The position numbers were made by a program, and so were the translations under genes. DNA of 64,000 nt from Actinomycetes bacterium (GTDB taxonomy: Bacteria > Actinomycetota > Acidimicrobiia > Acidimicrobiales > Aldehydirespiratoraceae). Shown here piece after piece: positions 1 through 64,000 of the stretch. The notes under the pieces were generated by a model. That model made no database searches, had not been told where the DNA came from, and worked only from the letters and a program-made list of their open reading frames with translations. Every line of letters starts with the position of its first letter. Positions within the stretch are counted from its first letter, which is position 1. Location of the stretch: the NCBI GenBank assembly GCA_024276495.1, contig JAJRXC010000013.1:6402-70401 (forward strand), read 5' to 3'.

Positions 1-182
1 GCGGCCGGGTGGGCTTCTTCCTCCACACCGACGACTTCGCCCGCGACCACGCCCGTCTGCGCGAAGCCGGCGTGCGTTTCCTCGAAGCGCCTCGCCACGA
101 GCCCTACGGCACCGTCGCGGTGTGGGAGGACCCGTGGGGGAACCGCTGGGACCTGCTGGAGCCGGCCGCAGAAGCCCCGTAG
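1..182 (+). CDS. VOC (glyoxalase/bleomycin-resistance/dioxygenase) family protein, C-terminal fragment; the 5' end lies outside the window
   Basis: The frame is open from the window edge and reads GRVGFFLHTDDFARDHARLREAGVRFLEAPRHEPYGTVAVWEDPWGNRWDLLEPAAEAP, then TAG. The YG...DPWGN.W.L ending is typical of VOC-fold proteins. It is too short for the ORF track. The stop coordinate is good to about 1 nt. Confidence 0.5.
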   Translation, partial: GRVGFFLHTDDFARDHARLREAGVRFLEAPRHEPYGTVAVWEDPWGNRWDLLEPAAEAP

Positions 183-192
183 GGTCGCCGCC

Positions 193-933
193 ATGTTCGA
201 TCTCGCCGGCAGGACCGCCCTCGTCACCGGCGCGGGTCAGAACACCGGTGCCGGGATCGCCCGAGCCCTCGCCGGTCGGGGCGCCCTGGTCCTCGTCAAC
301 GATCTGGCCGCCGAGCGGGCCGCGGCGGTGGCCGACGAGATCACCGCCGACGGTGGCCGGGCGACTCCCCTGCCGTTCGACGTGACCGACCTCGATGCCG
401 TCACCCGGGCGATCACGATCAGCGGTCCCGTCGACATCGTCGTCAACAACGCCGGCAACGGTGGCGCCGAGCAGATGCGGCCCACACCGTTTCGCGACAT
501 GGACCCGGCCGACTGGGAGAGCCCGATCGAGGTGAACCTGCGCGGGGTCATGAACTGTTGCCACGCCGCCATCAATCCGATGGTCGAGCGGGGCTGGGGA
601 CGCATCATCACCATCTCGTCAGGGGCCGGCGCATCCGGAGTCGGCATCGGTGTCGCCCCCTACTCCGCGGGCAAGGGCGGCGGGCTCGGGTTCATGCGCT
701 CGTTCGCCCTGGAGAACGCGGCGTTCGGGGTGACGGCGAACAGCATTGCGCTCGGGCTGATGGACAACGTCGGCTCGAGCGACGTCACCGCTCACCTCGC
801 CACGTCGGTCCCGTGCAAGCGCCTCGGCTCGCCCGACGACGTCGGCGCCCTGTGCGTGTATCTCGCCTCCGACGACGCCGGCTGGATCACCGCCCAGACC
901 ATCAACCTCAACGGCGGATCCGTCACCTCCTGA
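193..933 (+). CDS. short-chain dehydrogenase/reductase (SDR, FabG-like)
   Basis: 246-aa track ORF. It has the Rossmann motif TGAGQNTGAGIA, NNAG, and the catalytic YSAGK (YxxxK). Confidence 0.85.
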   Translation: MFDLAGRTALVTGAGQNTGAGIARALAGRGALVLVNDLAAERAAAVADEITADGGRATPLPFDVTDLDAVTRAITISGPVDIVVNNAGNGGAEQMRPTPFRDMDPADWESPIEVNLRGVMNCCHAAINPMVERGWGRIITISSGAGASGVGIGVAPYSAGKGGGLGFMRSFALENAAFGVTANSIALGLMDNVGSSDVTAHLATSVPCKRLGSPDDVGALCVYLASDDAGWITAQTINLNGGSVTS

Positions 934-985
934 TCGGTGTGGTGCAACCGCCCGACTCCGCGCCTTACCGGGTGAGGATCTCATC

Positions 986-1447
986 GTGGCCGACCACCCG
1001 CAGGACTTCGAGGCGTTCTTCGCCACGGCCGAACCGCTCCTGCGCCGCGCCCTGGTCGCCGGCTTCGGCGGGGAGATCGGCCGGGAGGCGACCGCCGAAG
1101 CGCTGACCCACGCCTGGCAACACTGGGACCGGGTGGGAGCGATGGCCAACCCGCCCGGGTACACGTACAGGGTCGGTGAACGTTGGGCCCGGCGTCATCG
1201 GCGACGGGGGCGACGCCGATCCGCGCCACCCCCATCGGTCACGGCCGAGCCGATGTTCGAGCCCCGACTGGCCCCGGCCCTCGCCACCCTGCCCCGCCGT
1301 CAACGTCAGGCGGTCGCCCTCGTGCACGGGCTCGGCCTCACCCATGCGGAGACGGCCGCCGTGTTGGGGCTGTCGAGGTCCACCGTGCAGAACCATGTCG
1401 AACGGGGACTCGCCGCGTTGCGCGTCGCCCTGGGAGTGGAACCATGA
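986..1447 (+). CDS. ECF-type RNA polymerase sigma factor (short)
   Basis: 153-aa ORF with a region-4 HTH (RRQRQAVALVHGLGLTHAETAAVLGLSRSTVQNHVERGL). Its stop overlaps the next start (ATGA at 1444-1447). Confidence 0.7.
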   Translation: MADHPQDFEAFFATAEPLLRRALVAGFGGEIGREATAEALTHAWQHWDRVGAMANPPGYTYRVGERWARRHRRRGRRRSAPPPSVTAEPMFEPRLAPALATLPRRQRQAVALVHGLGLTHAETAAVLGLSRSTVQNHVERGLAALRVALGVEP

Positions 1448-3480
1448 TCGAACCGACCAGACTCATCGAGCACCTCGACACCCTCGCCCCCCCGGTGACG
1501 CTGGCCGAGATCCAACACGCCGAACGAACCAGCCGGATGCGGCTCGTGACCGTGTCGGCGGTCGTCCTGGTCATCGCCGTTCTCGTTGCCGCGGCCTGGC
1601 TGGGCCGTGACGACGCCGTCGAGCAGCAACCGGCGGAGACGCCCGCACCCGACGTCGAGGTCACCACGCCGACCACACTCGCCACCGAGATCACGTTCGG
1701 GCCGGCTCCCGACTTCGTTCCGTTCACCCCTCCACTGGCGGACTGGGAGCTGACCTCCTTCCGGTCGGGGGTCGACGAGAATCAGCAGATCATCCCGGCC
1801 AGTCGCTACGCGACGGTCAACGAAACCGGCGACGGGTACGCCTCGACCCTACGGGTCTGGACCGCGCCCACGGCCGAGTTCACGGTGGCGAGGTTCGCCG
1901 AGTCCGAGGAAGAGTTCCGGCTGGCCGATGGTCGCACCGCGTGGCGCAGTGATCTCGGGGGGACCAGCGTCCGGATCGAGATCGACGAGCAGCGCTCCCT
2001 CCTCGTCCAAGGCCAGGGCCTCGACACCGCTCAGGTCGCCGCCGCCCTCGTCGGTGTCGAATTCATCGATGACATCCCCGTCGTGGCGGACGCCGCCCTC
2101 CCCGTGGGTATGCAGCGGTTGGAAGGATCGACCTTCGGCAACCGGACCACGTCAACCACGTGGACCCGCGGCGAGCGGAACGTCCGCCTGACCCAGATCG
2201 ACGGGCCCGGTGCGCGACTCAGCTGGCGGCGCTGCTGCAACCTCGCCAATCGCTGGTCGCTCGATCCCGGCGCGGTCGACATCGTCTCCGGGTTCTGGAC
2301 CCGGCAGATCGACGAGGACACCGTGGTGTCGACGGCGTCCTCGGACATGTCGGAGACCGAGACCCGCGACTTCTTCGACCGCCTCACTCGACCGTCGGCC
2401 GATCGCTGGCTGGTGGAGTTGGAGTCGCAGCTGCTCGGCGACGTCGGCGAAGGCCGCCTCCTCGATCCCGGGCCGTTGAGTAGCCGAGGCAGCGCACTGG
2501 TGGCCGCGGTCGATTCAAAGGTGATCGTCTGGGGCGGCCGCTTCGCCGGGATCGACCGCACCGACGGTGCCGTCTACGACATCGCCACCGGATCCTGGTC
2601 GCCCGTGGCCCCGCATCCCGCGCCGCCGGCCGACGCGTCGATCGCGGTGCTCGACGACCGGGTCGTGATCTTCGGCGGGACGATCGACGGCGAACCGACC
2701 ACCGCCGCGGCGATCTACGACCCGGCCACCGACCGCTGGACAACCGTCGCCCCGTTCGCAACCGATGGCGCGATCGGCGGCGCACTCGTGCGGCGCGGCG
2801 ATCTGCTCGCACGGGCGAGCAACGGGTTCGGCCATCGCTTCGCGACACTCGATCCCGATGACGCCGAGTGGTCCGTCCTTCCCGACCCTCCCGCGATCGC
2901 GCTGGGTGTCGAATCGGGGGCAGTGGAAGTGTCGGAGTCGGGTCGGTGGCTGGCCTATACCGGAACCGCCCCATTCAGCGAAGTCAACGGTGGGAGCCAG
3001 CGGGTGCTCATCTTCGATCTCGATTCGCGTGTGTGGGGAAAGCACGACGTACCTGCCCTTTCGACCTTCGGCAACATCGGCCCCGGTGATACGTGGCTCG
3101 GCGATGAGCTCGCTCTCGCGTGGCAAACAGCTTCCTTCGGGAACGCCGACAGGTCGACGATCAGCCTGGTACTACTCGACCCCGCCACCGGCCTGTGGAG
3201 CGACGTCCAAGAGATCGCGACGGGAACTGAGTGCTTCTTCCCTGAACTGCAGGCCGACGGAGCAGACTTCCTGGTCGACTGTCGTCGCAGTGGGAATTCG
3301 TTTCGTCTCCAAGCAGGCGCGAACACCTGGGAGATTGACCCCGACGCTGAGCCACGTTTCGTCCCCCGCCCCGACTCGCTGAGGACCCTTGCCGAGGCGA
3401 GCGCCGGCCCGTTCACCTACCTCGGCGGCGATGGTGTGCCGAACACGTTCGTCCGCCGATCCGGCCCCGACGACGGCTGA
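1444..3480 (+). CDS. membrane-anchored Kelch-like repeat protein, candidate anti-sigma factor
   Basis: Track ORF 1183..3480 trimmed to ATG 1444, which overlaps the sigma stop. There is a short cytoplasmic N-terminus, one TM segment (VTVSAVVLVIAVLVAAAWL) and C-terminal propeller-like repeats (VIVWGGR, YDIATGSWSPV, VVIFGGT, IYDPATDRWTTV). Confidence 0.6.
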   Translation: MIEPTRLIEHLDTLAPPVTLAEIQHAERTSRMRLVTVSAVVLVIAVLVAAAWLGRDDAVEQQPAETPAPDVEVTTPTTLATEITFGPAPDFVPFTPPLADWELTSFRSGVDENQQIIPASRYATVNETGDGYASTLRVWTAPTAEFTVARFAESEEEFRLADGRTAWRSDLGGTSVRIEIDEQRSLLVQGQGLDTAQVAAALVGVEFIDDIPVVADAALPVGMQRLEGSTFGNRTTSTTWTRGERNVRLTQIDGPGARLSWRRCCNLANRWSLDPGAVDIVSGFWTRQIDEDTVVSTASSDMSETETRDFFDRLTRPSADRWLVELESQLLGDVGEGRLLDPGPLSSRGSALVAAVDSKVIVWGGRFAGIDRTDGAVYDIATGSWSPVAPHPAPPADASIAVLDDRVVIFGGTIDGEPTTAAAIYDPATDRWTTVAPFATDGAIGGALVRRGDLLARASNGFGHRFATLDPDDAEWSVLPDPPAIALGVESGAVEVSESGRWLAYTGTAPFSEVNGGSQRVLIFDLDSRVWGKHDVPALSTFGNIGPGDTWLGDELALAWQTASFGNADRSTISLVLLDPATGLWSDVQEIATGTECFFPELQADGADFLVDCRRSGNSFRLQAGANTWEIDPDAEPRFVPRPDSLRTLAEASAGPFTYLGGDGVPNTFVRRSGPDDG

Positions 3481-3656
3481 GCCGACCGGCCGACTCGAAC
3501 TCCGCACTCTGAGCGGTCGCCGTCGAACGCTGCACGACCGCCGGCGGAAACGTCGGACCATCGGTCACCCATCAGGTCCTCGACGTCATCCACATGATCA
3601 CCGGCATGCCGTAGACCGCGAGACCAAGGCCAGAGGGCCGAGGGAACGACCGTGGC

Positions 3657-4946
3657 CTACTCGGGCCAGGGGATGCCGTAGTCGTCGAACCAGAAGCGGG
3701 CTTCGCGGATGGCGTTCTCGGGGGTGCGCCGCGAGACGTCCTGATTGAGCTGCTCGGGGGTGGGGCCGACATCGGCGGCGATCTTGGTGAGCCCGTCGAC
3801 GTCGAGGTCGTAGCAGCGCACCGCGTTGAGGCCGAGCAGCAGGCGCGTCTCCTCGACCGGCACGTTCTGGAAGTCGGTCTCGAGTCGCTCGACGGTGTTG
3901 GGCCACGAGCCTTCGGGGTGGGGATAGTCGGTGCCCCACATGAGGGCATCGACACCGTTGACGTAGCGGCGCCGGAGCTCGACCTTGCTCATGGTCGACG
4001 CCCCGATGAACACATTGGTGCCGATGTACTCCGACGGCAGCTTCTTGATCAGGTTCTTGGTGCGCGAGGCCATCTTCTTGACCTTCCAGTTCTGCCCGCC
4101 GAACACCGAGTCGGTCTTGAACAGGAGGTCGCCGAGCCACCACGAGCCGCACTCGACCGGCACGTACTTCAGGTTGGGATGCCGGTCGAACGTGCCCGAG
4201 AGGAGCAGTTGCCACAGCGGCCGATGCGTCCAGAAGGCCACCTCGAGCATGTACTGGGCCATGTTGTCGTTGTAGGCGGGCGTGTCGGCTTCACCGGAGT
4301 GGGTGTGCACGACGAGGCCGGCGTCGGCGCACGCGGCCCAGACCGGGTCGTAGTGCTCAGCGCCGTACGACGGATTGTCGTGCCACATCGTGGGGATCAT
4401 GATGCCCTTGATGCCGGGCTTGCCCGCGAGCGCCTCGATCTCCTTGACCGCCTCGTCGACACCATGGGTGATAGGAACGAGAGCGACACCGGCCCGGCGG
4501 GGCGGGTTGGTCGCACAGAACTCCTCGAGCCAGCGGTTGTGAGCCCGGGCGCCCGCCCAGGCGAGCTTCGGGTCGGTGATCGCACCGGCCGACAAACCGG
4601 CACCGAACGGCGGCGACTCCATGCCGGTCACCGCGTCGCCGTCGGCGAAGATGATCTCGCCGGCCACCCCGTCGGCGTCGAGGGTCTTGTCGCGAATCAC
4701 GGGGTCGTAGGCGCCCTTCAGGCCGATCTCGTTCTCGCGCTCCCACTGCTCGACATACTCGCCGTTGATCTCCTCGACCATGGCCCGGTGCTCGTGGCGG
4801 GTCGCGAGCCATTCGTCGAACTCGGCGTGCACGGCCGAGTCGAGATACTCGCGGTAGTCCTCGACATAGAGACCGGCGTGGGTATCGGACGAGACGATGA
4901 TGTACGGGTTGTTGCTCTGGTCGATGCCCTCGAGCGGATTCGGCAT
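3657..4946 (-). CDS. metal-dependent amidohydrolase (amidohydrolase_2 / ACMSD-like TIM barrel)
   Basis: 429-aa ORF. It has an N-terminal IIVSSDTHAG-type metal-ligand start and the length and layout of amidohydrolase-2 proteins. The family assignment is from memory only. Confidence 0.6.
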   Translation of the reverse strand: MPNPLEGIDQSNNPYIIVSSDTHAGLYVEDYREYLDSAVHAEFDEWLATRHEHRAMVEEINGEYVEQWERENEIGLKGAYDPVIRDKTLDADGVAGEIIFADGDAVTGMESPPFGAGLSAGAITDPKLAWAGARAHNRWLEEFCATNPPRRAGVALVPITHGVDEAVKEIEALAGKPGIKGIMIPTMWHDNPSYGAEHYDPVWAACADAGLVVHTHSGEADTPAYNDNMAQYMLEVAFWTHRPLWQLLLSGTFDRHPNLKYVPVECGSWWLGDLLFKTDSVFGGQNWKVKKMASRTKNLIKKLPSEYIGTNVFIGASTMSKVELRRRYVNGVDALMWGTDYPHPEGSWPNTVERLETDFQNVPVEETRLLLGLNAVRCYDLDVDGLTKIAADVGPTPEQLNQDVSRRTPENAIREARFWFDDYGIPWPE

Positions 4947-4972
4947 GGCGGGTTCCCTTGCGTCTGACTAGA

Positions 4973-5001
4973 ACACTGTCATAGTGTGGCCTGCACACTG
5001 T
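4973..5001. promoter_or_regulatory. candidate operator in the divergent amidohydrolase/TetR region
   Basis: ACACTGTCATAGTGT imperfect palindrome (4973-4987) plus a direct repeat of ACACTGT at 4995-5001, in the AT-richer part of the 200-bp divergent intergenic region. Confidence 0.25.
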
Positions 5002-5049
5002 TACAGAGACCGACGGGACACGCAACCCCACCCCACCCCACCCCCTTCC

Positions 5050-5105
5050 CCTGCTTTTCTGACGCGTTGGTCGCGCCATACGCGATCAACGCGTCAGAAA
5101 AGCCC
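5050..5105. repeat. palindromic intergenic repeat, copy 1 (imperfect)
   Basis: GCTTTTCTGACGCGTTGGTCGCGCCATACGCGATCAACGCGTCAGAAAAGC. It shares the identical 23-mer CGCGATCAACGCGTCAGAAAAGC (5081-5103) with copies at 8466-8488 and 54395-54417. Confidence 0.85.
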
Positions 5106-5146
5106 GGGGCCCGGGAGGGGGGAACGCGGGGAGGGAAAGAGCGACG

Positions 5147-5836
5147 ATGAGCAAAACCGCGACAACCGAAGGCACCGGGCGCCGGGCGGGGTTCGACCGC
5201 GCCGACATGGTCGCGACCGCGATCGCCCTCGTGGAGAAGGAAGGACCGGCCGCCCTCACGATGCGGCGCCTCGCGGCCGAGCTCGACGTCGCCACCCCCA
5301 CCGTCTACTGGCACGTCGGCAGCCGAGACGAGCTCGTCACCGAGATCATCCGCCACCAGTCCGAGCGGCTCGCGACCCGCCCGATCGTCGGCACGACCCC
5401 GGCGGACCGGGTGATGAGCGCAGCCCGGCACGTGTGGGACAGCGCCCTCGACAACCGGGCCATCACATCGCTCGCCCATCAGACCGGCACGACGGCTCTG
5501 CTCGAACACCCACTCGAGGAAGCACTCGTGTATGAGTTGGAGGCCGCGGGTCTCACCGGGGCCGCCGCGGCCGACGCGCTGCGGGCGATCCTCGCGACGA
5601 TCGGCGGCTTCCTCATCCTCGCGCTGCGCGACGAATCCGCTATCCCCGAAGACCGGCGCGGACCCGCCCTGTGGGCCGCGTCGGATGCCCCGGTCGCCCC
5701 GGCCACGATCCACGCCCTCGCCGCGCCGCCCGACCTCCCGCACCTCTTCGAATCCACCGTACGTACCGTGGTCGACCACCACGTCTCGAACCGAGCCGAT
5801 CCTGCCAAGGAGCCCCAATGTCCGACATCCCGATGA
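5147..5836 (+). CDS. TetR/AcrR family transcriptional regulator
   Basis: 229-aa ORF with an N-terminal HTH (TMRRLAAELDVATPTVYWHVGSRDELV). A G-rich RBS region lies just upstream. Confidence 0.85.
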   Translation: MSKTATTEGTGRRAGFDRADMVATAIALVEKEGPAALTMRRLAAELDVATPTVYWHVGSRDELVTEIIRHQSERLATRPIVGTTPADRVMSAARHVWDSALDNRAITSLAHQTGTTALLEHPLEEALVYELEAAGLTGAAAADALRAILATIGGFLILALRDESAIPEDRRGPALWAASDAPVAPATIHALAAPPDLPHLFESTVRTVVDHHVSNRADPAKEPQCPTSR

Positions 5837-6579
5837 GCCGACCCGGCGAGGTGACCGGCTGGCCGAAGCTGGTCGTGAAGTACACCACCGACGACACCAA
5901 CATCGCACCCCTGCTCCCTCCGGGCCTCACCCCACTCGACCCGACCGTCACCGTCGGCATCTATTGCGTGCCGATCCTCGGCGAGCCGGAGTTCGGCGTC
6001 AGCGTCAAGGTGCCGGCCGCGTGGAACGGCGTCGAGGGCCAGTACAACCTCGGGATGGGCATCGACCAGGAGGCCGCGGTCTTCATCAGTGGTGAGCTCA
6101 ACGGACAACCCAAGTTCCTGTGCGAGATCGACTACTTCCGCATCGGCGATCACGTCGGCGCCCGCACCACCCATCAGGGCTACACCTTCATCGAGTTCTC
6201 CGGCGAAGTCCGCGGCACGGTCGAACCGGTCGCCGGCGACTTCACCGAACACGAATGGTGGACGAAGTACTCGCGGGCCATCGGGGGCGCCGAGAAGCAG
6301 TACGACTTCGCACCCCATGTGGTCGACGTCGCCACCACGTTCGAACAAACACACGTGGAGGACATCGACGGCGAACTTACCTTGCGCGACAGTCCGTGGG
6401 ACCCGGTCGCCCGCTACCTGCCGCTCCGCGAGCAGCTGTCAGCCCAACTCGTCACCCACCACCCCAAGGCCCGGGTGATCACCAACGCCGGGCCCCTCGA
6501 CCCCGACGCCTTCTGGCCCCACGCCGATGTCATCGGCGGTAGCCGCTGGCCCGGCGACCGAGGCGGCCCGAAACGCTGA
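5818..6579 (+). CDS. acetoacetate decarboxylase (ADC) family protein
   Basis: Track ORF 5671..6579 trimmed to ATG 5818. An alternative ATG at 5833 forms ATGA with the TetR stop. The GELNGQPKF segment resembles the GRE.wG.PK core of ADC-family proteins, and the size (about 250 aa) fits. Confidence 0.55.
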   Translation: MSDIPMSRPGEVTGWPKLVVKYTTDDTNIAPLLPPGLTPLDPTVTVGIYCVPILGEPEFGVSVKVPAAWNGVEGQYNLGMGIDQEAAVFISGELNGQPKFLCEIDYFRIGDHVGARTTHQGYTFIEFSGEVRGTVEPVAGDFTEHEWWTKYSRAIGGAEKQYDFAPHVVDVATTFEQTHVEDIDGELTLRDSPWDPVARYLPLREQLSAQLVTHHPKARVITNAGPLDPDAFWPHADVIGGSRWPGDRGGPKR

Positions 6580-6585
6580 AGGGAC

Positions 6586-7272
6586 TCAGCTCGAGACCGC
6601 CACCATCGTGGACTCGGTGAAATCCGGAGCGGGATGACCGAGCGCGGCGAGCACCGCCGGCGGCACGGAGATGTCGGCGACGAAGAGCTCCCCGACGCCG
6701 GCCGCCGAACGCAGACCGGTCTTCGGCGCGGCCAGGGTCAGTGTCGCGTCGGCCCGCACCGCGGCACCGGGTGCGGCACCGGGTGCGGCGTCGATCCCCG
6801 ATGGGAGGTCGAGCGCCAGCACCGGCGCGGTGCTCGCGTTCATGGCCTCGATCAGCGCCCGGCTCACGCCGCGGGGCGCACCCCGCAACGAGTAGCCGAT
6901 CACCGCGTCGATGATCACGTCGGCCCCGACCTCGCCGGGCCGTTCGGTCAGCTCGATCTCCATCCGCTCGAGCACCGACAACTGGTGGCGGACAACGCCG
7001 GACAGTTCCTCCGGTGAACGAGTCGGGGCCACGACCACCGTCACCCCGCGGTTGGCGAGATGACGGGCCGCGACCATCCCCCCGCCGCCGTTGCCGCCGG
7101 ACCCGACACACAGCACCACCCGCGACGGCGACCAGCGATCGATCGTGAGCTGCGCCAGGTTGCGCCCGGCGTTCTCCATCAACTGCACCAACTCGATGCC
7201 GAGCTCGTCGACCATCACCCGATCGACTTCGATCATCTCCTTCTCGCTGACCCAACCCGAACCGTCGCCCAT
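6586..7272 (-). CDS. NAD(P)H-hydrate epimerase (YjeF N-terminal domain protein)
   Basis: 228-aa ORF with LMENAGRNLA and VLCVGSGGNGGGGMVAARHL, matching the YjeF_N signature. Confidence 0.75.
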   Translation of the reverse strand: MGDGSGWVSEKEMIEVDRVMVDELGIELVQLMENAGRNLAQLTIDRWSPSRVVLCVGSGGNGGGGMVAARHLANRGVTVVVAPTRSPEELSGVVRHQLSVLERMEIELTERPGEVGADVIIDAVIGYSLRGAPRGVSRALIEAMNASTAPVLALDLPSGIDAAPGAAPGAAVRADATLTLAAPKTGLRSAAGVGELFVADISVPPAVLAALGHPAPDFTESTMVAVSS

Positions 7273-7309
7273 CGCCCGATCATGACCGATCGCCGATCCC
7301 CGCGGGGGG

Positions 7310-7810
7310 TCAGTCGTCGCCGCGAAACCAGCTCGCCGTCAACGTCAATCCCTCGATGGACGCCCGCGGATGCATCTCCTCGAAGATGCGGCGGTAGCCG
7401 GTGTTCTTGATCCGCCAGCCCTCATCGGTGCAGACGTAGTCGTCGTAGTAGAACGCGGCCCCTCGGAGGAACATGTCGTACTCACCGATCAGGACCTGGT
7501 CCTCCAGCTTCCAGATGCCACTCGCGGTGCCGTCGCCATGCAGAGTGATCTCCGGGTGGTGGCACGCATGGGTCGACAAGAAGCTCTCCCTTCCCATCGA
7601 CTCCTTCAGGAACTCGATCACCGCGTCGACCCCGTCGAAGCTGTACTTCCCATCGCTGTAGCGGGCACGGACGTCGGCGGTGAGCACGGTTCGCATGTCG
7701 TCGAACTCGTGTTGATCGAGCAGGCGCAGGTACTTGTACTTCAGTTGCTTGATGAGTTCGATCTCGACGAGGTCTTTCGGCGTGAGCGTCATCGCGCCAT
7801 TGTCGGCCAC
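7310..7810 (-). CDS. NTF2-like / SnoaL-like domain protein
   Basis: 166-aa ORF. The N-terminal helix (LVEIELIKQLKYKYLRLLDQHEFD) and the size are typical of SnoaL_4/BaiE-like NTF2-fold proteins. Confidence 0.6.
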   Translation of the reverse strand: MADNGAMTLTPKDLVEIELIKQLKYKYLRLLDQHEFDDMRTVLTADVRARYSDGKYSFDGVDAVIEFLKESMGRESFLSTHACHHPEITLHGDGTASGIWKLEDQVLIGEYDMFLRGAAFYYDDYVCTDEGWRIKNTGYRRIFEEMHPRASIEGLTLTASWFRGDD

Positions 7811-7885
7811 CGGGCCGCTGGCCGTCGATTCGTCACCCTGCCGCCCGCAAACCGTTGGTCCAGGCTTCGAACTTGGCGTAGGCGG

Positions 7886-8362
7886 TCAGCCGAGAAGCTC
7901 CGGAAGCTGCTCGGCGATCTCCTCGGGTGTCATCATCGGCGAGAACCGCTTGACGACGTCGCCCGCGGCGTTGACCAGGAACTTCTCGAAGTTCCAGGTG
8001 ATGTCGGAGGTCTCACCGTCGCCGGGCTGCTGCTCCTTCAGCCAGGTGTAGAGCTCGTGGGCGCCGTCGCCGTTGACCTCGAGCTTGGCGAACATCGGGA
8101 AATCGATGTCGTAGTTCTCGGCGACGAACGCGCGGATCTCCTCGGCCGAGCCCGGCTCCTGGGCCCCGAACTGGTTGCAAGGAAAGCCGAGAACACGGAC
8201 ACCGTTGTCGTCGTGGTGAAGCGTACGCAGACCTGCGTACTGCGGCGTCAGGCCTCAAGCGGACGCGACGTTGACAACGAGACACGCGCTGTCGGCGAAG
8301 TCGGAGAACGAGACCTGCTCCCCTTCGAGCGACATCATCTGGAATTCGTGGAAACGAGCCAT
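7886..8362 (-). CDS. glutathione peroxidase, probably selenocysteine-containing (in-frame TGA at 8255-8257 = residue 36)
   Basis: ATG at 8362 with an AAGGGG RBS. The translation is MARFHEFQMMSLEGEQVSFSDFADSACLVVNVASA-[TGA]-GLTPQYAGLRTLHHDDNGVRVLGFPCNQFGAQEP...FPMFAKLEVNG...WNFEKFLV. The TGA aligns with the peroxidatic Cys/Sec of the NVAS-[CU]-G-x-T motif, and GPx homology continues in the same frame on both sides. The track shows only the last 69 aa (7886..8095). Confidence 0.7.
8221..8243 (-). promoter_or_regulatory. candidate bacterial SECIS hairpin
   Basis: The mRNA reads UGA-GGCCUGACGCC-GC-A-GUACGCA-GGUC-UGCGUAC-GC. This gives a 7-bp upper stem, a GGUC apical loop, a bulged A and 2 further pairs, starting 11 nt after the UGA. 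Confidence 0.55.
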
Positions 8363-8433
8363 GGATCCCCTTTTGGTCGACCACCACACGGTGGATCCCG
8401 GATCGTAGCCCCTCCCTCCTTCCTTCCCTCCCT

Positions 8434-8492
8434 CCCTGCTTTTCTGACGCGTTGATCGCGCATGGCGCGATCAACGCGTCAGAAAAGCAGGG
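8434..8492. repeat. palindromic intergenic repeat, copy 2 (perfect 28-bp arms, 3-nt loop)
   Basis: CCCTGCTTTTCTGACGCGTTGATCGCGC-ATG-GCGCGATCAACGCGTCAGAAAAGCAGGG. It is flanked by a polypyrimidine tract on the left and a purine-rich tract on the right. It lies between the MoaD-like stop (8510) and the GPx start (8362). Confidence 0.9.
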
Positions 8493-8509
8493 AAAAGGCG
8501 GGGAGGTCT

Positions 8510-8758
8510 TCAGCCGCCGGTGATCGGGGCGATGAAGTGGATGTCGGTGGTCGGGCCGACCTTCTCGTAGATGCTGCCGCGGGGAAGCAGCTCACCATCG
8601 ATCGCGACGCTGGCGCCCTCGGTCAACCGCGGGCCGAGCCCCGGGAAACGACGTTCGAGCTCGGCGATGACCGCCCCGATGGTGGCGCCATCCACCTCCA
8701 GGACCTCCTCGCCGCCGGTGAAACGACGATGATCGGCCTGGAGGTGGACGATCGCCAT
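8510..8758 (-). CDS. MoaD/ThiS-family ubiquitin-like small protein (C-terminal GG)
   Basis: 82-aa ORF ending ...HFIAPITGG. Its ATG directly abuts the TAG of the upstream molybdo-hydroxylase large subunit (TAGATG). Confidence 0.7.
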   Translation of the reverse strand: MAIVHLQADHRRFTGGEEVLEVDGATIGAVIAELERRFPGLGPRLTEGASVAIDGELLPRGSIYEKVGPTTDIHFIAPITGG

Positions 8759-10996
8759 CTACTTCTCGTTGATCTTCTTCAAGACGTTCGGTGGCGACAT
8801 CGGCAGGTCGGTCATCCGCACCCCGGTAGCCGCCGCGATCGCGTTCGCGAGCGTCGGGATGGGCGGGACGATGCCGGTCTCGCCGACGCCCCGCACGCCG
8901 TAGGGATGACTCGGGTTCGGTACCTCCACGATGATCGTCTCGATCATCGGCAGATCCGACGCCACCGGCATGCGGTAGTCGAGGAAGCTCGCGTTCTCCA
9001 TCTCGCCGGACGCATCGAAGATGTACTCCTCGTTGAGCGCCCATCCGATTCCCTGGGCCGAGCCGCCCTGCATCTGACCTTCCACATAGGCCGGATGAAT
9101 CGCCGTCCCCGCGTCCTGGGCCGTGGTGTAGCGCAGGATCGTCACCTGGCCGGTCTCCTCGTCGACCTTCACGTCGGCGAGATGGGCCGCGAACGATGGT
9201 CCGGCGCCGGCCGCGTTGAGCGAGGCCGTCGCGGTGAGCGGGCCGCCGGTCATCTTCGCCTGGGCCGTGATGTCGGCGATGGTCAGCGGTTCGTTGCCCT
9301 CCGATGCCGGTCCTTCGATGACGGCGGCACCGCCGATCCACGCGACCTGGTCGACGTCGACACCTCGGATGACCGCCGCCCGTTCCTTCATCTTCTCGAT
9401 GAGCTCACGACACGCGTTGACGACGGCCATGCCGGTGGCGAACGTCGCCCGACTGCCTTCGGTGATGTCGGTGAACCCGACCGATTCGGTGTCGGCCACG
9501 ATCGGGGTGATCCGATGCACGTCGAGGCCGAGCTCCTCGGCCGCCATGAGCGCCATCGACGCACGGCTCCCGCCGATGTCGGGGCTTCCGGTGATGACCG
9601 TGGCGGTCCCGTCCTCGTTGAGGTTGACCGTGGCGCTCGACTGTTCACCGATGTTGAACCAGAAACCGGTCGCGAACCCACGACCGGCGCCCTCGGGCAC
9701 CGGTGAGTTGTAGTGGTCGGAGCTCTTGATCGCCTCGAGCGTCTCGATGAACCCGATCTTCGGATGGGGCATCCCCATCGCGGTCGGGTCGCCTTCGACG
9801 ACCGCGTTCCGAAGCCGGAGCTCGATCGGATCCATCCCGAGCTGCTGGGCGATCTCGTCGACGAGGGTCTCGACCGCGAACGCGGCCTGAGGAGCCGACG
9901 GGGCCCGATAGGCCGCCGACTTGGGTGTGTTGTCGACCGTGCCGATCGCGTGGAGCTCGAGATTGGGGAACTTGTAGGACGCCACCGACATCGCCCCGGT
10001 CAACGCCGAGAACCCCTTGGTCGAGCCGTTGGAGTAGTACATCGTGCCGGCCAGCGTGGTGAGCTCACCGTCGTTGGTCGCACCGATCTTCAGGCTGATC
10101 TTCGACGCCGGCGCGGGGCCGGTCGCCCGCAGCACCTCTTCACGGGTCATGGCGAGCTTCACCGGACGTCCGGCCTTCTGCGACAACCGCACCGCGATCG
10201 GTTCGAGATAGATCGTGGTCTTGCCACCGAATCCGCCGCCGATCTCGGCCGGTGTGACCTTGATGCGGTCGGTGCTCCAGCCCAGAATCGCCGCGGTCTT
10301 GGAACGCACCGCGAAGTGGCCCTGCGACGACGCCCAGATCGACGCCTTGCCGTCCTGGCCGCAGTCGGCGACACACGCGTGCGGTTCGATGTATCCCTGA
10401 TGAACCGGGACGGTGGTGAACTCGCGTTCGACGATCACGTCGGCGGCCGCGAAGCCGGCCTCGACGTCGCCACGTTCGAACTGGCCGATCGACGCGAAGT
10501 TCGACGGCTCGGTGTCGCCGGTGAACAGGGTGCGGGTGGTCGGGTTGGCGAGCGGGGCGCCGTCGGCGATCGCCTCGTCGATGCTGAGGATCGCCGGCAA
10601 CTCCTCGTACTCGACCTTCACCGCGGCGGCAGCGGCGCGCGCCTGGGCGAGTGTCGTCGCGGCGACCGCGGCGACCGCATGTCCGTTGTACAGCACCTCG
10701 TCGCGGGCGATGTTGTTGACCGCTTCGTCGTGGATCGCATCGGCGATGTCGATCTCGGGGAAATCGGCTCCGGTCACGACGGCCTTCACTCCCGGCATCG
10801 CCTCGGCCGCGCTCGTGTCGATCGACACGATCCGGGCATGGGCGTGAGGGGACCGCGTGATCGCGGCCCGGAGCTGACCGGTCATGTTGAGATCCGCGGC
10901 GAAACGGGCCTTGCCGGTCACCTTGTCGAGTCCGTCGTGACGGATCGGCCGGGTACCGACGTACTTGTAGGTGGGGCGGGCCTCGGTGTCGGTCAC
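8759..10996 (-). CDS. xanthine dehydrogenase/aldehyde oxidase family, molybdopterin-binding large subunit
   Basis: Track ORF 8759..11338 trimmed to GTG 10996 (GTGA overlap with the small-subunit stop). The N-terminus YKYVGTRPIRHDGLDKVTGKARFAAD and the about 745-aa length are typical of CoxL/XdhB-like subunits. Confidence 0.85.
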   Translation of the reverse strand: MTDTEARPTYKYVGTRPIRHDGLDKVTGKARFAADLNMTGQLRAAITRSPHAHARIVSIDTSAAEAMPGVKAVVTGADFPEIDIADAIHDEAVNNIARDEVLYNGHAVAAVAATTLAQARAAAAAVKVEYEELPAILSIDEAIADGAPLANPTTRTLFTGDTEPSNFASIGQFERGDVEAGFAAADVIVEREFTTVPVHQGYIEPHACVADCGQDGKASIWASSQGHFAVRSKTAAILGWSTDRIKVTPAEIGGGFGGKTTIYLEPIAVRLSQKAGRPVKLAMTREEVLRATGPAPASKISLKIGATNDGELTTLAGTMYYSNGSTKGFSALTGAMSVASYKFPNLELHAIGTVDNTPKSAAYRAPSAPQAAFAVETLVDEIAQQLGMDPIELRLRNAVVEGDPTAMGMPHPKIGFIETLEAIKSSDHYNSPVPEGAGRGFATGFWFNIGEQSSATVNLNEDGTATVITGSPDIGGSRASMALMAAEELGLDVHRITPIVADTESVGFTDITEGSRATFATGMAVVNACRELIEKMKERAAVIRGVDVDQVAWIGGAAVIEGPASEGNEPLTIADITAQAKMTGGPLTATASLNAAGAGPSFAAHLADVKVDEETGQVTILRYTTAQDAGTAIHPAYVEGQMQGGSAQGIGWALNEEYIFDASGEMENASFLDYRMPVASDLPMIETIIVEVPNPSHPYGVRGVGETGIVPPIPTLANAIAAATGVRMTDLPMSPPNVLKKINEK

Positions 10997-11478
10997 TTCG
11001 ACGCTCCGTTCAGCTGAACCGCCGCCTCTTGCACGGCGTGGATGATCTTGTCGTAGCCCGTGCACCGGCAGAGATTGCCGGCGAGGGCGTAGCGGATCTC
11101 GGCCTCGGTCGGATTCGGATTGTGGTCGAGTAGCGCCTTGGCCGAGACGAGAACCCCCGGCGTGCAGATGCCGCACTGCAACGCGGCTTCCTCGAGGAAC
11201 ACCTGCTGCAGCGGATGGAGATGGTCGCCGTCGGCGATCCCCTCCACCGTGGTGATCTCGTGGCCCTCGGCTTCGGCCGCGAACATCAGGCAGGCGCAGT
11301 TGACCGCGCCGTCGACGAGAATCGAGCAGGCACCGCAATCGCCGGTCGCGCAGCCCTCCTTGGCCCCGGTGAGACCGAGCTCGTCTCGCAACGCGTCGAG
11401 CAGGGAAGTGGCATCGTCGGCGAGGAAGTCGACCTCGTCACCGTTGACGGTGCAATGGACGTGGGTGCGGCTGATCAT
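10993..11478 (-). CDS. (2Fe-2S)-binding small subunit of molybdo-hydroxylase
   Basis: Track ORF trimmed to ATG 11478 (MISRTHVHCTVNG...). It has the two cluster motifs CATGDCGACS and CGICTPG...CRCTGY. Confidence 0.9.
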   Translation of the reverse strand: MISRTHVHCTVNGDEVDFLADDATSLLDALRDELGLTGAKEGCATGDCGACSILVDGAVNCACLMFAAEAEGHEITTVEGIADGDHLHPLQQVFLEEAALQCGICTPGVLVSAKALLDHNPNPTEAEIRYALAGNLCRCTGYDKIIHAVQEAAVQLNGASK

Positions 11479-12341
11479 GATGCTCCTCCGGCTCGTTCGG
11501 CAGCGATCGTGGCCGCTCGCTTGGCGAGCACCCCGGCCACCTGGCGGCGGTACTCCACGGTGCCGCGTTTGTCGTCGATCGGGTCGCACGCCGCCGACGC
11601 GGCAGCCGCGACCGCGGCGAGGGTGTCGTCGTCGAGCGTCGACCCGACGAGGGCCGCCTCGGCCTCGGGCACCCGGATGACCGTCGGGGCGACCGCGCCG
11701 AGAACGACGGAGGCGGCCGTGCAGGTGTCACCGTCCATGGTGAGACGAACCGCGGCACCGGCGACCGCGATGTCCATCTCGGTACGGGGGATCATGCGCA
11801 GATAGGCGTCGGCCGTGGCGGCGGGCGGCGCGTCGACCTCGAACTCGACGACGAACTCGCCGTCGGCGAGTGAGGTCTGTCCGGGGCCGGTCACGATCTC
11901 CTCGACGGGCACGGTGCGAGTCCCGTCGCCGGTCGCGATCACCGCCCGGGCGTCGTTGGCGACCAGCGCCGGCACGGAGTCGGCGGCCGGGGAGGCGTTG
12001 CACAGGTTGCCGCCCCAACTCGACCGGTTCTGGATCTGATCGGAGCCGATGAGGCCACTCGCCTCGGACAGGCCCGGAAAGGCCGCGGTGAACGCGTCGT
12101 TGCCGGTGAGCGCCGAGGTGGGCGTCGCCGCCCCGACGGTCCAGCGACCATCGGATTCGGTGATCGAGACGAGTTGGTCGATTCGCTTCAGGTCGACCAG
12201 GACCGAGGGTTCGGGTCGACCGGCACGGATCTGCGGAATCAGGTCGGTGGCACCGGCGAACACCCGGCTGCCGGGGTTGCCCGTCAGCAGATCGCGCGCC
12301 TCGTCCACGGTGGTGGGTGCGGCATATCTCATGGGCCGCAA
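11475..12341 (-). CDS. FAD-binding medium subunit of molybdo-hydroxylase (CoxM/XdhA-like)
   Basis: 288-aa ORF. The N-terminus is Y.AP.T..EA..LL followed by AGATDLIP. It has a 4-nt overlap with the small-subunit start. Confidence 0.8.
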   Translation of the reverse strand: MRPMRYAAPTTVDEARDLLTGNPGSRVFAGATDLIPQIRAGRPEPSVLVDLKRIDQLVSITESDGRWTVGAATPTSALTGNDAFTAAFPGLSEASGLIGSDQIQNRSSWGGNLCNASPAADSVPALVANDARAVIATGDGTRTVPVEEIVTGPGQTSLADGEFVVEFEVDAPPAATADAYLRMIPRTEMDIAVAGAAVRLTMDGDTCTAASVVLGAVAPTVIRVPEAEAALVGSTLDDDTLAAVAAAASAACDPIDDKRGTVEYRRQVAGVLAKRAATIAAERAGGAS

Positions 12342-12398
12342 CCTAGCGGCACGGCCATGGGTTGTTCGAACCCCGCAGGGGAGTTCTCCCGCGGGCCA

Positions 12399-13430
12399 TC
12401 AGGCCCGGGTGCGTGCCGTGGCCCAGTGCGACATCGCCCCGGCAGCCTGGAAGCGGGCCGGGCGATCCTGCGGGCCGAGGATGTCGGTCGCCAGCCACAG
12501 CCGCTTCAGCCACCGAACCCGGCCCGTCGTGGCGTCGTCGACATAGGCCTTCCGGCCGTGGAGGACGTGATAGTTGTTCACGAACTGGATGTCGCCGGGT
12601 TCGAACGACATCTCCACCCGGTTGTCCGGATCGTAGATGTAGGTGTCGTAGGCATCCATCGCCGCTCGTTGGGCGTCGCTCAACCGGGGCGCGTCGTCGT
12701 GACGCTGCGACGCCTCGATGTAGGGCCGGATGTAGCGAACGAAGAGGCGCTCGTCGTGACGGGAGAACACGGGCACGTGGTAGAAGGGCGTCGCGCCATC
12801 GCGTTGCTCGCCCCGGAAATCGTAGGGAAGTCCGCCGTACAGCAGCCCCGCCAGCTCGGGGTCGGCCTCCACGAGACGATTGTGGGCCGCGACAGCGTTG
12901 GTGATCAGGCTCTCCCCGCCGCTCACCCCCGGATCGAGACACATCAATCCGACGAGATCGGACCCGTCGGAGTGGAACGCCTGGGCGACGCCGCCCAACT
13001 CGTAGCCCCGTGCGGTGGGATCGTCAGGGTTCTTGCCCTGGTCCTTCACGTCACCGAGCAGGTGCCCCTTCACGTTCTGCGGCCAGGGAACCCCGAGGTG
13101 CAGGCCGATCCCCCAATAGATCCAGGATGCGTCCTCGAACCCGAGCCGGTCGATCGGCAGGGCCGAGATCCGCTGGAACCCCCGGCCGTTGATCAACTCA
13201 TCGGCGATATCCGCCAGCACCGCGGAGAGCGTGGGCAGGGGGAACTCGGCGCGGGTCACATCGAGAACTTCGTCGGTGTGGGACCGGGCGACGGCCAGTG
13301 CCGCGTCGAGCTCGGCGATCTCGGCACCGTCGAGGCGGTAGGTCCACGCATCGACGTCGGCGACGTCCGCGGCCGACCAGACGGCGTGGGATTCGAGAGG
13401 GCGGACCTCTTCGGGGGGAAGCACTGCCAT
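12399..13430 (-). CDS. TauD/TfdA-family Fe(II)/2-oxoglutarate dioxygenase
   Basis: 343-aa ORF with AFHSDGSDLVGLMCL (HxD iron ligands) and a distal NNYHVLHGR motif. Confidence 0.7.
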   Translation of the reverse strand: MAVLPPEEVRPLESHAVWSAADVADVDAWTYRLDGAEIAELDAALAVARSHTDEVLDVTRAEFPLPTLSAVLADIADELINGRGFQRISALPIDRLGFEDASWIYWGIGLHLGVPWPQNVKGHLLGDVKDQGKNPDDPTARGYELGGVAQAFHSDGSDLVGLMCLDPGVSGGESLITNAVAAHNRLVEADPELAGLLYGGLPYDFRGEQRDGATPFYHVPVFSRHDERLFVRYIRPYIEASQRHDDAPRLSDAQRAAMDAYDTYIYDPDNRVEMSFEPGDIQFVNNYHVLHGRKAYVDDATTGRVRWLKRLWLATDILGPQDRPARFQAAGAMSHWATARTRA

Positions 13431-13447
13431 TGTCGAAATCCTCTCGT

Positions 13448-15169
13448 TCAGACCGTCGGATCCGGCTGGGCGCCCCGAACGAGACGACCGGGCAACGCCC
13501 CGGTCTCCTCACCCGACGCGTAGGTCTCCTCCCCGGCGACAAACGTGTGCAGATAGCCGTCGGCTCGCTGCAGCACACGGCGGCCACCGGCGGGAAGGTC
13601 GTAAGCGAGCTCGGGGCCGCGGGCCCGGAGGTTCTCGAAGTCGATGACGTTGAGGTCGGCGCGGTATCCCGGCGCCAGGACGCCCCGGTCGTACAGCCCG
13701 ACCGTGCGCGCCGTGTCGCGGCATTGGCGCTGCACGAGGAACTCGATGTCGATCCGGCCCTCGGGCCGCTCCCGGCCCCAGTGCTGGAGCAGCGTGGTCG
13801 GGAACGAGCCGTCGCAGATCGTGCCGACGTGGGCCCCGCCGTCGCTGAGCGCGGGAACGGTGAAGTCGTGGGTGAGCAGATCCCGGGTGCCGTCGAGGTT
13901 CATCTTCCCGTAGTTGCTGAACGGCAACCACAACATGTTGGTGCCGTCGTTCTCCGACAGCAGGTCGAGGGCGAGCTCCGCCGGGCTCACACCAGCCGCC
14001 GCGGCCCGCCGGGCGACGGTCTGCTCGGGGGCCGGCTCGTAATACGGGGTGTCGCCCATCTCGAACATGATCTCGAACTTCTCGATGAGGCCACCGCCGA
14101 CGAGGTCCCCGTCGGTACCGCCACTCGACGCCAGCAGACGCGCCCGACGGTCGGGATCACGCAGGGCGATCACCCGCTCGGCCGGGGGGAGATCGGCGAC
14201 CTCGCGCCACACCGGGTTGCGCAGGAACGGGTTCAGGGTGCACTCGAACCCGAGAAGGATGCCGATCGGCCGCACCGGGCATTGACCGGTGATGTGCAGC
14301 CCGTCGATTCGAGCCTGTTCGATCCGGGCCAGGAGGTCGACGTGGAACTCGTCGCTTCTCGGGCTCTCGACGATCGTGAACGAGAGCGGTCGACCCGACA
14401 CCTCGCACATGTCCCGCAACATCGCGAACTCGGCGTCGCGGTCGCGAAAATCGCTGACCAGCTGGAACACACCGGTTCCGAGCACACCGACCGCCTCGGC
14501 GATTCCCACCAGCTCCTCGGCCGCCGCGGTCAACGTCGGGGTGAAGTCGCCGGTGGCCGTCTTGTGGTTCGACGTACGACTCGTCGAAAAGCCGAGCGCC
14601 CCCGCGGCGATGCCCTCGACGGCGAGCCGGCCCATCTCCGCGATGTCCTGCGGGGTGACATCCTCACGGTTGGCGCCTCGCTCCCCCATCACGTGCAACC
14701 GCAGAGCGCCGTGGGGAACCTGGGCCGCGATGTTCATGTCCTTGGGGGTGTCACACGCGTCGAGATAGTCGGCGAACGAGTTCCAACCCCAGCGCAGTCC
14801 CTCGTTCAACGCGGCCCCGGGGATGTCCTCGACCCCTTCCATCAGCTCGACCAGCTTGTCGTGGTCGGTTCCGTGGACCGGCGCGAATCCGACGCCACAG
14901 TTCCCGAAGACCGCGGTGGTGACGCCGTGCCAGCTCGACGGCTGCATCCGATCGTCCCATGTGGCCTGTCCGTCGTAGTGGGTGTGGATGTCGACGAACC
15001 CGGGGGTGACGAGGGCACCGTCGGCGGCGATCTCCCGATGGGCGGCGCCGGTGACCGCGCCGACCTCGGTGACGATGCCATCGGAAACGGCGATGTCGGC
15101 GGTGCGGGCCGGGCCGCCGGTGCCGTCGACGACCGAGCCTCCCCGGATGATCAGATCGTGTTCGGCCAT
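13448..15169 (-). CDS. N-acyl-D-amino-acid deacylase (D-aminoacylase) family amidohydrolase
   Basis: 573-aa ORF. The start [33 protein letters not shown]...[13 protein letters not shown] is the family-typical N-terminus. Confidence 0.8.
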
Positions 15170-15271
15170 CGGTCCCCTCGGTTCACGGTCCCATGATGTC
15201 AGTCCACGACCACGTGGCGCAGATCGAGTCGTCGGCCTCCAGTGCGCACACCGATCGGCCGATGATGGGGT

Positions 15272-16912
15272 GTGGCCTCCCCCGCGGCACGCCGCCGCTT
15301 CCTCGGTTCGTTGATCGTCGGCATCCTCGCGGCGGCGACGGTCTCCGCGCCGACCGCACCCGTCGAGGCCTATCCAGGCGCCCCGTGGTTCCAGCCCGAC
15401 ACGCCCTATGCCCAGAACTTCCCCGACCCGGCGATCATCCTCGTCGACGACACGTACTACGCCTACGCGACGACCACCGGTGGCTCGGCGATGCCGGTGA
15501 TGACCTCCACCGATCTCGTCACCTGGATCGCCCGCGGCGACGCGCTCGGATCCGGGCCCTCGTGGTCACCGCACCCTGACGGGTGGAACATCTGGGCCCC
15601 CACCGTCGTCGAGCTCCCGAACGGCGAGTTTCTCGCCGCGTTCGCCGCCCGCACCGGCAACGGGGCGCGCCGCTGCATCGCCACCGCCCGGGCATCGTCC
15701 CCTCTCGGACCGTTCGTGACGAGCGGCGCCGAACCGTTCGTGTGCGAACCCGATCCCAACGGCGCGCTCGATCCGTTTCTCCTCGTCGACGGCGACGTGC
15801 CATGGCTCGTCTGGAAGAACGAGGGTGTCCCGGTCGGGCATCCCACCTTGTCCTCACGCCGCACGGGGTTCTGGTCCCGGGCGCTCACCGACGACGGTGC
15901 CGCCTGGCGACCCGGCTCGGTCACCAACTTCTTGATCGAAACGACCGAGCTCGCCCGTCCGTGGCAGGGCATGGTGATTGAGAACCCGGCCCTGGTCGCC
16001 TGGGACGGCACCTGGTTCCTGGCGTATTCCGCCAACCAGTACGACACCACGGCGTACGCCACCGGCTGGGCGCGCTGTGTCGGTCCGGCCGGTCCCTGCG
16101 AGGAACCGTCGACCCAGGCGCTGCTGGTCTCCGACGACGAACGGCTCGGGCCGGGCGGTCCGGCCCCGTTCGTCGACCGAGAGGGTGTGCTCCGGCTCGG
16201 CTATCACGGCTGGAATCCTCCGTTCACGAGCTACCGGCCCTACCCGGCCTGCGAATCCTCGGGTGACTGCGAGGATTCGCAACGATTCCTATTCGTCGAC
16301 GCGATCTGTGTGGCGGGCGACGAGGCCTTCGTCTATGCCCCACACGACGGCCCGTTTTGCGACGTGGGCCCGGGCGAGTACTTCTCGTCGGCGGTCGATT
16401 GGCTCGCGGCCAACGACATCACGACCGGGATCAGTCCCGACGCCTACGGCGCGACCGGGTCGGTCACCCGGGCCCAGATGGCGACGTTCCTGTGGCGTCT
16501 CATGGGCGAGCCGGTCGTCTCGAGCGCGTCCGGATTCACCGACGTCGGCGCCGGTCGCTACTACGACGACGCCGTCGCCTGGCTGGCTGCGGCCGGAATC
16601 ACCACCGGCGTCGCTCCCGACCGCTTCGATCCGGACGGGTTCGTCACCCGGGCCCAGATGGCCGCGTTCTTGTGGCGGCTGGTCGGCGAGCCGTCCGCCG
16701 TGTCGACGCCGGGCTTCACCGACGTTCCGCCCGGACGGTGGTTCGGTCCGGCGGTCGACTGGTTGGCGGGCGCCGGCGTCACCACCGGCGTCGCCCCGGG
16801 GATCTACGCCCCCACCGACATCGTGAGGCGGGCCCAGATGGCCGCCTTCCTGTGCCGGCTCGCCACGACCGCCGAGTTCGCCGTGATCGGCGCGCCGACG
16901 CCGAGTTGCTGA
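15272..16912 (+). CDS. secreted GH43-like beta-propeller protein with three C-terminal SLH domains
   Basis: GTG start. It has a twin-arginine signal (ARRRFLGSL...APVEA) and a GH43-like FPDPAIILVDDTYYAYATT. From about 16355 there are three repeats of about 60 aa of the form F.DV...W...AV.WLA..GITTG..P..F.P...VTRAQMA.FLWRL (SLH consensus). Confidence 0.75.
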   Translation: MASPAARRRFLGSLIVGILAAATVSAPTAPVEAYPGAPWFQPDTPYAQNFPDPAIILVDDTYYAYATTTGGSAMPVMTSTDLVTWIARGDALGSGPSWSPHPDGWNIWAPTVVELPNGEFLAAFAARTGNGARRCIATARASSPLGPFVTSGAEPFVCEPDPNGALDPFLLVDGDVPWLVWKNEGVPVGHPTLSSRRTGFWSRALTDDGAAWRPGSVTNFLIETTELARPWQGMVIENPALVAWDGTWFLAYSANQYDTTAYATGWARCVGPAGPCEEPSTQALLVSDDERLGPGGPAPFVDREGVLRLGYHGWNPPFTSYRPYPACESSGDCEDSQRFLFVDAICVAGDEAFVYAPHDGPFCDVGPGEYFSSAVDWLAANDITTGISPDAYGATGSVTRAQMATFLWRLMGEPVVSSASGFTDVGAGRYYDDAVAWLAAAGITTGVAPDRFDPDGFVTRAQMAAFLWRLVGEPSAVSTPGFTDVPPGRWFGPAVDWLAGAGVTTGVAPGIYAPTDIVRRAQMAAFLCRLATTAEFAVIGAPTPSC

Positions 16913-16936
16913 CACCGATCCGGAGGTCCCGGGTCT

Positions 16937-17431
16937 TCAGTTGAAGTCGTGGTTGGCCCGTCGGTACGCGACCAGCGAATCGGTGATCTCCCGCCGGGCT
17001 GTCGGGTTCATCCCTTCGAGGCCGAACTCGATCTCGGCCAGGGCGGTCGCGGCGCGCGTCGCGACTCGGCGACCGGCCGGGAGGATCCGGGCGAGCACCA
17101 TTCGTCCGTCGCCCACCGCGGCGACCCGTTCCACGAACCCCGAGCGCTCGAGCCGGCGAGTGGTGTTGGTGACGCTGGCTGCGTGAACCTGCAGTCGATC
17201 CCCGATCTTCCCCATGGGGAGGCGGCCGGCCCGGGAGAAGGTCAACAAGGCGAGGACCTCGAAGCGGCTGAAGTTGAGATCGAACGGGGCCAGGGCGGCA
17301 TCGATGCGGGATTGCAGGATCTGATGGGCCCGGGTGATGGACGTGGCCGCGAGCATCGCGTCGGTCTCGGCCCAACCCCGACGTTCCCAGTTGCGGCCCG
17401 CCTCGGCGATCGGATCGAACCCGAGTCCCAT
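16937..17431 (-). CDS. MarR family transcriptional regulator
   Basis: Track ORF 16937..17467 trimmed to ATG 17431. The winged-helix core reads FSRFEVLALLTFSRAGRLPMGKIGDRLQVHAASVTNTTRRLERSGFVERV. Confidence 0.8.
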   Translation of the reverse strand: MGLGFDPIAEAGRNWERRGWAETDAMLAATSITRAHQILQSRIDAALAPFDLNFSRFEVLALLTFSRAGRLPMGKIGDRLQVHAASVTNTTRRLERSGFVERVAAVGDGRMVLARILPAGRRVATRAATALAEIEFGLEGMNPTARREITDSLVAYRRANHDFN

Positions 17432-17459
17432 GAGCGCTATCCTAGGGACAACTACTTTG

Positions 17460-19079
17460 ATGTCCAAGCATCCTGGAGCCGTCGTGAGCGATGCACCACC
17501 ACAACCTCCGGTGTTCGAGACCGTGTCCGGGGTGCCGGTCGACCCGGTCTACGGCAGTGGGCCGCTTCCCGGCGAGTACCCCTTCACCCGGGGCCTCCAT
17601 CCCGATGGGTACCGCTCCCGGCTCTGGACGATGCGGATGTTCGCCGGCTTCGGCACCGCTGAGGACACCAACGCCCGCTTCAAGGAACTTCTCGCCGCCG
17701 GCAGCACCGGCTTGTCGACCGCGTTCGACATGCCCACGCTCATGGGCCGCGACTCCGACAGTCCGTGGGCGCTCGGCGAGGTCGGCCGGGCCGGAGTGGC
17801 CGTCGACACGCTGGCCGACATGGAGGATCTCTTCGCGGGGATCGACCTCGGCGCGGTGTCCACCTCGATGACGATCAACGGCCCGGCCGCGATCCTCCTG
17901 GCCATGTACATCGCGGTCGCCGAAGGCAACGGTGTCGCCCGTGCGGATCTCGCGGGCACGATTCAAAACGACATACTCAAGGAGTACCAGGCCCAAAAGG
18001 AGTACATCTATCCCCCGCGGCCCTCGATGCGCATCGTCACCGATGTCGTGCGGTTCACCACCGCCGAGATGCCGAAGTGGCACGCGATCTCGATCTCCGG
18101 CTACCACATCCGCGAGGCCGGGTCGACGGCCGCCCAGGAGCTCGCCTTCACCCTCGCCAACGGGTTCGCCTATGTCGAAGCGGCGCTCGCAGCCGGGGAG
18201 AACATCGATGATTTCGGACGTCGACTCTCGTTCTTCTTCAACAGCCACGTCGACTTCTTCGAGGAGATCGGGAAGTTCCGGGCCGCCCGTCGGATCTGGG
18301 CCCGATGGATGAAGGAGCGCTACGGCGCGACCGACGAGCGGGCGATGATGTGTCGGTTCCACACACAGACGGCCGGTGTCTCGCTCACCGCTCAGCAGCC
18401 GGAGGTCAACATCGCCCGGGTGGCGACCCAGGCGCTGGCCGCGGTGCTCGGGGGCACCCAGAGCCTGCACACCGACAGCTACGACGAGGCCCTCGCCCTT
18501 CCGAGTGACACCGCGGCCCGCATCGCCTTGCGGACGCAGCAGGTCCTCGCCCACGAGACCGGGGTGACCAATGTCGTCGATCCGCTCGGTGGGTCCCCCT
18601 TTGTCGAGTGGATGACCGACGAGATGGAGCGGCGGGCCGAAGCCGTCTTCGCTCATCTCGACGAGTTGGGTGACGGGTCGATGCTCGAGGGGGTCTACGC
18701 GGGGATCGACGACGGGTACTTCGTCGGGGAGATCGCCGACGCCGCCTACCGCTTCGAGCGTGAGGTGAACGCGAACCGCCGCATCATCGTCGGCGTCAAC
18801 GACTTCACCGACGGCAACGACGATGCCGACCCGGGTCTTCTGCGGATCGACCAGACCACCGAGGAGTACCAACGCAAACGGCTCGACGCGGTGAAGACCG
18901 ATCGGAACCAGGCCGAGGTCGAGGCCGCGCTCGCCCGGGTCACCGCCGACGCCGTCGATTCGACGACGAATCTGATGCCGTCGATCATCGAGGCGGTGAA
19001 GGTCTACGCCACCGAGGAGGAGATCGCGATGGCCCTGGAGTCGGTGTTCGGAACCCATGTGGAGACGGCCATTGTCTGA
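17460..19079 (+). CDS. B12-dependent acyl-CoA mutase, large (substrate-binding) subunit, isobutyryl-CoA-mutase-like
   Basis: Track ORF trimmed to ATG 17460. It shows strong methylmalonyl-CoA-mutase-family similarity (RMFAGFGTAEDTN, GLSTAFDMPTLMGRDSD, ISISGYHIREAGSTAAQELAFTLANG). Phe in RMFAGF and Gln in KEYQAQKEYIYPP match ICM rather than MCM. Confidence 0.85.
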   Translation: MSKHPGAVVSDAPPQPPVFETVSGVPVDPVYGSGPLPGEYPFTRGLHPDGYRSRLWTMRMFAGFGTAEDTNARFKELLAAGSTGLSTAFDMPTLMGRDSDSPWALGEVGRAGVAVDTLADMEDLFAGIDLGAVSTSMTINGPAAILLAMYIAVAEGNGVARADLAGTIQNDILKEYQAQKEYIYPPRPSMRIVTDVVRFTTAEMPKWHAISISGYHIREAGSTAAQELAFTLANGFAYVEAALAAGENIDDFGRRLSFFFNSHVDFFEEIGKFRAARRIWARWMKERYGATDERAMMCRFHTQTAGVSLTAQQPEVNIARVATQALAAVLGGTQSLHTDSYDEALALPSDTAARIALRTQQVLAHETGVTNVVDPLGGSPFVEWMTDEMERRAEAVFAHLDELGDGSMLEGVYAGIDDGYFVGEIADAAYRFEREVNANRRIIVGVNDFTDGNDDADPGLLRIDQTTEEYQRKRLDAVKTDRNQAEVEAALARVTADAVDSTTNLMPSIIEAVKVYATEEEIAMALESVFGTHVETAIV

Positions 19080-19536
19080 AGAAGCCGGGCCTGAAGAAAC
19101 CGGGCCTGAAGAAACCGGGCCTGAAGAAACCGGGCCTGAGGAAACCGGGCCGATTCGGGTCGTGCTGGCGAAGCTCGGGCTCGATGGGCACGATCGGGGG
19201 ATCAAGGTCGTTGCTCGCATGTTGCGCGACGCGGGGATGGAGGTCATCTATCTCGGGCTGCGGCAGTCGACCGACAGCATCGTCGCGGCCGCCGAGCAGG
19301 AGGACGCCGACGCGATAGGCCTGTCGATGCACAACGCCGGCCACCTCACGCTGGGCCCGGCGATGCTCGCGGCCCTCGACGATGCCGGTCTCGACATCCC
19401 GGTGGTGATCGGCGGAATCGTTCCCGAGCCGGATGTGGCGGTGCTGACCCGGGCGGGGGTCGCGGCCGTTCTCGGCCCGGGGGCGTCGGCCGAGGAGGTC
19501 GTCGCCACGGTCCGGCGGGTGGTCGGGCGCCGGTGA
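19057..19536 (+). CDS. cobalamin-binding small subunit of acyl-CoA mutase
   Basis: 159-aa ORF. After the repeat it reads RVVLAKLGLDGHDRGIKVVARMLRDAGMEVIYLG, which contains the DxHxxG B12-binding motif. The exact start is uncertain because it overlaps the large-subunit end. Confidence 0.8.
   Translation: MWRRPLSEEAGPEETGPEETGPEETGPEETGPIRVVLAKLGLDGHDRGIKVVARMLRDAGMEVIYLGLRQSTDSIVAAAEQEDADAIGLSMHNAGHLTLGPAMLAALDDAGLDIPVVIGGIVPEPDVAVLTRAGVAAVLGPGASAEEVVATVRRVVGRR
19078..19152 (+). repeat. 5 x 15-bp tandem repeat (GAAGAAACCGGGCCT), in frame, encoding (EE[A/T]GP)5
   Basis: The units are at 19078, 19093, 19108, 19123 and 19138. The three middle units are identical and the first and last differ by 1-2 nt. 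The repeat starts inside the large-subunit stop codon (19077-19079). Confidence 0.95.
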
Positions 19537-20504
19537 CCGAACCCCTCACGACCGAACATCTCATCGCGCGATCCATCGGGGGTGACCGACGCGCGACCGG
19601 CCGGTTGCTCAGCCTCGTCGAACGGGGTGGTCCCGAGGCCGACCGGATCGCGGAGCTGACCCACGCGGGTGCCGATGCCGGCCGGGTCGTCGGCATCACC
19701 GGGGCCCCGGGTTCGGGGAAGTCGACGATGGTCGCCGCTCTCGTCGCCGCGTTCACCGATGCCGGGGATCGACCCGCGGTCCTTGCCGTCGATCCGTCAT
19801 CGCCGCTGACCGGCGGTGCGATTCTCGGGGATCGGGTGCGGATGGCGGCGGTCGACTCGACGGCCTTCATCCGTTCGGTCGCGACCCGTGGGCATGCCGG
19901 CGGTCTCGCGCTGTCGATTCCCGGTGCGGTGCGGGTCCTCGGTTCAGCGGGGTACACCCCGATCGTGATCGAGACGGTGGGGGTCGGACAGGTCGAGGTC
20001 GATGTCACCGCGGCGGCCGACACGACGGTCGTGGTCGTCACTCCGGGAATGGGCGACGCCGTGCAGGCCAACAAGGCGGGGCTGCTGGAGGTGGCCGACG
20101 TCTTCGTGGTCAACAAGGCCGACCGCCCCGGGGCCGACGACACCCGTCGCGATCTGGAGCTGATGCTGGAGCTCGGTCATGTCACCGGTCAGGAGGATCT
20201 CGGCCATCGTCCCCCGATCGTGATGACGAACTCACTCGACGGCACCGGCATCGAGGCGGTGCGACGGGCGATCATCGCCCACGGCGATCACCTCCGGAGC
20301 TCGGGTCGGCTCGTCGAGCGGCACCGGCGCCGGGCCCGCCTCGAGCTCGCGACGCGAGCCGGACTGCAGTTCGATCATCGCGTGCGACAGGCGCTGGATT
20401 CTCCGGCCATGCGTGCGGCGATCGATGATCTCGCCGCGGGCCGCCTCTCGCCCGGGTCGGCCATGCGGGTCCTCGCACCACTCGTCGACCCGACCGCCCG
20501 ATAG
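19533..20504 (+). CDS. meaB: methylmalonyl-CoA-mutase-associated G3E GTPase (MeaB/ArgK)
   Basis: 323-aa ORF with the P-loop GITGAPGSGKST, ETVGVGQ and VVNKAD. It has a 4-nt overlap with the preceding gene. Confidence 0.85.
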   Translation: MTEPLTTEHLIARSIGGDRRATGRLLSLVERGGPEADRIAELTHAGADAGRVVGITGAPGSGKSTMVAALVAAFTDAGDRPAVLAVDPSSPLTGGAILGDRVRMAAVDSTAFIRSVATRGHAGGLALSIPGAVRVLGSAGYTPIVIETVGVGQVEVDVTAAADTTVVVVTPGMGDAVQANKAGLLEVADVFVVNKADRPGADDTRRDLELMLELGHVTGQEDLGHRPPIVMTNSLDGTGIEAVRRAIIAHGDHLRSSGRLVERHRRRARLELATRAGLQFDHRVRQALDSPAMRAAIDDLAAGRLSPGSAMRVLAPLVDPTAR

Positions 20505-20544
20505 CGCGCGCCGCGCCGGGCGCACCGTGTCACACTGACAGGCC

Positions 20545-21210
20545 ATGAGGGCCCCCGCGAGTGAGCACGCCGAACGTCGGATCGGTGCGTTGACGTGGAG
20601 CCTGGCCGCGGCGAGCACGATCGTGATCGTCGTTCTCATCGCGTTCAGCCTCCTCTTCACCGTTCGCCGCGCCGCGACGCCGACGATGGGCCCGTCGATC
20701 TCCGAAGGCGACTATCTGGTTCTCTCCCCGCTCGACGGCGCACCGAAGCGGGGCGACATCGTGGTGTGGGACGCCACGTTCGGGTCCGGCCCGCGACGAT
20801 CCGTCGTCCACCGGGTGGTCGGTCTGGGCGGTGACCGGTTGGACACGATCGAGGGCACCCTCCGCCGCAACGGCGTCACCCTCGACGAGACGTATCTCGC
20901 GCCGGGAACGACAACGGTGGGCCTGGCGCCGACCGTCGTGCCCGACGGCATGATGTTCGTGCTCGGCGACCGCCGGGAGGTCTCGTTCGATTCCCGCCGG
21001 TTCGGCGCCGTGCCGGTGACGCGGACATCGGGAGTGGTCGCGGCCGTGGGGCCGCCGTGGCATCTGATCCTGGCGGGCGCCGCGGTCCTCACGACGCTCG
21101 CCACGCTGATCTCGTATCTGGTCGGGCGGGCCCGCGTCGTTGCCGCCACCGCTCCAACACCGGCGCCGGTCGTCACTTCGTCGATGCCGGCCGGTCCTCC
21201 CGCCCCGTGA
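20545..21210 (+). CDS. S26-family signal peptidase I homologue with an atypical active site
   Basis: 221-aa ORF. It has an N-terminal TM, GPSISEGD (Ser box), RGDIVVWD, VVHRVVGLGGD (His where box D has Lys), VLGDRREVSFDSRRFG (box E), and a second hydrophobic segment near the C-terminus. Confidence 0.7.
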   Translation: MRAPASEHAERRIGALTWSLAAASTIVIVVLIAFSLLFTVRRAATPTMGPSISEGDYLVLSPLDGAPKRGDIVVWDATFGSGPRRSVVHRVVGLGGDRLDTIEGTLRRNGVTLDETYLAPGTTTVGLAPTVVPDGMMFVLGDRREVSFDSRRFGAVPVTRTSGVVAAVGPPWHLILAGAAVLTTLATLISYLVGRARVVAATAPTPAPVVTSSMPAGPPAP

Positions 21211-22018
21211 GGTCGAGCACCGCCGCGAAGCGTTCGGTCGTGTCGGTCCCCGCGGTCGGGGTGTAGATCACCACGGTCCAGCCGGGGTGGTCGGGGAGCC
21301 CGAGACGATGGTGGTCGAAGACGAGCTCCCCCACCGACTCGTGGCGGAATCGGCGGGTGTGTGAGGAGAACACGGCAACGTCGTGACGGGCCCACGCCGT
21401 GGCGAACTCGGAGTGGGCGGCGCGCAGCTCGTCGGCCAACGCCACGCCCTCGTCGTTGGGGAACTGGGCGACGTGAAGCCGGAACTGATGGGTGAGGCGC
21501 ACGATCTCTTCGTCCCAATCGGTCATGAACGTTCGCAGCGCCGGGGTGTCGAACGTCAGACGAAGGAGGTTGGCCGGACCGTCGATCGTGCCGAGAACGG
21601 GAAAGAGCGCGGTTTCGGCCCGGTTCCAGCAGACGAGGTTCCAGGCGTGGTCGAGCACGTAGGCGGGGTTCGGCTGGAGGCCGTCGACGAGGGTCCGTTG
21701 CGACGGGTCCGACGCCGTCCCCCCGACCGACACGGCCGGGGGCCGAACCCCGGCGAGACCGAAGAGGTGAGTTCGCTCCGCCGTCGAGAGACGGAGTGCG
21801 TCGGCGAGCGCCGAGAGCACCTCGGCGGAGACCCGGTTGGCCCGGCCCTGCTCGAGGCGGGTGAGCCAGGACACGCCGATGTTGGCCAGCACCGCGACTT
21901 CCTCGCGCCGAAGCCCCGCGGTCCGGCGACCCGGCGATGCGGGGAGCCCCACGTCGCCGGGCTGGATCCGCTCGCGGCGGGTGCGGAGGAAGTCCCCGAG
22001 GTCGGCGGCCCGCATCAT
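21173..22018 (-). CDS. MmyB-like helix-turn-helix transcriptional regulator
   Basis: Track ORF 21173..22552 trimmed to ATGATG at 22018. It has LGDFLRTRRERIQP...GLRREEVAVLANIGVSWLTRLEQGR (XRE HTH) and a C-terminal MmyB-type domain. It is divergent from the aminotransferase. Confidence 0.75.
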   Translation of the reverse strand: MMRAADLGDFLRTRRERIQPGDVGLPASPGRRTAGLRREEVAVLANIGVSWLTRLEQGRANRVSAEVLSALADALRLSTAERTHLFGLAGVRPPAVSVGGTASDPSQRTLVDGLQPNPAYVLDHAWNLVCWNRAETALFPVLGTIDGPANLLRLTFDTPALRTFMTDWDEEIVRLTHQFRLHVAQFPNDEGVALADELRAAHSEFATAWARHDVAVFSSHTRRFRHESVGELVFDHHRLGLPDHPGWTVVIYTPTAGTDTTERFAAVLDLTGREDRPASTK

Positions 22019-22091
22019 CGGAAGGTAGCACTGCTGGTACCACCACCGCGGGGGACTTTCCCTTGCGGCTCGGCGCACCGAGAGTGAGGGG

Positions 22092-23237
22092 ATGCAATCG
22101 ATGCTCAGCCGCGCGGCGCAGAACGCGACGACATCGGCCATCCGCGATCTTCTCGAGCACGCGCAGCGGCCCGGCATGATCAGCCTCGCCGGTGGACTGC
22201 CCGACCCGGATCGATTCCCGATCGACCAGCTGGCGGCCGCCAGCGAACGTCTCCTGCGAACCCGGGGGCGAGACGTGCTCCAGTACGGTCTGACGGCCGG
22301 CAACGCCGCCCTGCGCGCCCACATCGTCGAGACGACACCTGCGGCCGACACGATCGACCAGGTGGTGGTCACGACCGGATCGCAGCAGGCCCAACACCTG
22401 ATCGCCCAGGTGTTGCTCGATCCGGGCGACCCGGTGATCGTCGGTGACCCGGAGTATCTCGGTGCCCTCCAGGCGTTTCGATCCCGCGAGGTGCGGCTGT
22501 TGCCGGCAGCCGTGGACCGCGAGGGGATCGACGTCGACGCGATCGAGGCCATGATCGAGGCGGGGGAACGACCGAAGCTCGTCTACACCGTTCCCCACTT
22601 CCACAACCCGAGTGGGACGACGCTGTCGAACCGCCGCCGCGAGCGACTGCTCGAACTGGCCGCACGTCACGGATTCATGGTCGTCTTCGACGACCCGTAC
22701 CGGGAGCTCGGCGAGGTCGGATCCCGGCCGGCGGAAGCCGCCGGTCATCCGATGGCGGTCGAGCTCCGCAGCGTGTCGAAGGTCCTCGCGCCGGGGCTCC
22801 GGGTCGGTTGGATGATCGCACCCCGTTGGTTGTGCGCGGCGGTGGAACGGGCGAAGCAGTCGGCCGACCTCCACACGAGCTCGCTCTCCCAGGCGATCAC
22901 GCTCGGTGCCCTCCAGTCCGGATGGTACGGCGACCACCTCGACGACATCCGCGCCGCGAACGTGGCCAAACGCTACGCCTTGTGCCACGCGCTCCGCGAC
23001 GTTCTCGGGACCCGGCTCGCGTTCGACGAGCCCGCCGGCGGCATGTTCGTCTGGGCCCGATTCACCGATGGAACCGACACGACCTCACTGCTCGAATCGG
23101 CCCTCGGCCGGGGCGTGGCGTTCGTTCCCGGCGCCGCGTTCGCGGTTCATAGCGACCTGCGAACCCATTTGCGCCTGAGCTGGTCCACCGCGGACGTGGC
23201 GTCGCTTCGGGAGGCGGTCGTTCGACTCGTGGGTTGA
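22092..23237 (+). CDS. PLP-dependent aminotransferase, class I/II (2-aminoadipate/LysN-like)
   Basis: 381-aa ORF with SAIRDLLE...ISLAGGLPDP and SVSKVLAPGLRVGW (PLP lysine). Confidence 0.8.
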   Translation: MQSMLSRAAQNATTSAIRDLLEHAQRPGMISLAGGLPDPDRFPIDQLAAASERLLRTRGRDVLQYGLTAGNAALRAHIVETTPAADTIDQVVVTTGSQQAQHLIAQVLLDPGDPVIVGDPEYLGALQAFRSREVRLLPAAVDREGIDVDAIEAMIEAGERPKLVYTVPHFHNPSGTTLSNRRRERLLELAARHGFMVVFDDPYRELGEVGSRPAEAAGHPMAVELRSVSKVLAPGLRVGWMIAPRWLCAAVERAKQSADLHTSSLSQAITLGALQSGWYGDHLDDIRAANVAKRYALCHALRDVLGTRLAFDEPAGGMFVWARFTDGTDTTSLLESALGRGVAFVPGAAFAVHSDLRTHLRLSWSTADVASLREAVVRLVG

Positions 23238-23241
23238 TGCC

Positions 23242-24693
23242 TCAGCCGAGGAGATCCGCGAAGGCCGCCTCGACGCATTCACGAAACGCCTCCGGTTCCT
23301 TGATCGCGACCGGGTCGATGAAGAGCCCGATGTCGAAGGAGTTCCGATACGAGAGCGCGGTGGCGTTGCACGGGGTGCCGGCCAGCGGCCCCATCGTGAC
23401 GCTGTACAACACCTCGGCCCCGCCGATGTAGAGCGGGATCGGTGCCCCCCGGAGGTTCGAGGTCGCGAGGTCGAGCTTCGCGGCCTGGGCCCGCGCGGTA
23501 CGGGTGACGACCGACGTCGGCAGCAGGTTCAAGACCCCCGACAGGGCCGTGATCCCACCCCCGCGTGACGCCGACTCCCGGGCCTCGGCGATGACCTCGC
23601 GGGCCGCGGCCAGCCGCTGCGCCAGCGTCATTGACCCGGCCGGAAGTTGTACGGCGACCGGCGTGAACGCGTTGCCGCCCGCCAGATCGTCGGTGCGGGT
23701 GCTGATGACGAACGAGATGTTGAGGATGTCGAAGGGGGCGTTGCGGTCCTCGTGGTAGCGCACCACCGCGTCGGCCATCACCGCGACGAACGAGTCGTTG
23801 ATGGTGGCACCGGCCGCCTTGCTGGCCGCCTTCAGCTCGTCGAGCGGGACGCGAACCGTCTCGAGATGGCGATGCCGGGATCGCTCGTGGAAGAGGGGTG
23901 CGCCGACGATCCCGTCGCCGGACCCACTGCCGAGTTGTTCGGCGGTCGTGCGAACGAGCGTGGCGACATCCCCGATCGCCTCGGTGGCCCGGGCCGGATC
24001 GGCCGGCCAGATCGCGATCTCGCCGGCCGCTCGCCTCGCGGTGCCGACCGTTCGCCGCAAAAGATGTGACACGGAGTGCGCCGCAGTGGTGGCGAAGCTC
24101 GATCCGAGATCACCACCGGCTTCCTTTTGGGCGAACCCGGCGACCTTGTCGGCCACGATGCGCTCGAGGTCGATCTCCGGGGTCGGCTCGACGTCACGTT
24201 CGAGGTCCTGGAACATCTCCGCCATCCGGAGCTGTCCGATCCCGTCGGAGATCGCGTGGTGAACGATCGTCCACAGGGCGCCCTGTCCGGATTCGAGGCC
24301 CTCGATGACGACCATGCGCCACAGCGGCCGTGTGCGGTCGAGCGGCTCCATGTAGAGCTTCGCCGCGTAGTCGAGCAGCTGACGCTCGGTGCCGGGGGTC
24401 GGGAGCCGCACCACCCGGAAGTGGAAGTCGAAGTCGAACTCGGGATCGGGAACCCACGCCGGGGTGGACAGACGACCGAGGCCGGGTTGCACCCGTTGGT
24501 AGAAGCGGGGAAGGTCGGCCACCGCGGCCCGCATCCGGGCGCGGAGTCGGTCGACGTCGATGGGCCGGTCGAAGACGAACATGCCCGCACCGCTGGGGTT
24601 GAGCCACGGATCCTTCTCGATGTTCCACATGAGCGCTTCGTGCTCGGTCATGCGTTCGGCCGCGTCGACCTCCCGGTGTCGGTGCTCGGTCAT
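23242..24693 (-). CDS. wax ester synthase/diacylglycerol acyltransferase (WS/DGAT) family
   Basis: 483-aa ORF. It has the HHAISDGIG (HHxxxDG) active-site motif and an N-terminal EALMWNIEKDP. Confidence 0.85.
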   Translation of the reverse strand: MTEHRHREVDAAERMTEHEALMWNIEKDPWLNPSGAGMFVFDRPIDVDRLRARMRAAVADLPRFYQRVQPGLGRLSTPAWVPDPEFDFDFHFRVVRLPTPGTERQLLDYAAKLYMEPLDRTRPLWRMVVIEGLESGQGALWTIVHHAISDGIGQLRMAEMFQDLERDVEPTPEIDLERIVADKVAGFAQKEAGGDLGSSFATTAAHSVSHLLRRTVGTARRAAGEIAIWPADPARATEAIGDVATLVRTTAEQLGSGSGDGIVGAPLFHERSRHRHLETVRVPLDELKAASKAAGATINDSFVAVMADAVVRYHEDRNAPFDILNISFVISTRTDDLAGGNAFTPVAVQLPAGSMTLAQRLAAAREVIAEARESASRGGGITALSGVLNLLPTSVVTRTARAQAAKLDLATSNLRGAPIPLYIGGAEVLYSVTMGPLAGTPCNATALSYRNSFDIGLFIDPVAIKEPEAFRECVEAAFADLLG

Positions 24694-26126
24694 GACGCGG
24701 ACGTGTCGGTGCCGGGGCGACGGTTCGCTTCCGCCGCCGGGTCACCCGTGTAGCCGGGCGGGTAGGTCAAGGCGAGCTCCTCCTCGGTCGGGGTGCGGCG
24801 CTCGCGGGCCTCATCGGGGAGCAGATCGACGATCGCCGTCATGATTCGGCGGGTGTCGGCGTCGGGATCGTCGTACTCGAGCGGAACCGGCCCACCGACG
24901 GTTGCCGTGACCAGCGGACGCGAACCGACCGGGAGGCGCGGGAAGCGGGCGCGACGCGGCCAGACGTGTTCGGTCCCCCAGAGGCCGACGGGAATGACCG
25001 GGGCCCGGGTCATCGCCGCGAGCCGGGCGGCACCCCAGCGGCCCTTCAGCTCGGGATCGAAGAACGCGGGACCACGAGGGATCGTGCCTTCGGGGGCCAT
25101 CATCAGGATCTCGCCGCCGCGAAGAGCGGCGGCGGCTGCCTCCAGGGGCTCGTCGGAGCCGGTCCCCCGGTCGACCCGCACGCCGCCGATCCCCTTGAGG
25201 AGCCGACCGATCACGGGAACGTCGAACACTTCCTTCTTTCCGAGGCTGCGCACGGCTCGCCCGGATCTCGCGCTGATGAGCCCCATGACGGCCGGGTCGA
25301 AGTAGGACCGGTGATTGAAGACGAGGATCGCCGGCCCGTCGGCCGGGATGTTGTCGACTCCGTCGATCTGGATGCGGGCGAACGGCTGCAGCTCCTCCCG
25401 CATGAACGGTCGGGCCCAGTCCTGGATCTCGCGGCCGGCGATCTTGATCACGCCGTCGAGCTTGTCGAGGTGTCGGACCGGCCACCCCCGCAGCACGGCG
25501 ACCGCCTGCAGTCGGGGGTCGGGGTTGACAGCCACCGGATTGCCCACCGAGGCCAGCAACGACGCGTCGAAGTAGCTGTCGCTGTAGGCGTAGCTGCGTT
25601 CGAGCGAGATGTCGTTCGCGGCGGCCCATCTCGCGATCGCGTCGGCTTTGGCCCGGCCCCACACGAAAGGACCGTCGAGCTCGCCGGTGTAGACGCCGTC
25701 GGCGGCGCGCCACTTGGTCGCGACGACGGCGTCGAATCCCAGCTTCTCGGCGAGGGGGGCGACCCATGGTTCCGGTGATGTCGTGGCGAGCACGAGGAGG
25801 CGGCCGGCCTCGCGGTGTTCGTCGAAGACCTGGGGGGCGAAGGGTTGGAGCAGGGTGTCGGCGATCTCGGCGGCCGCCCCGTCGGCGCCTTCGGCGACCT
25901 GGGCGATGGACCAGCCCTTGGCAGTGCGGGCGCCCAGCTTCGCGGGCTGCATCATCACCCAGCTCTCGCCGAACTGGTCGTAGAAGCGCAAGAAGGCGTC
26001 GGCGAACGGGATCTCCGGGACGTTGTCGAGACCGGCCGCAGCCAGATGGCGTTGAAACACCGGGGCTGACGACGACGCGATCAGCGTGCGGTCGAGATCG
26101 AAGATTGCGGCGGCACGTCGGGCCAT
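24690..26126 (-). CDS. fusion protein: HAD-IB hydrolase domain + lysophospholipid (PlsC-type) acyltransferase domain
   Basis: 478-aa ORF. It has an N-terminal AIFDLDRTLI (HAD motif I) and a central FNHRSYFDP (HxxxxD) with APEGT (PlsC motifs). It has an ATGA overlap with the WS/DGAT gene. Confidence 0.8.
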   Translation of the reverse strand: MARRAAAIFDLDRTLIASSSAPVFQRHLAAAGLDNVPEIPFADAFLRFYDQFGESWVMMQPAKLGARTAKGWSIAQVAEGADGAAAEIADTLLQPFAPQVFDEHREAGRLLVLATTSPEPWVAPLAEKLGFDAVVATKWRAADGVYTGELDGPFVWGRAKADAIARWAAANDISLERSYAYSDSYFDASLLASVGNPVAVNPDPRLQAVAVLRGWPVRHLDKLDGVIKIAGREIQDWARPFMREELQPFARIQIDGVDNIPADGPAILVFNHRSYFDPAVMGLISARSGRAVRSLGKKEVFDVPVIGRLLKGIGGVRVDRGTGSDEPLEAAAAALRGGEILMMAPEGTIPRGPAFFDPELKGRWGAARLAAMTRAPVIPVGLWGTEHVWPRRARFPRLPVGSRPLVTATVGGPVPLEYDDPDADTRRIMTAIVDLLPDEARERRTPTEEELALTYPPGYTGDPAAEANRRPGTDTSAS

Positions 26127-26193
26127 GACCTACTCCTGCCATTCGGTGTCACCCGGGTCGGGTGCGCACAGTACCCCTGGGCCCGTCATCGTA

Positions 26194-26210
26194 ATGTCAG
26201 TGACTGACAT
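26194..26210. promoter_or_regulatory. candidate TetR operator
   Basis: Perfect 8-1-8 palindrome ATGTCAGT-G-ACTGACAT, 45 bp upstream of the TetR start, in the divergent region shared with the HAD/PlsC gene. Confidence 0.4.
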
Positions 26211-26254
26211 GAGTCAACCGCTGACTTCATCATCGGGTGTCGTAGGCTGGGCCG

Positions 26255-26884
26255 ATGACCGACACCGACGCGATCGAGGGTCGTCGCGACCGCAAGAAGC
26301 GCGAGACGCGGCAACGCCTCATCGACGCGGCCGCCACCCTGTTCGCGACCACGGGGTTCGCCGAAACCACCACCGTCGACATCGCTGAATCGGCCGACGT
26401 CGCCCAGCGAACCCTCTTTCGCCACTTCGCGACGAAAGAAGCGCTCCTCTACGGCGACATGGACGATCTCCGGATCGCCCTGCGGGCCGCCCTCGAATCC
26501 CGGCCCGGCGACGAACCCGTTCTCGAAGTCGTCCGCCAGGCGGTGTTGTCACTGGCCGACGACCACCAACGCAACGCCGACCGGCGACTGCTCCAGGCCC
26601 GTCTGGCCGCCGCGGTGCCGTCGGTGTCGGCCTACAGCCGCGCCGTCGTCCAGGCCAGCTGGGAACGCGAGATCATCAACGCCGTCGCCCTCCGCCTCGA
26701 CACCGACCCGATCGCCGACCCCCGGCCCGAGATCATCGCCGGCGCCGCGATGTCGGCTCTTCGGGTCGCCATCCGCCAATGGACCACGGGCGGCGGCCGA
26801 GCCGATTTCGTCGAGCTCGCCGACGGCGCGCTCTCCGCGATCGCCGACCTCACGTCACCCGGCGCCGGTTCGACCGACCACTAG
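26255..26884 (+). CDS. TetR/AcrR family transcriptional regulator
   Basis: 209-aa ORF with RKKRETRQRLIDAAATLFATTGFAETTVDIAESADVAQRTLFRHF. Confidence 0.85.
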   Translation: MTDTDAIEGRRDRKKRETRQRLIDAAATLFATTGFAETTTVDIAESADVAQRTLFRHFATKEALLYGDMDDLRIALRAALESRPGDEPVLEVVRQAVLSLADDHQRNADRRLLQARLAAAVPSVSAYSRAVVQASWEREIINAVALRLDTDPIADPRPEIIAGAAMSALRVAIRQWTTGGGRADFVELADGALSAIADLTSPGAGSTDH

Positions 26885-26895
26885 GGTCCTGCCCC

Positions 26896-27855
26896 ATGAA
26901 CCCACCCCTGATCGAACCCGTCTGGGCCACACTCGACCGCGGCGACACCACGCTCGAGGTGTGCCGTTGGGGCGAACCGACCACCCCGACCGTCGTGATC
27001 CTGATCGCCCACGGCGCGAGCGAGCACGCCGCCCGGTACACCCGCTTCGCGTCGCTGCTCGTCGACGACGGCGCGGTCGTCCACGGCATCGACCACCGGG
27101 GTCATGGTCGCAGCGCCGCCCTCCACGGCACCGCCGGCGTCGCCCGGCCCGGGGGCTGGAACGCGATGGTCGACGACATCGCCGCGCTGACCGAGCTCCT
27201 CCACGACCGGTATCCCGGCGTCCCCGTGGCCCTGTTCGGCCACAGCATGGGGTCGTTGCTCGCCCAACGGGTCCTGCAACGCCACGGCGATCTCTTCTTC
27301 GCGGCAGTCCTGTCCGGCACCTCGGGATCACTGGAGGGCGCGGCCGAACTCATCGCGTTGCTGCAGGAGATCGAGGCGGGTGAGGGAGCCGAGAAGCCGT
27401 CGGCGCTCTTCGCCGGGATGTTCGCCGGTTTCAACGAACCCTTCGCGGCCGGCGTCGACGACCCGACCGGCTTCGAGTGGCTGAGCCGCGATCGAGACGA
27501 GGTCGCCCGCTACGGGGCCGACCCGTGGTGTGGTGCGCCGCTCTCCAACGGTTTCGTCACCGACATGATCACCGGGATGTCCGAGATGTGGCAGCCCGAC
27601 CAGGAGGCGCGGATCCCCGAGGATCTTCCCATGATGTTGATCGCCGGGGACAACGACCCGGTCGGCGACCACGGGGTCTCGGTGCGCGAGCTGGCCGCAC
27701 GCTACGAAACGCTCGGGAAGGGCCCGGTGACCGTGCGGCTCTATCCCGACGCCCGCCACGAGCTGCTCAACGAGACGAACCGGGACGAGGTCCACGCTGA
27801 TCTCCGCGCCTGGTTCGCCGGCACCCTCCCGAGCGCAGCCGCCGGCGGAAGATGA
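26896..27855 (+). CDS. alpha/beta hydrolase (lysophospholipase / monoacylglycerol-lipase-like)
   Basis: Track ORF trimmed to ATG 26896. It has HGASEH, the nucleophile elbow GHSMGS, and a distal D/H (GDNDPV ... ARHELLNE). Confidence 0.75.
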   Translation: MNPPLIEPVWATLDRGDTTLEVCRWGEPTTPTVVILIAHGASEHAARYTRFASLLVDDGAVVHGIDHRGHGRSAALHGTAGVARPGGWNAMVDDIAALTELLHDRYPGVPVALFGHSMGSLLAQRVLQRHGDLFFAAVLSGTSGSLEGAAELIALLQEIEAGEGAEKPSALFAGMFAGFNEPFAAGVDDPTGFEWLSRDRDEVARYGADPWCGAPLSNGFVTDMITGMSEMWQPDQEARIPEDLPMMLIAGDNDPVGDHGVSVRELAARYETLGKGPVTVRLYPDARHELLNETNRDEVHADLRAWFAGTLPSAAAGGR

Positions 27856-27856
27856 C

Positions 27857-28711
27857 GTGTTCATGACGAAGCTCGCAACGGGGCGCGCGGATCTTGCCAC
27901 GCGCGGTGACGGCTGCCACGATGAGCGAATGGCCCACCGCCCCCATCCGATTCTGGCGCTGCTCGAGCTGCGGGCATCGACGGAGCTCGGCGCGTTCGCC
28001 ATGACCGCACCGGCGCTGGCCGGACTCCTGCCCCGCGGCGATGGTCGAACGGTGCTGGTGCTCCCCGGCTTCATGGCCGGCGACGGCAGCACCCTCCCAC
28101 TGCGGACCCTCCTCGGCTCGATCGGCTACGACGCGCGGGGCTGGGGCCTGGGCCGAAACCTCGGTCCGACCGGCGACATCCTCGACGGGCTCGTCGCCCT
28201 GCTCGACCGCCTCGACCGTGACAACGGACCGATCGACATCGTCGGCTGGTCACTCGGTGGTCTCTTCGGCCGCGAGCTGGCCCGCCTCGCCCCCGACACC
28301 GTCGGGCAGGTGATCACACTCGGCAGCCCCTTCCAGACCATCGGGCCGGACCAGTCCAACGCCCGGGCCGCGTTCACGGCGCTGCGTCACCGCCACACCG
28401 CGGAGATGATCGAGAACCGGATGCCGTGTTGGGCCCGTGAACCGATCCCCGTGCCGTCGACATCGATCTACACGAAGACCGACGGGGTCGTGAACTGGCA
28501 TCAATGCCTCAACCGGGATCTGCCCCGGGTCGAGAACGTCGAGGTCTACGGCAGCCACTGCGGCCTCGGGTTCAACCCGGCCGCCACCTATGTCGTCGCC
28601 GACCGCCTGGCCCAGGACCGGGATCGCTGGCGACCGTTCAAGGCGCCATTCGCGCTCCGGGGCCTCTACCCCCGGCCAGTCGACTTCGACACCCGCCTCG
28701 CCGCGGCCTGA
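27857..28711 (+). CDS. alpha/beta hydrolase
   Basis: 284-aa ORF with the nucleophile elbow GWSLGG and distal DGVV ... GSHCGL. The start may be ATG 27863. Confidence 0.7.
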   Translation: MFMTKLATGRADLATRGDGCHDERMAHRPHPILALLELRASTELGAFAMTAPALAGLLPRGDGRTVLVLPGFMAGDGSTLPLRTLLGSIGYDARGWGLGRNLGPTGDILDGLVALLDRLDRDNGPIDIVGWSLGGLFGRELARLAPDTVGQVITLGSPFQTIGPDQSNARAAFTALRHRHTAEMIENRMPCWAREPIPVPSTSIYTKTDGVVNWHQCLNRDLPRVENVEVYGSHCGLGFNPAATYVVADRLAQDRDRWRPFKAPFALRGLYPRPVDFDTRLAAA

Positions 28712-28713
28712 GC

Positions 28714-29139
28714 TCACCGGGCAGGCCCGCCGGCGGACCAACTCAGCACCGAAGCCGCTTCTGCGACGTCGATCGCGTCGGCTTGGCGCCGGTACGCCAC
28801 CGCGGCCCGATCGAGCGCCTCGGCTTCACGTTCGAGGGCGGCGCGGGTCTCCCGAGCTCCCTCCCGCGCCCGACCGATCATCAGCGCCACCCCCCGCTGG
28901 AGCTCGTCTCGGCTGCGGCGGGCCGCGGCCGAATCCCAGATCTCCGCCCTGTGCAGCGCGAGCGCGGCCTCGATCCGTTCACCGATCGCGGCGCGCCGAA
29001 CCTCGATGGCGAACGCGACACCGCGTGCCTCGGCGGCCCGTCGAGCCGCGGACCGGGCACTGGCCCGGAGTCCGTCGGCGGTGGCAATGGATTCCCGAAT
29101 GACCACGGAGGCTCCGATCTGTCGTGGACCCTGATTCAA
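28714..29139 (-). CDS. hypothetical Ala/Arg/Glu-rich helical protein
   Basis: 141-aa ORF (TTG start in the track; an internal GTG is possible). It fills an otherwise 450-bp gap, and codon third positions are mostly G/C. I recognise no family. Confidence 0.4.
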   Translation of the reverse strand: MNQGPRQIGASVVIRESIATADGLRASARSAARRAAEARGVAFAIEVRRAAIGERIEAALALHRAEIWDSAAARRSRDELQRGVALMIGRAREGARETRAALEREAEALDRAAVAYRRQADAIDVAEAASVLSWSAGGPAR

Positions 29140-29163
29140 TCACATGAAACCAATCGGAACATC

Positions 29164-30270
29164 ATGAAATCTTCCCGACGGCCGGAGCGGGGCCCGCGGG
29201 GGCGATACGTTCGGCCCATGGCCGCGCTCCCCCCGCCGATCGTCCGACGTCCGATCAGCCTCACCCTCGTCACCCTCGCGCTGGCCGGCACCCTCGCGCT
29301 GAGCGTGATCGTCGTCCCGCTCCTCTCGCTCGTCGACTTCGCGTCCCGCTCACCGCTGCGTCGGGTCCGGCTGTGGTGCCTGCTCACCGGGGTGCTCGCG
29401 GTCGAGCTCAGCGCCGCGGTCGTCGGGATCGTGTTGTTGACCTGGCACGTCGGTCGGGTCGACGGCGATCGTGCCCAACGCCGTCTCCATGGCCTCGAGC
29501 AATGGTGGGCGGCCCGACACGCCGGGAACTTTCGCCGGTTCGCGGGGCTGCGCTGGAACGTCGAGAACCCCGAGGAGCTCCGACACGCCGACGCGATCGT
29601 GCTCGCCCGCCACGCAAGCCACGCCGATGCCCTCCTGCCCCTGATCCTGTTCGGCAACATGGGCGGGCACCGTCTGCTCTACACACTGAAGGAAGAGCTG
29701 CAGTGGGCCCCCGCGATGGACATCGTCGGGAATCGGCTTCCCAACGTGTTCGTCAACCGCACGCCCGGTCCCGATTCGGCGCTCGAGGACCGCATCGAAG
29801 CTCTGGCCACCCTCGTCGACGACGACCATGTCGCCGTCATCTTCCCCGAGGGAACCTTCTTCACCCCGCAACGACTCGAACGGGCCGCCACCCGCATCGC
29901 CGAGACCCGGCCCGACCTCGAAGCCGCGGCCCGATCACTGCGTCACCTTCTCCCCCCTCGACCGGCCGGAACGAACTCGTTGCTGCGCGGAGCACCGACC
30001 GCGGATCTCGTGCTCGTCGCGCACGTCGGGATGGAGGAGTTCGGCGACCTCGCCGCGATCCGCCGAAACCTGCCGCTCGCCGAACCGGTCCGGGTTCGTC
30101 TCTGGCGGATCCCCCGCGGCGACGTACCGGTCGACGAGGACGAGTTCGTCGAATGGCTCCTCGCCCGGTGGATCGATGTCGACCGATGGATCGAGACCCG
30201 CGCCGGTGAGCAACGAGATCGCGCCTCGGCGGCCGCGCCGGGCCCCGACCGGACGGGGGCCGGTCCATGA
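29164..30270 (+). CDS. PlsC-type (lysophospholipid) acyltransferase, membrane-anchored
   Basis: Track ORF 28504..30270 trimmed to ATG 29164 (alternative 29218). It has TM helices, ARHASHADA (HxxxxD) and IFPEGT. Confidence 0.75.
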   Translation: MKSSRRPERGPRGRYVRPMAALPPPIVRRPISLTLVTLALAGTLALSVIVVPLLSLVDFASRSPLRRVRLWCLLTGVLAVELSAAVVGIVLLTWHVGRVDGDRAQRRLHGLEQWWAARHAGNFRRFAGLRWNVENPEELRHADAIVLARHASHADALLPLILFGNMGGHRLLYTLKEELQWAPAMDIVGNRLPNVFVNRTPGPDSALEDRIEALATLVDDDHVAVIFPEGTFFTPQRLERAATRIAETRPDLEAAARSLRHLLPPRPAGTNSLLRGAPTADLVLVAHVGMEEFGDLAAIRRNLPLAEPVRVRLWRIPRGDVPVDEDEFVEWLLARWIDVDRWIETRAGEQRDRASAAAPGPDRTGAGP

Positions 30271-30905
30271 GCGGCCATGACGACGTGATCTCGAGCGTCG
30301 TCGTGGCGATCATCGTCTTGATCGTGCTCGCGTGGTCGTGGAGCCTGGTCCGCCGCCGTCACGACCTCGGGATCGTCTGGGCGCTCGGCGTCGTGGCCGT
30401 CGCCTGGATGGCGTGGTGGGTCGGCGACGGTGATCGCGGCCGCCGCGACCTTCTCACTGCGATGGTCACCCTCTGGGGGCTGCGCCGAACCGTCCATCTG
30501 TGGCGTTGGACTCGACTCGACGGTTCGCCGCCCGGCGACGAGCCGACGGCGCGATCGCTTCTCACCCGGTTCGCGCCACTGGGTCTGTTCATGTTCATCG
30601 TCACCTTGCCGGTGCAGGTCGCGGCCACACCCCGCACACCCATGATCGGCTGGCCGGCGGTGGCGGGTGCCGCTCTGTGGGGCATCGGGTTCTTCCTCGA
30701 GACCGTCGGCGATGCCGAACCCGACCGGGGATTGTGGCGTCTCGTCCCCCATCCACCCCGAATCGGCGAGATCTGCGTCTGGTGGGGCATGTTCGTCGTC
30801 GCGGCGGAGACCGCCGACGCCCGGGGCACCGTCGTGGCCCCGATTCTCATGACGATCGTCTTGACCCGGCACCAGTCGTTCTTCGCTCGTCGCCCCCTAC
30901 CGTGA
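30267..30905 (+). CDS. polytopic membrane protein, DUF1295 / steroid-5-alpha-reductase-like (divergent)
   Basis: 212-aa ORF with an ATGA overlap with the previous gene. TLWGLRRTVHLWRW and GLWRLVPHPPRIGEICVWWGMF resemble the LWG.RL and RHPNYFGE..WWG motifs but are degenerate. Confidence 0.5.
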   Translation: MSGHDDVISSVVVAIIVLIVLAWSWSLVRRRHDLGIVWALGVVAVAWMAWWVGDGDRGRRDLLTAMVTLWGLRRTVHLWRWTRLDGSPPGDEPTARSLLTRFAPLGLFMFIVTLPVQVAATPRTPMIGWPAVAGAALWGIGFFLETVGDAEPDRGLWRLVPHPPRIGEICVWWGMFVVAAETADARGTVVAPILMTIVLTRHQSFFARRPLP

Positions 30906-30911
30906 ACGCCG

Positions 30912-31694
30912 ATGTCCTCTGATCCTCCCGCCGTCGACGCGGCCACCGTTGCCGCCGCGGTCGACATCGCCCGAGCGGCCGGCGCCCGGAGCCTCGACTG
31001 GTACAACCATCCGGACCTCGCGGTCGACACGAAAGGGGACGGGTCTCCCGTCACCGCCGCCGACCTCGCCGCCGAGACGCTCATGCGGGCCCGCCTGGCG
31101 GTCGAGTTCCCCGACGACGCGGTGGTCGGTGAGGAACACCGGGACACGCCGGGAACGAGTGGTCGGACGTGGGTGATCGATCCGATCGACGGCACCAAGG
31201 CCTTCACGAAGGGGGTTCCCCTCTACGCCAACCTGATCGCCCTCGTCGACGAGCACGGTCCGGCCGTCGGGGTGATCAACCTGCCGGCGTTGGGCGAGAC
31301 GATCTGGGCCGGCCGCGGACTCGGCGCGTTCCACAACGGCGATCGCTGCCGGGTCAGCGACCGTTCCTCACTCGACGGCAGCTATGTGTGCACGAGCGGG
31401 TTCGGCTACTGGGATCCCGACGATCTCCGCGCCGTGCTCGACAGCCCGGTGGTGTTTCGGACCTGGGGTGACGCCTACGGCTACGCCCTGGTCGCGACCG
31501 GCCGCGCCGAGGCGATGATCGATCCCCTCGCCAACCCCTGGGATGTCGCGCCGATGGCGGTGATCATCCCCGAAGCCGGCGGCCGCTACACGACCTACGT
31601 CGGTGACGACTCCGTCGACGGCTGGAAGACCGGTTCCGGCGTCGGGACCAACGGCGCCATCCACGCCGAGTTGCTCGACCTCTGGGCCCCCTGA
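30912..31694 (+). CDS. inositol monophosphatase family protein (possibly histidinol-phosphatase HisN-type)
   Basis: 260-aa ORF with EE...WVIDPIDGTKAF and WDVAP motifs. Confidence 0.8.
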   Translation: MSSDPPAVDAATVAAAVDIARAAGARSLDWYNHPDLAVDTKGDGSPVTAADLAAETLMRARLAVEFPDDAVVGEEHRDTPGTSGRTWVIDPIDGTKAFTKGVPLYANLIALVDEHGPAVGVINLPALGETIWAGRGLGAFHNGDRCRVSDRSSLDGSYVCTSGFGYWDPDDLRAVLDSPVVFRTWGDAYGYALVATGRAEAMIDPLANPWDVAPMAVIIPEAGGRYTTYVGDDSVDGWKTGSGVGTNGAIHAELLDLWAP

Positions 31695-31695
31695 G

Positions 31696-32643
31696 TCAGC
31701 GCAAGCCGACGATGGCGGGGGCGTCGCTCTCGATCAGGTTGATCAGTTCCATGCGGTCGGCGAAGGCCGACGCCTCGGAGATCCCCTTGGCGTAGGTGGC
31801 CTTGCGGCGTGCGACCCGACCGGTCACCTCGCAGGGGTCGGGGGTGTCCGACACGTACTGGGCCTCGATGCCTTCCTGGAGCATGAGCAGCGACTCCGAG
31901 CGGAGCTGGCTGATGCGGGATTCGGTCACGCCGAGGAAGTCGGCGAGATCCTGGGAGGTTCGACCTTCGAGGAAGTAGCCGACGACGACCAGTCGATGGC
32001 GTTCCGGAAGAAGGGAGATCGCGTCACGGAGATAGCCGTGGAGCTCGCGGGTCTCGAGCTCAGCGGACGGTTCGACCGAGTTCTCGTCGACGAGCACGTC
32101 GACGAGAGTCAGGTCCTTCTCGACGTCGTCGGCCGTCTCGTGTTCGAGCGCCAACACGACCGAGCGGAACATCCGGTCCTGGAGGCGAGCCAGCTCACTT
32201 TGGGTCATGCCGAGCGCCTCCGACATCTCTTCTTTGGTCGGCACCCGACCGAGCTCGGTGGCGAGCCGCTGTTCGGCACCCTCGAGCTTGCGAGCCAGGT
32301 TGCGGACCGAGCGCGGAGCCCAGTCGGCGGCGCGCACCGCGTCGAGGATGGCACCCCGGATCCGCTGCGCGGCGAAACGATCGAAGGGCACACCCCGGTC
32401 CTCGTCGTAGCGGCGGGCCGCTTCGACCAGGCCGAGCGCACCGGCGCGGGCCAGTTCGTCACGGTCGACGTGGCGGGGGAAGTGCACGGCGACCTGGAAG
32501 ACGATGTGCTTCACGAGCGGCAGATTGGCCTCGATCATCTCGGCCAGTTCCGGCTCCATCGAACCTGCGCCCTGGGCCGGCCGTACCCGTCGTCGGCTTG
32601 CCCGAGTGCTTCGTGTCCTTGGTTCCGTATCGCCCTTGTTCAT
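31696..32643 (-). CDS. group-3 sigma-70 family factor (FliA/WhiG-like)
   Basis: 315-aa ORF. It has LVKHIV...ELARAGALGLVEAARRYDEDRGVPFDRFAAQRIRGAILD (region 2), region 3, and a region 4.2 HTH (TSQDLADFLGVTESRISQLRSESL). There is a basic N-terminal extension and about 55 extra C-terminal residues. Confidence 0.75.
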   Translation of the reverse strand: MNKGDTEPRTRSTRASRRRVRPAQGAGSMEPELAEMIEANLPLVKHIVFQVAVHFPRHVDRDELARAGALGLVEAARRYDEDRGVPFDRFAAQRIRGAILDAVRAADWAPRSVRNLARKLEGAEQRLATELGRVPTKEEMSEALGMTQSELARLQDRMFRSVVLALEHETADDVEKDLTLVDVLVDENSVEPSAELETRELHGYLRDAISLLPERHRLVVVGYFLEGRTSQDLADFLGVTESRISQLRSESLLMLQEGIEAQYVSDTPDPCEVTGRVARRKATYAKGISEASAFADRMELINLIESDAPAIVGLR

Positions 32644-32790
32644 CGCCCCGGATCTCCCTCATCGAGTTCGAAGGCAGCGGTGGTGCCGCACTTCTTCCAG
32701 CGGAGATGGTTTCGGCGCATCGCGCGACGGCCTTTAGCGATTTCTCGAAAAATGTTTCGAACGGCCTATCAAGTCGGGCGTTGAGGGAAC

Positions 32791-33825
32791 CTACGGCAGG
32801 TTCACGGTCGGACTTGACGAGCTGGTGGCTGCCGGCGCGAAGAAGGTGGTGTCACCCTCGAATCGCATGCCGCGCACGCCTCGGTCGCCCACCGCTTTGA
32901 GAAGTCTGAGGGGTTCGCCGATGCCGGCCAGTCCGTAGGCGCCGGCCGGCGCGTGTCCCGCCAGGACGTGCAGCATCGTGCAGGCGGCCACCGCACCCGC
33001 GGCGACGGCGGGTCGTTCGACGGAACCGACCACGATCACCCGCCGTTCGATGCCGACCCGACCCCGCAGCTCGACCCGTACGGCACCGATGCCACCTTCG
33101 GCCGGCGGCGGCCGCAGCATCGGCAGTGGGGCGGTGAGCCGGTCGCGGCGGGTCGCCGCGCGTCGGGCGGTCACCCGTTCGATTCCCGGGAACTCGGGGA
33201 CCAGCAACAAGGCGTCGGGAAGACCGGCCCGGTAGCAGTCTCGGCCGCCGATCGGATCGGGAAAATAGGCCAACTCCCGTCCCGAGCCGCCGGCCCGCCG
33301 AACCCACTGGCCGTCACGCCAGTCGAGTCCGATCGAGGAAAGAGCCCGGTGATGTTGACGGGCACAGGCCGGGCCACCGGTACCGACCTTCGCGACATGG
33401 ATCTCATCGACCTTATCGAGCTCCTCCGATGCGTGCCGGGCCAACAACCCGGTCAGCCCCGGCATGAACCCGGCCCCAATCACGACCGGGATGCCACGGT
33501 CGCGAGCCGGCTGGTCCAACGTGAGGAGGCGCCGAACCTCCGACATCTGGTTGGAGGTGGCGACGACGGGAATCCCCTGCCGCACCGCCCGCCGGGCGAT
33601 CGCGGCCTGCGAGCCGGCCGGGGTGGCGACGACGACACCGGTCGTGTCGTCGACGAGTCGACGGCCGACGCCGATCTCGGTTCCGGCGCCGAGCGTGTCG
33701 ACCAGTCGCCGTGCCCGGTCCGCCTGCTGGTCGCGGATCTCGACACAGGCGACCAGTCCACTCGAACGCAACTGGCGGGCCACTCGAGCGCCGGTCGCGC
33801 CGGCCCCGAACAGCACGACTCTCAT
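32791..33825 (-). CDS. saccharopine-dehydrogenase-like NAD(P)-binding protein
   Basis: 344-aa ORF. It has an N-terminal Rossmann fold (MRVVLFGAGATGARVARQL). The family call is tentative. Confidence 0.55.
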   Translation of the reverse strand: MRVVLFGAGATGARVARQLRSSGLVACVEIRDQQADRARRLVDTLGAGTEIGVGRRLVDDTTGVVVATPAGSQAAIARRAVRQGIPVVATSNQMSEVRRLLTLDQPARDRGIPVVIGAGFMPGLTGLLARHASEELDKVDEIHVAKVGTGGPACARQHHRALSSIGLDWRDGQWVRRAGGSGRELAYFPDPIGGRDCYRAGLPDALLLVPEFPGIERVTARRAATRRDRLTAPLPMLRPPPAEGGIGAVRVELRGRVGIERRVIVVGSVERPAVAAGAVAACTMLHVLAGHAPAGAYGLAGIGEPLRLLKAVGDRGVRGMRFEGDTTFFAPAATSSSSPTVNLP

Positions 33826-33849
33826 GATCTCGACATCACGATCACTGCG

Positions 33850-34005
33850 TCATCGCAGGTCGTCGCCGGACAGTTCTCGCCATCCGCCTTTTTGGGGGGG
33901 AACGCCGCCGCTTCCCCGAACCCGGATCGCCGCTGCAACCGAGACACCGGCGAAGAGCGCGACCATGGCCCGTCGGAAGAGGGTGAGCAGACCACGACCG
34001 CCCAT
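33850..34005 (-). CDS. small hypothetical membrane protein (51 aa)
   Basis: Track ORF 33850..34035 trimmed to ATG 34005, which has a GGGAGAG RBS 5 nt upstream. It has one hydrophobic segment (LLTLFRRAMVALFAGVSVAAAI) and ends 25 nt before the next gene. Confidence 0.35.
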   Translation of the reverse strand: MGGRGLLTLFRRAMVALFAGVSVAAAIRVRGSGGVPPQKGGWRELSGDDLR

Positions 34006-34039
34006 TTGACTCTCCCGTCGTCTCGGCCACGGCACGGCG

Positions 34040-34113
<74 letters not shown>

Positions 34114-34164
34114 GTGAGGCGCTCACGCTACCGGTGCGTCCGAGCGGTCGCCAACGTCGTGCGG

Positions 34165-34953
34165 TCAGGCGGGAGTCTCCTCGGAGGCCTGGGTGTCGGC
34201 CGTGGGGAGAAGGGGCACGTCGGCACCCGGAGCCCCGTCGGCCAGATCGGTGTCGGTCGCGAGCTGAGGCCCCGACGGGAACTCCGTCGCCTCCGCCGGC
34301 ACCGGTGCGGCTTCACCGATCGCGGTCGGGGCCGGTGGCGCCACCACCGGACGTGGACCGTGGCGGGGGCGGGTGCGCTTCGGGCGGGGACGTGCGGTCT
34401 CCTCTTCGACCACGGTGAACCGTACGCCGCCGGTGACGTCGCTGATCAGGTTGAACAGCACCGCCATCAAAACGGTGAACCCGGACCCGGCCACGACGAT
34501 GACCAGGCCCCCGATCGCACCGGCCCGGAAGATCTCGTCGGCGTTGAACTCGAAGCTCTCGAGGGCGAAGAGCTCCTTCACGAAGTTCTCCACATTGTCG
34601 ATCGTGCCGGACCCCACTGCGAAGCTCCAGAGGATCACCCCGGCGATCAACAGGATCACCCAGAGGCAGAAGTAGAAGAGCAGGGATACCTTCAGCACCG
34701 ACCACGGCTCAACGTGACGAACCAGCCGGCGGACCTTGCGGGCCCGGAGCCGCCCGGCGACCCGGCGATCGCGATAGCTCGGGCGTGGCGCCTTGGCCCC
34801 CGGGGGGATTCCCGGAAGGGTGCCGGCAACGGCTGCGGGCGCGACACCATTGGACGACTCGGCCGTCTCGACCGGTTCGTCACCGGGCAACACAAGTTCC
34901 TCGCCGCTCGCGAGCTGAAAGGTTGCGTCGTCTGGTTCGGATCGCTCACTCAT
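34165..34953 (-). CDS. DUF3566-type transmembrane protein (Rv0007-like)
   Basis: 262-aa ORF. It has RRLVRHVEPWSVLKVSLLFYFCLWVILLIAGVILW and a position next to tRNA-Ile downstream of the gyrase genes, as in mycobacteria. Confidence 0.75.
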   Translation of the reverse strand: MSERSEPDDATFQLASGEELVLPGDEPVETAESSNGVAPAAVAGTLPGIPPGAKAPRPSYRDRRVAGRLRARKVRRLVRHVEPWSVLKVSLLFYFCLWVILLIAGVILWSFAVGSGTIDNVENFVKELFALESFEFNADEIFRAGAIGGLVIVVAGSGFTVLMAVLFNLISDVTGGVRFTVVEEETARPRPKRTRPRHGPRPVVAPPAPTAIGEAAPVPAEATEFPSGPQLATDTDLADGAPGADVPLLPTADTQASEETPA

Positions 34954-35034
34954 GATGTGGGGCCGCCCCTGTCACCGATGGATGGGAGCACCGAGAAAGT
35001 GTACGGGACGAACCCGCCGAGAACGCCCCACCCC

Positions 35035-35862
35035 TCACAAGTGTCGGAGCCACCGCACCAGTGCAGCCCTCACGACATCGAGACTCTTGTACTCGGCAAC
35101 GTCGATCGGCATGGTCTCGAGCGCGGTCGCGAGCGCCGATCGAGGGATGTGATCGACGACATCTCGCAATGGCCAGACGTGGATGCGGATGGCGAAGACG
35201 ATCGCATCGTGATCGACGAGGCGGCGGAGGCTCTGTCGTTCCACCCGCATGAACAACTCACGACCGGGATCCGTCGGCGCAACGACGGTTCCGGCATCGC
35301 CCGGGTCGAGTCGACGACTCGGGTCACCGACGATCGACCAGTTCGGTCTCCACACCAGCGACCCGGCGGCCATGCGGTCGAAGAAGCGATCGACCCGGGC
35401 ACCGATCTCATCGGCGTACCGGGGAACGGGTGCGTGGATGGCCGACAACGACCCGCCCAGCTTGGTTCGCAGCGTCCACCGGGTCGGGAAGCACACCGAA
35501 CCCGCGGTCAGGATCCAATCGCTCCCCTGCCGCTCCAACAAGCAGAGGTCCTCCTGGACGGATCGTCCGGCCCGGTCGATCGGATGGTCACCGTCCGGCG
35601 CCGGGGAGAGCCCCCGATCGGACAGGGCGGACTCGACCAACGCGAGGACCTCGGCGCCGGCCGCCGCCGACCCGGCCATCCATCCGGTCATCTCCTCGGG
35701 CCGCACCGCGATCAACGCCGCCTTCTCGGCGAGGTCGGCAGTGCGGGCGTCGTCGGGCTGGAGCCAGCGATCCCGGGGCAGGACCCGGGTTCCGATTCGC
35801 CAACGGAACGGCCCGGTCGGGAAAAGGGAGTGGTCGACGACTTCGGGAAACGTGAGGGGCAC
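35035..35862 (-). CDS. DUF3445 family protein (heme-dependent oxidative N-demethylase alpha-subunit-like)
   Basis: 275-aa ORF. VCFPTRWTLRTKLGGSLSAIHAPVP matches the remembered DUF3445 core (cFPs.W....K.G.sl..IH.PVP). Confidence 0.6.
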   Translation of the reverse strand: MPLTFPEVVDHSLFPTGPFRWRIGTRVLPRDRWLQPDDARTADLAEKAALIAVRPEEMTGWMAGSAAAGAEVLALVESALSDRGLSPAPDGDHPIDRAGRSVQEDLCLLERQGSDWILTAGSVCFPTRWTLRTKLGGSLSAIHAPVPRYADEIGARVDRFFDRMAAGSLVWRPNWSIVGDPSRRLDPGDAGTVVAPTDPGRELFMRVERQSLRRLVDHDAIVFAIRIHVWPLRDVVDHIPRSALATALETMPIDVAEYKSLDVVRAALVRWLRHL

Positions 35863-35898
35863 GCCGCGAGTGTCGCATCCCGTGAGCTCCCGGCCAGA

Positions 35899-36222
35899 TC
35901 ACGGGGGGTCCCACACCACCGAGGTCTCCGCCCGGGCTCGGGCTCGGGCCCGGTTTACCTCGACCAGGACCTCCACGACGCTTCCCTGCCGGACGAACTC
36001 CAGCAGCGCCGCGCCATTGGCCTCGGCGATCTCCGCCGCGACCCGTCGCCCTTCGACCGCGCCGGCCAACGCCGCCGCGTCGGCCGCGGTCCGGGCCCTC
36101 GCCGCGTCGTCCGCGGCGACACCGAGCCGGGCGACCAGCGCCACGCCCACCAGGGCAACGGCGACCAGCACCAGCATCACGGGCAGGGCCTGACCTCGAC
36201 TTGTCGCGCATCGTGGTGACAT
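35899..36222 (-). CDS. TadE-like pseudopilin (Rv3654c family)
   Basis: 107-aa ORF. It has an N-terminal hydrophobic helix (ALPVMLVLVAVALVGVALVA), then ARARTAADAAALAGA ... ANGAALLEF ... VEVLVEV, which is the layout of TIGR03816-type TadE-like proteins. Confidence 0.55.
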   Translation of the reverse strand: MSPRCATSRGQALPVMLVLVAVALVGVALVARLGVAADDAARARTAADAAALAGAVEGRRVAAEIAEANGAALLEFVRQGSVVEVLVEVNRARARARAETSVVWDPP

Positions 36223-36269
36223 CCACGCTCACTTTCCTCCGTGCGGTGGGGGGAAGTGGCCGTGCGTGG

Positions 36270-38782
36270 TCAGTCGGCGGACTCGAGCGGCTCGTCGTCG
36301 CTCTCGCCGTCATCCTCGTCGTCGATGGTGACCAACGCGATGGACGCAACCGTATCGTCGTCGTCCGGGCTCATCACCTTCACTCCGCTGGCCGACCGGC
36401 CCTGCTCGGAGATGGTGTCGACCCGGGTGCGGATCAGCACTCCCGAGGCGGTCATGGCGAGGATCTCGTCGTCGTCGTCGACCATCAGGGTGCCGACGAC
36501 CTCACCCTTCTCCTCGGTGACCTTGATGCCGATCACGCCCATGCCGCCGCGCCCCTTGCGGGGATACTCGTCGACCGGCGAACGTTTTCCGTAGCCCTTG
36601 GTGGTGATGTGGAGCAGCGCCGCGCCGTCGCGGGCGATGTCGCAGGCGACGACATCGTCGCCGGGCTTCTTGAACTTGAGGCCGATCACGCCGGCCGCGT
36701 TGCGTCCCATCTCGCGAACCTGGGCCTCGTCGAACCGGATCGTCTGGCCGAGGCGGGACGACAACAAGATGTCGTAGCGGCCGTTGGTGGGGATCACCTC
36801 GACCAGCTCGTCGTCGTCGTTGAGCTTGATCGCGATCAGCCCGGCCCGCAACGACGAGTCGTAGGCGTTGAAGCGGGTCTTCTTCACCCGTCCCTTGGCG
36901 GTCGCGAAGAACAGGTAGCGGTTGGTCTCGTAGTCGCGGGTGTCGATGATCGCCTGGATGCGTTCGTCTTCCTGCAGCGGCAACAAGTTGACGATCGCGG
37001 TGCCGCGGGCCGTGCGCGACGCCACCGGGATCTGATGGGCCTTGAGCCGGTAGACCCGGCCGCGGGTCGAGAAGAACATCAGGTACGAATGCGCGGTCGT
37101 CGAGATGAGGTGGGTGAGGGTGTCCTCGTCTTTGAGCTTCGTGCCCGCGATCCCCCGGCCGCCCCGGCCCTGGGTCCGGAACTCCTCGGCCGGCACCGTC
37201 TTCACGTAGCCGGACGCCGACATCGTGAACACGAGCGGGTCGTCGTCGATCAGGTCCTCGATGTCGAACTCGCCGGGGTCGATCTCGAGCGCGGAGCGCC
37301 GATCCTCACCGAACTTCTCGCGAACCACGCCCAGTTCCTCGACGATGACGGTGCGGAGCTTGGCATCGTCGCCCAGGATCTCCTGGAGATCGGTGATCGT
37401 CTCTCGGAGGTCGCCGGCCTCGGACTCGAGGTCGGCGCGACCGAGTCGGGTGAGCCGACCCAGCTGCATGTCGAGGATGTGGTTGGCCTGCACCTCGCTG
37501 AACTCGAACGGCTCCGCCATCAAGGCGGTGCGGGCCGCGCCGCGATCGTCGCTGGCCCGGATCGTGGCGATGATCTCGTCGATCAGATCGAGGGCCTTGA
37601 TCAGCCCTTCGACGATGTGGAGTCGCTTCTCGGCCTGATCGAGGCGGTACTCCGAACGACGGGTGATGACCTCGATCTGGTGATCGACATAGGCGACCAA
37701 CGCGTCGCGCAGGGTGAGGGTGCGGGGCACACCTCCGACCAGGGCCACCATGTTGACCCCGAAGCTGGTCTGCAGCGGCGTGCTCTTCCACAGGTTGTTG
37801 AGCACGACCTCGGGGTTGGCGTCGCGCTTCAAGGTGATGACGAAACGGGTGTCGTCGCCCGACGATTCATCGTTGACGTTGGCGATGCCCTCGAGCTCGT
37901 TGTTGCGGACCAACTCCACGATCTTGCGGGCGACGGCTCCCGCGGACACCTGATACGGGAACGCGGTGACCACGATCTCCTGCCGGTTGCCTTTCTCGCG
38001 AAGCTCGGTACTGGCCCGCATCTTCACCGAGCCCCGGCCGGTGCGATAGGCCGATTCGATGCCGACCCGGCCGAGGATCTGTCCGCCGGTCGGGAAGTCG
38101 GGACCCTTGACGAACTCCATCAGGTCGTCGGTGGTCGCGTCGGGGTTCGCCAACAGGTGGGTGACCGCGTCGCACACCTCGTTGAGGTTGTGGGGTGGGA
38201 TGTTGGTGGCCATGCCGACCGCGATGCCCTGACTGCCGTTGACCAGCAGGTTCGGGAACCGGGCCGGGAGCACGAACGGTTCGGTGAAGTCGCCCGAGTA
38301 GTTGTCGACGAAATCGACGGTGTTCTCGTCGATGTCGGCCAGCATCTGCATCGCCAGGGGATGGAGCTTGCACTCGGTGTAGCGCGCCGCGGCGGGCGGA
38401 TCCTCCGGCGAGCCGTAGTTGCCGTGGAAGTCGATGAGGGGATGGCGCAACGAGAAGGGCTGGGCCATGCGGGCGAGGGCGTCGTAGATCGCGTTGTCGC
38501 CGTGGGGATGGAAGCGGGCCATGACATCGCCGGTGACCCGGGCGCATTTCACGTGGGCCCGATCGGGGCGGAAGCCCTGATCGAACATCGACCACAGGAT
38601 GCGGCGATGCACGGGCTTCAACCCGTCGCGGGCATCGGGAAGGGCCCGGCTGATGATGACCGACATCGCATAGTCGAGAAAGGAGCTCTCCATCTCCTCC
38701 TGGATCTCGATGACGGTGACGTCGTCGGGTTCGCCGTCGTTCTCGAGATCGTCCAGGTCGCTCGGAGGCGGGGTGTCACTCA

Positions 38783-38783
<1 letters not shown>
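36270..38783 (-). CDS. gyrA: DNA gyrase subunit A
   Basis: 837-aa ORF with [26 protein letters not shown], the catalytic-Tyr region AAARYTE, and a C-terminal beta-pinwheel with an acidic tail. Confidence 0.97.
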
Positions 38784-40837
<2,054 letters not shown>

Positions 40838-40962
40838 CGTCGCACTCCGAGATCGGTGTCACGACGGTGAATCGCGGGAGTCTCCGGGGAAGGGATGGCG
40901 CCCTTGGGACGCTGGGAGAACAGCCCGAACACGGTGCTTCGAGTGTAGCAGTTACACCCCTG

Positions 40963-41283
40963 TCATTTGCGCCTCGCGACCCGCACCTCGAGCGTGCGAA
41001 CCCGGTTGGTTCCCGCCACCTCGGTAAGCCGTTCGAGCACCTCTTTCTCGAGCCAACGGAGCTCGCTCGCCCAGGTCGGATCGCTCGCCTCGACGACCAG
41101 GGTCGCGCCGTCGATCGACACCGGCCGGCTGTGCGCCGCCACGTCGTCGCCGACGATCAGCGCCCATTTCGTGAACACGCTGTCGAGCACGTCGACCGAC
41201 GGGGCCCGCAACGTCCCCAGCAGCTGCTCGAGGGATCGACCCAGTCGAAACGGACCACGATCACCGCTCACGCGCTGACCCAT
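40963..41283 (-). CDS. dciA: DUF721 protein (DciA, Rv0004-like)
   Basis: Track ORF 40963..41358 trimmed to ATG 41283 (alternative GTG 41271). It has W..IVGDDVAAHSRPVSIDGATLVVEASDPTWASELRWLEKEVLERL. It sits between recF and gyrB as in other Actinobacteria. Confidence 0.75.
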   Translation of the reverse strand: MGQRVSGDRGPFRLGRSLEQLLGTLRAPSVDVLDSVFTKWALIVGDDVAAHSRPVSIDGATLVVEASDPTWASELRWLEKEVLERLTEVAGTNRVRTLEVRVARRK

Positions 41284-42409
41284 CGGACACCACCGGATCG
41301 GGACCGTCGATGACACCGGCGGCCCCGGTGCTGATCTCGGTGACAGTTCCTGCGGCAACCTTCAGCACCCGATCAGGGCTCGCGGCCGGCGGCAACCACG
41401 CGGCGGTCGTCAGGAGCCGCTGGCCGTCCGGGAGCGCGTCGAGCAGGGCCTCGGCCCGGCCCGGATCGAGCTCGGAGAAGACGTCGTCGAGCAACAGCAC
41501 GGGCTCGGCGACACCCGACCGGCGAACGACGGTGTCAGCCGCCAGTCGCAGGGCGAGAGCAAGCGAGCGTTGTTCCCCCTGGGAACCGTGGGTCCGAGCC
41601 GGCGCACCCCCGATGCGCAACGCGATCTCGTCACGATGCGGCCCCACCGTGGAAACACCCCGGCGAACGTCGAGATCCCGGTTCTCGATCAACGCCTCGG
41701 CGAGGTCCCCCTCCCAACTCGACTGGTAGCGCGCCTCCACCTCGGCGTGTCGACGGGCAACCGCGTCATAGGCCGCCGACATCTGGGGGACCGCTTCGGC
41801 GAGGAACGCAAGCCGAGCATCACGGACCGCCGTCCCGATCGTCGCGAGCTTCGTGTCCCAGACATCGAGGGTGAACGCAGCGTCACCGTCGAGTCGGCCG
41901 TGCACCGACCGCAACAAGGCGTTGCGTTGCTTCAACACCCGCTCGAGATCGGTGCGCAACGCCTCGTGCTTGGGATGTCGACCGACGAGTGCCTCGTCGA
42001 TCCATCGCCGGCGCAACGCCGGCCCCCCCTTCACCAGCTCGAGGTCGTCGGGGGAGAACACCGTGACCTGGAGAACACCGAGCAGGTCACGGGCCCGGGA
42101 CACCCGCTGTCGGTTCAACTGGATCCGATTGCGGCCCACCCGGGGCAGTTCGACCTCGATGAGTTGCTCACGACCGTCGGACCCCACCACGGTGGCCCTG
42201 ATGACCGCCGCCGCGGCACCGATCCGGATGAGCGCATCGTCGGGCACGCCACGAAACGAACCCATCCTCGCGAGCCAACCGATCGCCTCGAGCAGGTTGG
42301 TCTTCCCTTGCCCGTTCTCACCGACGATCGCGGTCAACCCGTCGGAGAGACGAAGGGAGACCGATTCGTACGAGCGGAAGTCCCGAAGCTCGAGCGTTCG
42401 GATCAACAC
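41261..42409 (-). CDS. recF: DNA replication/repair protein RecF
   Basis: 382-aa ORF with LRDFRSYE and the Walker A GENGQGKTNLLEAI, plus the signature and Walker B (LLLDDVFSELD). Confidence 0.95.
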   Translation of the reverse strand: MLIRTLELRDFRSYESVSLRLSDGLTAIVGENGQGKTNLLEAIGWLARMGSFRGVPDDALIRIGAAAAVIRATVVGSDGREQLIEVELPRVGRNRIQLNRQRVSRARDLLGVLQVTVFSPDDLELVKGGPALRRRWIDEALVGRHPKHEALRTDLERVLKQRNALLRSVHGRLDGDAAFTLDVWDTKLATIGTAVRDARLAFLAEAVPQMSAAYDAVARRHAEVEARYQSSWEGDLAEALIENRDLDVRRGVSTVGPHRDEIALRIGGAPARTHGSQGEQRSLALALRLAADTVVRRSGVAEPVLLLDDVFSELDPGRAEALLDALPDGQRLLTTAAWLPPAASPDRVLKVAAGTVTEISTGAAGVIDGPDPVVSDGSARER

Positions 42410-42457
42410 GGGATCACCCGGCGATCCTCGACGTCGCTATGGACCCGCATCGGGATC

Positions 42458-43564
42458 TCAGCTGACGCGTACGGGCATCAACAGGTAGAGGAAGTCGGGA
42501 TCCTGCGCCGACTTGAGAAGGGCCGGTTTCAACTCGTCGACGGTCTCGAGGGTGATCTCGTCGCCGGGAGCCACTTCGATCCCGTCGATCAGATACTCCG
42601 GGTTGAACGCGACGGTGAGATCGTCGCCCTTGTAGATCGCGTCGTCGACGGCTTCATGGGCCTGGCCGACATCCTGGGTGACCGCGACGAGCTCCAGCCC
42701 GTCGGCCGACATGGCCAACCGGATCGGCGTCGACTCCTGGGCCAGAAGGCGGACACGACGAACCGCGTCGAGCAGGGTGAGTCGGTCGACGGTCAGCTGG
42801 TTCGGGTGATTCGTGGGGATCAATCCCCGATAGTTGGGGAAATCACCCTCGATCAGTCGAGTCGTGATCGACACCGCACCGACTTGGAAGCCGGCATCGC
42901 GCTCGCCCAGCCGGAGCGTGATCTGCTCATCGTCGTCGCCGATCACGCGGGCGAGCTCTTTGAGGGCTCGACTCGGGACGAGGACCTTCTGCCCCTCGCC
43001 GAGCACGGTGGTCCCGGCCAGATCCCGTACGGAGAGCCGGTAGGAGTCGGTCGACACGAGCCGGAGCCCGTCTTCTTCCGCGGCCATCAACACGCCGGTG
43101 AGGATGGGGCGGGCGTCGTCGGATGACGCAGCCTTCTCGACCTGTTCGATCGCGGCCTTGAAGGCCTCCGCGTCGAGGGTCACCGCGTCCCCGTCGGGAC
43201 TCGACAACTCGGGGAACTCATCGGCGGGAATCACCCGGATCGCGAACTCCGAGGGTGCCGCGACGATGCGGGCGTCCTCGTCTTCGACGGTGATCTCCAC
43301 CCCACCGGCCCGCAACGACCGGACCACATCGGAGGCGAGCTTCGACGGCAGGACGGCGACCCCGTCCTCGACGCCGGCGACATCGATCGTGACGGAGATC
43401 GTCAGGTCGAGATCGCTGCCGGTGACGGTCAGCTGGTCACCGTTCAACACGAGGCGCACGCCGGCGAGAACAGGAAGCGCGCCGCCCCGGGTGGTGACGG
43501 CTCGGCCGGCATCGGCGAGGGCTTTAGCGAGGACATCGCGTTCGCAGCGGAACTTCAGGCCCAT
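42458..43564 (-). CDS. dnaN: DNA polymerase III beta sliding clamp
   Basis: 368-aa ORF. Its position after dnaA and its MKF-type start and three-domain length are typical. Confidence 0.93.
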   Translation of the reverse strand: MGLKFRCERDVLAKALADAGRAVTTRGGALPVLAGVRLVLNGDQLTVTGSDLDLTISVTIDVAGVEDGVAVLPSKLASDVVRSLRAGGVEITVEDEDARIVAAPSEFAIRVIPADEFPELSSPDGDAVTLDAEAFKAAIEQVEKAASSDDARPILTGVLMAAEEDGLRLVSTDSYRLSVRDLAGTTVLGEGQKVLVPSRALKELARVIGDDDEQITLRLGERDAGFQVGAVSITTRLIEGDFPNYRGLIPTNHPNQLTVDRLTLLDAVRRVRLLAQESTPIRLAMSADGLELVAVTQDVGQAHEAVDDAIYKGDDLTVAFNPEYLIDGIEVAPGDEITLETVDELKPALLKSAQDPDFLYLLMPVRVS

Positions 43565-43850
43565 GATGGTGTTACTTCTCCCTGTCGTATGGACTCATCT
43601 TCAATAGAAGTCCATAGGGCTTGTGGATTGTGGAAGGAACCGAGTTTGCCGTGGAATGACACGGATCGCGCGTCCCCACGTCGTCCCCGCGCGCGCACAG
43701 TGTGGGACAGATGCGGTGCGCCGGTGGTGGATATCTCCCCGATTGTGCACGGTTCGTCCACTTCCGACGCACCCTCGGTCCCCAGTCTTCTCCCCACGCG
43801 GGCGCGTCGGGTGGAGTGGTCATGGGTGCGCGGACGCCGGCCGGGGAGGC
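43565..43850. other. candidate oriC segment (dnaA-dnaN intergenic DnaA-box cluster)
   Basis: 286 bp non-coding. DnaA-box-like 9-mers are TTGTGGATT (43621), TGTGGAAGG (43630), GGTGGATAT (43725) and TTCGTCCAC (43753). A relatively AT-rich stretch at 43571-43640 lies next to the dnaN start. Confidence 0.6.
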
Positions 43851-45221
43851 TCATGACGGGTGGTTGAGTCGATGCTGGAGTTCGGTGACCTTGTCGAAGA
43901 TCTGTTGGCGTTCACCCATGCGAGCCTCGATCTTGCGAACCGCGTGCATGACGGTCGTGTGGTCGCGGTTGCCGAACGCCTTGCCGATGTCGGGGAAGGA
44001 GAGGTCGGTCATGTTGCGAGTCACGTACATGGCGACCTGGCGAGCGTCGACGAGCGGGCGTCGCCGGCTGCCGCCGGTGATCTGTTCGACATCGAACCCG
44101 AACATCTCCGCGGTGAGATCGATGATGCGTGCCGCGGTCACCGGTGGCTTCTCGGCGTTGGCGATGAGGTCGCTGAGGACGAGGGCGGTCAGGTCGAAGT
44201 CGAGCGGTTGTTGGGTGAGGTTGGCGTAGGCGGTGACCTTGATCAGTGCGCCCTCGAGCTCGCGGATGGAGTCCTTGATGTTCTCGGCGATGAACGAGAA
44301 GACGTCGTCGGGGATGTTGATCGTCTTCGACTCGGCCTTCTTGCGCAGGATCGCGAGTCGGGTCTCGAGGTCGGGTCGTTGGATGTCGGGGATGAGACCC
44401 CACTTGAACCGGTTCCGCAGGCGGTCCTCGAGGGTGGGCATGGCATCGGGAGTCCGGTCCGACGACAACACGATCTGTTTGTCGTTTTGGTGCAGCTCGT
44501 TGAAGGTGTGGAAGAACTCCTCTTGGAGACCTTCTTTCCCCTCCATGAACTGGATGTCATCGATCAACAAGACATCGTTGTCTCTGTAGCGTCTCTTGAA
44601 CTCGGGTTGGGTGTTCGTGCGGATCGCCTCGACGAACTCGTTGAGGAACGTCTCGGTCGACACATAGCGGACCCGGTACGAGGGATAGTGATCGGCGACA
44701 TAGTGGGCGATGCCCCGCAGGAGGTGGGTCTTGCCCAATCCGGAGTCGCCGTGGATGAACAGCGGGTTGTAGCTCGCAGCCGGCGTCTCCGCCACCGCGA
44801 GCGCAGCCGCATGGGCGAAGCGGTTCGACGGGCCGATGACGAAGTGTTCGAACGTGAACTTCTCGTCGCGGCCTCGTTCGAGACCGGCGACGATCGCGGG
44901 CGCCGGCAACGGATCGTGTGGTGTCCGCAGATCGGCGGCCGGAACATCGAACGCGACCTCGTCCCAATCGGTGTCGATCTCCACCCGAACGGTGATGTCG
45001 GTGCTCGTCTCCTGGATGGCGTCTTGAACCAGCCCCAGGTAGCGCCCTTCGATGCGCTCCTTTTGCAGGCCGTTCGGCACCACGATCACGAGCTCACCCT
45101 CGTCGAACGCCACCGCCTTGGCACCACTGAACGTGGTTCGCCACACCGCGTCGCTCAACTGGGCGCGGATGCTCTCCGCGCACGTGGTCCACAGACCGCC
45201 GGCGTCACCTAATTCGTCCAC
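43851..45221 (-). CDS. dnaA: chromosomal replication initiator DnaA
   Basis: 456-aa ORF with a GTG start. It has the Walker A GDSGLGKTHLL, AAA+ domain III, and the domain IV DHTTVMHA DNA-binding motif. Confidence 0.97.
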   Translation of the reverse strand: MDELGDAGGLWTTCAESIRAQLSDAVWRTTFSGAKAVAFDEGELVIVVPNGLQKERIEGRYLGLVQDAIQETSTDITVRVEIDTDWDEVAFDVPAADLRTPHDPLPAPAIVAGLERGRDEKFTFEHFVIGPSNRFAHAAALAVAETPAASYNPLFIHGDSGLGKTHLLRGIAHYVADHYPSYRVRYVSTETFLNEFVEAIRTNTQPEFKRRYRDNDVLLIDDIQFMEGKEGLQEEFFHTFNELHQNDKQIVLSSDRTPDAMPTLEDRLRNRFKWGLIPDIQRPDLETRLAILRKKAESKTINIPDDVFSFIAENIKDSIRELEGALIKVTAYANLTQQPLDFDLTALVLSDLIANAEKPPVTAARIIDLTAEMFGFDVEQITGGSRRRPLVDARQVAMYVTRNMTDLSFPDIGKAFGNRDHTTVMHAVRKIEARMGERQQIFDKVTELQHRLNHPS

Positions 45222-45480
45222 GTGTCATCCTGTCTCCACAGCCGTGTCCACAGGTGTGGACGACTCGTCGTTCTCCCTCCGGCCGAATGCGGCGACGGAT
45301 GGCGAAAATGCCAAACACCACAGGTGCACTCCGACCGGCGTGGGCGCGCAACATAGCAATGCTGTGGATAGCTGCAAGCCGGAGCATCGGTGACGCGCGA
45401 AAGACCAGCACAGATGCCGTTTTCCGGAATCGAATTACACGGGTGGAAGATCAGATTACATCGCTGTCGTTCAAAGGGAT
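45222..45480. other. DnaA-box cluster and AT-richer tract upstream of dnaA (promoter/autoregulation or second oriC segment)
   Basis: GTGTCCACA (45244-45252) faces TGTGGAC (45255-45261), with TGTCTCCACA (45231-45240) and TGTGGATAG (45363-45371; 8/9 to the reverse of TTATCCACA). An AT-richer segment lies at 45418-45478. Confidence 0.55.
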
Positions 45481-45641
45481 CGGCCCGGGACCCCGCCCGA
45501 GCGGCGCGGCGACCTTCGATGGCGTGGTTGCTGAGCAAGTCTCACGCCCATACCGTGACGGGTTGACGTCATCGGTTCCCACCATCGGAACCGTTCTTTC
45601 CCGCGGTGCCGATCCTCGCCCGCGGCGTTCGGAGGACCACA

Positions 45642-45776
45642 ATGAAGCGGCCGTATCAGCCCAACGTGCGCAAACGGGCAAAGAAGCATGGATTTCGTTC
45701 GCGCATGAGCACTCGTGGAGGACGAGCCGTTCTCCGGTCTCGCCGCCAGAAGGGGCGCGCTCGGCTGTCGGCGTGA
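45642..45776 (+). CDS. rpmH: 50S ribosomal protein L34
   Basis: Not in the track (44 aa). ATG at 45642, 5 nt after a GGAGGA RBS. It translates to [44 protein letters not shown]. Confidence 0.95.
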
Positions 45777-46132
45777 TCGGTCGTCTCTCGGGCCCGGCGG
45801 CCTTCGCTCGTCTTCGTACCGAGGGCGTCCGGTCCGGCCGGGGCCCGATCCGACTGGTCTCTCGGCCTGACCCCACCCAACCACCGCGCATCGCGTTCGC
45901 GATCCCACGTAAAGTGGGAAACGCGGTGCAGCGGAACCGGGTTCGGCGCCGCATTCGAGCGGTACTGTCCGAGCTCGAACGGGAGGATCCCGGGTTTCCG
46001 AAGCCCGGTGATCATCTCATCCGGGTCACCGCACCGATCGACAACTGGTCCCATGCCACACTGCGCACCACGATGCATTCCCTCCTGAGCACCGAAACCG
46101 AGGCCGACGAGAGTTCGGGCGTCGCCCGATGA
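45773..46132 (+). CDS. rnpA: ribonuclease P protein component
   Basis: GTG 45773 overlaps the rpmH stop (GTGA), in the frame of track ORF 45254..46132. It has [26 protein letters not shown] (RNR motif). Confidence 0.85.
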
Positions 46133-46371
46133 GCCCACTCGCGCGCCTGCTTCGTTCCGCGGTGCGCGGGTATCAGCGAGCGTTCTCGGGCCGGCCCTCG
46201 CCGTGTCGTCATGTCCCGTCCTGTTCCACCTACGCAGTCGAGGCCCTCGAGGGTCACGGCGCGATTCGCGGCGGTTGGCTCGCCACGAAACGTCTCTGCC
46301 GGTGCAATCCGTGGGGAACCCACGGATATGACCCCGTCCCTGCCTCCCAGGAGTCCACATGTTCGACCTGA
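46129..46371 (+). CDS. yidD: membrane protein insertion efficiency factor YidD
   Basis: 80-aa ORF with [30 protein letters not shown]...RLCRCNPW. Confidence 0.9.
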
Positions 46372-47507
46372 TCGGCTCGATCCTCGCCTTCTTCTACGAC
46401 AACATGGGGAACTCCTACGGCGTGGCCGTGATCCTCCTCACCCTCGCCGTGATGCTCGTCTCGACGCCGTTGACGTTGAAGAGCACCAAGTCGATGTTGC
46501 AGATGCAGCGACTGCAGCCGGAGCTGAAGGCCATTCAGAACCGGTACAAGGACGATCGTCCGAAGATGAACGAAGAGCTGATGGCGTTCTACCAGGAGAA
46601 CGGCATCAACCCCTTGGGCGGCTGTCTCCCGATGCTGATCCAGCTCCCGATCTTTTTGGTGCTGTTTCGTGTCGTTCAGGGCATCACCAAGCGAAGCACC
46701 GACTTCGGCAACCAGTTCGGATGGACGACCGGTCGCTTCGGCACGGGCGGACCCCTCGACGCCACCACCCGCGCCTCATCCGAACAGATGTTCGAGCCAC
46801 AGAACCTGCCGACCGACAGTCAGATGTTCCAGGATCTCGTGCGCGAGAACGAGATGGTGTCGTGGGGCATCGATCTCTCCCGTTCGGCCCAACAGGCGCT
46901 CGGCGACAACATCATCAGCGCGCTCCCCTATCTGCTGCTCATCGTCATCGTCTTGATCTCGAGTCTCTATCAACAGCGCCAGATCCAGGGTCGCAACACC
47001 GGCGCCCAGGTCAACCCACAACAGCAGATGATCATGAAGTTCCTGCCGTTCATGCTGCCGGTGTTCAGTTTCACGATGCCGGCCGCGCTGGTCGTCTACT
47101 TTGTCATCTCCAACCTGTATCGCATCGGTCAACAGGCGTACATCACCCAGTCGCTGTACAAGGGCGAGGACAGTCCCGGTGCCCAACTGGCCAAGCAACG
47201 GGCGAAGGAGAAGACGGGGGCCAAGGGCGGTGGTGGAGGACGAACCACACCGAAGAAGGGCGGACCGACGAGAAAACGGGCCGACGCGCCGACGAAGGGA
47301 ACGTCCGCCAAAGGCAAGACCAAGGGCGGTGCGAAGGCGACGAACAAGAAAACGACGAAGAAGAAGCCGGCGGGGAAGAGCGCGGCGGGCAGAAGCGCCA
47401 AGGGCACCGGAGCCGGACGAACCGGCAGGGCCCCGAGCCGACACAACCGCGGCGGTGGACGCACCACCGACCCCGGTTCACCACAACACAAGAAACGCAA
47501 GCGGTAG
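46359..47507 (+). CDS. yidC: membrane protein insertase YidC
   Basis: 382-aa ORF with the conserved core ...[51 protein letters not shown] and a long Lys/Gly-rich basic C-terminal tail. Confidence 0.93.
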
Positions 47508-47594
47508 CCGTCGAGCACGGCCGGCCCGCGTCATCGCGGGTCGGCCCTGCACCTGGGACGGGGCTTGCGTCAAACGACAAGAGGAGAGAACGCG

Positions 47595-48599
47595 ATGGAA
47601 TGGGTGGAAAGCACCGGAGCATCGATCGATGAAGCCAAGGAACGGGCATTGGACCGGCTCGGCGTCCACGGCGACGATGCGGAGTTCGAGATCATCTGTG
47701 ACGTGACGACCGGTCTGTTCGGGCGGGTGAAGGAAGAGGCCCGGGTTCGGGCCCGGGTCGCGCCGGCCACACCGCGAGCCAAGGACGAGCGCCGGGGGCG
47801 TGGTCGCAACCGCGGCGGAAAAGGCGGTGGTCGAGGCAATGGACGGGGCCGCAGTCAAGGTGGCGATCGCGACAACCGTGGCGGCGGTGGTCAGAAGGCT
47901 GCCTCCCAAAAGGGTGGGTCGAAGAACGGTGGATCCCAAAAGGGAGGATCCCGACGCGGGTCGGGGGAGAAGGGCCGTGGCAACGGCCGCAACGACGACG
48001 CCACCGAGCGTGCAGCCAAGAAGACGAGACAGTCCGAGACACACAACGCCAGCTCGCGTGGCGGGAAGAGAGACAACACCATGAACGACGACGAGGGCGC
48101 AACCACGATGCCGCTCCCCCAGCAGGCCGACCTGGCGGAGGAGTTCGTCCGGGGCCTGGCCGAACGGTTCGGCACGCAGGTGGAGTTCTCCCGGGAGGAC
48201 ATCGACGACGACGAGATTCGCATCACGGTCTCGGGAAACGATCTCGGCCGGATGATCGGTCGACGGGGAACGACGGCCGGTGCGATCGACGAGCTGGTCC
48301 GTACGGTCCTGCAACGACAGGCCGGCAGCAGCCGCAACGGCCGGATCCGTGTCGACGTGGGCGGTGTGCGGGCCCGTCGGGCCGAGGCGCTGGCGAACTT
48401 CGCCCGAGCGCAGGCCGCCGAAGTCCGTTCCTCCGGCAGCGCACGCTCGCTCGAGCCGATGTCGGCCGCGGACCGCAAGATCGTCCACGATGCCCTGAGC
48501 GATGAAGAGGGCGTCGAGACAGTGTCCGAAGGCGAGGATTCGCAGCGTCGCGTGGTGATCGTCGTCGCAGAGGGTGCGCCGACGGAGGCTGATGACTGA
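47595..48599 (+). CDS. jag: Jag/KhpB RNA-binding protein (Jag_N, KH, R3H)
   Basis: Track ORF trimmed to ATG 47595 (GAGGAG RBS). It has the N-terminal EAKERALDRLGV Jag_N domain, a long RGG/KGG-rich linker, then KH (GRMIGRRGTTAGAIDELV) and R3H (SAADRKIVHDAL) domains. Confidence 0.88.
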   Translation: MEWVESTGASIDEAKERALDRLGVHGDDAEFEIICDVTTGLFGRVKEEARVRARVAPATPRAKDERRGRGRNRGGKGGGRGNGRGRSQGGDRDNRGGGGQKAASQKGGSKNGGSQKGGSRRGSGEKGRGNGRNDDATERAAKKTRQSETHNASSRGGKRDNTMNDDEGATTMPLPQQADLAEEFVRGLAERFGTQVEFSREDIDDDEIRITVSGNDLGRMIGRRGTTAGAIDELVRTVLQRQAGSSRNGRIRVDVGGVRARRAEALANFARAQAAEVRSSGSARSLEPMSAADRKIVHDALSDEEGVETVSEGEDSQRRVVIVVAEGAPTEADD

Positions 48600-49218
48600 A
48601 CCCGACTGGGCCGCGCTGGACGCTGCCTGGGCCCCGGCCCGAGCGGCCGGCGTGCTCGGCTCGGCGACAACGACGGAGTTGGTGGACCACGCGGCCGGGT
48701 TTGTCCCGGCCGCGTGGCGCGTCTCGCCGGCGTTTCTGGGTGTCGATCTCGGGACCGGCGCCGGCGTTCCGGGTCTCTTGCTGGCCCTCGGGCATCCAGG
48801 GTCCCGCTGGTTGTTGGTCGAGTCGAACGCTCGTCGTGCCGCGCTGGCCCGAGCTGCCGTGCGGGCGACCGGATGCGGGGATCGTGTCGATGTGCGACAC
48901 ATCCGGGCCGAGGACCTCTGCCGGGATCCGAACTGGCGGCAGGGCGCCGACCTGGTCGTGGCCCGGTCCTTCGGTCCGCCCGCCGAAGTCGCCGAATGTG
49001 GTCTTCCGCTTCTCCGCGCCACCGGACGCCTGGTGGTGTCGGTGCGCGCGTCGACCGAGGAGCGATGGCGAGCCGGCGCCGACGGGCTGCTCCCCTTCGC
49101 GGTCACCGACGTGTGGTCGACCTCGGCGGGCCGTTACCTGGCGGTCGAGACGGTGGGTGAGATTGACGATCGTTTCCCGCGGCGCACGGCGGCTCGACGC
49201 CGGCGTCCGGTGTTCTGA
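48592..49218 (+). CDS. rsmG: 16S rRNA (guanine527-N7)-methyltransferase RsmG/GidB
   Basis: Track ORF trimmed to ATG 48592. It has the SAM motif LGVDLGTGAGVPGLLLAL and the conserved position between jag and parA. Confidence 0.88.
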   Translation: MTEPDWAALDAAWAPARAAGVLGSATTTELVDHAAGFVPAAWRVSPAFLGVDLGTGAGVPGLLLALGHPGSRWLLVESNARRAALARAAVRATGCGDRVDVRHIRAEDLCRDPNWRQGADLVVARSFGPPAEVAECGLPLLRATGRLVVSVRASTEERWRAGADGLLPFAVTDVWSTSAGRYLAVETVGEIDDRFPRRTAARRRRPVF

Positions 49219-49229
49219 GCGCGTCGCGC

Positions 49230-49245
49230 TGTTTCACGTGAAACC
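49230..49245. other. parS centromere-like site 1
   Basis: TGTTTCACGTGAAACC; 15/16 to the tGTTNCACGTGAAACa consensus, with a perfect 14-bp palindromic core. Confidence 0.85.
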
Positions 49246-49325
49246 GCGCGCGGTGTCGCGCCGATCGATCCGTCGTCGAGGACGTCGTCGGGGCGGCTCG
49301 ACCTGGCGGTGATGGACCGGAGGGG

Positions 49326-49341
49326 TGTTTCACGTGAAACG
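49326..49341. other. parS centromere-like site 2
   Basis: TGTTTCACGTGAAACG; the same 14-bp core, 96 bp after site 1 and upstream of parA. Confidence 0.85.
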
Positions 49342-49463
49342 TCTCGCCCGGCGACCTGGTCCATCGCGCGGTGGTGATCGACCGACGCGGCCGCGCAGAG
49401 ACCCGGCCCGACCGTGGGTGTTTTCCACAACGGTCCTTGACCCTTGGTGCGCCAGCGGGGAGG

Positions 49464-50312
49464 ATGTCACGGTTCCGAAGCGCGAGTGCTTCGATGAAGG
49501 GAGAGTGCCTCGTGGCATTCCTGCAAGAGGATGCGACAGCCGCGTCCGGTCCCCGGATCTTCGCGGTGGCGAATCAGAAGGGAGGAGTGGGAAAGACCAC
49601 GACGACCGTGAACCTCGGTGCGTGTTTCGCGGAGCTCGGCCAACGAGTGCTGATCGTGGATCTCGATCCTCAGGCCAACGCGAGCACCGGGTTGGGCCTG
49701 AATCCCCGCCAGCTCGACCATTCGTTGTACGACGTCTTGTTGCACGACGTCCCCATTGAGGACGTGATCGAACCGGTGTCCGTCAAGAATCTCTATGTGG
49801 CACCCGCGAGCCTGGATCTTGCCGGCGCGGAGATCGAGCTGGTGCCGGCGCTCAACCGGGAGCGCCAACTCAAGGAAGCGATCGCCGCGGTTGCCGGCGA
49901 CTACGACATCGTGTTGATCGACTGTCCCCCATCACTCGGTCTTCTTACCATCAACGGTCTCACCGCAGCCAACGAGGTGCTCGTCCCCATCCAGACCGAG
50001 TACTACGCACTGGAAGGCCTCGGGCAGCTCATCCGAAACGTCGACCTCGTCACCCGCAATCTCAACCCCACGCTGGTGCTCAGCACGATCGTCCTGGTGA
50101 TGTTCGATGCGCGGACCAAGCTCTCTGGCCAGGTCGCCGATGAGGTTCGGGCCCATTTCGGCGACAAGGTGTGTCGTCAGGTGATTCCGCGGACCGTCCG
50201 ACTGAGCGAGGCGCCGAGCTTCGGGCAGCCGATCACGGCATTCGATCCGATGTCGCGCGGCGCGATCGCGTATCGTGAGCTTGCAAAGGAGATCCTCGGT
50301 GGCGAAGCGTAG
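49464..50312 (+). CDS. parA: chromosome partitioning ATPase ParA/Soj
   Basis: Frame of track ORF 49371..50312. It has the deviant Walker A IFAVANQKGGVGKTTT and DLDPQANAS. The start is uncertain (ATG 49464 or 49494). Confidence 0.9.
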   Translation: MSRFRSASASMKGECLVAFLQEDATAASGPRIFAVANQKGGVGKTTTTVNLGACFAELGQRVLIVDLDPQANASTGLGLNPRQLDHSLYDVLLHDVPIEDVIEPVSVKNLYVAPASLDLAGAEIELVPALNRERQLKEAIAAVAGDYDIVLIDCPPSLGLLTINGLTAANEVLVPIQTEYYALEGLGQLIRNVDLVTRNLNPTLVLSTIVLVMFDARTKLSGQVADEVRAHFGDKVCRQVIPRTVRLSEAPSFGQPITAFDPMSRGAIAYRELAKEILGGEA

Positions 50313-51204
50313 TGGCCTCGGAAAGGGACTCAGTTCGCTGATTCCCGCGGATGTGACGACGGAGGGCGCCGTCTATCAGGAAATCGACGTGAACGAGGTG
50401 TTCCCGAATCCGTATCAGCCCCGGGAGCACTTCGACGAGGAAACCTTGTCCGCGTTGGCGGCGTCGGTGGCCGAGGTCGGCGTGATCCAGCCGATCGTGG
50501 TCCGGCTCCGTGAGGAGGGCGGCTACGAGTTGATCGCTGGAGAGCGTCGCTGGCGAGCGGCGAAGAGGGCCAAGTTGCCGGCGATTCCGGCGCTTGTTCG
50601 CGGCGCCGATGATCGTGCCAGTCTCGAGACGGCCGTGGTCGAGAACCTCCATCGCCAGGATCTCAACGCGCTCGAGGAGGCAGCCGCGTACCAACAGTTG
50701 ATCGAGGAGTTCGGACTGACGCAGGATGAGGTGTCGGCGCGGGTCGGGCGTTCGCGATCAGCAGTTGCGAACACCATTCGCCTTCTCCAACTCCCGCCTT
50801 CCGTACAACGAATGGTGATCGAGGGGCAGATCAGCGCCGGACATGCCAGAGCGCTGCTCGCCACGCCGGATCGTTCGGCTCAGGAACGGATGGCGGCCCG
50901 GATCGTGGCCGATGGTCTGACCGTTCGCCAGGTCGAAGATCTCCTGCGTGATGCGGATCCGACGTCTGCGGACGGTGACGCGGGGAGTGAGGAGGCGCCG
51001 GTCTCCGCCGGTGGAGGAGCGGCGCGGTCGTCGTTGCCGGAGCCGGGGGTGCTGGAGTTGGAGGAGTTGTTGGCGGCCCGTCTGGCGACTCGGGTCTCGG
51101 TCACGTTGGGCAAGGGCCCGGGAAAGTTGGTGGTCGAGTTCGCCGATCTCGATGATCTCGAGCGGATCTATCGTGTGATCACGCCACCCGGCACGGTGGT
51201 GTGA
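50299..51204 (+). CDS. parB: chromosome partitioning protein ParB/Spo0J
   Basis: Track ORF 50275..51204. GTG 50299 has an AAAGGAG RBS 7 nt upstream. It has KRSGLGKGLSSLIP, the arginine patch ELIAGERRWRAA and an HTH. Confidence 0.9.
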   Translation: MAKRSGLGKGLSSLIPADVTTEGAVYQEIDVNEVFPNPYQPREHFDEETLSALAASVAEVGVIQPIVVRLREEGGYELIAGERRWRAAKRAKLPAIPALVRGADDRASLETAVVENLHRQDLNALEEAAAYQQLIEEFGLTQDEVSARVGRSRSAVANTIRLLQLPPSVQRMVIEGQISAGHARALLATPDRSAQERMAARIVADGLTVRQVEDLLRDADPTSADGDAGSEEAPVSAGGGAARSSLPEPGVLELEELLAARLATRVSVTLGKGPGKLVVEFADLDDLERIYRVITPPGTVV

Positions 51205-51327
51205 GGCCTGCTCGCAACATCCCGAACTTATCCACAGGGCGAGGGGATAAGTGACGGCGCGGATGTCTCTACCTACAGAAACAAGGCGGTGGGCTGGGGT
51301 TCGAGCTGGGGAAAGTGGTTGACGGTG

Positions 51328-52341
51328 TCAACCCTCATCCGGCGGATCGACACACCACGCGGTCACAGCACTACGCAGAGCGTTCACCACGGACGCGGAT
51401 TGCTCGATGACCTGCGTCGCGGGCCCGAGTCGACACCACACCGCGGGCATTCGGGTCTCCCGCAGGATCGGGAGACGCATGCCCGCGGCGACGACAGCCT
51501 CGTCGAACAGCCCGTCGAGGGCGCGGGCACAGCCGTGGGCCAGCGTGCGCCCCCCGTGGGAGGTGAACCCCTCGATCTCGAAGTAGGAGATCTGTTGGTC
51601 GGTCGGCGCGAGGGTGAGACCCAGATACGCGTTGCCGTCCCATCCGTTGGCGGCTCGGGCCTGCTCGGAGAGATCGGGATGGTGCAGCGTCAGCACCTCG
51701 GCCCCGTCGTGGCGAAGCCGCCGGGCCAGCGCGCTCACGATGGCCGGGAGCCCGCCCGCCTCACCGATCACGAGGCGCAGGCCGTCGACACCCGCGTGGG
51801 TGCGGAGCAGCTCGTGCTCGCGGACCTCGGCGACGGTCTTGTCGCCCGATCGCCGGCCCGCCAGGCGATCGAGCGCCGCGATCGTCTTGCGTCCGGCCAC
51901 CCCGTCGGGCGTGAGGCCCTGATTGTGCTGGAAGTCGCGAAGGGCGGCTTCGGTGTCGGGCCCGAAGATCCCGTCGAGCCAGCCGGTGTCGAACCCGAGT
52001 CGGCCGAGCCGCTGTTGGAGGTCGGTGACGTCGTCGCCTCTGGTCATCGGTGAGCGCAGATAGATCATGCGGTCTCCGAGCCGATGGTCCGCATCGACGA
52101 GGGCGGCCCAGGTCTGACGGGCGCAGATGCCGTCCTCCACCAGTCGCCGGGTGGCCTGGAACTCGCGGAGGGCTTTTTCGGTGTGGTCGTCGAAGCAGTC
52201 GGGATCCCCCGTGTCGGGGAATCCGACGGCGCCGAGCCGTCGATGGAGATCCCGCACCGCGTTGCCGGTGTCGCCGCGCCGGATCGGCAGGCCGAAGCGC
52301 GGCGTATCCGATCGGTCGGAGAGGGAATCAGGAGCGGACAT
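51328..52341 (-). CDS. N-acetylmuramoyl-L-alanine amidase-like protein with two peptidoglycan-binding domains (CwlM-like)
   Basis: Track ORF 51328..52689 trimmed to ATG 52341. It has two PG_binding_1 repeats (GDTGNAVRDLHRRLGAVGF..., GDDVTDLQQRLGRLGF...DGIFGPDTEAALRDFQ) and an Amidase_3-like C-terminal half. The position next to trxA/trxB is as for mycobacterial cwlM. Confidence 0.8.
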   Translation of the reverse strand: MSAPDSLSDRSDTPRFGLPIRRGDTGNAVRDLHRRLGAVGFPDTGDPDCFDDHTEKALREFQATRRLVEDGICARQTWAALVDADHRLGDRMIYLRSPMTRGDDVTDLQQRLGRLGFDTGWLDGIFGPDTEAALRDFQHNQGLTPDGVAGRKTIAALDRLAGRRSGDKTVAEVREHELLRTHAGVDGLRLVIGEAGGLPAIVSALARRLRHDGAEVLTLHHPDLSEQARAANGWDGNAYLGLTLAPTDQQISYFEIEGFTSHGGRTLAHGCARALDGLFDEAVVAAGMRLPILRETRMPAVWCRLGPATQVIEQSASVVNALRSAVTAWCVDPPDEG

Positions 52342-52454
52342 CGTTGCCCGAGCGTACTGGCCGAGTGGCGACGCCCGGACGCGCACCGGCCGACCGGGCC
52401 GGTGTCGGTGAGGTGAAGGCCCGGGTGCGGCCCGGTGACGGCTCCCCGTTGTGG

Positions 52455-52781
52455 CTAGAGGAACTCGGCGACGTCGTCGAGCAGCGCCTGCTTCGGCTTG
52501 GCGCCGATGATCCGCGTCGCTTCCTCGCCGTCCTTGAACAAGATCATGGTGGGGATGCTCATGACCTCGTAGCGACGGGCGATCTCCGGGGCGTCGTCGA
52601 CGTTGAGCTTCGCGATCTTGATCACGTCGCCCTTCTCGTCGGCGATCTCCTCGAGGATCGGAGCGATCATCTTGCAGGGGCCGCACCACTCGGCCCAGAA
52701 ATCGACCAGGACCGGAGTGGAGGAACTGCCGATCTCCTCGTCGAAGGTTGCGTCCGAGAGGTGGGGTAGGGCTCCGGCCAT
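52455..52781 (-). CDS. trxA: thioredoxin
   Basis: Track ORF 52455..52814 trimmed to ATG 52781. It has the active site WAEWCGPCK. Confidence 0.93.
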   Translation of the reverse strand: MAGALPHLSDATFDEEIGSSSTPVLVDFWAEWCGPCKMIAPILEEIADEKGDVIKIAKLNVDDAPEIARRYEVMSIPTMILFKDGEEATRIIGAKPKQALLDDVAEFL

Positions 52782-52881
52782 GGGGTTGGTCTCTTTCTGT
52801 CGAACCGTGGGCATGATCGGTGGACCATGTGCAGGGAAGGAACGTTGCGGACGTGCCGACTATTCCCTTCCGGTGCCGACC

Positions 52882-53847
52882 CTAGCCGGATTGGGCTTCG
52901 AGCCAGCGTTCGGCATCGATCGCGGCCATGCAGCCGGAGCCGGCCGCGGTGATGGCCTGTCGGTAGACGTCGTCTTGGACGTCGCCACAGGCGAACACGC
53001 CCTCGATGTTGGTGGATGACGAGTCGGGGCCGGTGACCAGGTATCCGTTGTCCTTGCGTTCGAGCTGCCCGGCGAAGAGATCGGTGTTGGGTCGGTGGCC
53101 GATCGCGAGGAAGACACCACCGAACTGAACATCGTTCATCTCACCGGTCTCGCTGGACCTGAGCCGCAGGCCGTCGAGCTTCCCGTCGGCGGCCAGGTAC
53201 TCGTCCACAACGGTGTTCCAGAGGAACTCGATCTTCGGATTCGCACGAGCCCGATCCTGCATGATCTGCGATGCCCGCAGCTCGTCGCGGCGATGGATGA
53301 TGGTCACCTTGCTCGCGAATCGGCTCAGGAAGTTCGCCTCCTCGAGGGCCGAGTCCCCGCCCCCGACGACAGCGATCTCCTGGTCGCGAAAGAAGAAGCC
53401 GTCGCAGGTTGCACACGTCGACAACCCGTGGCCGATGAGCTCCTTTTCGTTCGGGAGGTCGAGCATCAACGACCGGGCGCCGGTGGAGACGATGACGGAT
53501 TGGGCCCGGTAGGTCGGTTCGCCGGCGTCGGGATCGCCGACCCAGATGCCGAAGGGGCGGGCCGAGAGATCGACCCGGGACGCCTTCACCGTCTCGATTT
53601 CGGCCCCGAACCGCAGGGCCTGCTCGCGGAAGTTCTGCATCAGCTCCGGGCCGAGGATGCCGTCGGGAAAACCCGGATAGTTCTCGACATCGGTGGTCAA
53701 CATGAGTTGTCCACCCGGTTGATCGCTGGTGCTGCTCGGCTCGCCTTCGAGGACGAGGGGTGACAGGTTGGCCCGGGCGGTGTAGATGGCGGCGGTGAGA
53801 CCGGCCGGGCCGGATCCGATGATGATGACTTCGCGGGGATCGGTCAC
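52882..53847 (-). CDS. trxB: thioredoxin-disulfide reductase
   Basis: 321-aa ORF with GSGPAG, the redox centre CATCDG, GGGDSA and GDV motifs. Confidence 0.95.
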   Translation of the reverse strand: MTDPREVIIIGSGPAGLTAAIYTARANLSPLVLEGEPSSTSDQPGGQLMLTTDVENYPGFPDGILGPELMQNFREQALRFGAEIETVKASRVDLSARPFGIWVGDPDAGEPTYRAQSVIVSTGARSLMLDLPNEKELIGHGLSTCATCDGFFFRDQEIAVVGGGDSALEEANFLSRFASKVTIIHRRDELRASQIMQDRARANPKIEFLWNTVVDEYLAADGKLDGLRLRSSETGEMNDVQFGGVFLAIGHRPNTDLFAGQLERKDNGYLVTGPDSSSTNIEGVFACGDVQDDVYRQAITAAGSGCMAAIDAERWLEAQSG

Positions 53848-53925
53848 GTGATGTCCTGATTTCTGGTCGGCAGGGGACGGGGGCTGTCGGGAACAACCAT
53901 CGGGAGCCGCGGGCGATTCCCGGAT

Positions 53926-54333
53926 CTACGAGAACCCATCGATCACCGCGTAGCTCACGATCACGACGATGATGAGGGCGTCGACGACGAGGGCGAGGCC
54001 GAGGCGGCGGAGGTTCTCCGTCTTGCGGCTGCCCCAGAGTCCGAAACCGATGAGCGCCAACAGGGTGCCGATGAACAGATGGGCGGCCCACGTGGCATCG
54101 CCGACCCCGGCGCCGATCGGGAGATAGGCGTCGGCCAGGCGCACCAGGATCACGACGAAGAAGATGAGCGCGGTGATGACGAACACGAACGCGACGAGGC
54201 CGAACACGATGCCGCGCAGGGCTCGCACCGCGTTGTCGGTGCCCATGGACTTGGCCCGGTCGATGACATCGATGATCGAGTCGGCCGCGTTGGCGACCCA
54301 GTCGTCTTTGGTTGTGGATGTCTCCTCGGCCAT
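53926..54333 (-). CDS. hypothetical membrane protein (three predicted TM segments)
   Basis: 135-aa ORF with hydrophobic stretches (IVFGLVAFVFVITALIFFVVILV, WAAHLFIGTLLALIGFGLW, LALVVDALIIVVIVSYAVI). I recognise no family. Confidence 0.6.
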   Translation of the reverse strand: MAEETSTTKDDWVANAADSIIDVIDRAKSMGTDNAVRALRGIVFGLVAFVFVITALIFFVVILVRLADAYLPIGAGVGDATWAAHLFIGTLLALIGFGLWGSRKTENLRRLGLALVVDALIIVVIVSYAVIDGFS

Positions 54334-54360
54334 GGCGTCGGAGCCTATCCGCCCCGGCCC

Positions 54361-54423
54361 CCCCCGGCTTCTCTGACGCCGCGATCGCGCATGGCGCGAT
54401 CAACGCGTCAGAAAAGCCGGGGG
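54361..54423. repeat. palindromic intergenic repeat, copy 3 (imperfect)
   Basis: CCCCCGGCTTCTCTGACGCCGCGATCGCGC-ATG-GCGCGATCAACGCGTCAGAAAAGCCGGGGG. It contains the identical 23-mer at 54395-54417, preceded by a C-run and followed by a G-run. Confidence 0.85.
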
Positions 54424-55409
54424 GGAGAGACGGTGCAGGTCTCGAGGTCGACGACGAGGAGGGCGGTCGGGCCGTCGGCCAACACGAAGAGCCCGACCCC
54501 GGCCGGCCGGCCGGCGACCTCGGCGGTCGCGAAGTCGGCGGCGACCACCGTCGCCGGGAGGTCGATCCCGGCGAGGCCCTCGAAGGCTTCGGGACAACCG
54601 AACTCGTCGAGGAGCGTCTTCGCGACGTTCCCGACGTTCCCGACGGTGTCGAGCGGGGCCGGCGCCGTCGCGCCGTCGCCGAAGTCGGTCGTGTCCTCGA
54701 CTGTACCCGCGTCGTCGCCCGCCATGGCTTCGGCCGCGGCGACCTCGCTGGCCGCCGCCCGCTCGTAGAGCTCGACCACCGTCGCTTCGAGATCGGACTC
54801 GGTGTCGAAAAGGCCGAGATCATCGTCGAGGGGATCGAACCCGGACGGGGGCGACAAGTCGGCGTCCACCGACGCCTCACGGTCGCCGGCCTCCAACGCG
54901 GTCAGCCCGTCGTCGGCCATGTCGGCGCCCGCGGATTCCATCATGACCTCGTCGGCGGGGGCGGCCGCCTCGCCTCCCGCGTCGACGTCGTCGGCCTCTG
55001 CCGCGTCGGCGGTGGCCGGGGCGCTGTCGGCCACGTCGGTGTCGGCCCCGGAGTCGAGCGACCGAAGCACGGGGACCGCGATGGCGAGCGCCGCGACGCC
55101 GGCGGCCACCGTGACGAGACGTGTCCGCCAGACCCCGCGCCGTTGCCGGGCCGCGCCGAGATCGGTCACGGCGCGGGAGGTCGCGCTCGCGGCGAGCGCC
55201 GCCGAGATGAGGCGATCACGGTCGTCGACGGGAAGCGGACGAGGCGCGACCGCGGCCAGCTCCGACGCGGCCTGCAGCTCCGAGCGGCGCCGCCGCAGCA
55301 CCGGATCACCCGCCAACCGTTCGTCGAGGCGCGTTCGCTCGTCGACGGTGAGCTCACCGTCGAGATGAGCCGAGAGAAGCTCGTCGTCGGAAGGGGTCGA
55401 GTCGGGCAT
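54408..55409 (-). CDS. anti-sigma factor (single-pass membrane protein)
   Basis: Track ORF 54408..55889 trimmed to ATG 55409, 3 nt after the sigma stop. It has an N-terminal LSAHLDGELTVDERTRLDERLAGDP anti-sigma motif, a TM (LVTVAAGVAALAIAVPVL) and an acidic extracytoplasmic region. Confidence 0.7.
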   Translation of the reverse strand: MPDSTPSDDELLSAHLDGELTVDERTRLDERLAGDPVLRRRRSELQAASELAAVAPRPLPVDDRDRLISAALAASATSRAVTDLGAARQRRGVWRTRLVTVAAGVAALAIAVPVLRSLDSGADTDVADSAPATADAAEADDVDAGGEAAAPADEVMMESAGADMADDGLTALEAGDREASVDADLSPPSGFDPLDDDLGLFDTESDLEATVVELYERAAASEVAAAEAMAGDDAGTVEDTTDFGDGATAPAPLDTVGNVGNVAKTLLDEFGCPEAFEGLAGIDLPATVVAADFATAEVAGRPAGVGLFVLADGPTALLVVDLETCTVSPPRLF

Positions 55410-55411
55410 GG

Positions 55412-55990
55412 CTATGAGTTGTGACGTTCGTCGGGGGTGGTCTGGTTCCCGGAGATCGCGTCGGCGAGCCTCGCCCGGCCGCGGGCGATGCGTGATCGGA
55501 CCGTTCCGGGGGCGAGATCGAGGACCTCGGCGATCTCGGCGTAGTCGAGGCCGGCCACGTCGCGAAGGACCACCGCGGTGCGGAACTCCTCGGGGACGAG
55601 CGCGAGCCCGCGGTCGACGTCGATCGCCGCGCTCACGGTCTCCGCCGGATCGCGCGGCGTGGTTCCCCCGACCGGCGACAACGACGCGGTCTCGTAGTCG
55701 GGAAGGCCGGGATCGGGTCGGCGGCCGCGACGACGCAGCTCGTCGAGGCACGCGTTGGTGGCCACCCGATACGACCAGGTGGAGAACTTGGCCCGGCCGT
55801 CGAACCGGGGGAGGCCCTTGACGATGGCGATCAACGCCTCCTGGGTCGCGTCGAGCGCGTCGGCATCGTTGCCCGCGAGCCGGCGACACAACGCATGGAT
55901 GCGGTCCTGATGCATCCGCAACAGCTGGTCGAGGGCTTGTTGGTCCCCTCGTTGCGAGGCGCTGATCAGCGTCGTTTCGTCCACAGGCAC
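55412..55990 (-). CDS. ECF RNA polymerase sigma factor (SigM-like position)
   Basis: 192-aa ORF. It has region 2 (DATQEALIAIVKGLPRFDGRAKFSTWSYRVATNACLDELRRR) and region 4 (VVLRDVAGLDYAEIAEVLDLAPGTVRSRIARGR). Confidence 0.88.
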   Translation of the reverse strand: MPVDETTLISASQRGDQQALDQLLRMHQDRIHALCRRLAGNDADALDATQEALIAIVKGLPRFDGRAKFSTWSYRVATNACLDELRRRGRRPDPGLPDYETASLSPVGGTTPRDPAETVSAAIDVDRGLALVPEEFRTAVVLRDVAGLDYAEIAEVLDLAPGTVRSRIARGRARLADAISGNQTTPDERHNS

Positions 55991-56016
55991 GATGCGCGGA
56001 CCCTACCGCAGTCGCC

Positions 56017-57555
56017 TCACCGGATCGTGACCTCGGCGATCTCCAGGCGGATCGGAACCGGGCCCGATCCGAGATCGGTGATCCAGATCACGACGGTGTC
56101 GCCACGGCCGGTCAGCGGGATCACGGCCGTCGAACCGAGGTCCGACGCGCGAGCGGCCGGCGGGCCGAACCCGCCGATGCCGGTGGACGGGTCGGGGAGT
56201 GGGCTGGTCGCGACATAGATCTCGGCGGCCCACGACTGCCCGGCCACCGTGCGAATCGTGACCGAATCGATGTCGGTCACCCGTTCGAGGCTCACCACGA
56301 GACCGACCCCGGACTTCGTTCCGAGATCTCGCGACTCGTAGCGCTCCGTCGGCCACGCGGTGCCGACATCGCCGTCGATCGCACGCGGGGCCTGCTCGTC
56401 GTGCTCGCCGGGAGTGCCGGATCCCTCCGGATCGAACGCCACCGCCCGCACCGGGGCCACGCCGTCGGAACCCGGATCGGGCGCGGCCGCGTCATCGGAC
56501 GAGGGGTTCGGCGACGTCGAGATCGCGGCGACGAGGGTCCAACCCAACACGGCGATCGCGGCCAGGACGACGACCCCGAGCAGCCGCGGCCACCATCGCC
56601 GCCGATGCCGCACCGGTGGCCCGGCCGGCGCGGTTCGAGACCGCACGGTCGGTGGTGCGGCCAAGGCCGTCGTGGGCGCCGCCCCCGGCCCGTTGATCGG
56701 CTCCGTCGGTTCGATCGCCGGTCGCGTCGGTGGCGCCGGCAGCGTCGATCCGCCCCGCAGGGCGGCGGCGAACACGGCGGCGCTCGGCCAACGGTCGGCG
56801 GGTTCGCGGGCCAGCCCCCGCATGACGGTCGACGCGAGTGACGGGGCGATGTCGGTGCGCCGCTCACCCAGCTCGGTCGGTTCCTCCTCGAGGCGCGCGA
56901 GGGCGGTGGGAAGATCTCCGTCGCGCTGCCACGGCGGGCAGCCAGCGAGCGACTCGTACAGCACGGCGGCCAGCGCGAAGACGTCGGTGCGGCCGTCGAG
57001 AGCGGCCCCGCGAACCTGCTCGGGGGCGAGATACTTCGCGGTGCCGAGCACGATCCCGGTGGCGGTGCGGTCACCGGCGTTGGCGGTCGCGATGCCGAAG
57101 TCCGTCAGCTTCGGCCGGCCGTCGGAACCCAACAAGATGTTGGCCGGCTTCACGTCGCGATGGACGAGCCCGTGCCGGTGAAGCGCGGTGAGTCCGTCGC
57201 AGATCGTCGCCCCGATCGCGACGACGTCGTCGACGGGGAGCGGCCCGCGATCGAGAACCTGACGAAGGTCGGGCCCGTCGACCCATTCGAGCACGATCCC
57301 GGGTCGGCTCGCGATCGAGTCGTAGACCGCCACGAGGGCGGGATGGTTCACCGTCGCCGCGGTTCTGGCCTCCTCGACGAACCGGGCCAGGAAGTCCCCG
57401 TCGGCGGCGAGGTGCTCATGGAGGATCTTGATGGCGACGAGACGGCGCAGGAACTCGTCCTCGGCGGCCCAGACCGTCGCCGTCGCCCCGGAGGCGCGTC
57501 GTTCCACGAGCCGGTAGCGCTCGTCGAGAAGTGCCCCGATGTCGACGGTTCCCAC
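56017..57555 (-). CDS. Ser/Thr protein kinase with TM segment and extracellular discoidin/CBM-like domain
   Basis: 512-aa ORF with VAIK, HRDVKPANILL, DFG and YLAPE. It has a Pro/Ala linker, a TM (RLLGVVVLAAIAVLGWTLVAAI) and a C-terminal AIDGDVGTAWPTERY... domain. Confidence 0.85.
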   Translation of the reverse strand: MGTVDIGALLDERYRLVERRASGATATVWAAEDEFLRRLVAIKILHEHLAADGDFLARFVEEARTAATVNHPALVAVYDSIASRPGIVLEWVDGPDLRQVLDRGPLPVDDVVAIGATICDGLTALHRHGLVHRDVKPANILLGSDGRPKLTDFGIATANAGDRTATGIVLGTAKYLAPEQVRGAALDGRTDVFALAAVLYESLAGCPPWQRDGDLPTALARLEEEPTELGERRTDIAPSLASTVMRGLAREPADRWPSAAVFAAALRGGSTLPAPPTRPAIEPTEPINGPGAAPTTALAAPPTVRSRTAPAGPPVRHRRRWWPRLLGVVVLAAIAVLGWTLVAAISTSPNPSSDDAAAPDPGSDGVAPVRAVAFDPEGSGTPGEHDEQAPRAIDGDVGTAWPTERYESRDLGTKSGVGLVVSLERVTDIDSVTIRTVAGQSWAAEIYVATSPLPDPSTGIGGFGPPAARASDLGSTAVIPLTGRGDTVVIWITDLGSGPVPIRLEIAEVTIR

Positions 57556-57623
57556 GGCGCGGACGGTAGCGGCTCGGGTCGTGGCGGCACTCGCGGTTCG
57601 CGCGTCGGGTGGTCAGCTCGGGG

Positions 57624-58457
57624 TCACGTGGTCGTCTGGAAGGCGATGCCCATCACCCGCGGACCGCCGTGGGTGCCGACGACGGGCCCGATCTTCTCGA
57701 CCCGCACCGAGTCGATGTCGACGAGATCCGCGATCAGGGCGAGGAAGTCGTCGATGTCGGGGGCGTCGCCGTGCATCACGGCGAGGTTCTCGACGGGCAC
57801 CACTTCGGCCAGCTTGTCGCGAAGCCAGACCAGCGACTTCTTGCGGGTGCGCACCTTGCCCGCCTCTTCCACCTCGCCGGAGGAGATGTCGATGATCGGC
57901 TTGATCGCCAGCATCGAACCGAGCAACGCCTGGGCGCCGCCGATGCGGCCGCCCTTTTTGAGGTTCTCGAGCGTGTCGAGGGCACCGAAGACCCGGGTTC
58001 GTTCGCTCAGCGACGCGACCGCGGCCACGATCTCGTCGGTGCTCGCCCCGTCCACCCCCAGCTGGGCGGCGGCGATGACGATCGAACCGAGCCCCGCGGT
58101 GATCGACCGGCTGTCGACCACGCGGATGTCGCCATCGGTTTGATCGGCGGCGGTCTGGGCCGACTGCATCGTCGCCGACAACCCGGAGGAGATGTTGATG
58201 CAGACGACGCCGTCGGCACCGCTGTCGAGCTGCCGACGGAAGGCCTCCGCGAACTTCCCCGGTGCCGGTGCGGCGGTCTCGGGCAGATCGTCGGAGGCGG
58301 CGAGGAGCCGGTAGAACTCGCTGACGGTCAACTCCTCGCGGTCGATGTACTCCTTGTCGCCGAAACGGATGGACAACGGCACGACCTCGATGCCGTAGTG
58401 GGCGACCTCGTCGCCACGAAGATCACACGAACTGTCGGTCACGATGCGGACGGTCAC
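57624..58457 (-). CDS. DegV family fatty-acid-binding protein
   Basis: Track ORF 57624..58538 trimmed to GTG 58457 (GTGA overlap with the upstream stop). It begins VTVRIVTDSSCDL, which is DegV-typical. Confidence 0.8.
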   Translation of the reverse strand: MTVRIVTDSSCDLRGDEVAHYGIEVVPLSIRFGDKEYIDREELTVSEFYRLLAASDDLPETAAPAPGKFAEAFRRQLDSGADGVVCINISSGLSATMQSAQTAADQTDGDIRVVDSRSITAGLGSIVIAAAQLGVDGASTDEIVAAVASLSERTRVFGALDTLENLKKGGRIGGAQALLGSMLAIKPIIDISSGEVEEAGKVRTRKKSLVWLRDKLAEVVPVENLAVMHGDAPDIDDFLALIADLVDIDSVRVEKIGPVVGTHGGPRVMGIAFQTTT

Positions 58458-60415
58458 GATTCCCCCTCGGTGGACGCGGCCGAGACCGTAGCAGCGGCAC
58501 GGTTGCGGCGGACGCGGAGGATGGTTCGGATCCACCACGCGCCGAGGATGAGCAGGGCGATGACGGAGATCACCAGGCCCAACCCGGAGATCGCGGTCGA
58601 CCGGATGTCGACGGTTCCCGAGCCGAGCTCGAACAGACCGCCGGGGGAGATCAACGTGGCGGTGACGCGGGCATCGCCCGACGCGAGCGTCTCGACCGGG
58701 ATGGTCAGGTCCGTCTCCCCGGGCCGAAGGGTCAAGGTGAGACGATCGCCGTCGGGGAAGCGGAGCTTCTCGGCACTGAGCAGGAGCTCGACGTTGATCG
58801 GGAGCGGCTGGCGGTTGACGACGGTGAGCGGCAAGTCGGTCCGGCGGTCGGTCAACGTGATGCGTTCGCTCGGCGCGATCTCGAGGCCGGCGGTTCCGGC
58901 GAGCACGGCATCGAAGACCGTCTCGGCGTAGGCACGGGCGTCGTCGGTGGTCAGATCCGCCGAGACCGCGGCGCGAAGCAGGGTGCGCAGGGGAGTGATC
59001 GGATCCTCCTCGGGCGCCACCATCGCCGCGAGGGTGTCGACCGATGTGGCGGCGGTTCGGAGCTCGGCGGCGAGAATCGCGACGTCGGGTGGTTCGGTCG
59101 GCACCAGGGAGCCACGGACCAGGGTCCCGGAGGTCGTGCGGGCCGGATCCATCTCGAAGACCTGCTCGAGTCCGGTGGTCGTGAGCTCCGGTCGGGCGGT
59201 GATCCCGTCGAGGAGGATGTCGAGCGCGTCGGGGTCGATCTCGTCGAGATCAAGGACGATCGCGAGATCGTCGGGGGCCGACCGCGCGGTGATCGCGAGC
59301 TCGGCGAGGGCCTGATATCCCCCGAGCTCGGCGTCGGGGTCGGCGAGGGTGGTCTGGAGGTCGTCGTCGATTCGCATGGCGGGGATCGCCACACCGTTGT
59401 CGTCGACGAGTTGGAACGGGTGGGGTCCGATCCGGGTCTTCGTCGAGATCGAGAGCTGATCGTCGCGGACGATCACCGCGCTCGCACCCACAGTTCGCAA
59501 CAGGCCGAGCGTCTCGGCGGTGGCGTCTGGATCCAGGCGCACCAGGCCGGTCGGGGAGTCGGTGGTGATCGCCTCCAGCGTGTCGTTTCCGAGGGCGTAC
59601 TGGGCGACGACGTTCTCCGCTTCGTCGGCGCGCCGCCAGGCCTCTTCGTCGATGTCGACCCAGGGCGTCCGCATCATCGGTCGACCGCGGAGGATCTCGA
59701 GGAGCGTGTCGAGTCGGCCGGGGTCGAGGCGACGGAGCGCATCGAGGGTCTCGGGTCGGAGCTCGATCGTCACCGGGAGGAGGGGGCGGGCCCGGAGGGC
59801 CGACGCGGAGGCGAGCAGGCGATCGATGTCGAGTCGCAGGCTGCGGTCGGTCTGCAACGCGACCGGCGCGGCGATGGTGGAGACGAAGGCGACCCGCAGC
59901 TCGGTGTCGGCTGGTTCGTCGAGCACCAGCAGCGACGTGGTGAACGAGTCGAGCTCCTCGCGGTTGTCGTCGATCAGGCGGACGATCAACGGCAGCGCCC
60001 CGCGATTCCTTCGGAGCGCCTCGCCGATGAGCTCGTCCTCGAACGTGACGGTGATGAGTCCGCCCGCACCGAACTCGACGACGGCCTGATCGCACTCGCC
60101 GTCGAGCGGACAGTCGAAGAACGAGAGCCGCGATCCGCCGACGGGAGCCGTGTCGTGAGCGGCTCGGACGTCGTCGCGGGTGAGCAGGGGGGTTCGCAGG
60201 ATCGTGATCTCGAGGCGGGTGCCGTCGGGGGCGCCGCCCACCCGCAAGACGAGCTCGACCGGGTTCTCGTCGACGAAGAGCGTCTGGGCGACGAGGTCGA
60301 GCCGACCACCGCCCTGGGCGCTCGCCGGTTCGGGGCGACCGAGCACGGCCGCGCCGGTCGCGAAGAGCAACAATGCGACGACGACGGGCGTCGTTCGAGA
60401 TGTCGATCGGGTCAT
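58454..60415 (-). CDS. large secreted protein with C-terminal membrane anchor (Rv3909-like position; possibly DUF6049)
   Basis: 653-aa ORF. It has a signal peptide (VVVALLLFATGAAVLGRPEPASA) and a C-terminal TM (GLGLVISVIALLILGAWWI). The family name is from memory and synteny only. Confidence 0.55.
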   Translation of the reverse strand: MTRSTSRTTPVVVALLLFATGAAVLGRPEPASAQGGGRLDLVAQTLFVDENPVELVLRVGGAPDGTRLEITILRTPLLTRDDVRAAHDTAPVGGSRLSFFDCPLDGECDQAVVEFGAGGLITVTFEDELIGEALRRNRGALPLIVRLIDDNREELDSFTTSLLVLDEPADTELRVAFVSTIAAPVALQTDRSLRLDIDRLLASASALRARPLLPVTIELRPETLDALRRLDPGRLDTLLEILRGRPMMRTPWVDIDEEAWRRADEAENVVAQYALGNDTLEAITTDSPTGLVRLDPDATAETLGLLRTVGASAVIVRDDQLSISTKTRIGPHPFQLVDDNGVAIPAMRIDDDLQTTLADPDAELGGYQALAELAITARSAPDDLAIVLDLDEIDPDALDILLDGITARPELTTTGLEQVFEMDPARTTSGTLVRGSLVPTEPPDVAILAAELRTAATSVDTLAAMVAPEEDPITPLRTLLRAAVSADLTTDDARAYAETVFDAVLAGTAGLEIAPSERITLTDRRTDLPLTVVNRQPLPINVELLLSAEKLRFPDGDRLTLTLRPGETDLTIPVETLASGDARVTATLISPGGLFELGSGTVDIRSTAISGLGLVISVIALLILGAWWIRTILRVRRNRAAATVSAASTEGES

Positions 60416-61134
60416 GACAGGGCGCGGGCCAGAACCGTCAGATGATGATCGGCCGGCCGAAACCCCAGGTGCTCGTAGAGGCGCAGGGCTCGCGCGTTGG
60501 CCTCCTGGGTGTTGACCCAGCCGACGTTCGCGCCCCGGCGGCGCATCCAGTGGAGCGCGTCGTGCACCAGCGCCGATCCGATCCCGGCGCCTTGACGGTC
60601 GGGGTCCACCGCCAACCGTTGAAGGAAACCCTGGGAGCCGGCTCTTCCCGCGATCGTGTAGCCGACGATGTCCGGATCACGGACGACCCGCAGCCGGCTG
60701 ATCGGCGTCGCGTCGAGCGCGTCGTCGAGCCCGGTGTCGTCGAGCCGCCAGAACTCGTCGAACGTTCGGGAATCGAGGGCCAGGATCTCGTCACGGTCCG
60801 CCGCGTGACCCCGTTCGATTCGAACGCCGGGCCGTCGTCGGGGCCAGCGCCGACCGGCCCGCGGCAGACCCCGGAGGTCGTGACGCAGCAGATGCAGGTG
60901 TTCACGCTCGACGAAGCCGTCGCGGAGGAACGCGGCGCGTTCCGGCGGCGCGACCGCCGCCGTCACCACGTCGTGGAATCCCTGGGCTTCGAGCGCGGCC
61001 CGCGCCTCGGCCAGTGCCGGTGCGGTGAGGGTGTGGGCCGGGCTGAGTGGCACCAGATACGCGAGATCGTCGCTCGCCCGCCAGCTTCCCGCTCGAAAAC
61101 GGGCGCCGCCGATCGTCAGAGACTGGAGAACCAT
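60412..61134 (-). CDS. GNAT family N-acetyltransferase
   Basis: Track ORF 60412..61434 trimmed to ATG 61134. It has the acetyl-CoA motif LQRLAVDPDRQGAGIGSALV and ...NARALRLYEHLGF. It has an ATGA overlap with the downstream gene. Confidence 0.8.
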   Translation of the reverse strand: MVLQSLTIGGARFRAGSWRASDDLAYLVPLSPAHTLTAPALAEARAALEAQGFHDVVTAAVAPPERAAFLRDGFVEREHLHLLRHDLRGLPRAGRRWPRRRPGVRIERGHAADRDEILALDSRTFDEFWRLDDTGLDDALDATPISRLRVVRDPDIVGYTIAGRAGSQGFLQRLAVDPDRQGAGIGSALVHDALHWMRRRGANVGWVNTQEANARALRLYEHLGFRPADHHLTVLARALS

Positions 61135-62197
61135 GGTTTGCGCCACGATACGCCCCGCCGGGGCCGGGACGGAAGCTACGCTCCGCGGCGTGCTCCTGGT
61201 CGTGACCGATGAACGTTGTGCCGACCATGTGGCCGGTCGATCCCATCCCGAACGCCCCGACCGACTGCGGGCGGCCCTGGACGGGGTCGCGCGGTCCGGT
61301 GTGCGCGACGCACTCGAGATGATGGTGCCCGCGAAGGTGGCCGAGTCCGATCTCGCCCGAGTCCACACGTCGGCCCTGATCGGTCGGGTGCGGGCCGTCG
61401 CCGCGAACGGCGGCGGCCGTCTCGATCCCGACACCGTGATGAACGACGCGAGCCTCGACGCGGCGGAGCTGGCGGCCGGATCGGTGTTGACCGCGATCGA
61501 CCGGTTGCGTCGACGCGGCGATCTCGCCGCGGCCTACTGCGTGGTGCGGCCACCGGGTCATCACGCGACCGCCGGGGAGTCGATGGGGTTCTGCCTCTTC
61601 AACTCGGTGGCGGTCGCGGCGGCGGCCCGAGCGGCCGAGGGCGAACGGGTCGCCGTCGTCGACATCGACGCGCATCACGGCAACGGCACGCAGGACATCT
61701 TCGTCTCCGACCCGAACGTGCTCTACGCCTCGATCCATCAGTCGCCGCTCTATCCGGGTTCGGGGGCGCTCACCGAACAGGGCACCGGCGCCGGGCTCGG
61801 TACGACCATCAACGTGCCCCTCCCGCCCGGGGCCACCGGTGATGTCGCCCGGGCCGGCATCGACGAGGTCATCGGGCCGGCCATCGACGACTTCGCCCCG
61901 GACTGGATCATCGTGTCGGCGGGATACGACGGCCACCGGGCCGACCCGATCACCGACCTCGGCTACAGCTCGGCCGATGTCGCCGATCTGGTGGCGAGCC
62001 TGCAGGAGTTGGCCCCACCTCGCCGCACCGTCGTGGTGCTCGAAGGGGGCTACGACCTCGACGCGGTGCGCGACTGCTCCGCCGCGGTCACGGCCGGGCT
62101 CGTTGGGGTTCGCCACCGCCCGGAGGAGCCGACGAGTGGCGGACCGGGCGCAGAGGTCGTGGCCCGGGCGCGGTGGCTGCGCCAGGAGCTCCCGTGA
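61133..62197 (+). CDS. histone-deacetylase-family (AcuC/arginase-fold) deacetylase
   Basis: Frame of track ORF 61025..62197. It has HPERPDR, RPPGHHA, DIDAHHGNGTQ and SAGYD. Start candidates are ATG 61133 (overlapping the GNAT start) and GTG 61190. Confidence 0.85.
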   Translation: MVCATIRPAGAGTEATLRGVLLVVTDERCADHVAGRSHPERPDRLRAALDGVARSGVRDALEMMVPAKVAESDLARVHTSALIGRVRAVAANGGGRLDPDTVMNDASLDAAELAAGSVLTAIDRLRRRGDLAAAYCVVRPPGHHATAGESMGFCLFNSVAVAAAARAAEGERVAVVDIDAHHGNGTQDIFVSDPNVLYASIHQSPLYPGSGALTEQGTGAGLGTTINVPLPPGATGDVARAGIDEVIGPAIDDFAPDWIIVSAGYDGHRADPITDLGYSSADVADLVASLQELAPPRRTVVVLEGGYDLDAVRDCSAAVTAGLVGVRHRPEEPTSGGPGAEVVARARWLRQELP

Positions 62198-63489
62198 CCG
62201 ACGCCCCGCTGCCGGCCGGTCTCGTGGCGGTCGTCGAGCAGGCGAGACCCCTCACGGATCGGTTCCGACGGGCCGGTCATCGGATCTACTTCGTCGGTGG
62301 GGTCGTCCGCGACCATCTTCTCGAGCGGGATCGTGACGAACAGGACCTCGACGCCACCACCGACGCCCGTCCGCAACGGATCAAGGAGCTGGTGGCGGAT
62401 CTCGCGGAGGCGGTGTGGACCCAGGGTGAACGGTTCGGCACCATCGGGTGCACCATCGACGGCCAGCCCTACGAGATCACCACCCATCGAGCCGAGGCCT
62501 ACGACCAGCAGTCACGAAAACCGGTCGTGACCTTCGGCGATCGCATCGAGGACGATCTGGCCCGTCGCGACTTCACCGTCAACGCCATCGCGGTCGACCT
62601 CGAGTCCGGCGCGCTCATCGACCCCCACGGTGGCCGCGCCGATCTCGCGGCCGGGATCCTGCGCACCCCGCTCGATCCCCGGATCTCGTTCTCGGAGGAC
62701 CCGCTCCGGATGCTGCGCGCCGCCCGTTTCCACGCCGGGTACGAGCTGACCCCCGCCTCCGAGCTGATCGTCGCGATGACCGCGATGGTCGATCGAATGG
62801 AGATCGTGTCCGTCGAACGGATCCGCGACGAGCTCCAGAAGCTGATCCTGCTCGACGCTCCCGACCCCGGCCTCGTCTTGTTGGGTTCGACGGGGTTGTT
62901 GGCCGCGGTGTTGGCCCCGGTGGGGAACCTCGACCCCGACGCGGCCCGGCGTCTGGGCGAACGCGTCGCCGCGGTCCCCGGCGATGCCGCGATGCGTTGG
63001 GCCGCGCTGCTCGCGCCCTACGGAGTGGCGGCCGCCGACCTCCACCGGCTGCGATTCTCGGGGGCCCTGACCCGTGATGTCATCTGGTTCGCCTCGGCCA
63101 TCGACTGGGTCGACTCGCCGGACGCCCGCCCGTGTGATCGGCCGTCGTTGCGCCGCGCTGCCGCGCTCGTTCCCCGCGGCCGTGATCTCACCGAGCTCTA
63201 CGACTGGGTGGAACGACTCCGTCTCGTCGACGGCCTCGCCACCGGCGACCTGGTCGCCCATCGGGAGGCCCTGGCGGCGCTGCGGGCCGTGGAACCCGAT
63301 CTGGCCGATCCGGCGCCACTGCTCACCGGCACCCAGGTGGGCGCGATTCTCGGCATCGAACCGGGTCGCGAGGTTGGCACGGCGATGAGATGGCTTCGCG
63401 ACCTGCGAATCGAGCGAGGCCCGATGTCGGCGGAGACGGCCGCCGCGGAGCTGACCGCCTGGTGGCCGACCCGTGACCGGACGGGCTAG
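62173..63489 (+). CDS. cca: CCA tRNA nucleotidyltransferase / poly(A) polymerase family (PcnA-like)
   Basis: 438-aa ORF with IYFVGGVVRDHLL...DLDATTDARP and RDFTVNA motifs. An alternative GTG 62194 forms GTGA with the upstream stop. Confidence 0.85.
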   Translation: MAAPGAPVTDAPLPAGLVAVVEQARPLTDRFRRAGHRIYFVGGVVRDHLLERDRDEQDLDATTDARPQRIKELVADLAEAVWTQGERFGTIGCTIDGQPYEITTHRAEAYDQQSRKPVVTFGDRIEDDLARRDFTVNAIAVDLESGALIDPHGGRADLAAGILRTPLDPRISFSEDPLRMLRAARFHAGYELTPASELIVAMTAMVDRMEIVSVERIRDELQKLILLDAPDPGLVLLGSTGLLAAVLAPVGNLDPDAARRLGERVAAVPGDAAMRWAALLAPYGVAAADLHRLRFSGALTRDVIWFASAIDWVDSPDARPCDRPSLRRAAALVPRGRDLTELYDWVERLRLVDGLATGDLVAHREALAALRAVEPDLADPAPLLTGTQVGAILGIEPGREVGTAMRWLRDLRIERGPMSAETAAAELTAWWPTRDRTG

Positions 63490-64000
63490 ACCCCCAGCTT
63501 CTTGGCCCGGACCACCAGGGTCGCGGGAAGGAGCTGCTCGGCGCGCCGTTCGAGCACGGTGTCGACGGAGAAGTTGGCTCGGCACAACGAGGTGACGATC
63601 GCCTCGACCGTGTGGACCCGACGGTCACCCACGAACCCGTCGGTGTCCCAGGGTTGGATCGTGCGGGTCGGATCCCGCGGGTCGGCACACAACGCGGCGG
63701 GATGGGGAACCGACGCCACGAGGTGGCCACCGGGCCCGATCACCCGGTGAACCTGACGGAAGACACGGTCGAGGTCGGCGACGAAGGACAAGGTCGTGAC
63801 GGCCAGCGCCAGATCCACATGATCGGCCGCGAGGAACGCCAGCTCGGCCGGCTCGGCCTGATGGAACTCGACGGTCACCTCCATCTCGGCGGCCAGGGCC
63901 CGAGCCGCGCGCAACTGGGCGACGTCGGCGTCGATCGCGATCACCCGGGCGCCACGTCGGGCGAGCCTGACCGCCGCGTGCCCCTGTCCACAACCGAGCT
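63486..64000 (-). CDS. class I SAM-dependent methyltransferase; the N-terminal end runs off the window
   Basis: The frame of track ORF 63486..63944 stays open to the window edge and reads ...LGCGQGHAAVRLARRGARVIAIDAD (SAM motif I, then the acidic loop). Confidence 0.75.
   Translation of the reverse strand, partial: LGCGQGHAAVRLARRGARVIAIDADVAQLRAARALAAEMEVTVEFHQAEPAELAFLAADHVDLALAVTTLSFVADLDRVFRQVHRVIGPGGHLVASVPHPAALCADPRDPTRTIQPWDTDGFVGDRRVHTVEAIVTSLCRANFSVDTVLERRAEQLLPATLVVRAKKLGV

Follow-up and report, generated by a model that had tools for sequence, protein, structure and literature searches.

The window analysed here, which is the whole 64-kb stretch of DNA, spans the neighbourhood of the chromosomal replication origin (36270-51204) together with metabolic genes. 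The origin genes dnaA (43851-45224), dnaN, recF, gyrB and gyrA are located on the minus strand, and yidC, jag, rsmG, parA and parB on the plus strand. The genes trxB and trxA are found at 52455-53847.

The gene under study lies on the minus strand at 7886-8362 and is predicted to encode a selenocysteine-containing glutathione peroxidase (Sec-GPx). The complete coding sequence has 158 sense codons and a terminal TGA at 7888-7886, as defined by its translation, the match to the Pfam GSHPx model and an N-terminus that is conserved among the orthologues. A purine run, AAGGGG at 8367-8372, precedes the ATG at 8362 by 4 nt and, from its sequence, may serve as a Shine-Dalgarno element. When the frame was re-read from this ATG to the terminal stop, exactly one internal stop was encountered, a TGA at 8257-8255 (codon 36), precisely as stated in the preliminary description. 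The codon is flanked by LVVNVASA and GLTPQY, and the motifs FPCNQFGAQEP and WNFEKFLV follow downstream in the same frame. The open reading frame and its UGA are direct readings of the DNA. The TGA occupies the peroxidatic position of the UxxT motif, which in the homologues described below is Cys (TGC/TGT) in 33 genes and TGA in 48, and it is taken here to be read as selenocysteine.

With Cys substituted at codon 36, the translation matched Pfam PF00255 (GSHPx) over residues 4-109 with E=2e-37 and 127.5 bits, the cut-off being 27. The best NCBIfam match was the glutathione peroxidase NF007900 (E=3.8e-47), whose 160 bits stay below the equivalog cut-off of 270, and the closest solved structures were those of GPx4 (E about 1e-39). 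Apart from the recoded residue the tetrad is complete and consists of U36 (NVASAUG), Q68 (GAQEP) and W123-N124 (WNFEKF); that these are the catalytic residues we take to be established GPx knowledge. The Gln68 codon is at 8159-8161 and the Trp123-Asn124 codons are at 7991-7996, both on the minus strand, and they were aligned to GKQEP and WNFTKF, respectively, of a de novo design based on the GPX4 structure 2OBI. The domain match and the intact remaining tetrad residues bear out the earlier proposal that the TGA falls on the peroxidatic residue within a GPx signature. By the domain model and the tetrad alike, the product is assigned to the glutathione peroxidase family, and it is predicted to be a peroxidase of about 17 kDa that resembles the monomeric GPx4.

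The only Cys residues are C27, which is variable among the orthologues, and C62 of the FPCNQF motif, which is conserved. In the 2-Cys, thioredoxin-dependent type of GPx the resolving Cys is expected in a helix about 43-48 residues past the peroxidatic residue. No conserved resolving Cys was found in the GPx sequence and its orthologues, where residues 79-84 read FVAENY in the present protein.

The hairpin downstream of the TGA

Beyond the TGA the mRNA can fold into a hairpin with a stem of 7 bp, GUACGCA/UGCGUAC, and an apical GGUC loop. This core is located at 8223-8240 on the minus strand with the loop at 8233-8230, and its assignment as a conserved bacterial SECIS is based on covariation, RNAalifold, synonymous-site entropy, a metagenome scan and the use of rare codons. 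The gap from the UGA is 14 nt to the stem and 21 nt to the loop, and the hairpin is translated as Y-A-G-L-R-T. The local hairpin of 26 nt folded with -11.7 kcal/mol (z=-3.27), and only 1 of 200 shuffled sequences folded as well. The wider stretch of 68 nt around it was not more stable than its shuffles (z=+0.82), so that only the local hairpin is notable. The exact 18-mer of the hairpin was found once in the window, where 0.00 occurrences were expected.

The hairpin was compared with the model for bacterial SECIS elements (bSECIS) that is given in the legend of Fig. 2 in PMC13188914. The model has an apical loop of 3-9 nt and an upper stem of 4-16 bp, for which we found 4 nt (GGUC) and 7 bp. 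It requires a G within the first two loop positions, which are GG here, and a distance of 16-37 nt from the UGA to the loop, into which the observed 21 nt fall. The minimum free energy should be -7.5 kcal/mol or lower and was -11.7 kcal/mol. A check with a bacterial SECIS model had been suggested in the preliminary description, and the hairpin agreed with the published model in every point.

The codons that spell the hairpin are rare in this genome, which has a GC content of 68%. GCA makes up 4.6% of the Ala codons, GGT 18.7% of the Gly codons and CGT 11.7% of the Arg codons, and for the encoded amino acids this particular choice of codons has a joint probability of about 5e-5. A search of Rfam gave no match at the gathering thresholds for the window as a whole, and in the region 8100-8400 none even with E allowed up to 10; this is uninformative, since no Rfam family matched the element. 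Bacterial SECIS elements have been described as poorly represented in Rfam (Actinomarina preprint, bioRxiv 10.64898/2026.04.03.716425).

In the hairpin as first proposed, the stem was extended downwards by two GC pairs below a bulged A. In the present gene this extension, a G-C and a C-G pair, is part of the minimum-energy fold (8221-8243, minus strand). The two pairs form in only 9 and 26, respectively, of the 48 distinct orthologous sequences, and the lower stem with its bulged A was rejected as a functional part because it is not conserved. The 7-bp stem and the GGUC loop of the proposal were conserved and are retained.

Conservation of the TGA and the hairpin

Orthologues were collected from one genome per bacterial or archaeal species, and the best 80 loci yielded 81 GPx genes. 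The catalytic codon is TGA in 48 of these closest genes and TGC or TGT in the other 33. The TGA genes belong to Actinomycetota (25, almost all Acidimicrobiia), to Gammaproteobacteria and other Pseudomonadota (21; OM182, Pseudomonadales) and to Myxococcota (2). Isolates among the actinomycetotal carriers are Ilumatobacter nonamiensis YM16-303 (locus L016) and Salinilacustrithrix flava. The preliminary description had expected Sec-containing GPx to be uncommon in actinobacterial-type genomes, but it is not rare in this class, as 25 of the 29 Actinomycetota genes among the best 81 have the TGA.

The same hairpin was found at the same distance from the TGA in all 48 TGA orthologues, that is in 49/49 with the window gene, and the Cys homologues lack it. 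An alignment to orthologues had been named earlier as a check, and its outcome supports the initial reading. The hairpin alignment comprised these 49 sequences, 48 of them distinct, and from it RNAalifold independently predicted exactly this 7-bp helix. All 7 pairs form in 48 of the 49 TGA genes, whereas Cys genes reach no more than 1-5 of the 7. Among the 48 distinct sequences 99.7% of the pair cells are standard pairs, and sliding the 3' partners abolished the pairing.

Substitutions within the stem preserve the pairing. The pair U19-A34 is changed to the wobble pair U-G in 17 genes, and one gene (L053) has two wobble pairs in the hairpin. A compensatory change of G22-C31 to A-U was observed in 4 genes (L021, L037, L040, L055), where the peptide YAGLR becomes YTGLC. 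Residues 43 and 46 change together (Ala/Arg with Thr/Cys), which may come solely from the pairing of their codons in the stem, and the RNA hairpin may in this way dictate part of the protein sequence of Sec-GPx. Both the covariation and the strict co-conservation with the TGA were observed directly.

The entropy at third codon positions was determined inside and outside the hairpin, with columns numbered from the T of the TGA. Inside the hairpin (columns 16-36) it was 0.29 bits in the 49 TGA genes versus 1.36 bits in the 33 Cys genes. In the flank before the hairpin (columns 4-15) the values were 1.63 bits for TGA and 1.25 bits for Cys genes, and in the flank after it (columns 37-60) they were 1.65 and 1.48 bits, respectively. 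Judged from these sequences, the hairpin is under purifying selection at the RNA level, and this in the TGA genes only.

The reading frame was analysed for signs of decay. In the region from 30 codons upstream to 60 codons downstream of the TGA, none of the 49 TGA genes contains another stop or a frameshift. Together with the GPx motifs that continue in one frame on both sides of the codon, this upholds the earlier statement that neither frameshift nor decay is present. Before the TGA, a stretch of 30 codons shows the variation of coding sequence, the entropies being 0.96, 0.67 and 1.42 bits for the first, second and third codon position, respectively.

A scan of metagenomes with the hairpin alone (CAGTACGCAGGTCTGCGTRC) returned at least 120 loci, and a TGA exactly 15 nt upstream within N[VL]AS-x was present in 119 of the 119 that could be assessed.

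Probable selenocysteine insertion and alternative explanations

We consider it highly probable, at about 0.93, that the GPx gene is intact and that its peroxidatic residue is selenocysteine (U36), encoded by the UGA and an in-frame SECIS. Since the hairpin agrees with the bSECIS model in all points, the canonical mechanism is the most likely one. The hairpin would act as a bacterial SECIS during translation, with SelB·GTP·Sec-tRNA(Sec) binding to the GGUC apical loop. With the UGA positioned in the A site, SelB would bring in the Sec-tRNA(Sec), so that Sec would be inserted and termination avoided, and the ribosome would then melt the hairpin while reading its six codons. At the terminal UGA of the gene, which is without such a hairpin, normal termination would occur. 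In the enzyme the selenolate, activated by Q68, W123 and N124, would reduce hydroperoxides and be converted to a selenenic acid, which would be recycled by a thiol reductant. We infer that SelB binds the element, that Sec is inserted and that selA, selB, selC and selD are located elsewhere in the genome.

The Sec machinery was searched for in the surroundings of the GPx genes. A Pfam scan found no SelA, SelB or SelD domains among the about 47 ORFs of the 64-kb window, and ARAGORN detected no tRNA-Sec in the window and none at the 48 TGA-GPx loci. With the E. coli SelA, SelB and SelD proteins, tblastn gave no matches in the window or in the 1.17 Mb of sequence that flanks the GPx genes; within this span GPx and the sel genes are not linked. 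ARAGORN called a 90-nt tRNA-Val (gac) at 4587-4676 on the minus strand, inside the Amidohydro_2 ORF 3657-4967; it has no Rfam tRNA match at the gathering threshold, is probably a false positive and is not a tRNA-Sec.

Genes of the machinery are reported from related genomes. Ilumatobacter coccineus and I. nonamiensis YM16-303 are listed as SelD+/SelA+/SelB+ with 15 and 10 selenoproteins, respectively, in a survey of more than 5200 genomes, 13 of which were counted as having Sec-GPx (Peng et al. 2016, PMC5029168 Tables S1-S3). The latter strain carries an orthologous gene with TGA and hairpin (L016). All 84 complete genomes of Actinomarina are reported to contain selA, selB, selC and selD, and the Actinomarinales belong to the same class (bioRxiv 10.64898/2026.04.03.716425). 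The Secmarker supplements hold no entry for Ilumatobacter or Acidimicrobiia, and the text of the BSepDB paper mentions neither GPx nor Actinobacteria. The presence of the gene implies Sec decoding and a need for selenium in this organism.

Could the TGA instead be a recent nonsense mutation of TGC or TGT that killed a Cys-GPx, with the hairpin being a coincidence? A close syntenic relative (L082) indeed has TGT at this codon, and the 64-kb window holds no Sec machinery. This reading is already contradicted by the comparative data and we regard it as very improbable: 48 species-level genomes of three phyla retain the TGA without secondary lesions, and purifying selection acts on the hairpin RNA in the TGA genes only. 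The Cys relative itself retains the hairpin and nests within the Sec clade, which argues for a change in the direction from Sec to Cys. We give as little credit to a selenium-free decoding of the UGA, in which a near-cognate or suppressor tRNA or a reassigned code would place Trp or Cys there. Several database orthologues were deposited with W at the site, namely the full-length entries P0004, P0008, P0019, P0021, P0022, P0026 and P0030. The contig of P0004, however, carries TGA, so that its Trp comes from the translation table chosen by the pipeline, and an enzyme with Trp as its peroxidatic residue would be inactive. TGA is also the terminal stop of 38 of the 47 Pfam-supported ORFs in the window, GPx included, and as the usual stop it shows that the code is not reassigned and that the recoding must depend on context. 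A reassignment would moreover leave the conserved hairpin of the SECIS model unexplained.

Least probable of all, and hardly to be credited, is an error of sequencing or assembly, or a split gene that is translated from an internal start into no more than a C-terminal fragment. Gene callers do put out fragments of 69-121 aa, but the same TGA is present in independent assemblies from 48 genomes and in 119 metagenome contigs. A C-terminal fragment would miss the catalytic residue, and the variation of the 30 codons before the TGA is that of coding sequence. The recoded, intact Sec-GPx therefore remains our preferred reading of the gene.

The exchange between Sec and Cys was followed within the family. 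In a neighbour-joining tree all TGA genes form one clade apart from the sampled Cys homologues, with two Cys genes nested inside. One of the nested genes is a tandem paralogue beside a Sec copy in an Ilumatobacteraceae MAG (JBEBGL010000007.1; L072:3001-4050), where a Cys copy (TGC 3106) is immediately followed by the Sec copy (TGA 3573) with its conserved hairpin. The other is the syntenic relative mentioned above (L082:3383-3835; SnoaL_4, ADC, TetR and Amidohydro_2 neighbours), which keeps an intact hairpin despite its TGT, pointing to a recent change from Sec to Cys. A further gene (L081:1484-1960) has CGA (Arg) at the Sec codon and an intact hairpin, and this CGA is either an error or a dead allele. 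The hairpins of L081 and L082 look like fossil SECIS elements after a recent codon change. As relatives with TGT and with CGA both have an intact hairpin, the Sec state is evolutionarily labile.

The 18-nt SECIS is near-invariant in the Sec-GPx clade, and its apex equals that of the E. coli fdhF SECIS. In the literature searched, no description was found of such a near-invariant 18-nt element across Acidimicrobiia, Gammaproteobacteria and Myxococcota. We tentatively suggest, as a possibility that is rather less probable than even, that the clade represents a self-contained cassette of UGA and hairpin that moved between these phyla and could be used by any resident SelB through the near-universal GGUC signal.

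Relation to known systems and annotation

Bacterial Sec-GPx proteins with a UxxT motif were described from Treponema denticola and from Sargasso Sea sequences in 2005-2006 (PMC1088965, PMC1794560). A 2026 review lists the bacterial GPX-like selenoproteins as 'predicted with high confidence', apart from the entries before that heading (PMC13188914). The present gene shares with this family the GSHPx domain, Sec at the peroxidatic position of UxxT and abundant Cys homologues. It also has the SECIS in the coding region just past the UGA and a G that starts a small apical loop. There is no essential difference, the present copy being located in a high-GC Acidimicrobiales genome, and the gene is a further member of this already known selenoprotein family. 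The mechanism is textbook bacterial Sec recoding and nothing conceptually new is implied. The value of the gene lies in its annotation and in the record of a highly conserved SECIS from a clade of Sec-GPx genes common among Acidimicrobiia.

The fold and the motifs are also those of the Cys-type bacterial GPx (BtuE-like; NF007900), which differs in having Cys instead of Sec as the peroxidatic residue and no hairpin in the Cys homologues. With mammalian GPx4, the closest solved structure, the protein shares the monomer type without the long oligomerisation-loop insertion and the Sec/Gln/Trp/Asn tetrad. The eukaryotic SECIS of GPx4, in contrast, is located in the 3'-UTR and works with SBP2 and eEFSec, whereas the element described here is in-frame and of the bacterial type.

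The SECIS of E. coli fdhF likewise lies in the coding sequence downstream of the UGA, and its apical 10-mer (GCAGGUCUGC), with the GGUC loop closed by GCA/UGC, is identical to the one found here; the host protein is unrelated. Of 5426 E. coli genomes, 5419 contain the fdhF SECIS 46-mer (TGACACGGCCCATCGGTTGCAGGTCTGCACC…) under fdhF. Counted from the T of the TGA, GCAGGTCTGC is at +19 to +28 in fdhF and at +22 to +31 in the present gene, which is one codon further, and the loop is shifted by 3 nt from +22-25 to +25-28. The preliminary description had placed the fdhF 10-mer with its GGUC loop one codon closer to the UGA, and the E. coli genomes proved this right. The fdhF stem reads GGU-bulged U-GCA, whereas the bulged U is missing here and 7 uninterrupted pairs follow the 14-nt spacer. 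The further features of the fdhF-type minihelix beyond the apex were not found in the hairpin; from the E. coli literature we take them to be required there. In view of the missing bulged U and the shift of 3 nt, we regard the hairpin as a separate element that would work in the manner of the fdhF SECIS.

Gene callers were expected in the preliminary description to truncate the gene, and this is the case. The supplied ORF track contains only the C-terminal 69 aa, and about 36 of the best 120 database matches begin right behind the TGA and are mere fragments of 101-121 aa; others are full-length and carry Trp at the site. As standard callers split or mistranslate the gene, too few copies are counted of what is the main selenoenzyme for peroxide detoxification in many Acidimicrobiia and marine Gammaproteobacteria. 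The invariant hairpin used for the metagenome scan (119/119) offers an easy DNA marker of high specificity by which Sec-GPx can be recognised in such data.

The region upstream of the GPx start contains several further elements. A small ORF of 82 aa (8510-8758, minus strand), which has no NCBIfam match, adjoins the gene for a molybdenum subunit of the xanthine dehydrogenase family (8759-11437). Between this ORF and the GPx start lies an intergenic palindrome with perfectly complementary arms of 29 nt at 8433-8461 and 8465-8493 (TCCCTGCTTTTCTGACGCGTTGATCGCGC and its complement), separated by a spacer of 3 nt. A C-rich and a G-rich run border it on opposite sides, and it looks REP-like or terminator-like. 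Related copies are centred near 5078 and 54392, and 7 arm matches were found where 0.34 were expected by chance. The probable 5' leader of GPx contains, next to the palindrome on its downstream side, a polypurine tract (8400-8432; GGGAGGGAGGGAAGGAAGGAGGGAGGGG in the sense of the minus strand) with several G-runs of at least 3, which might form a G-quadruplex.
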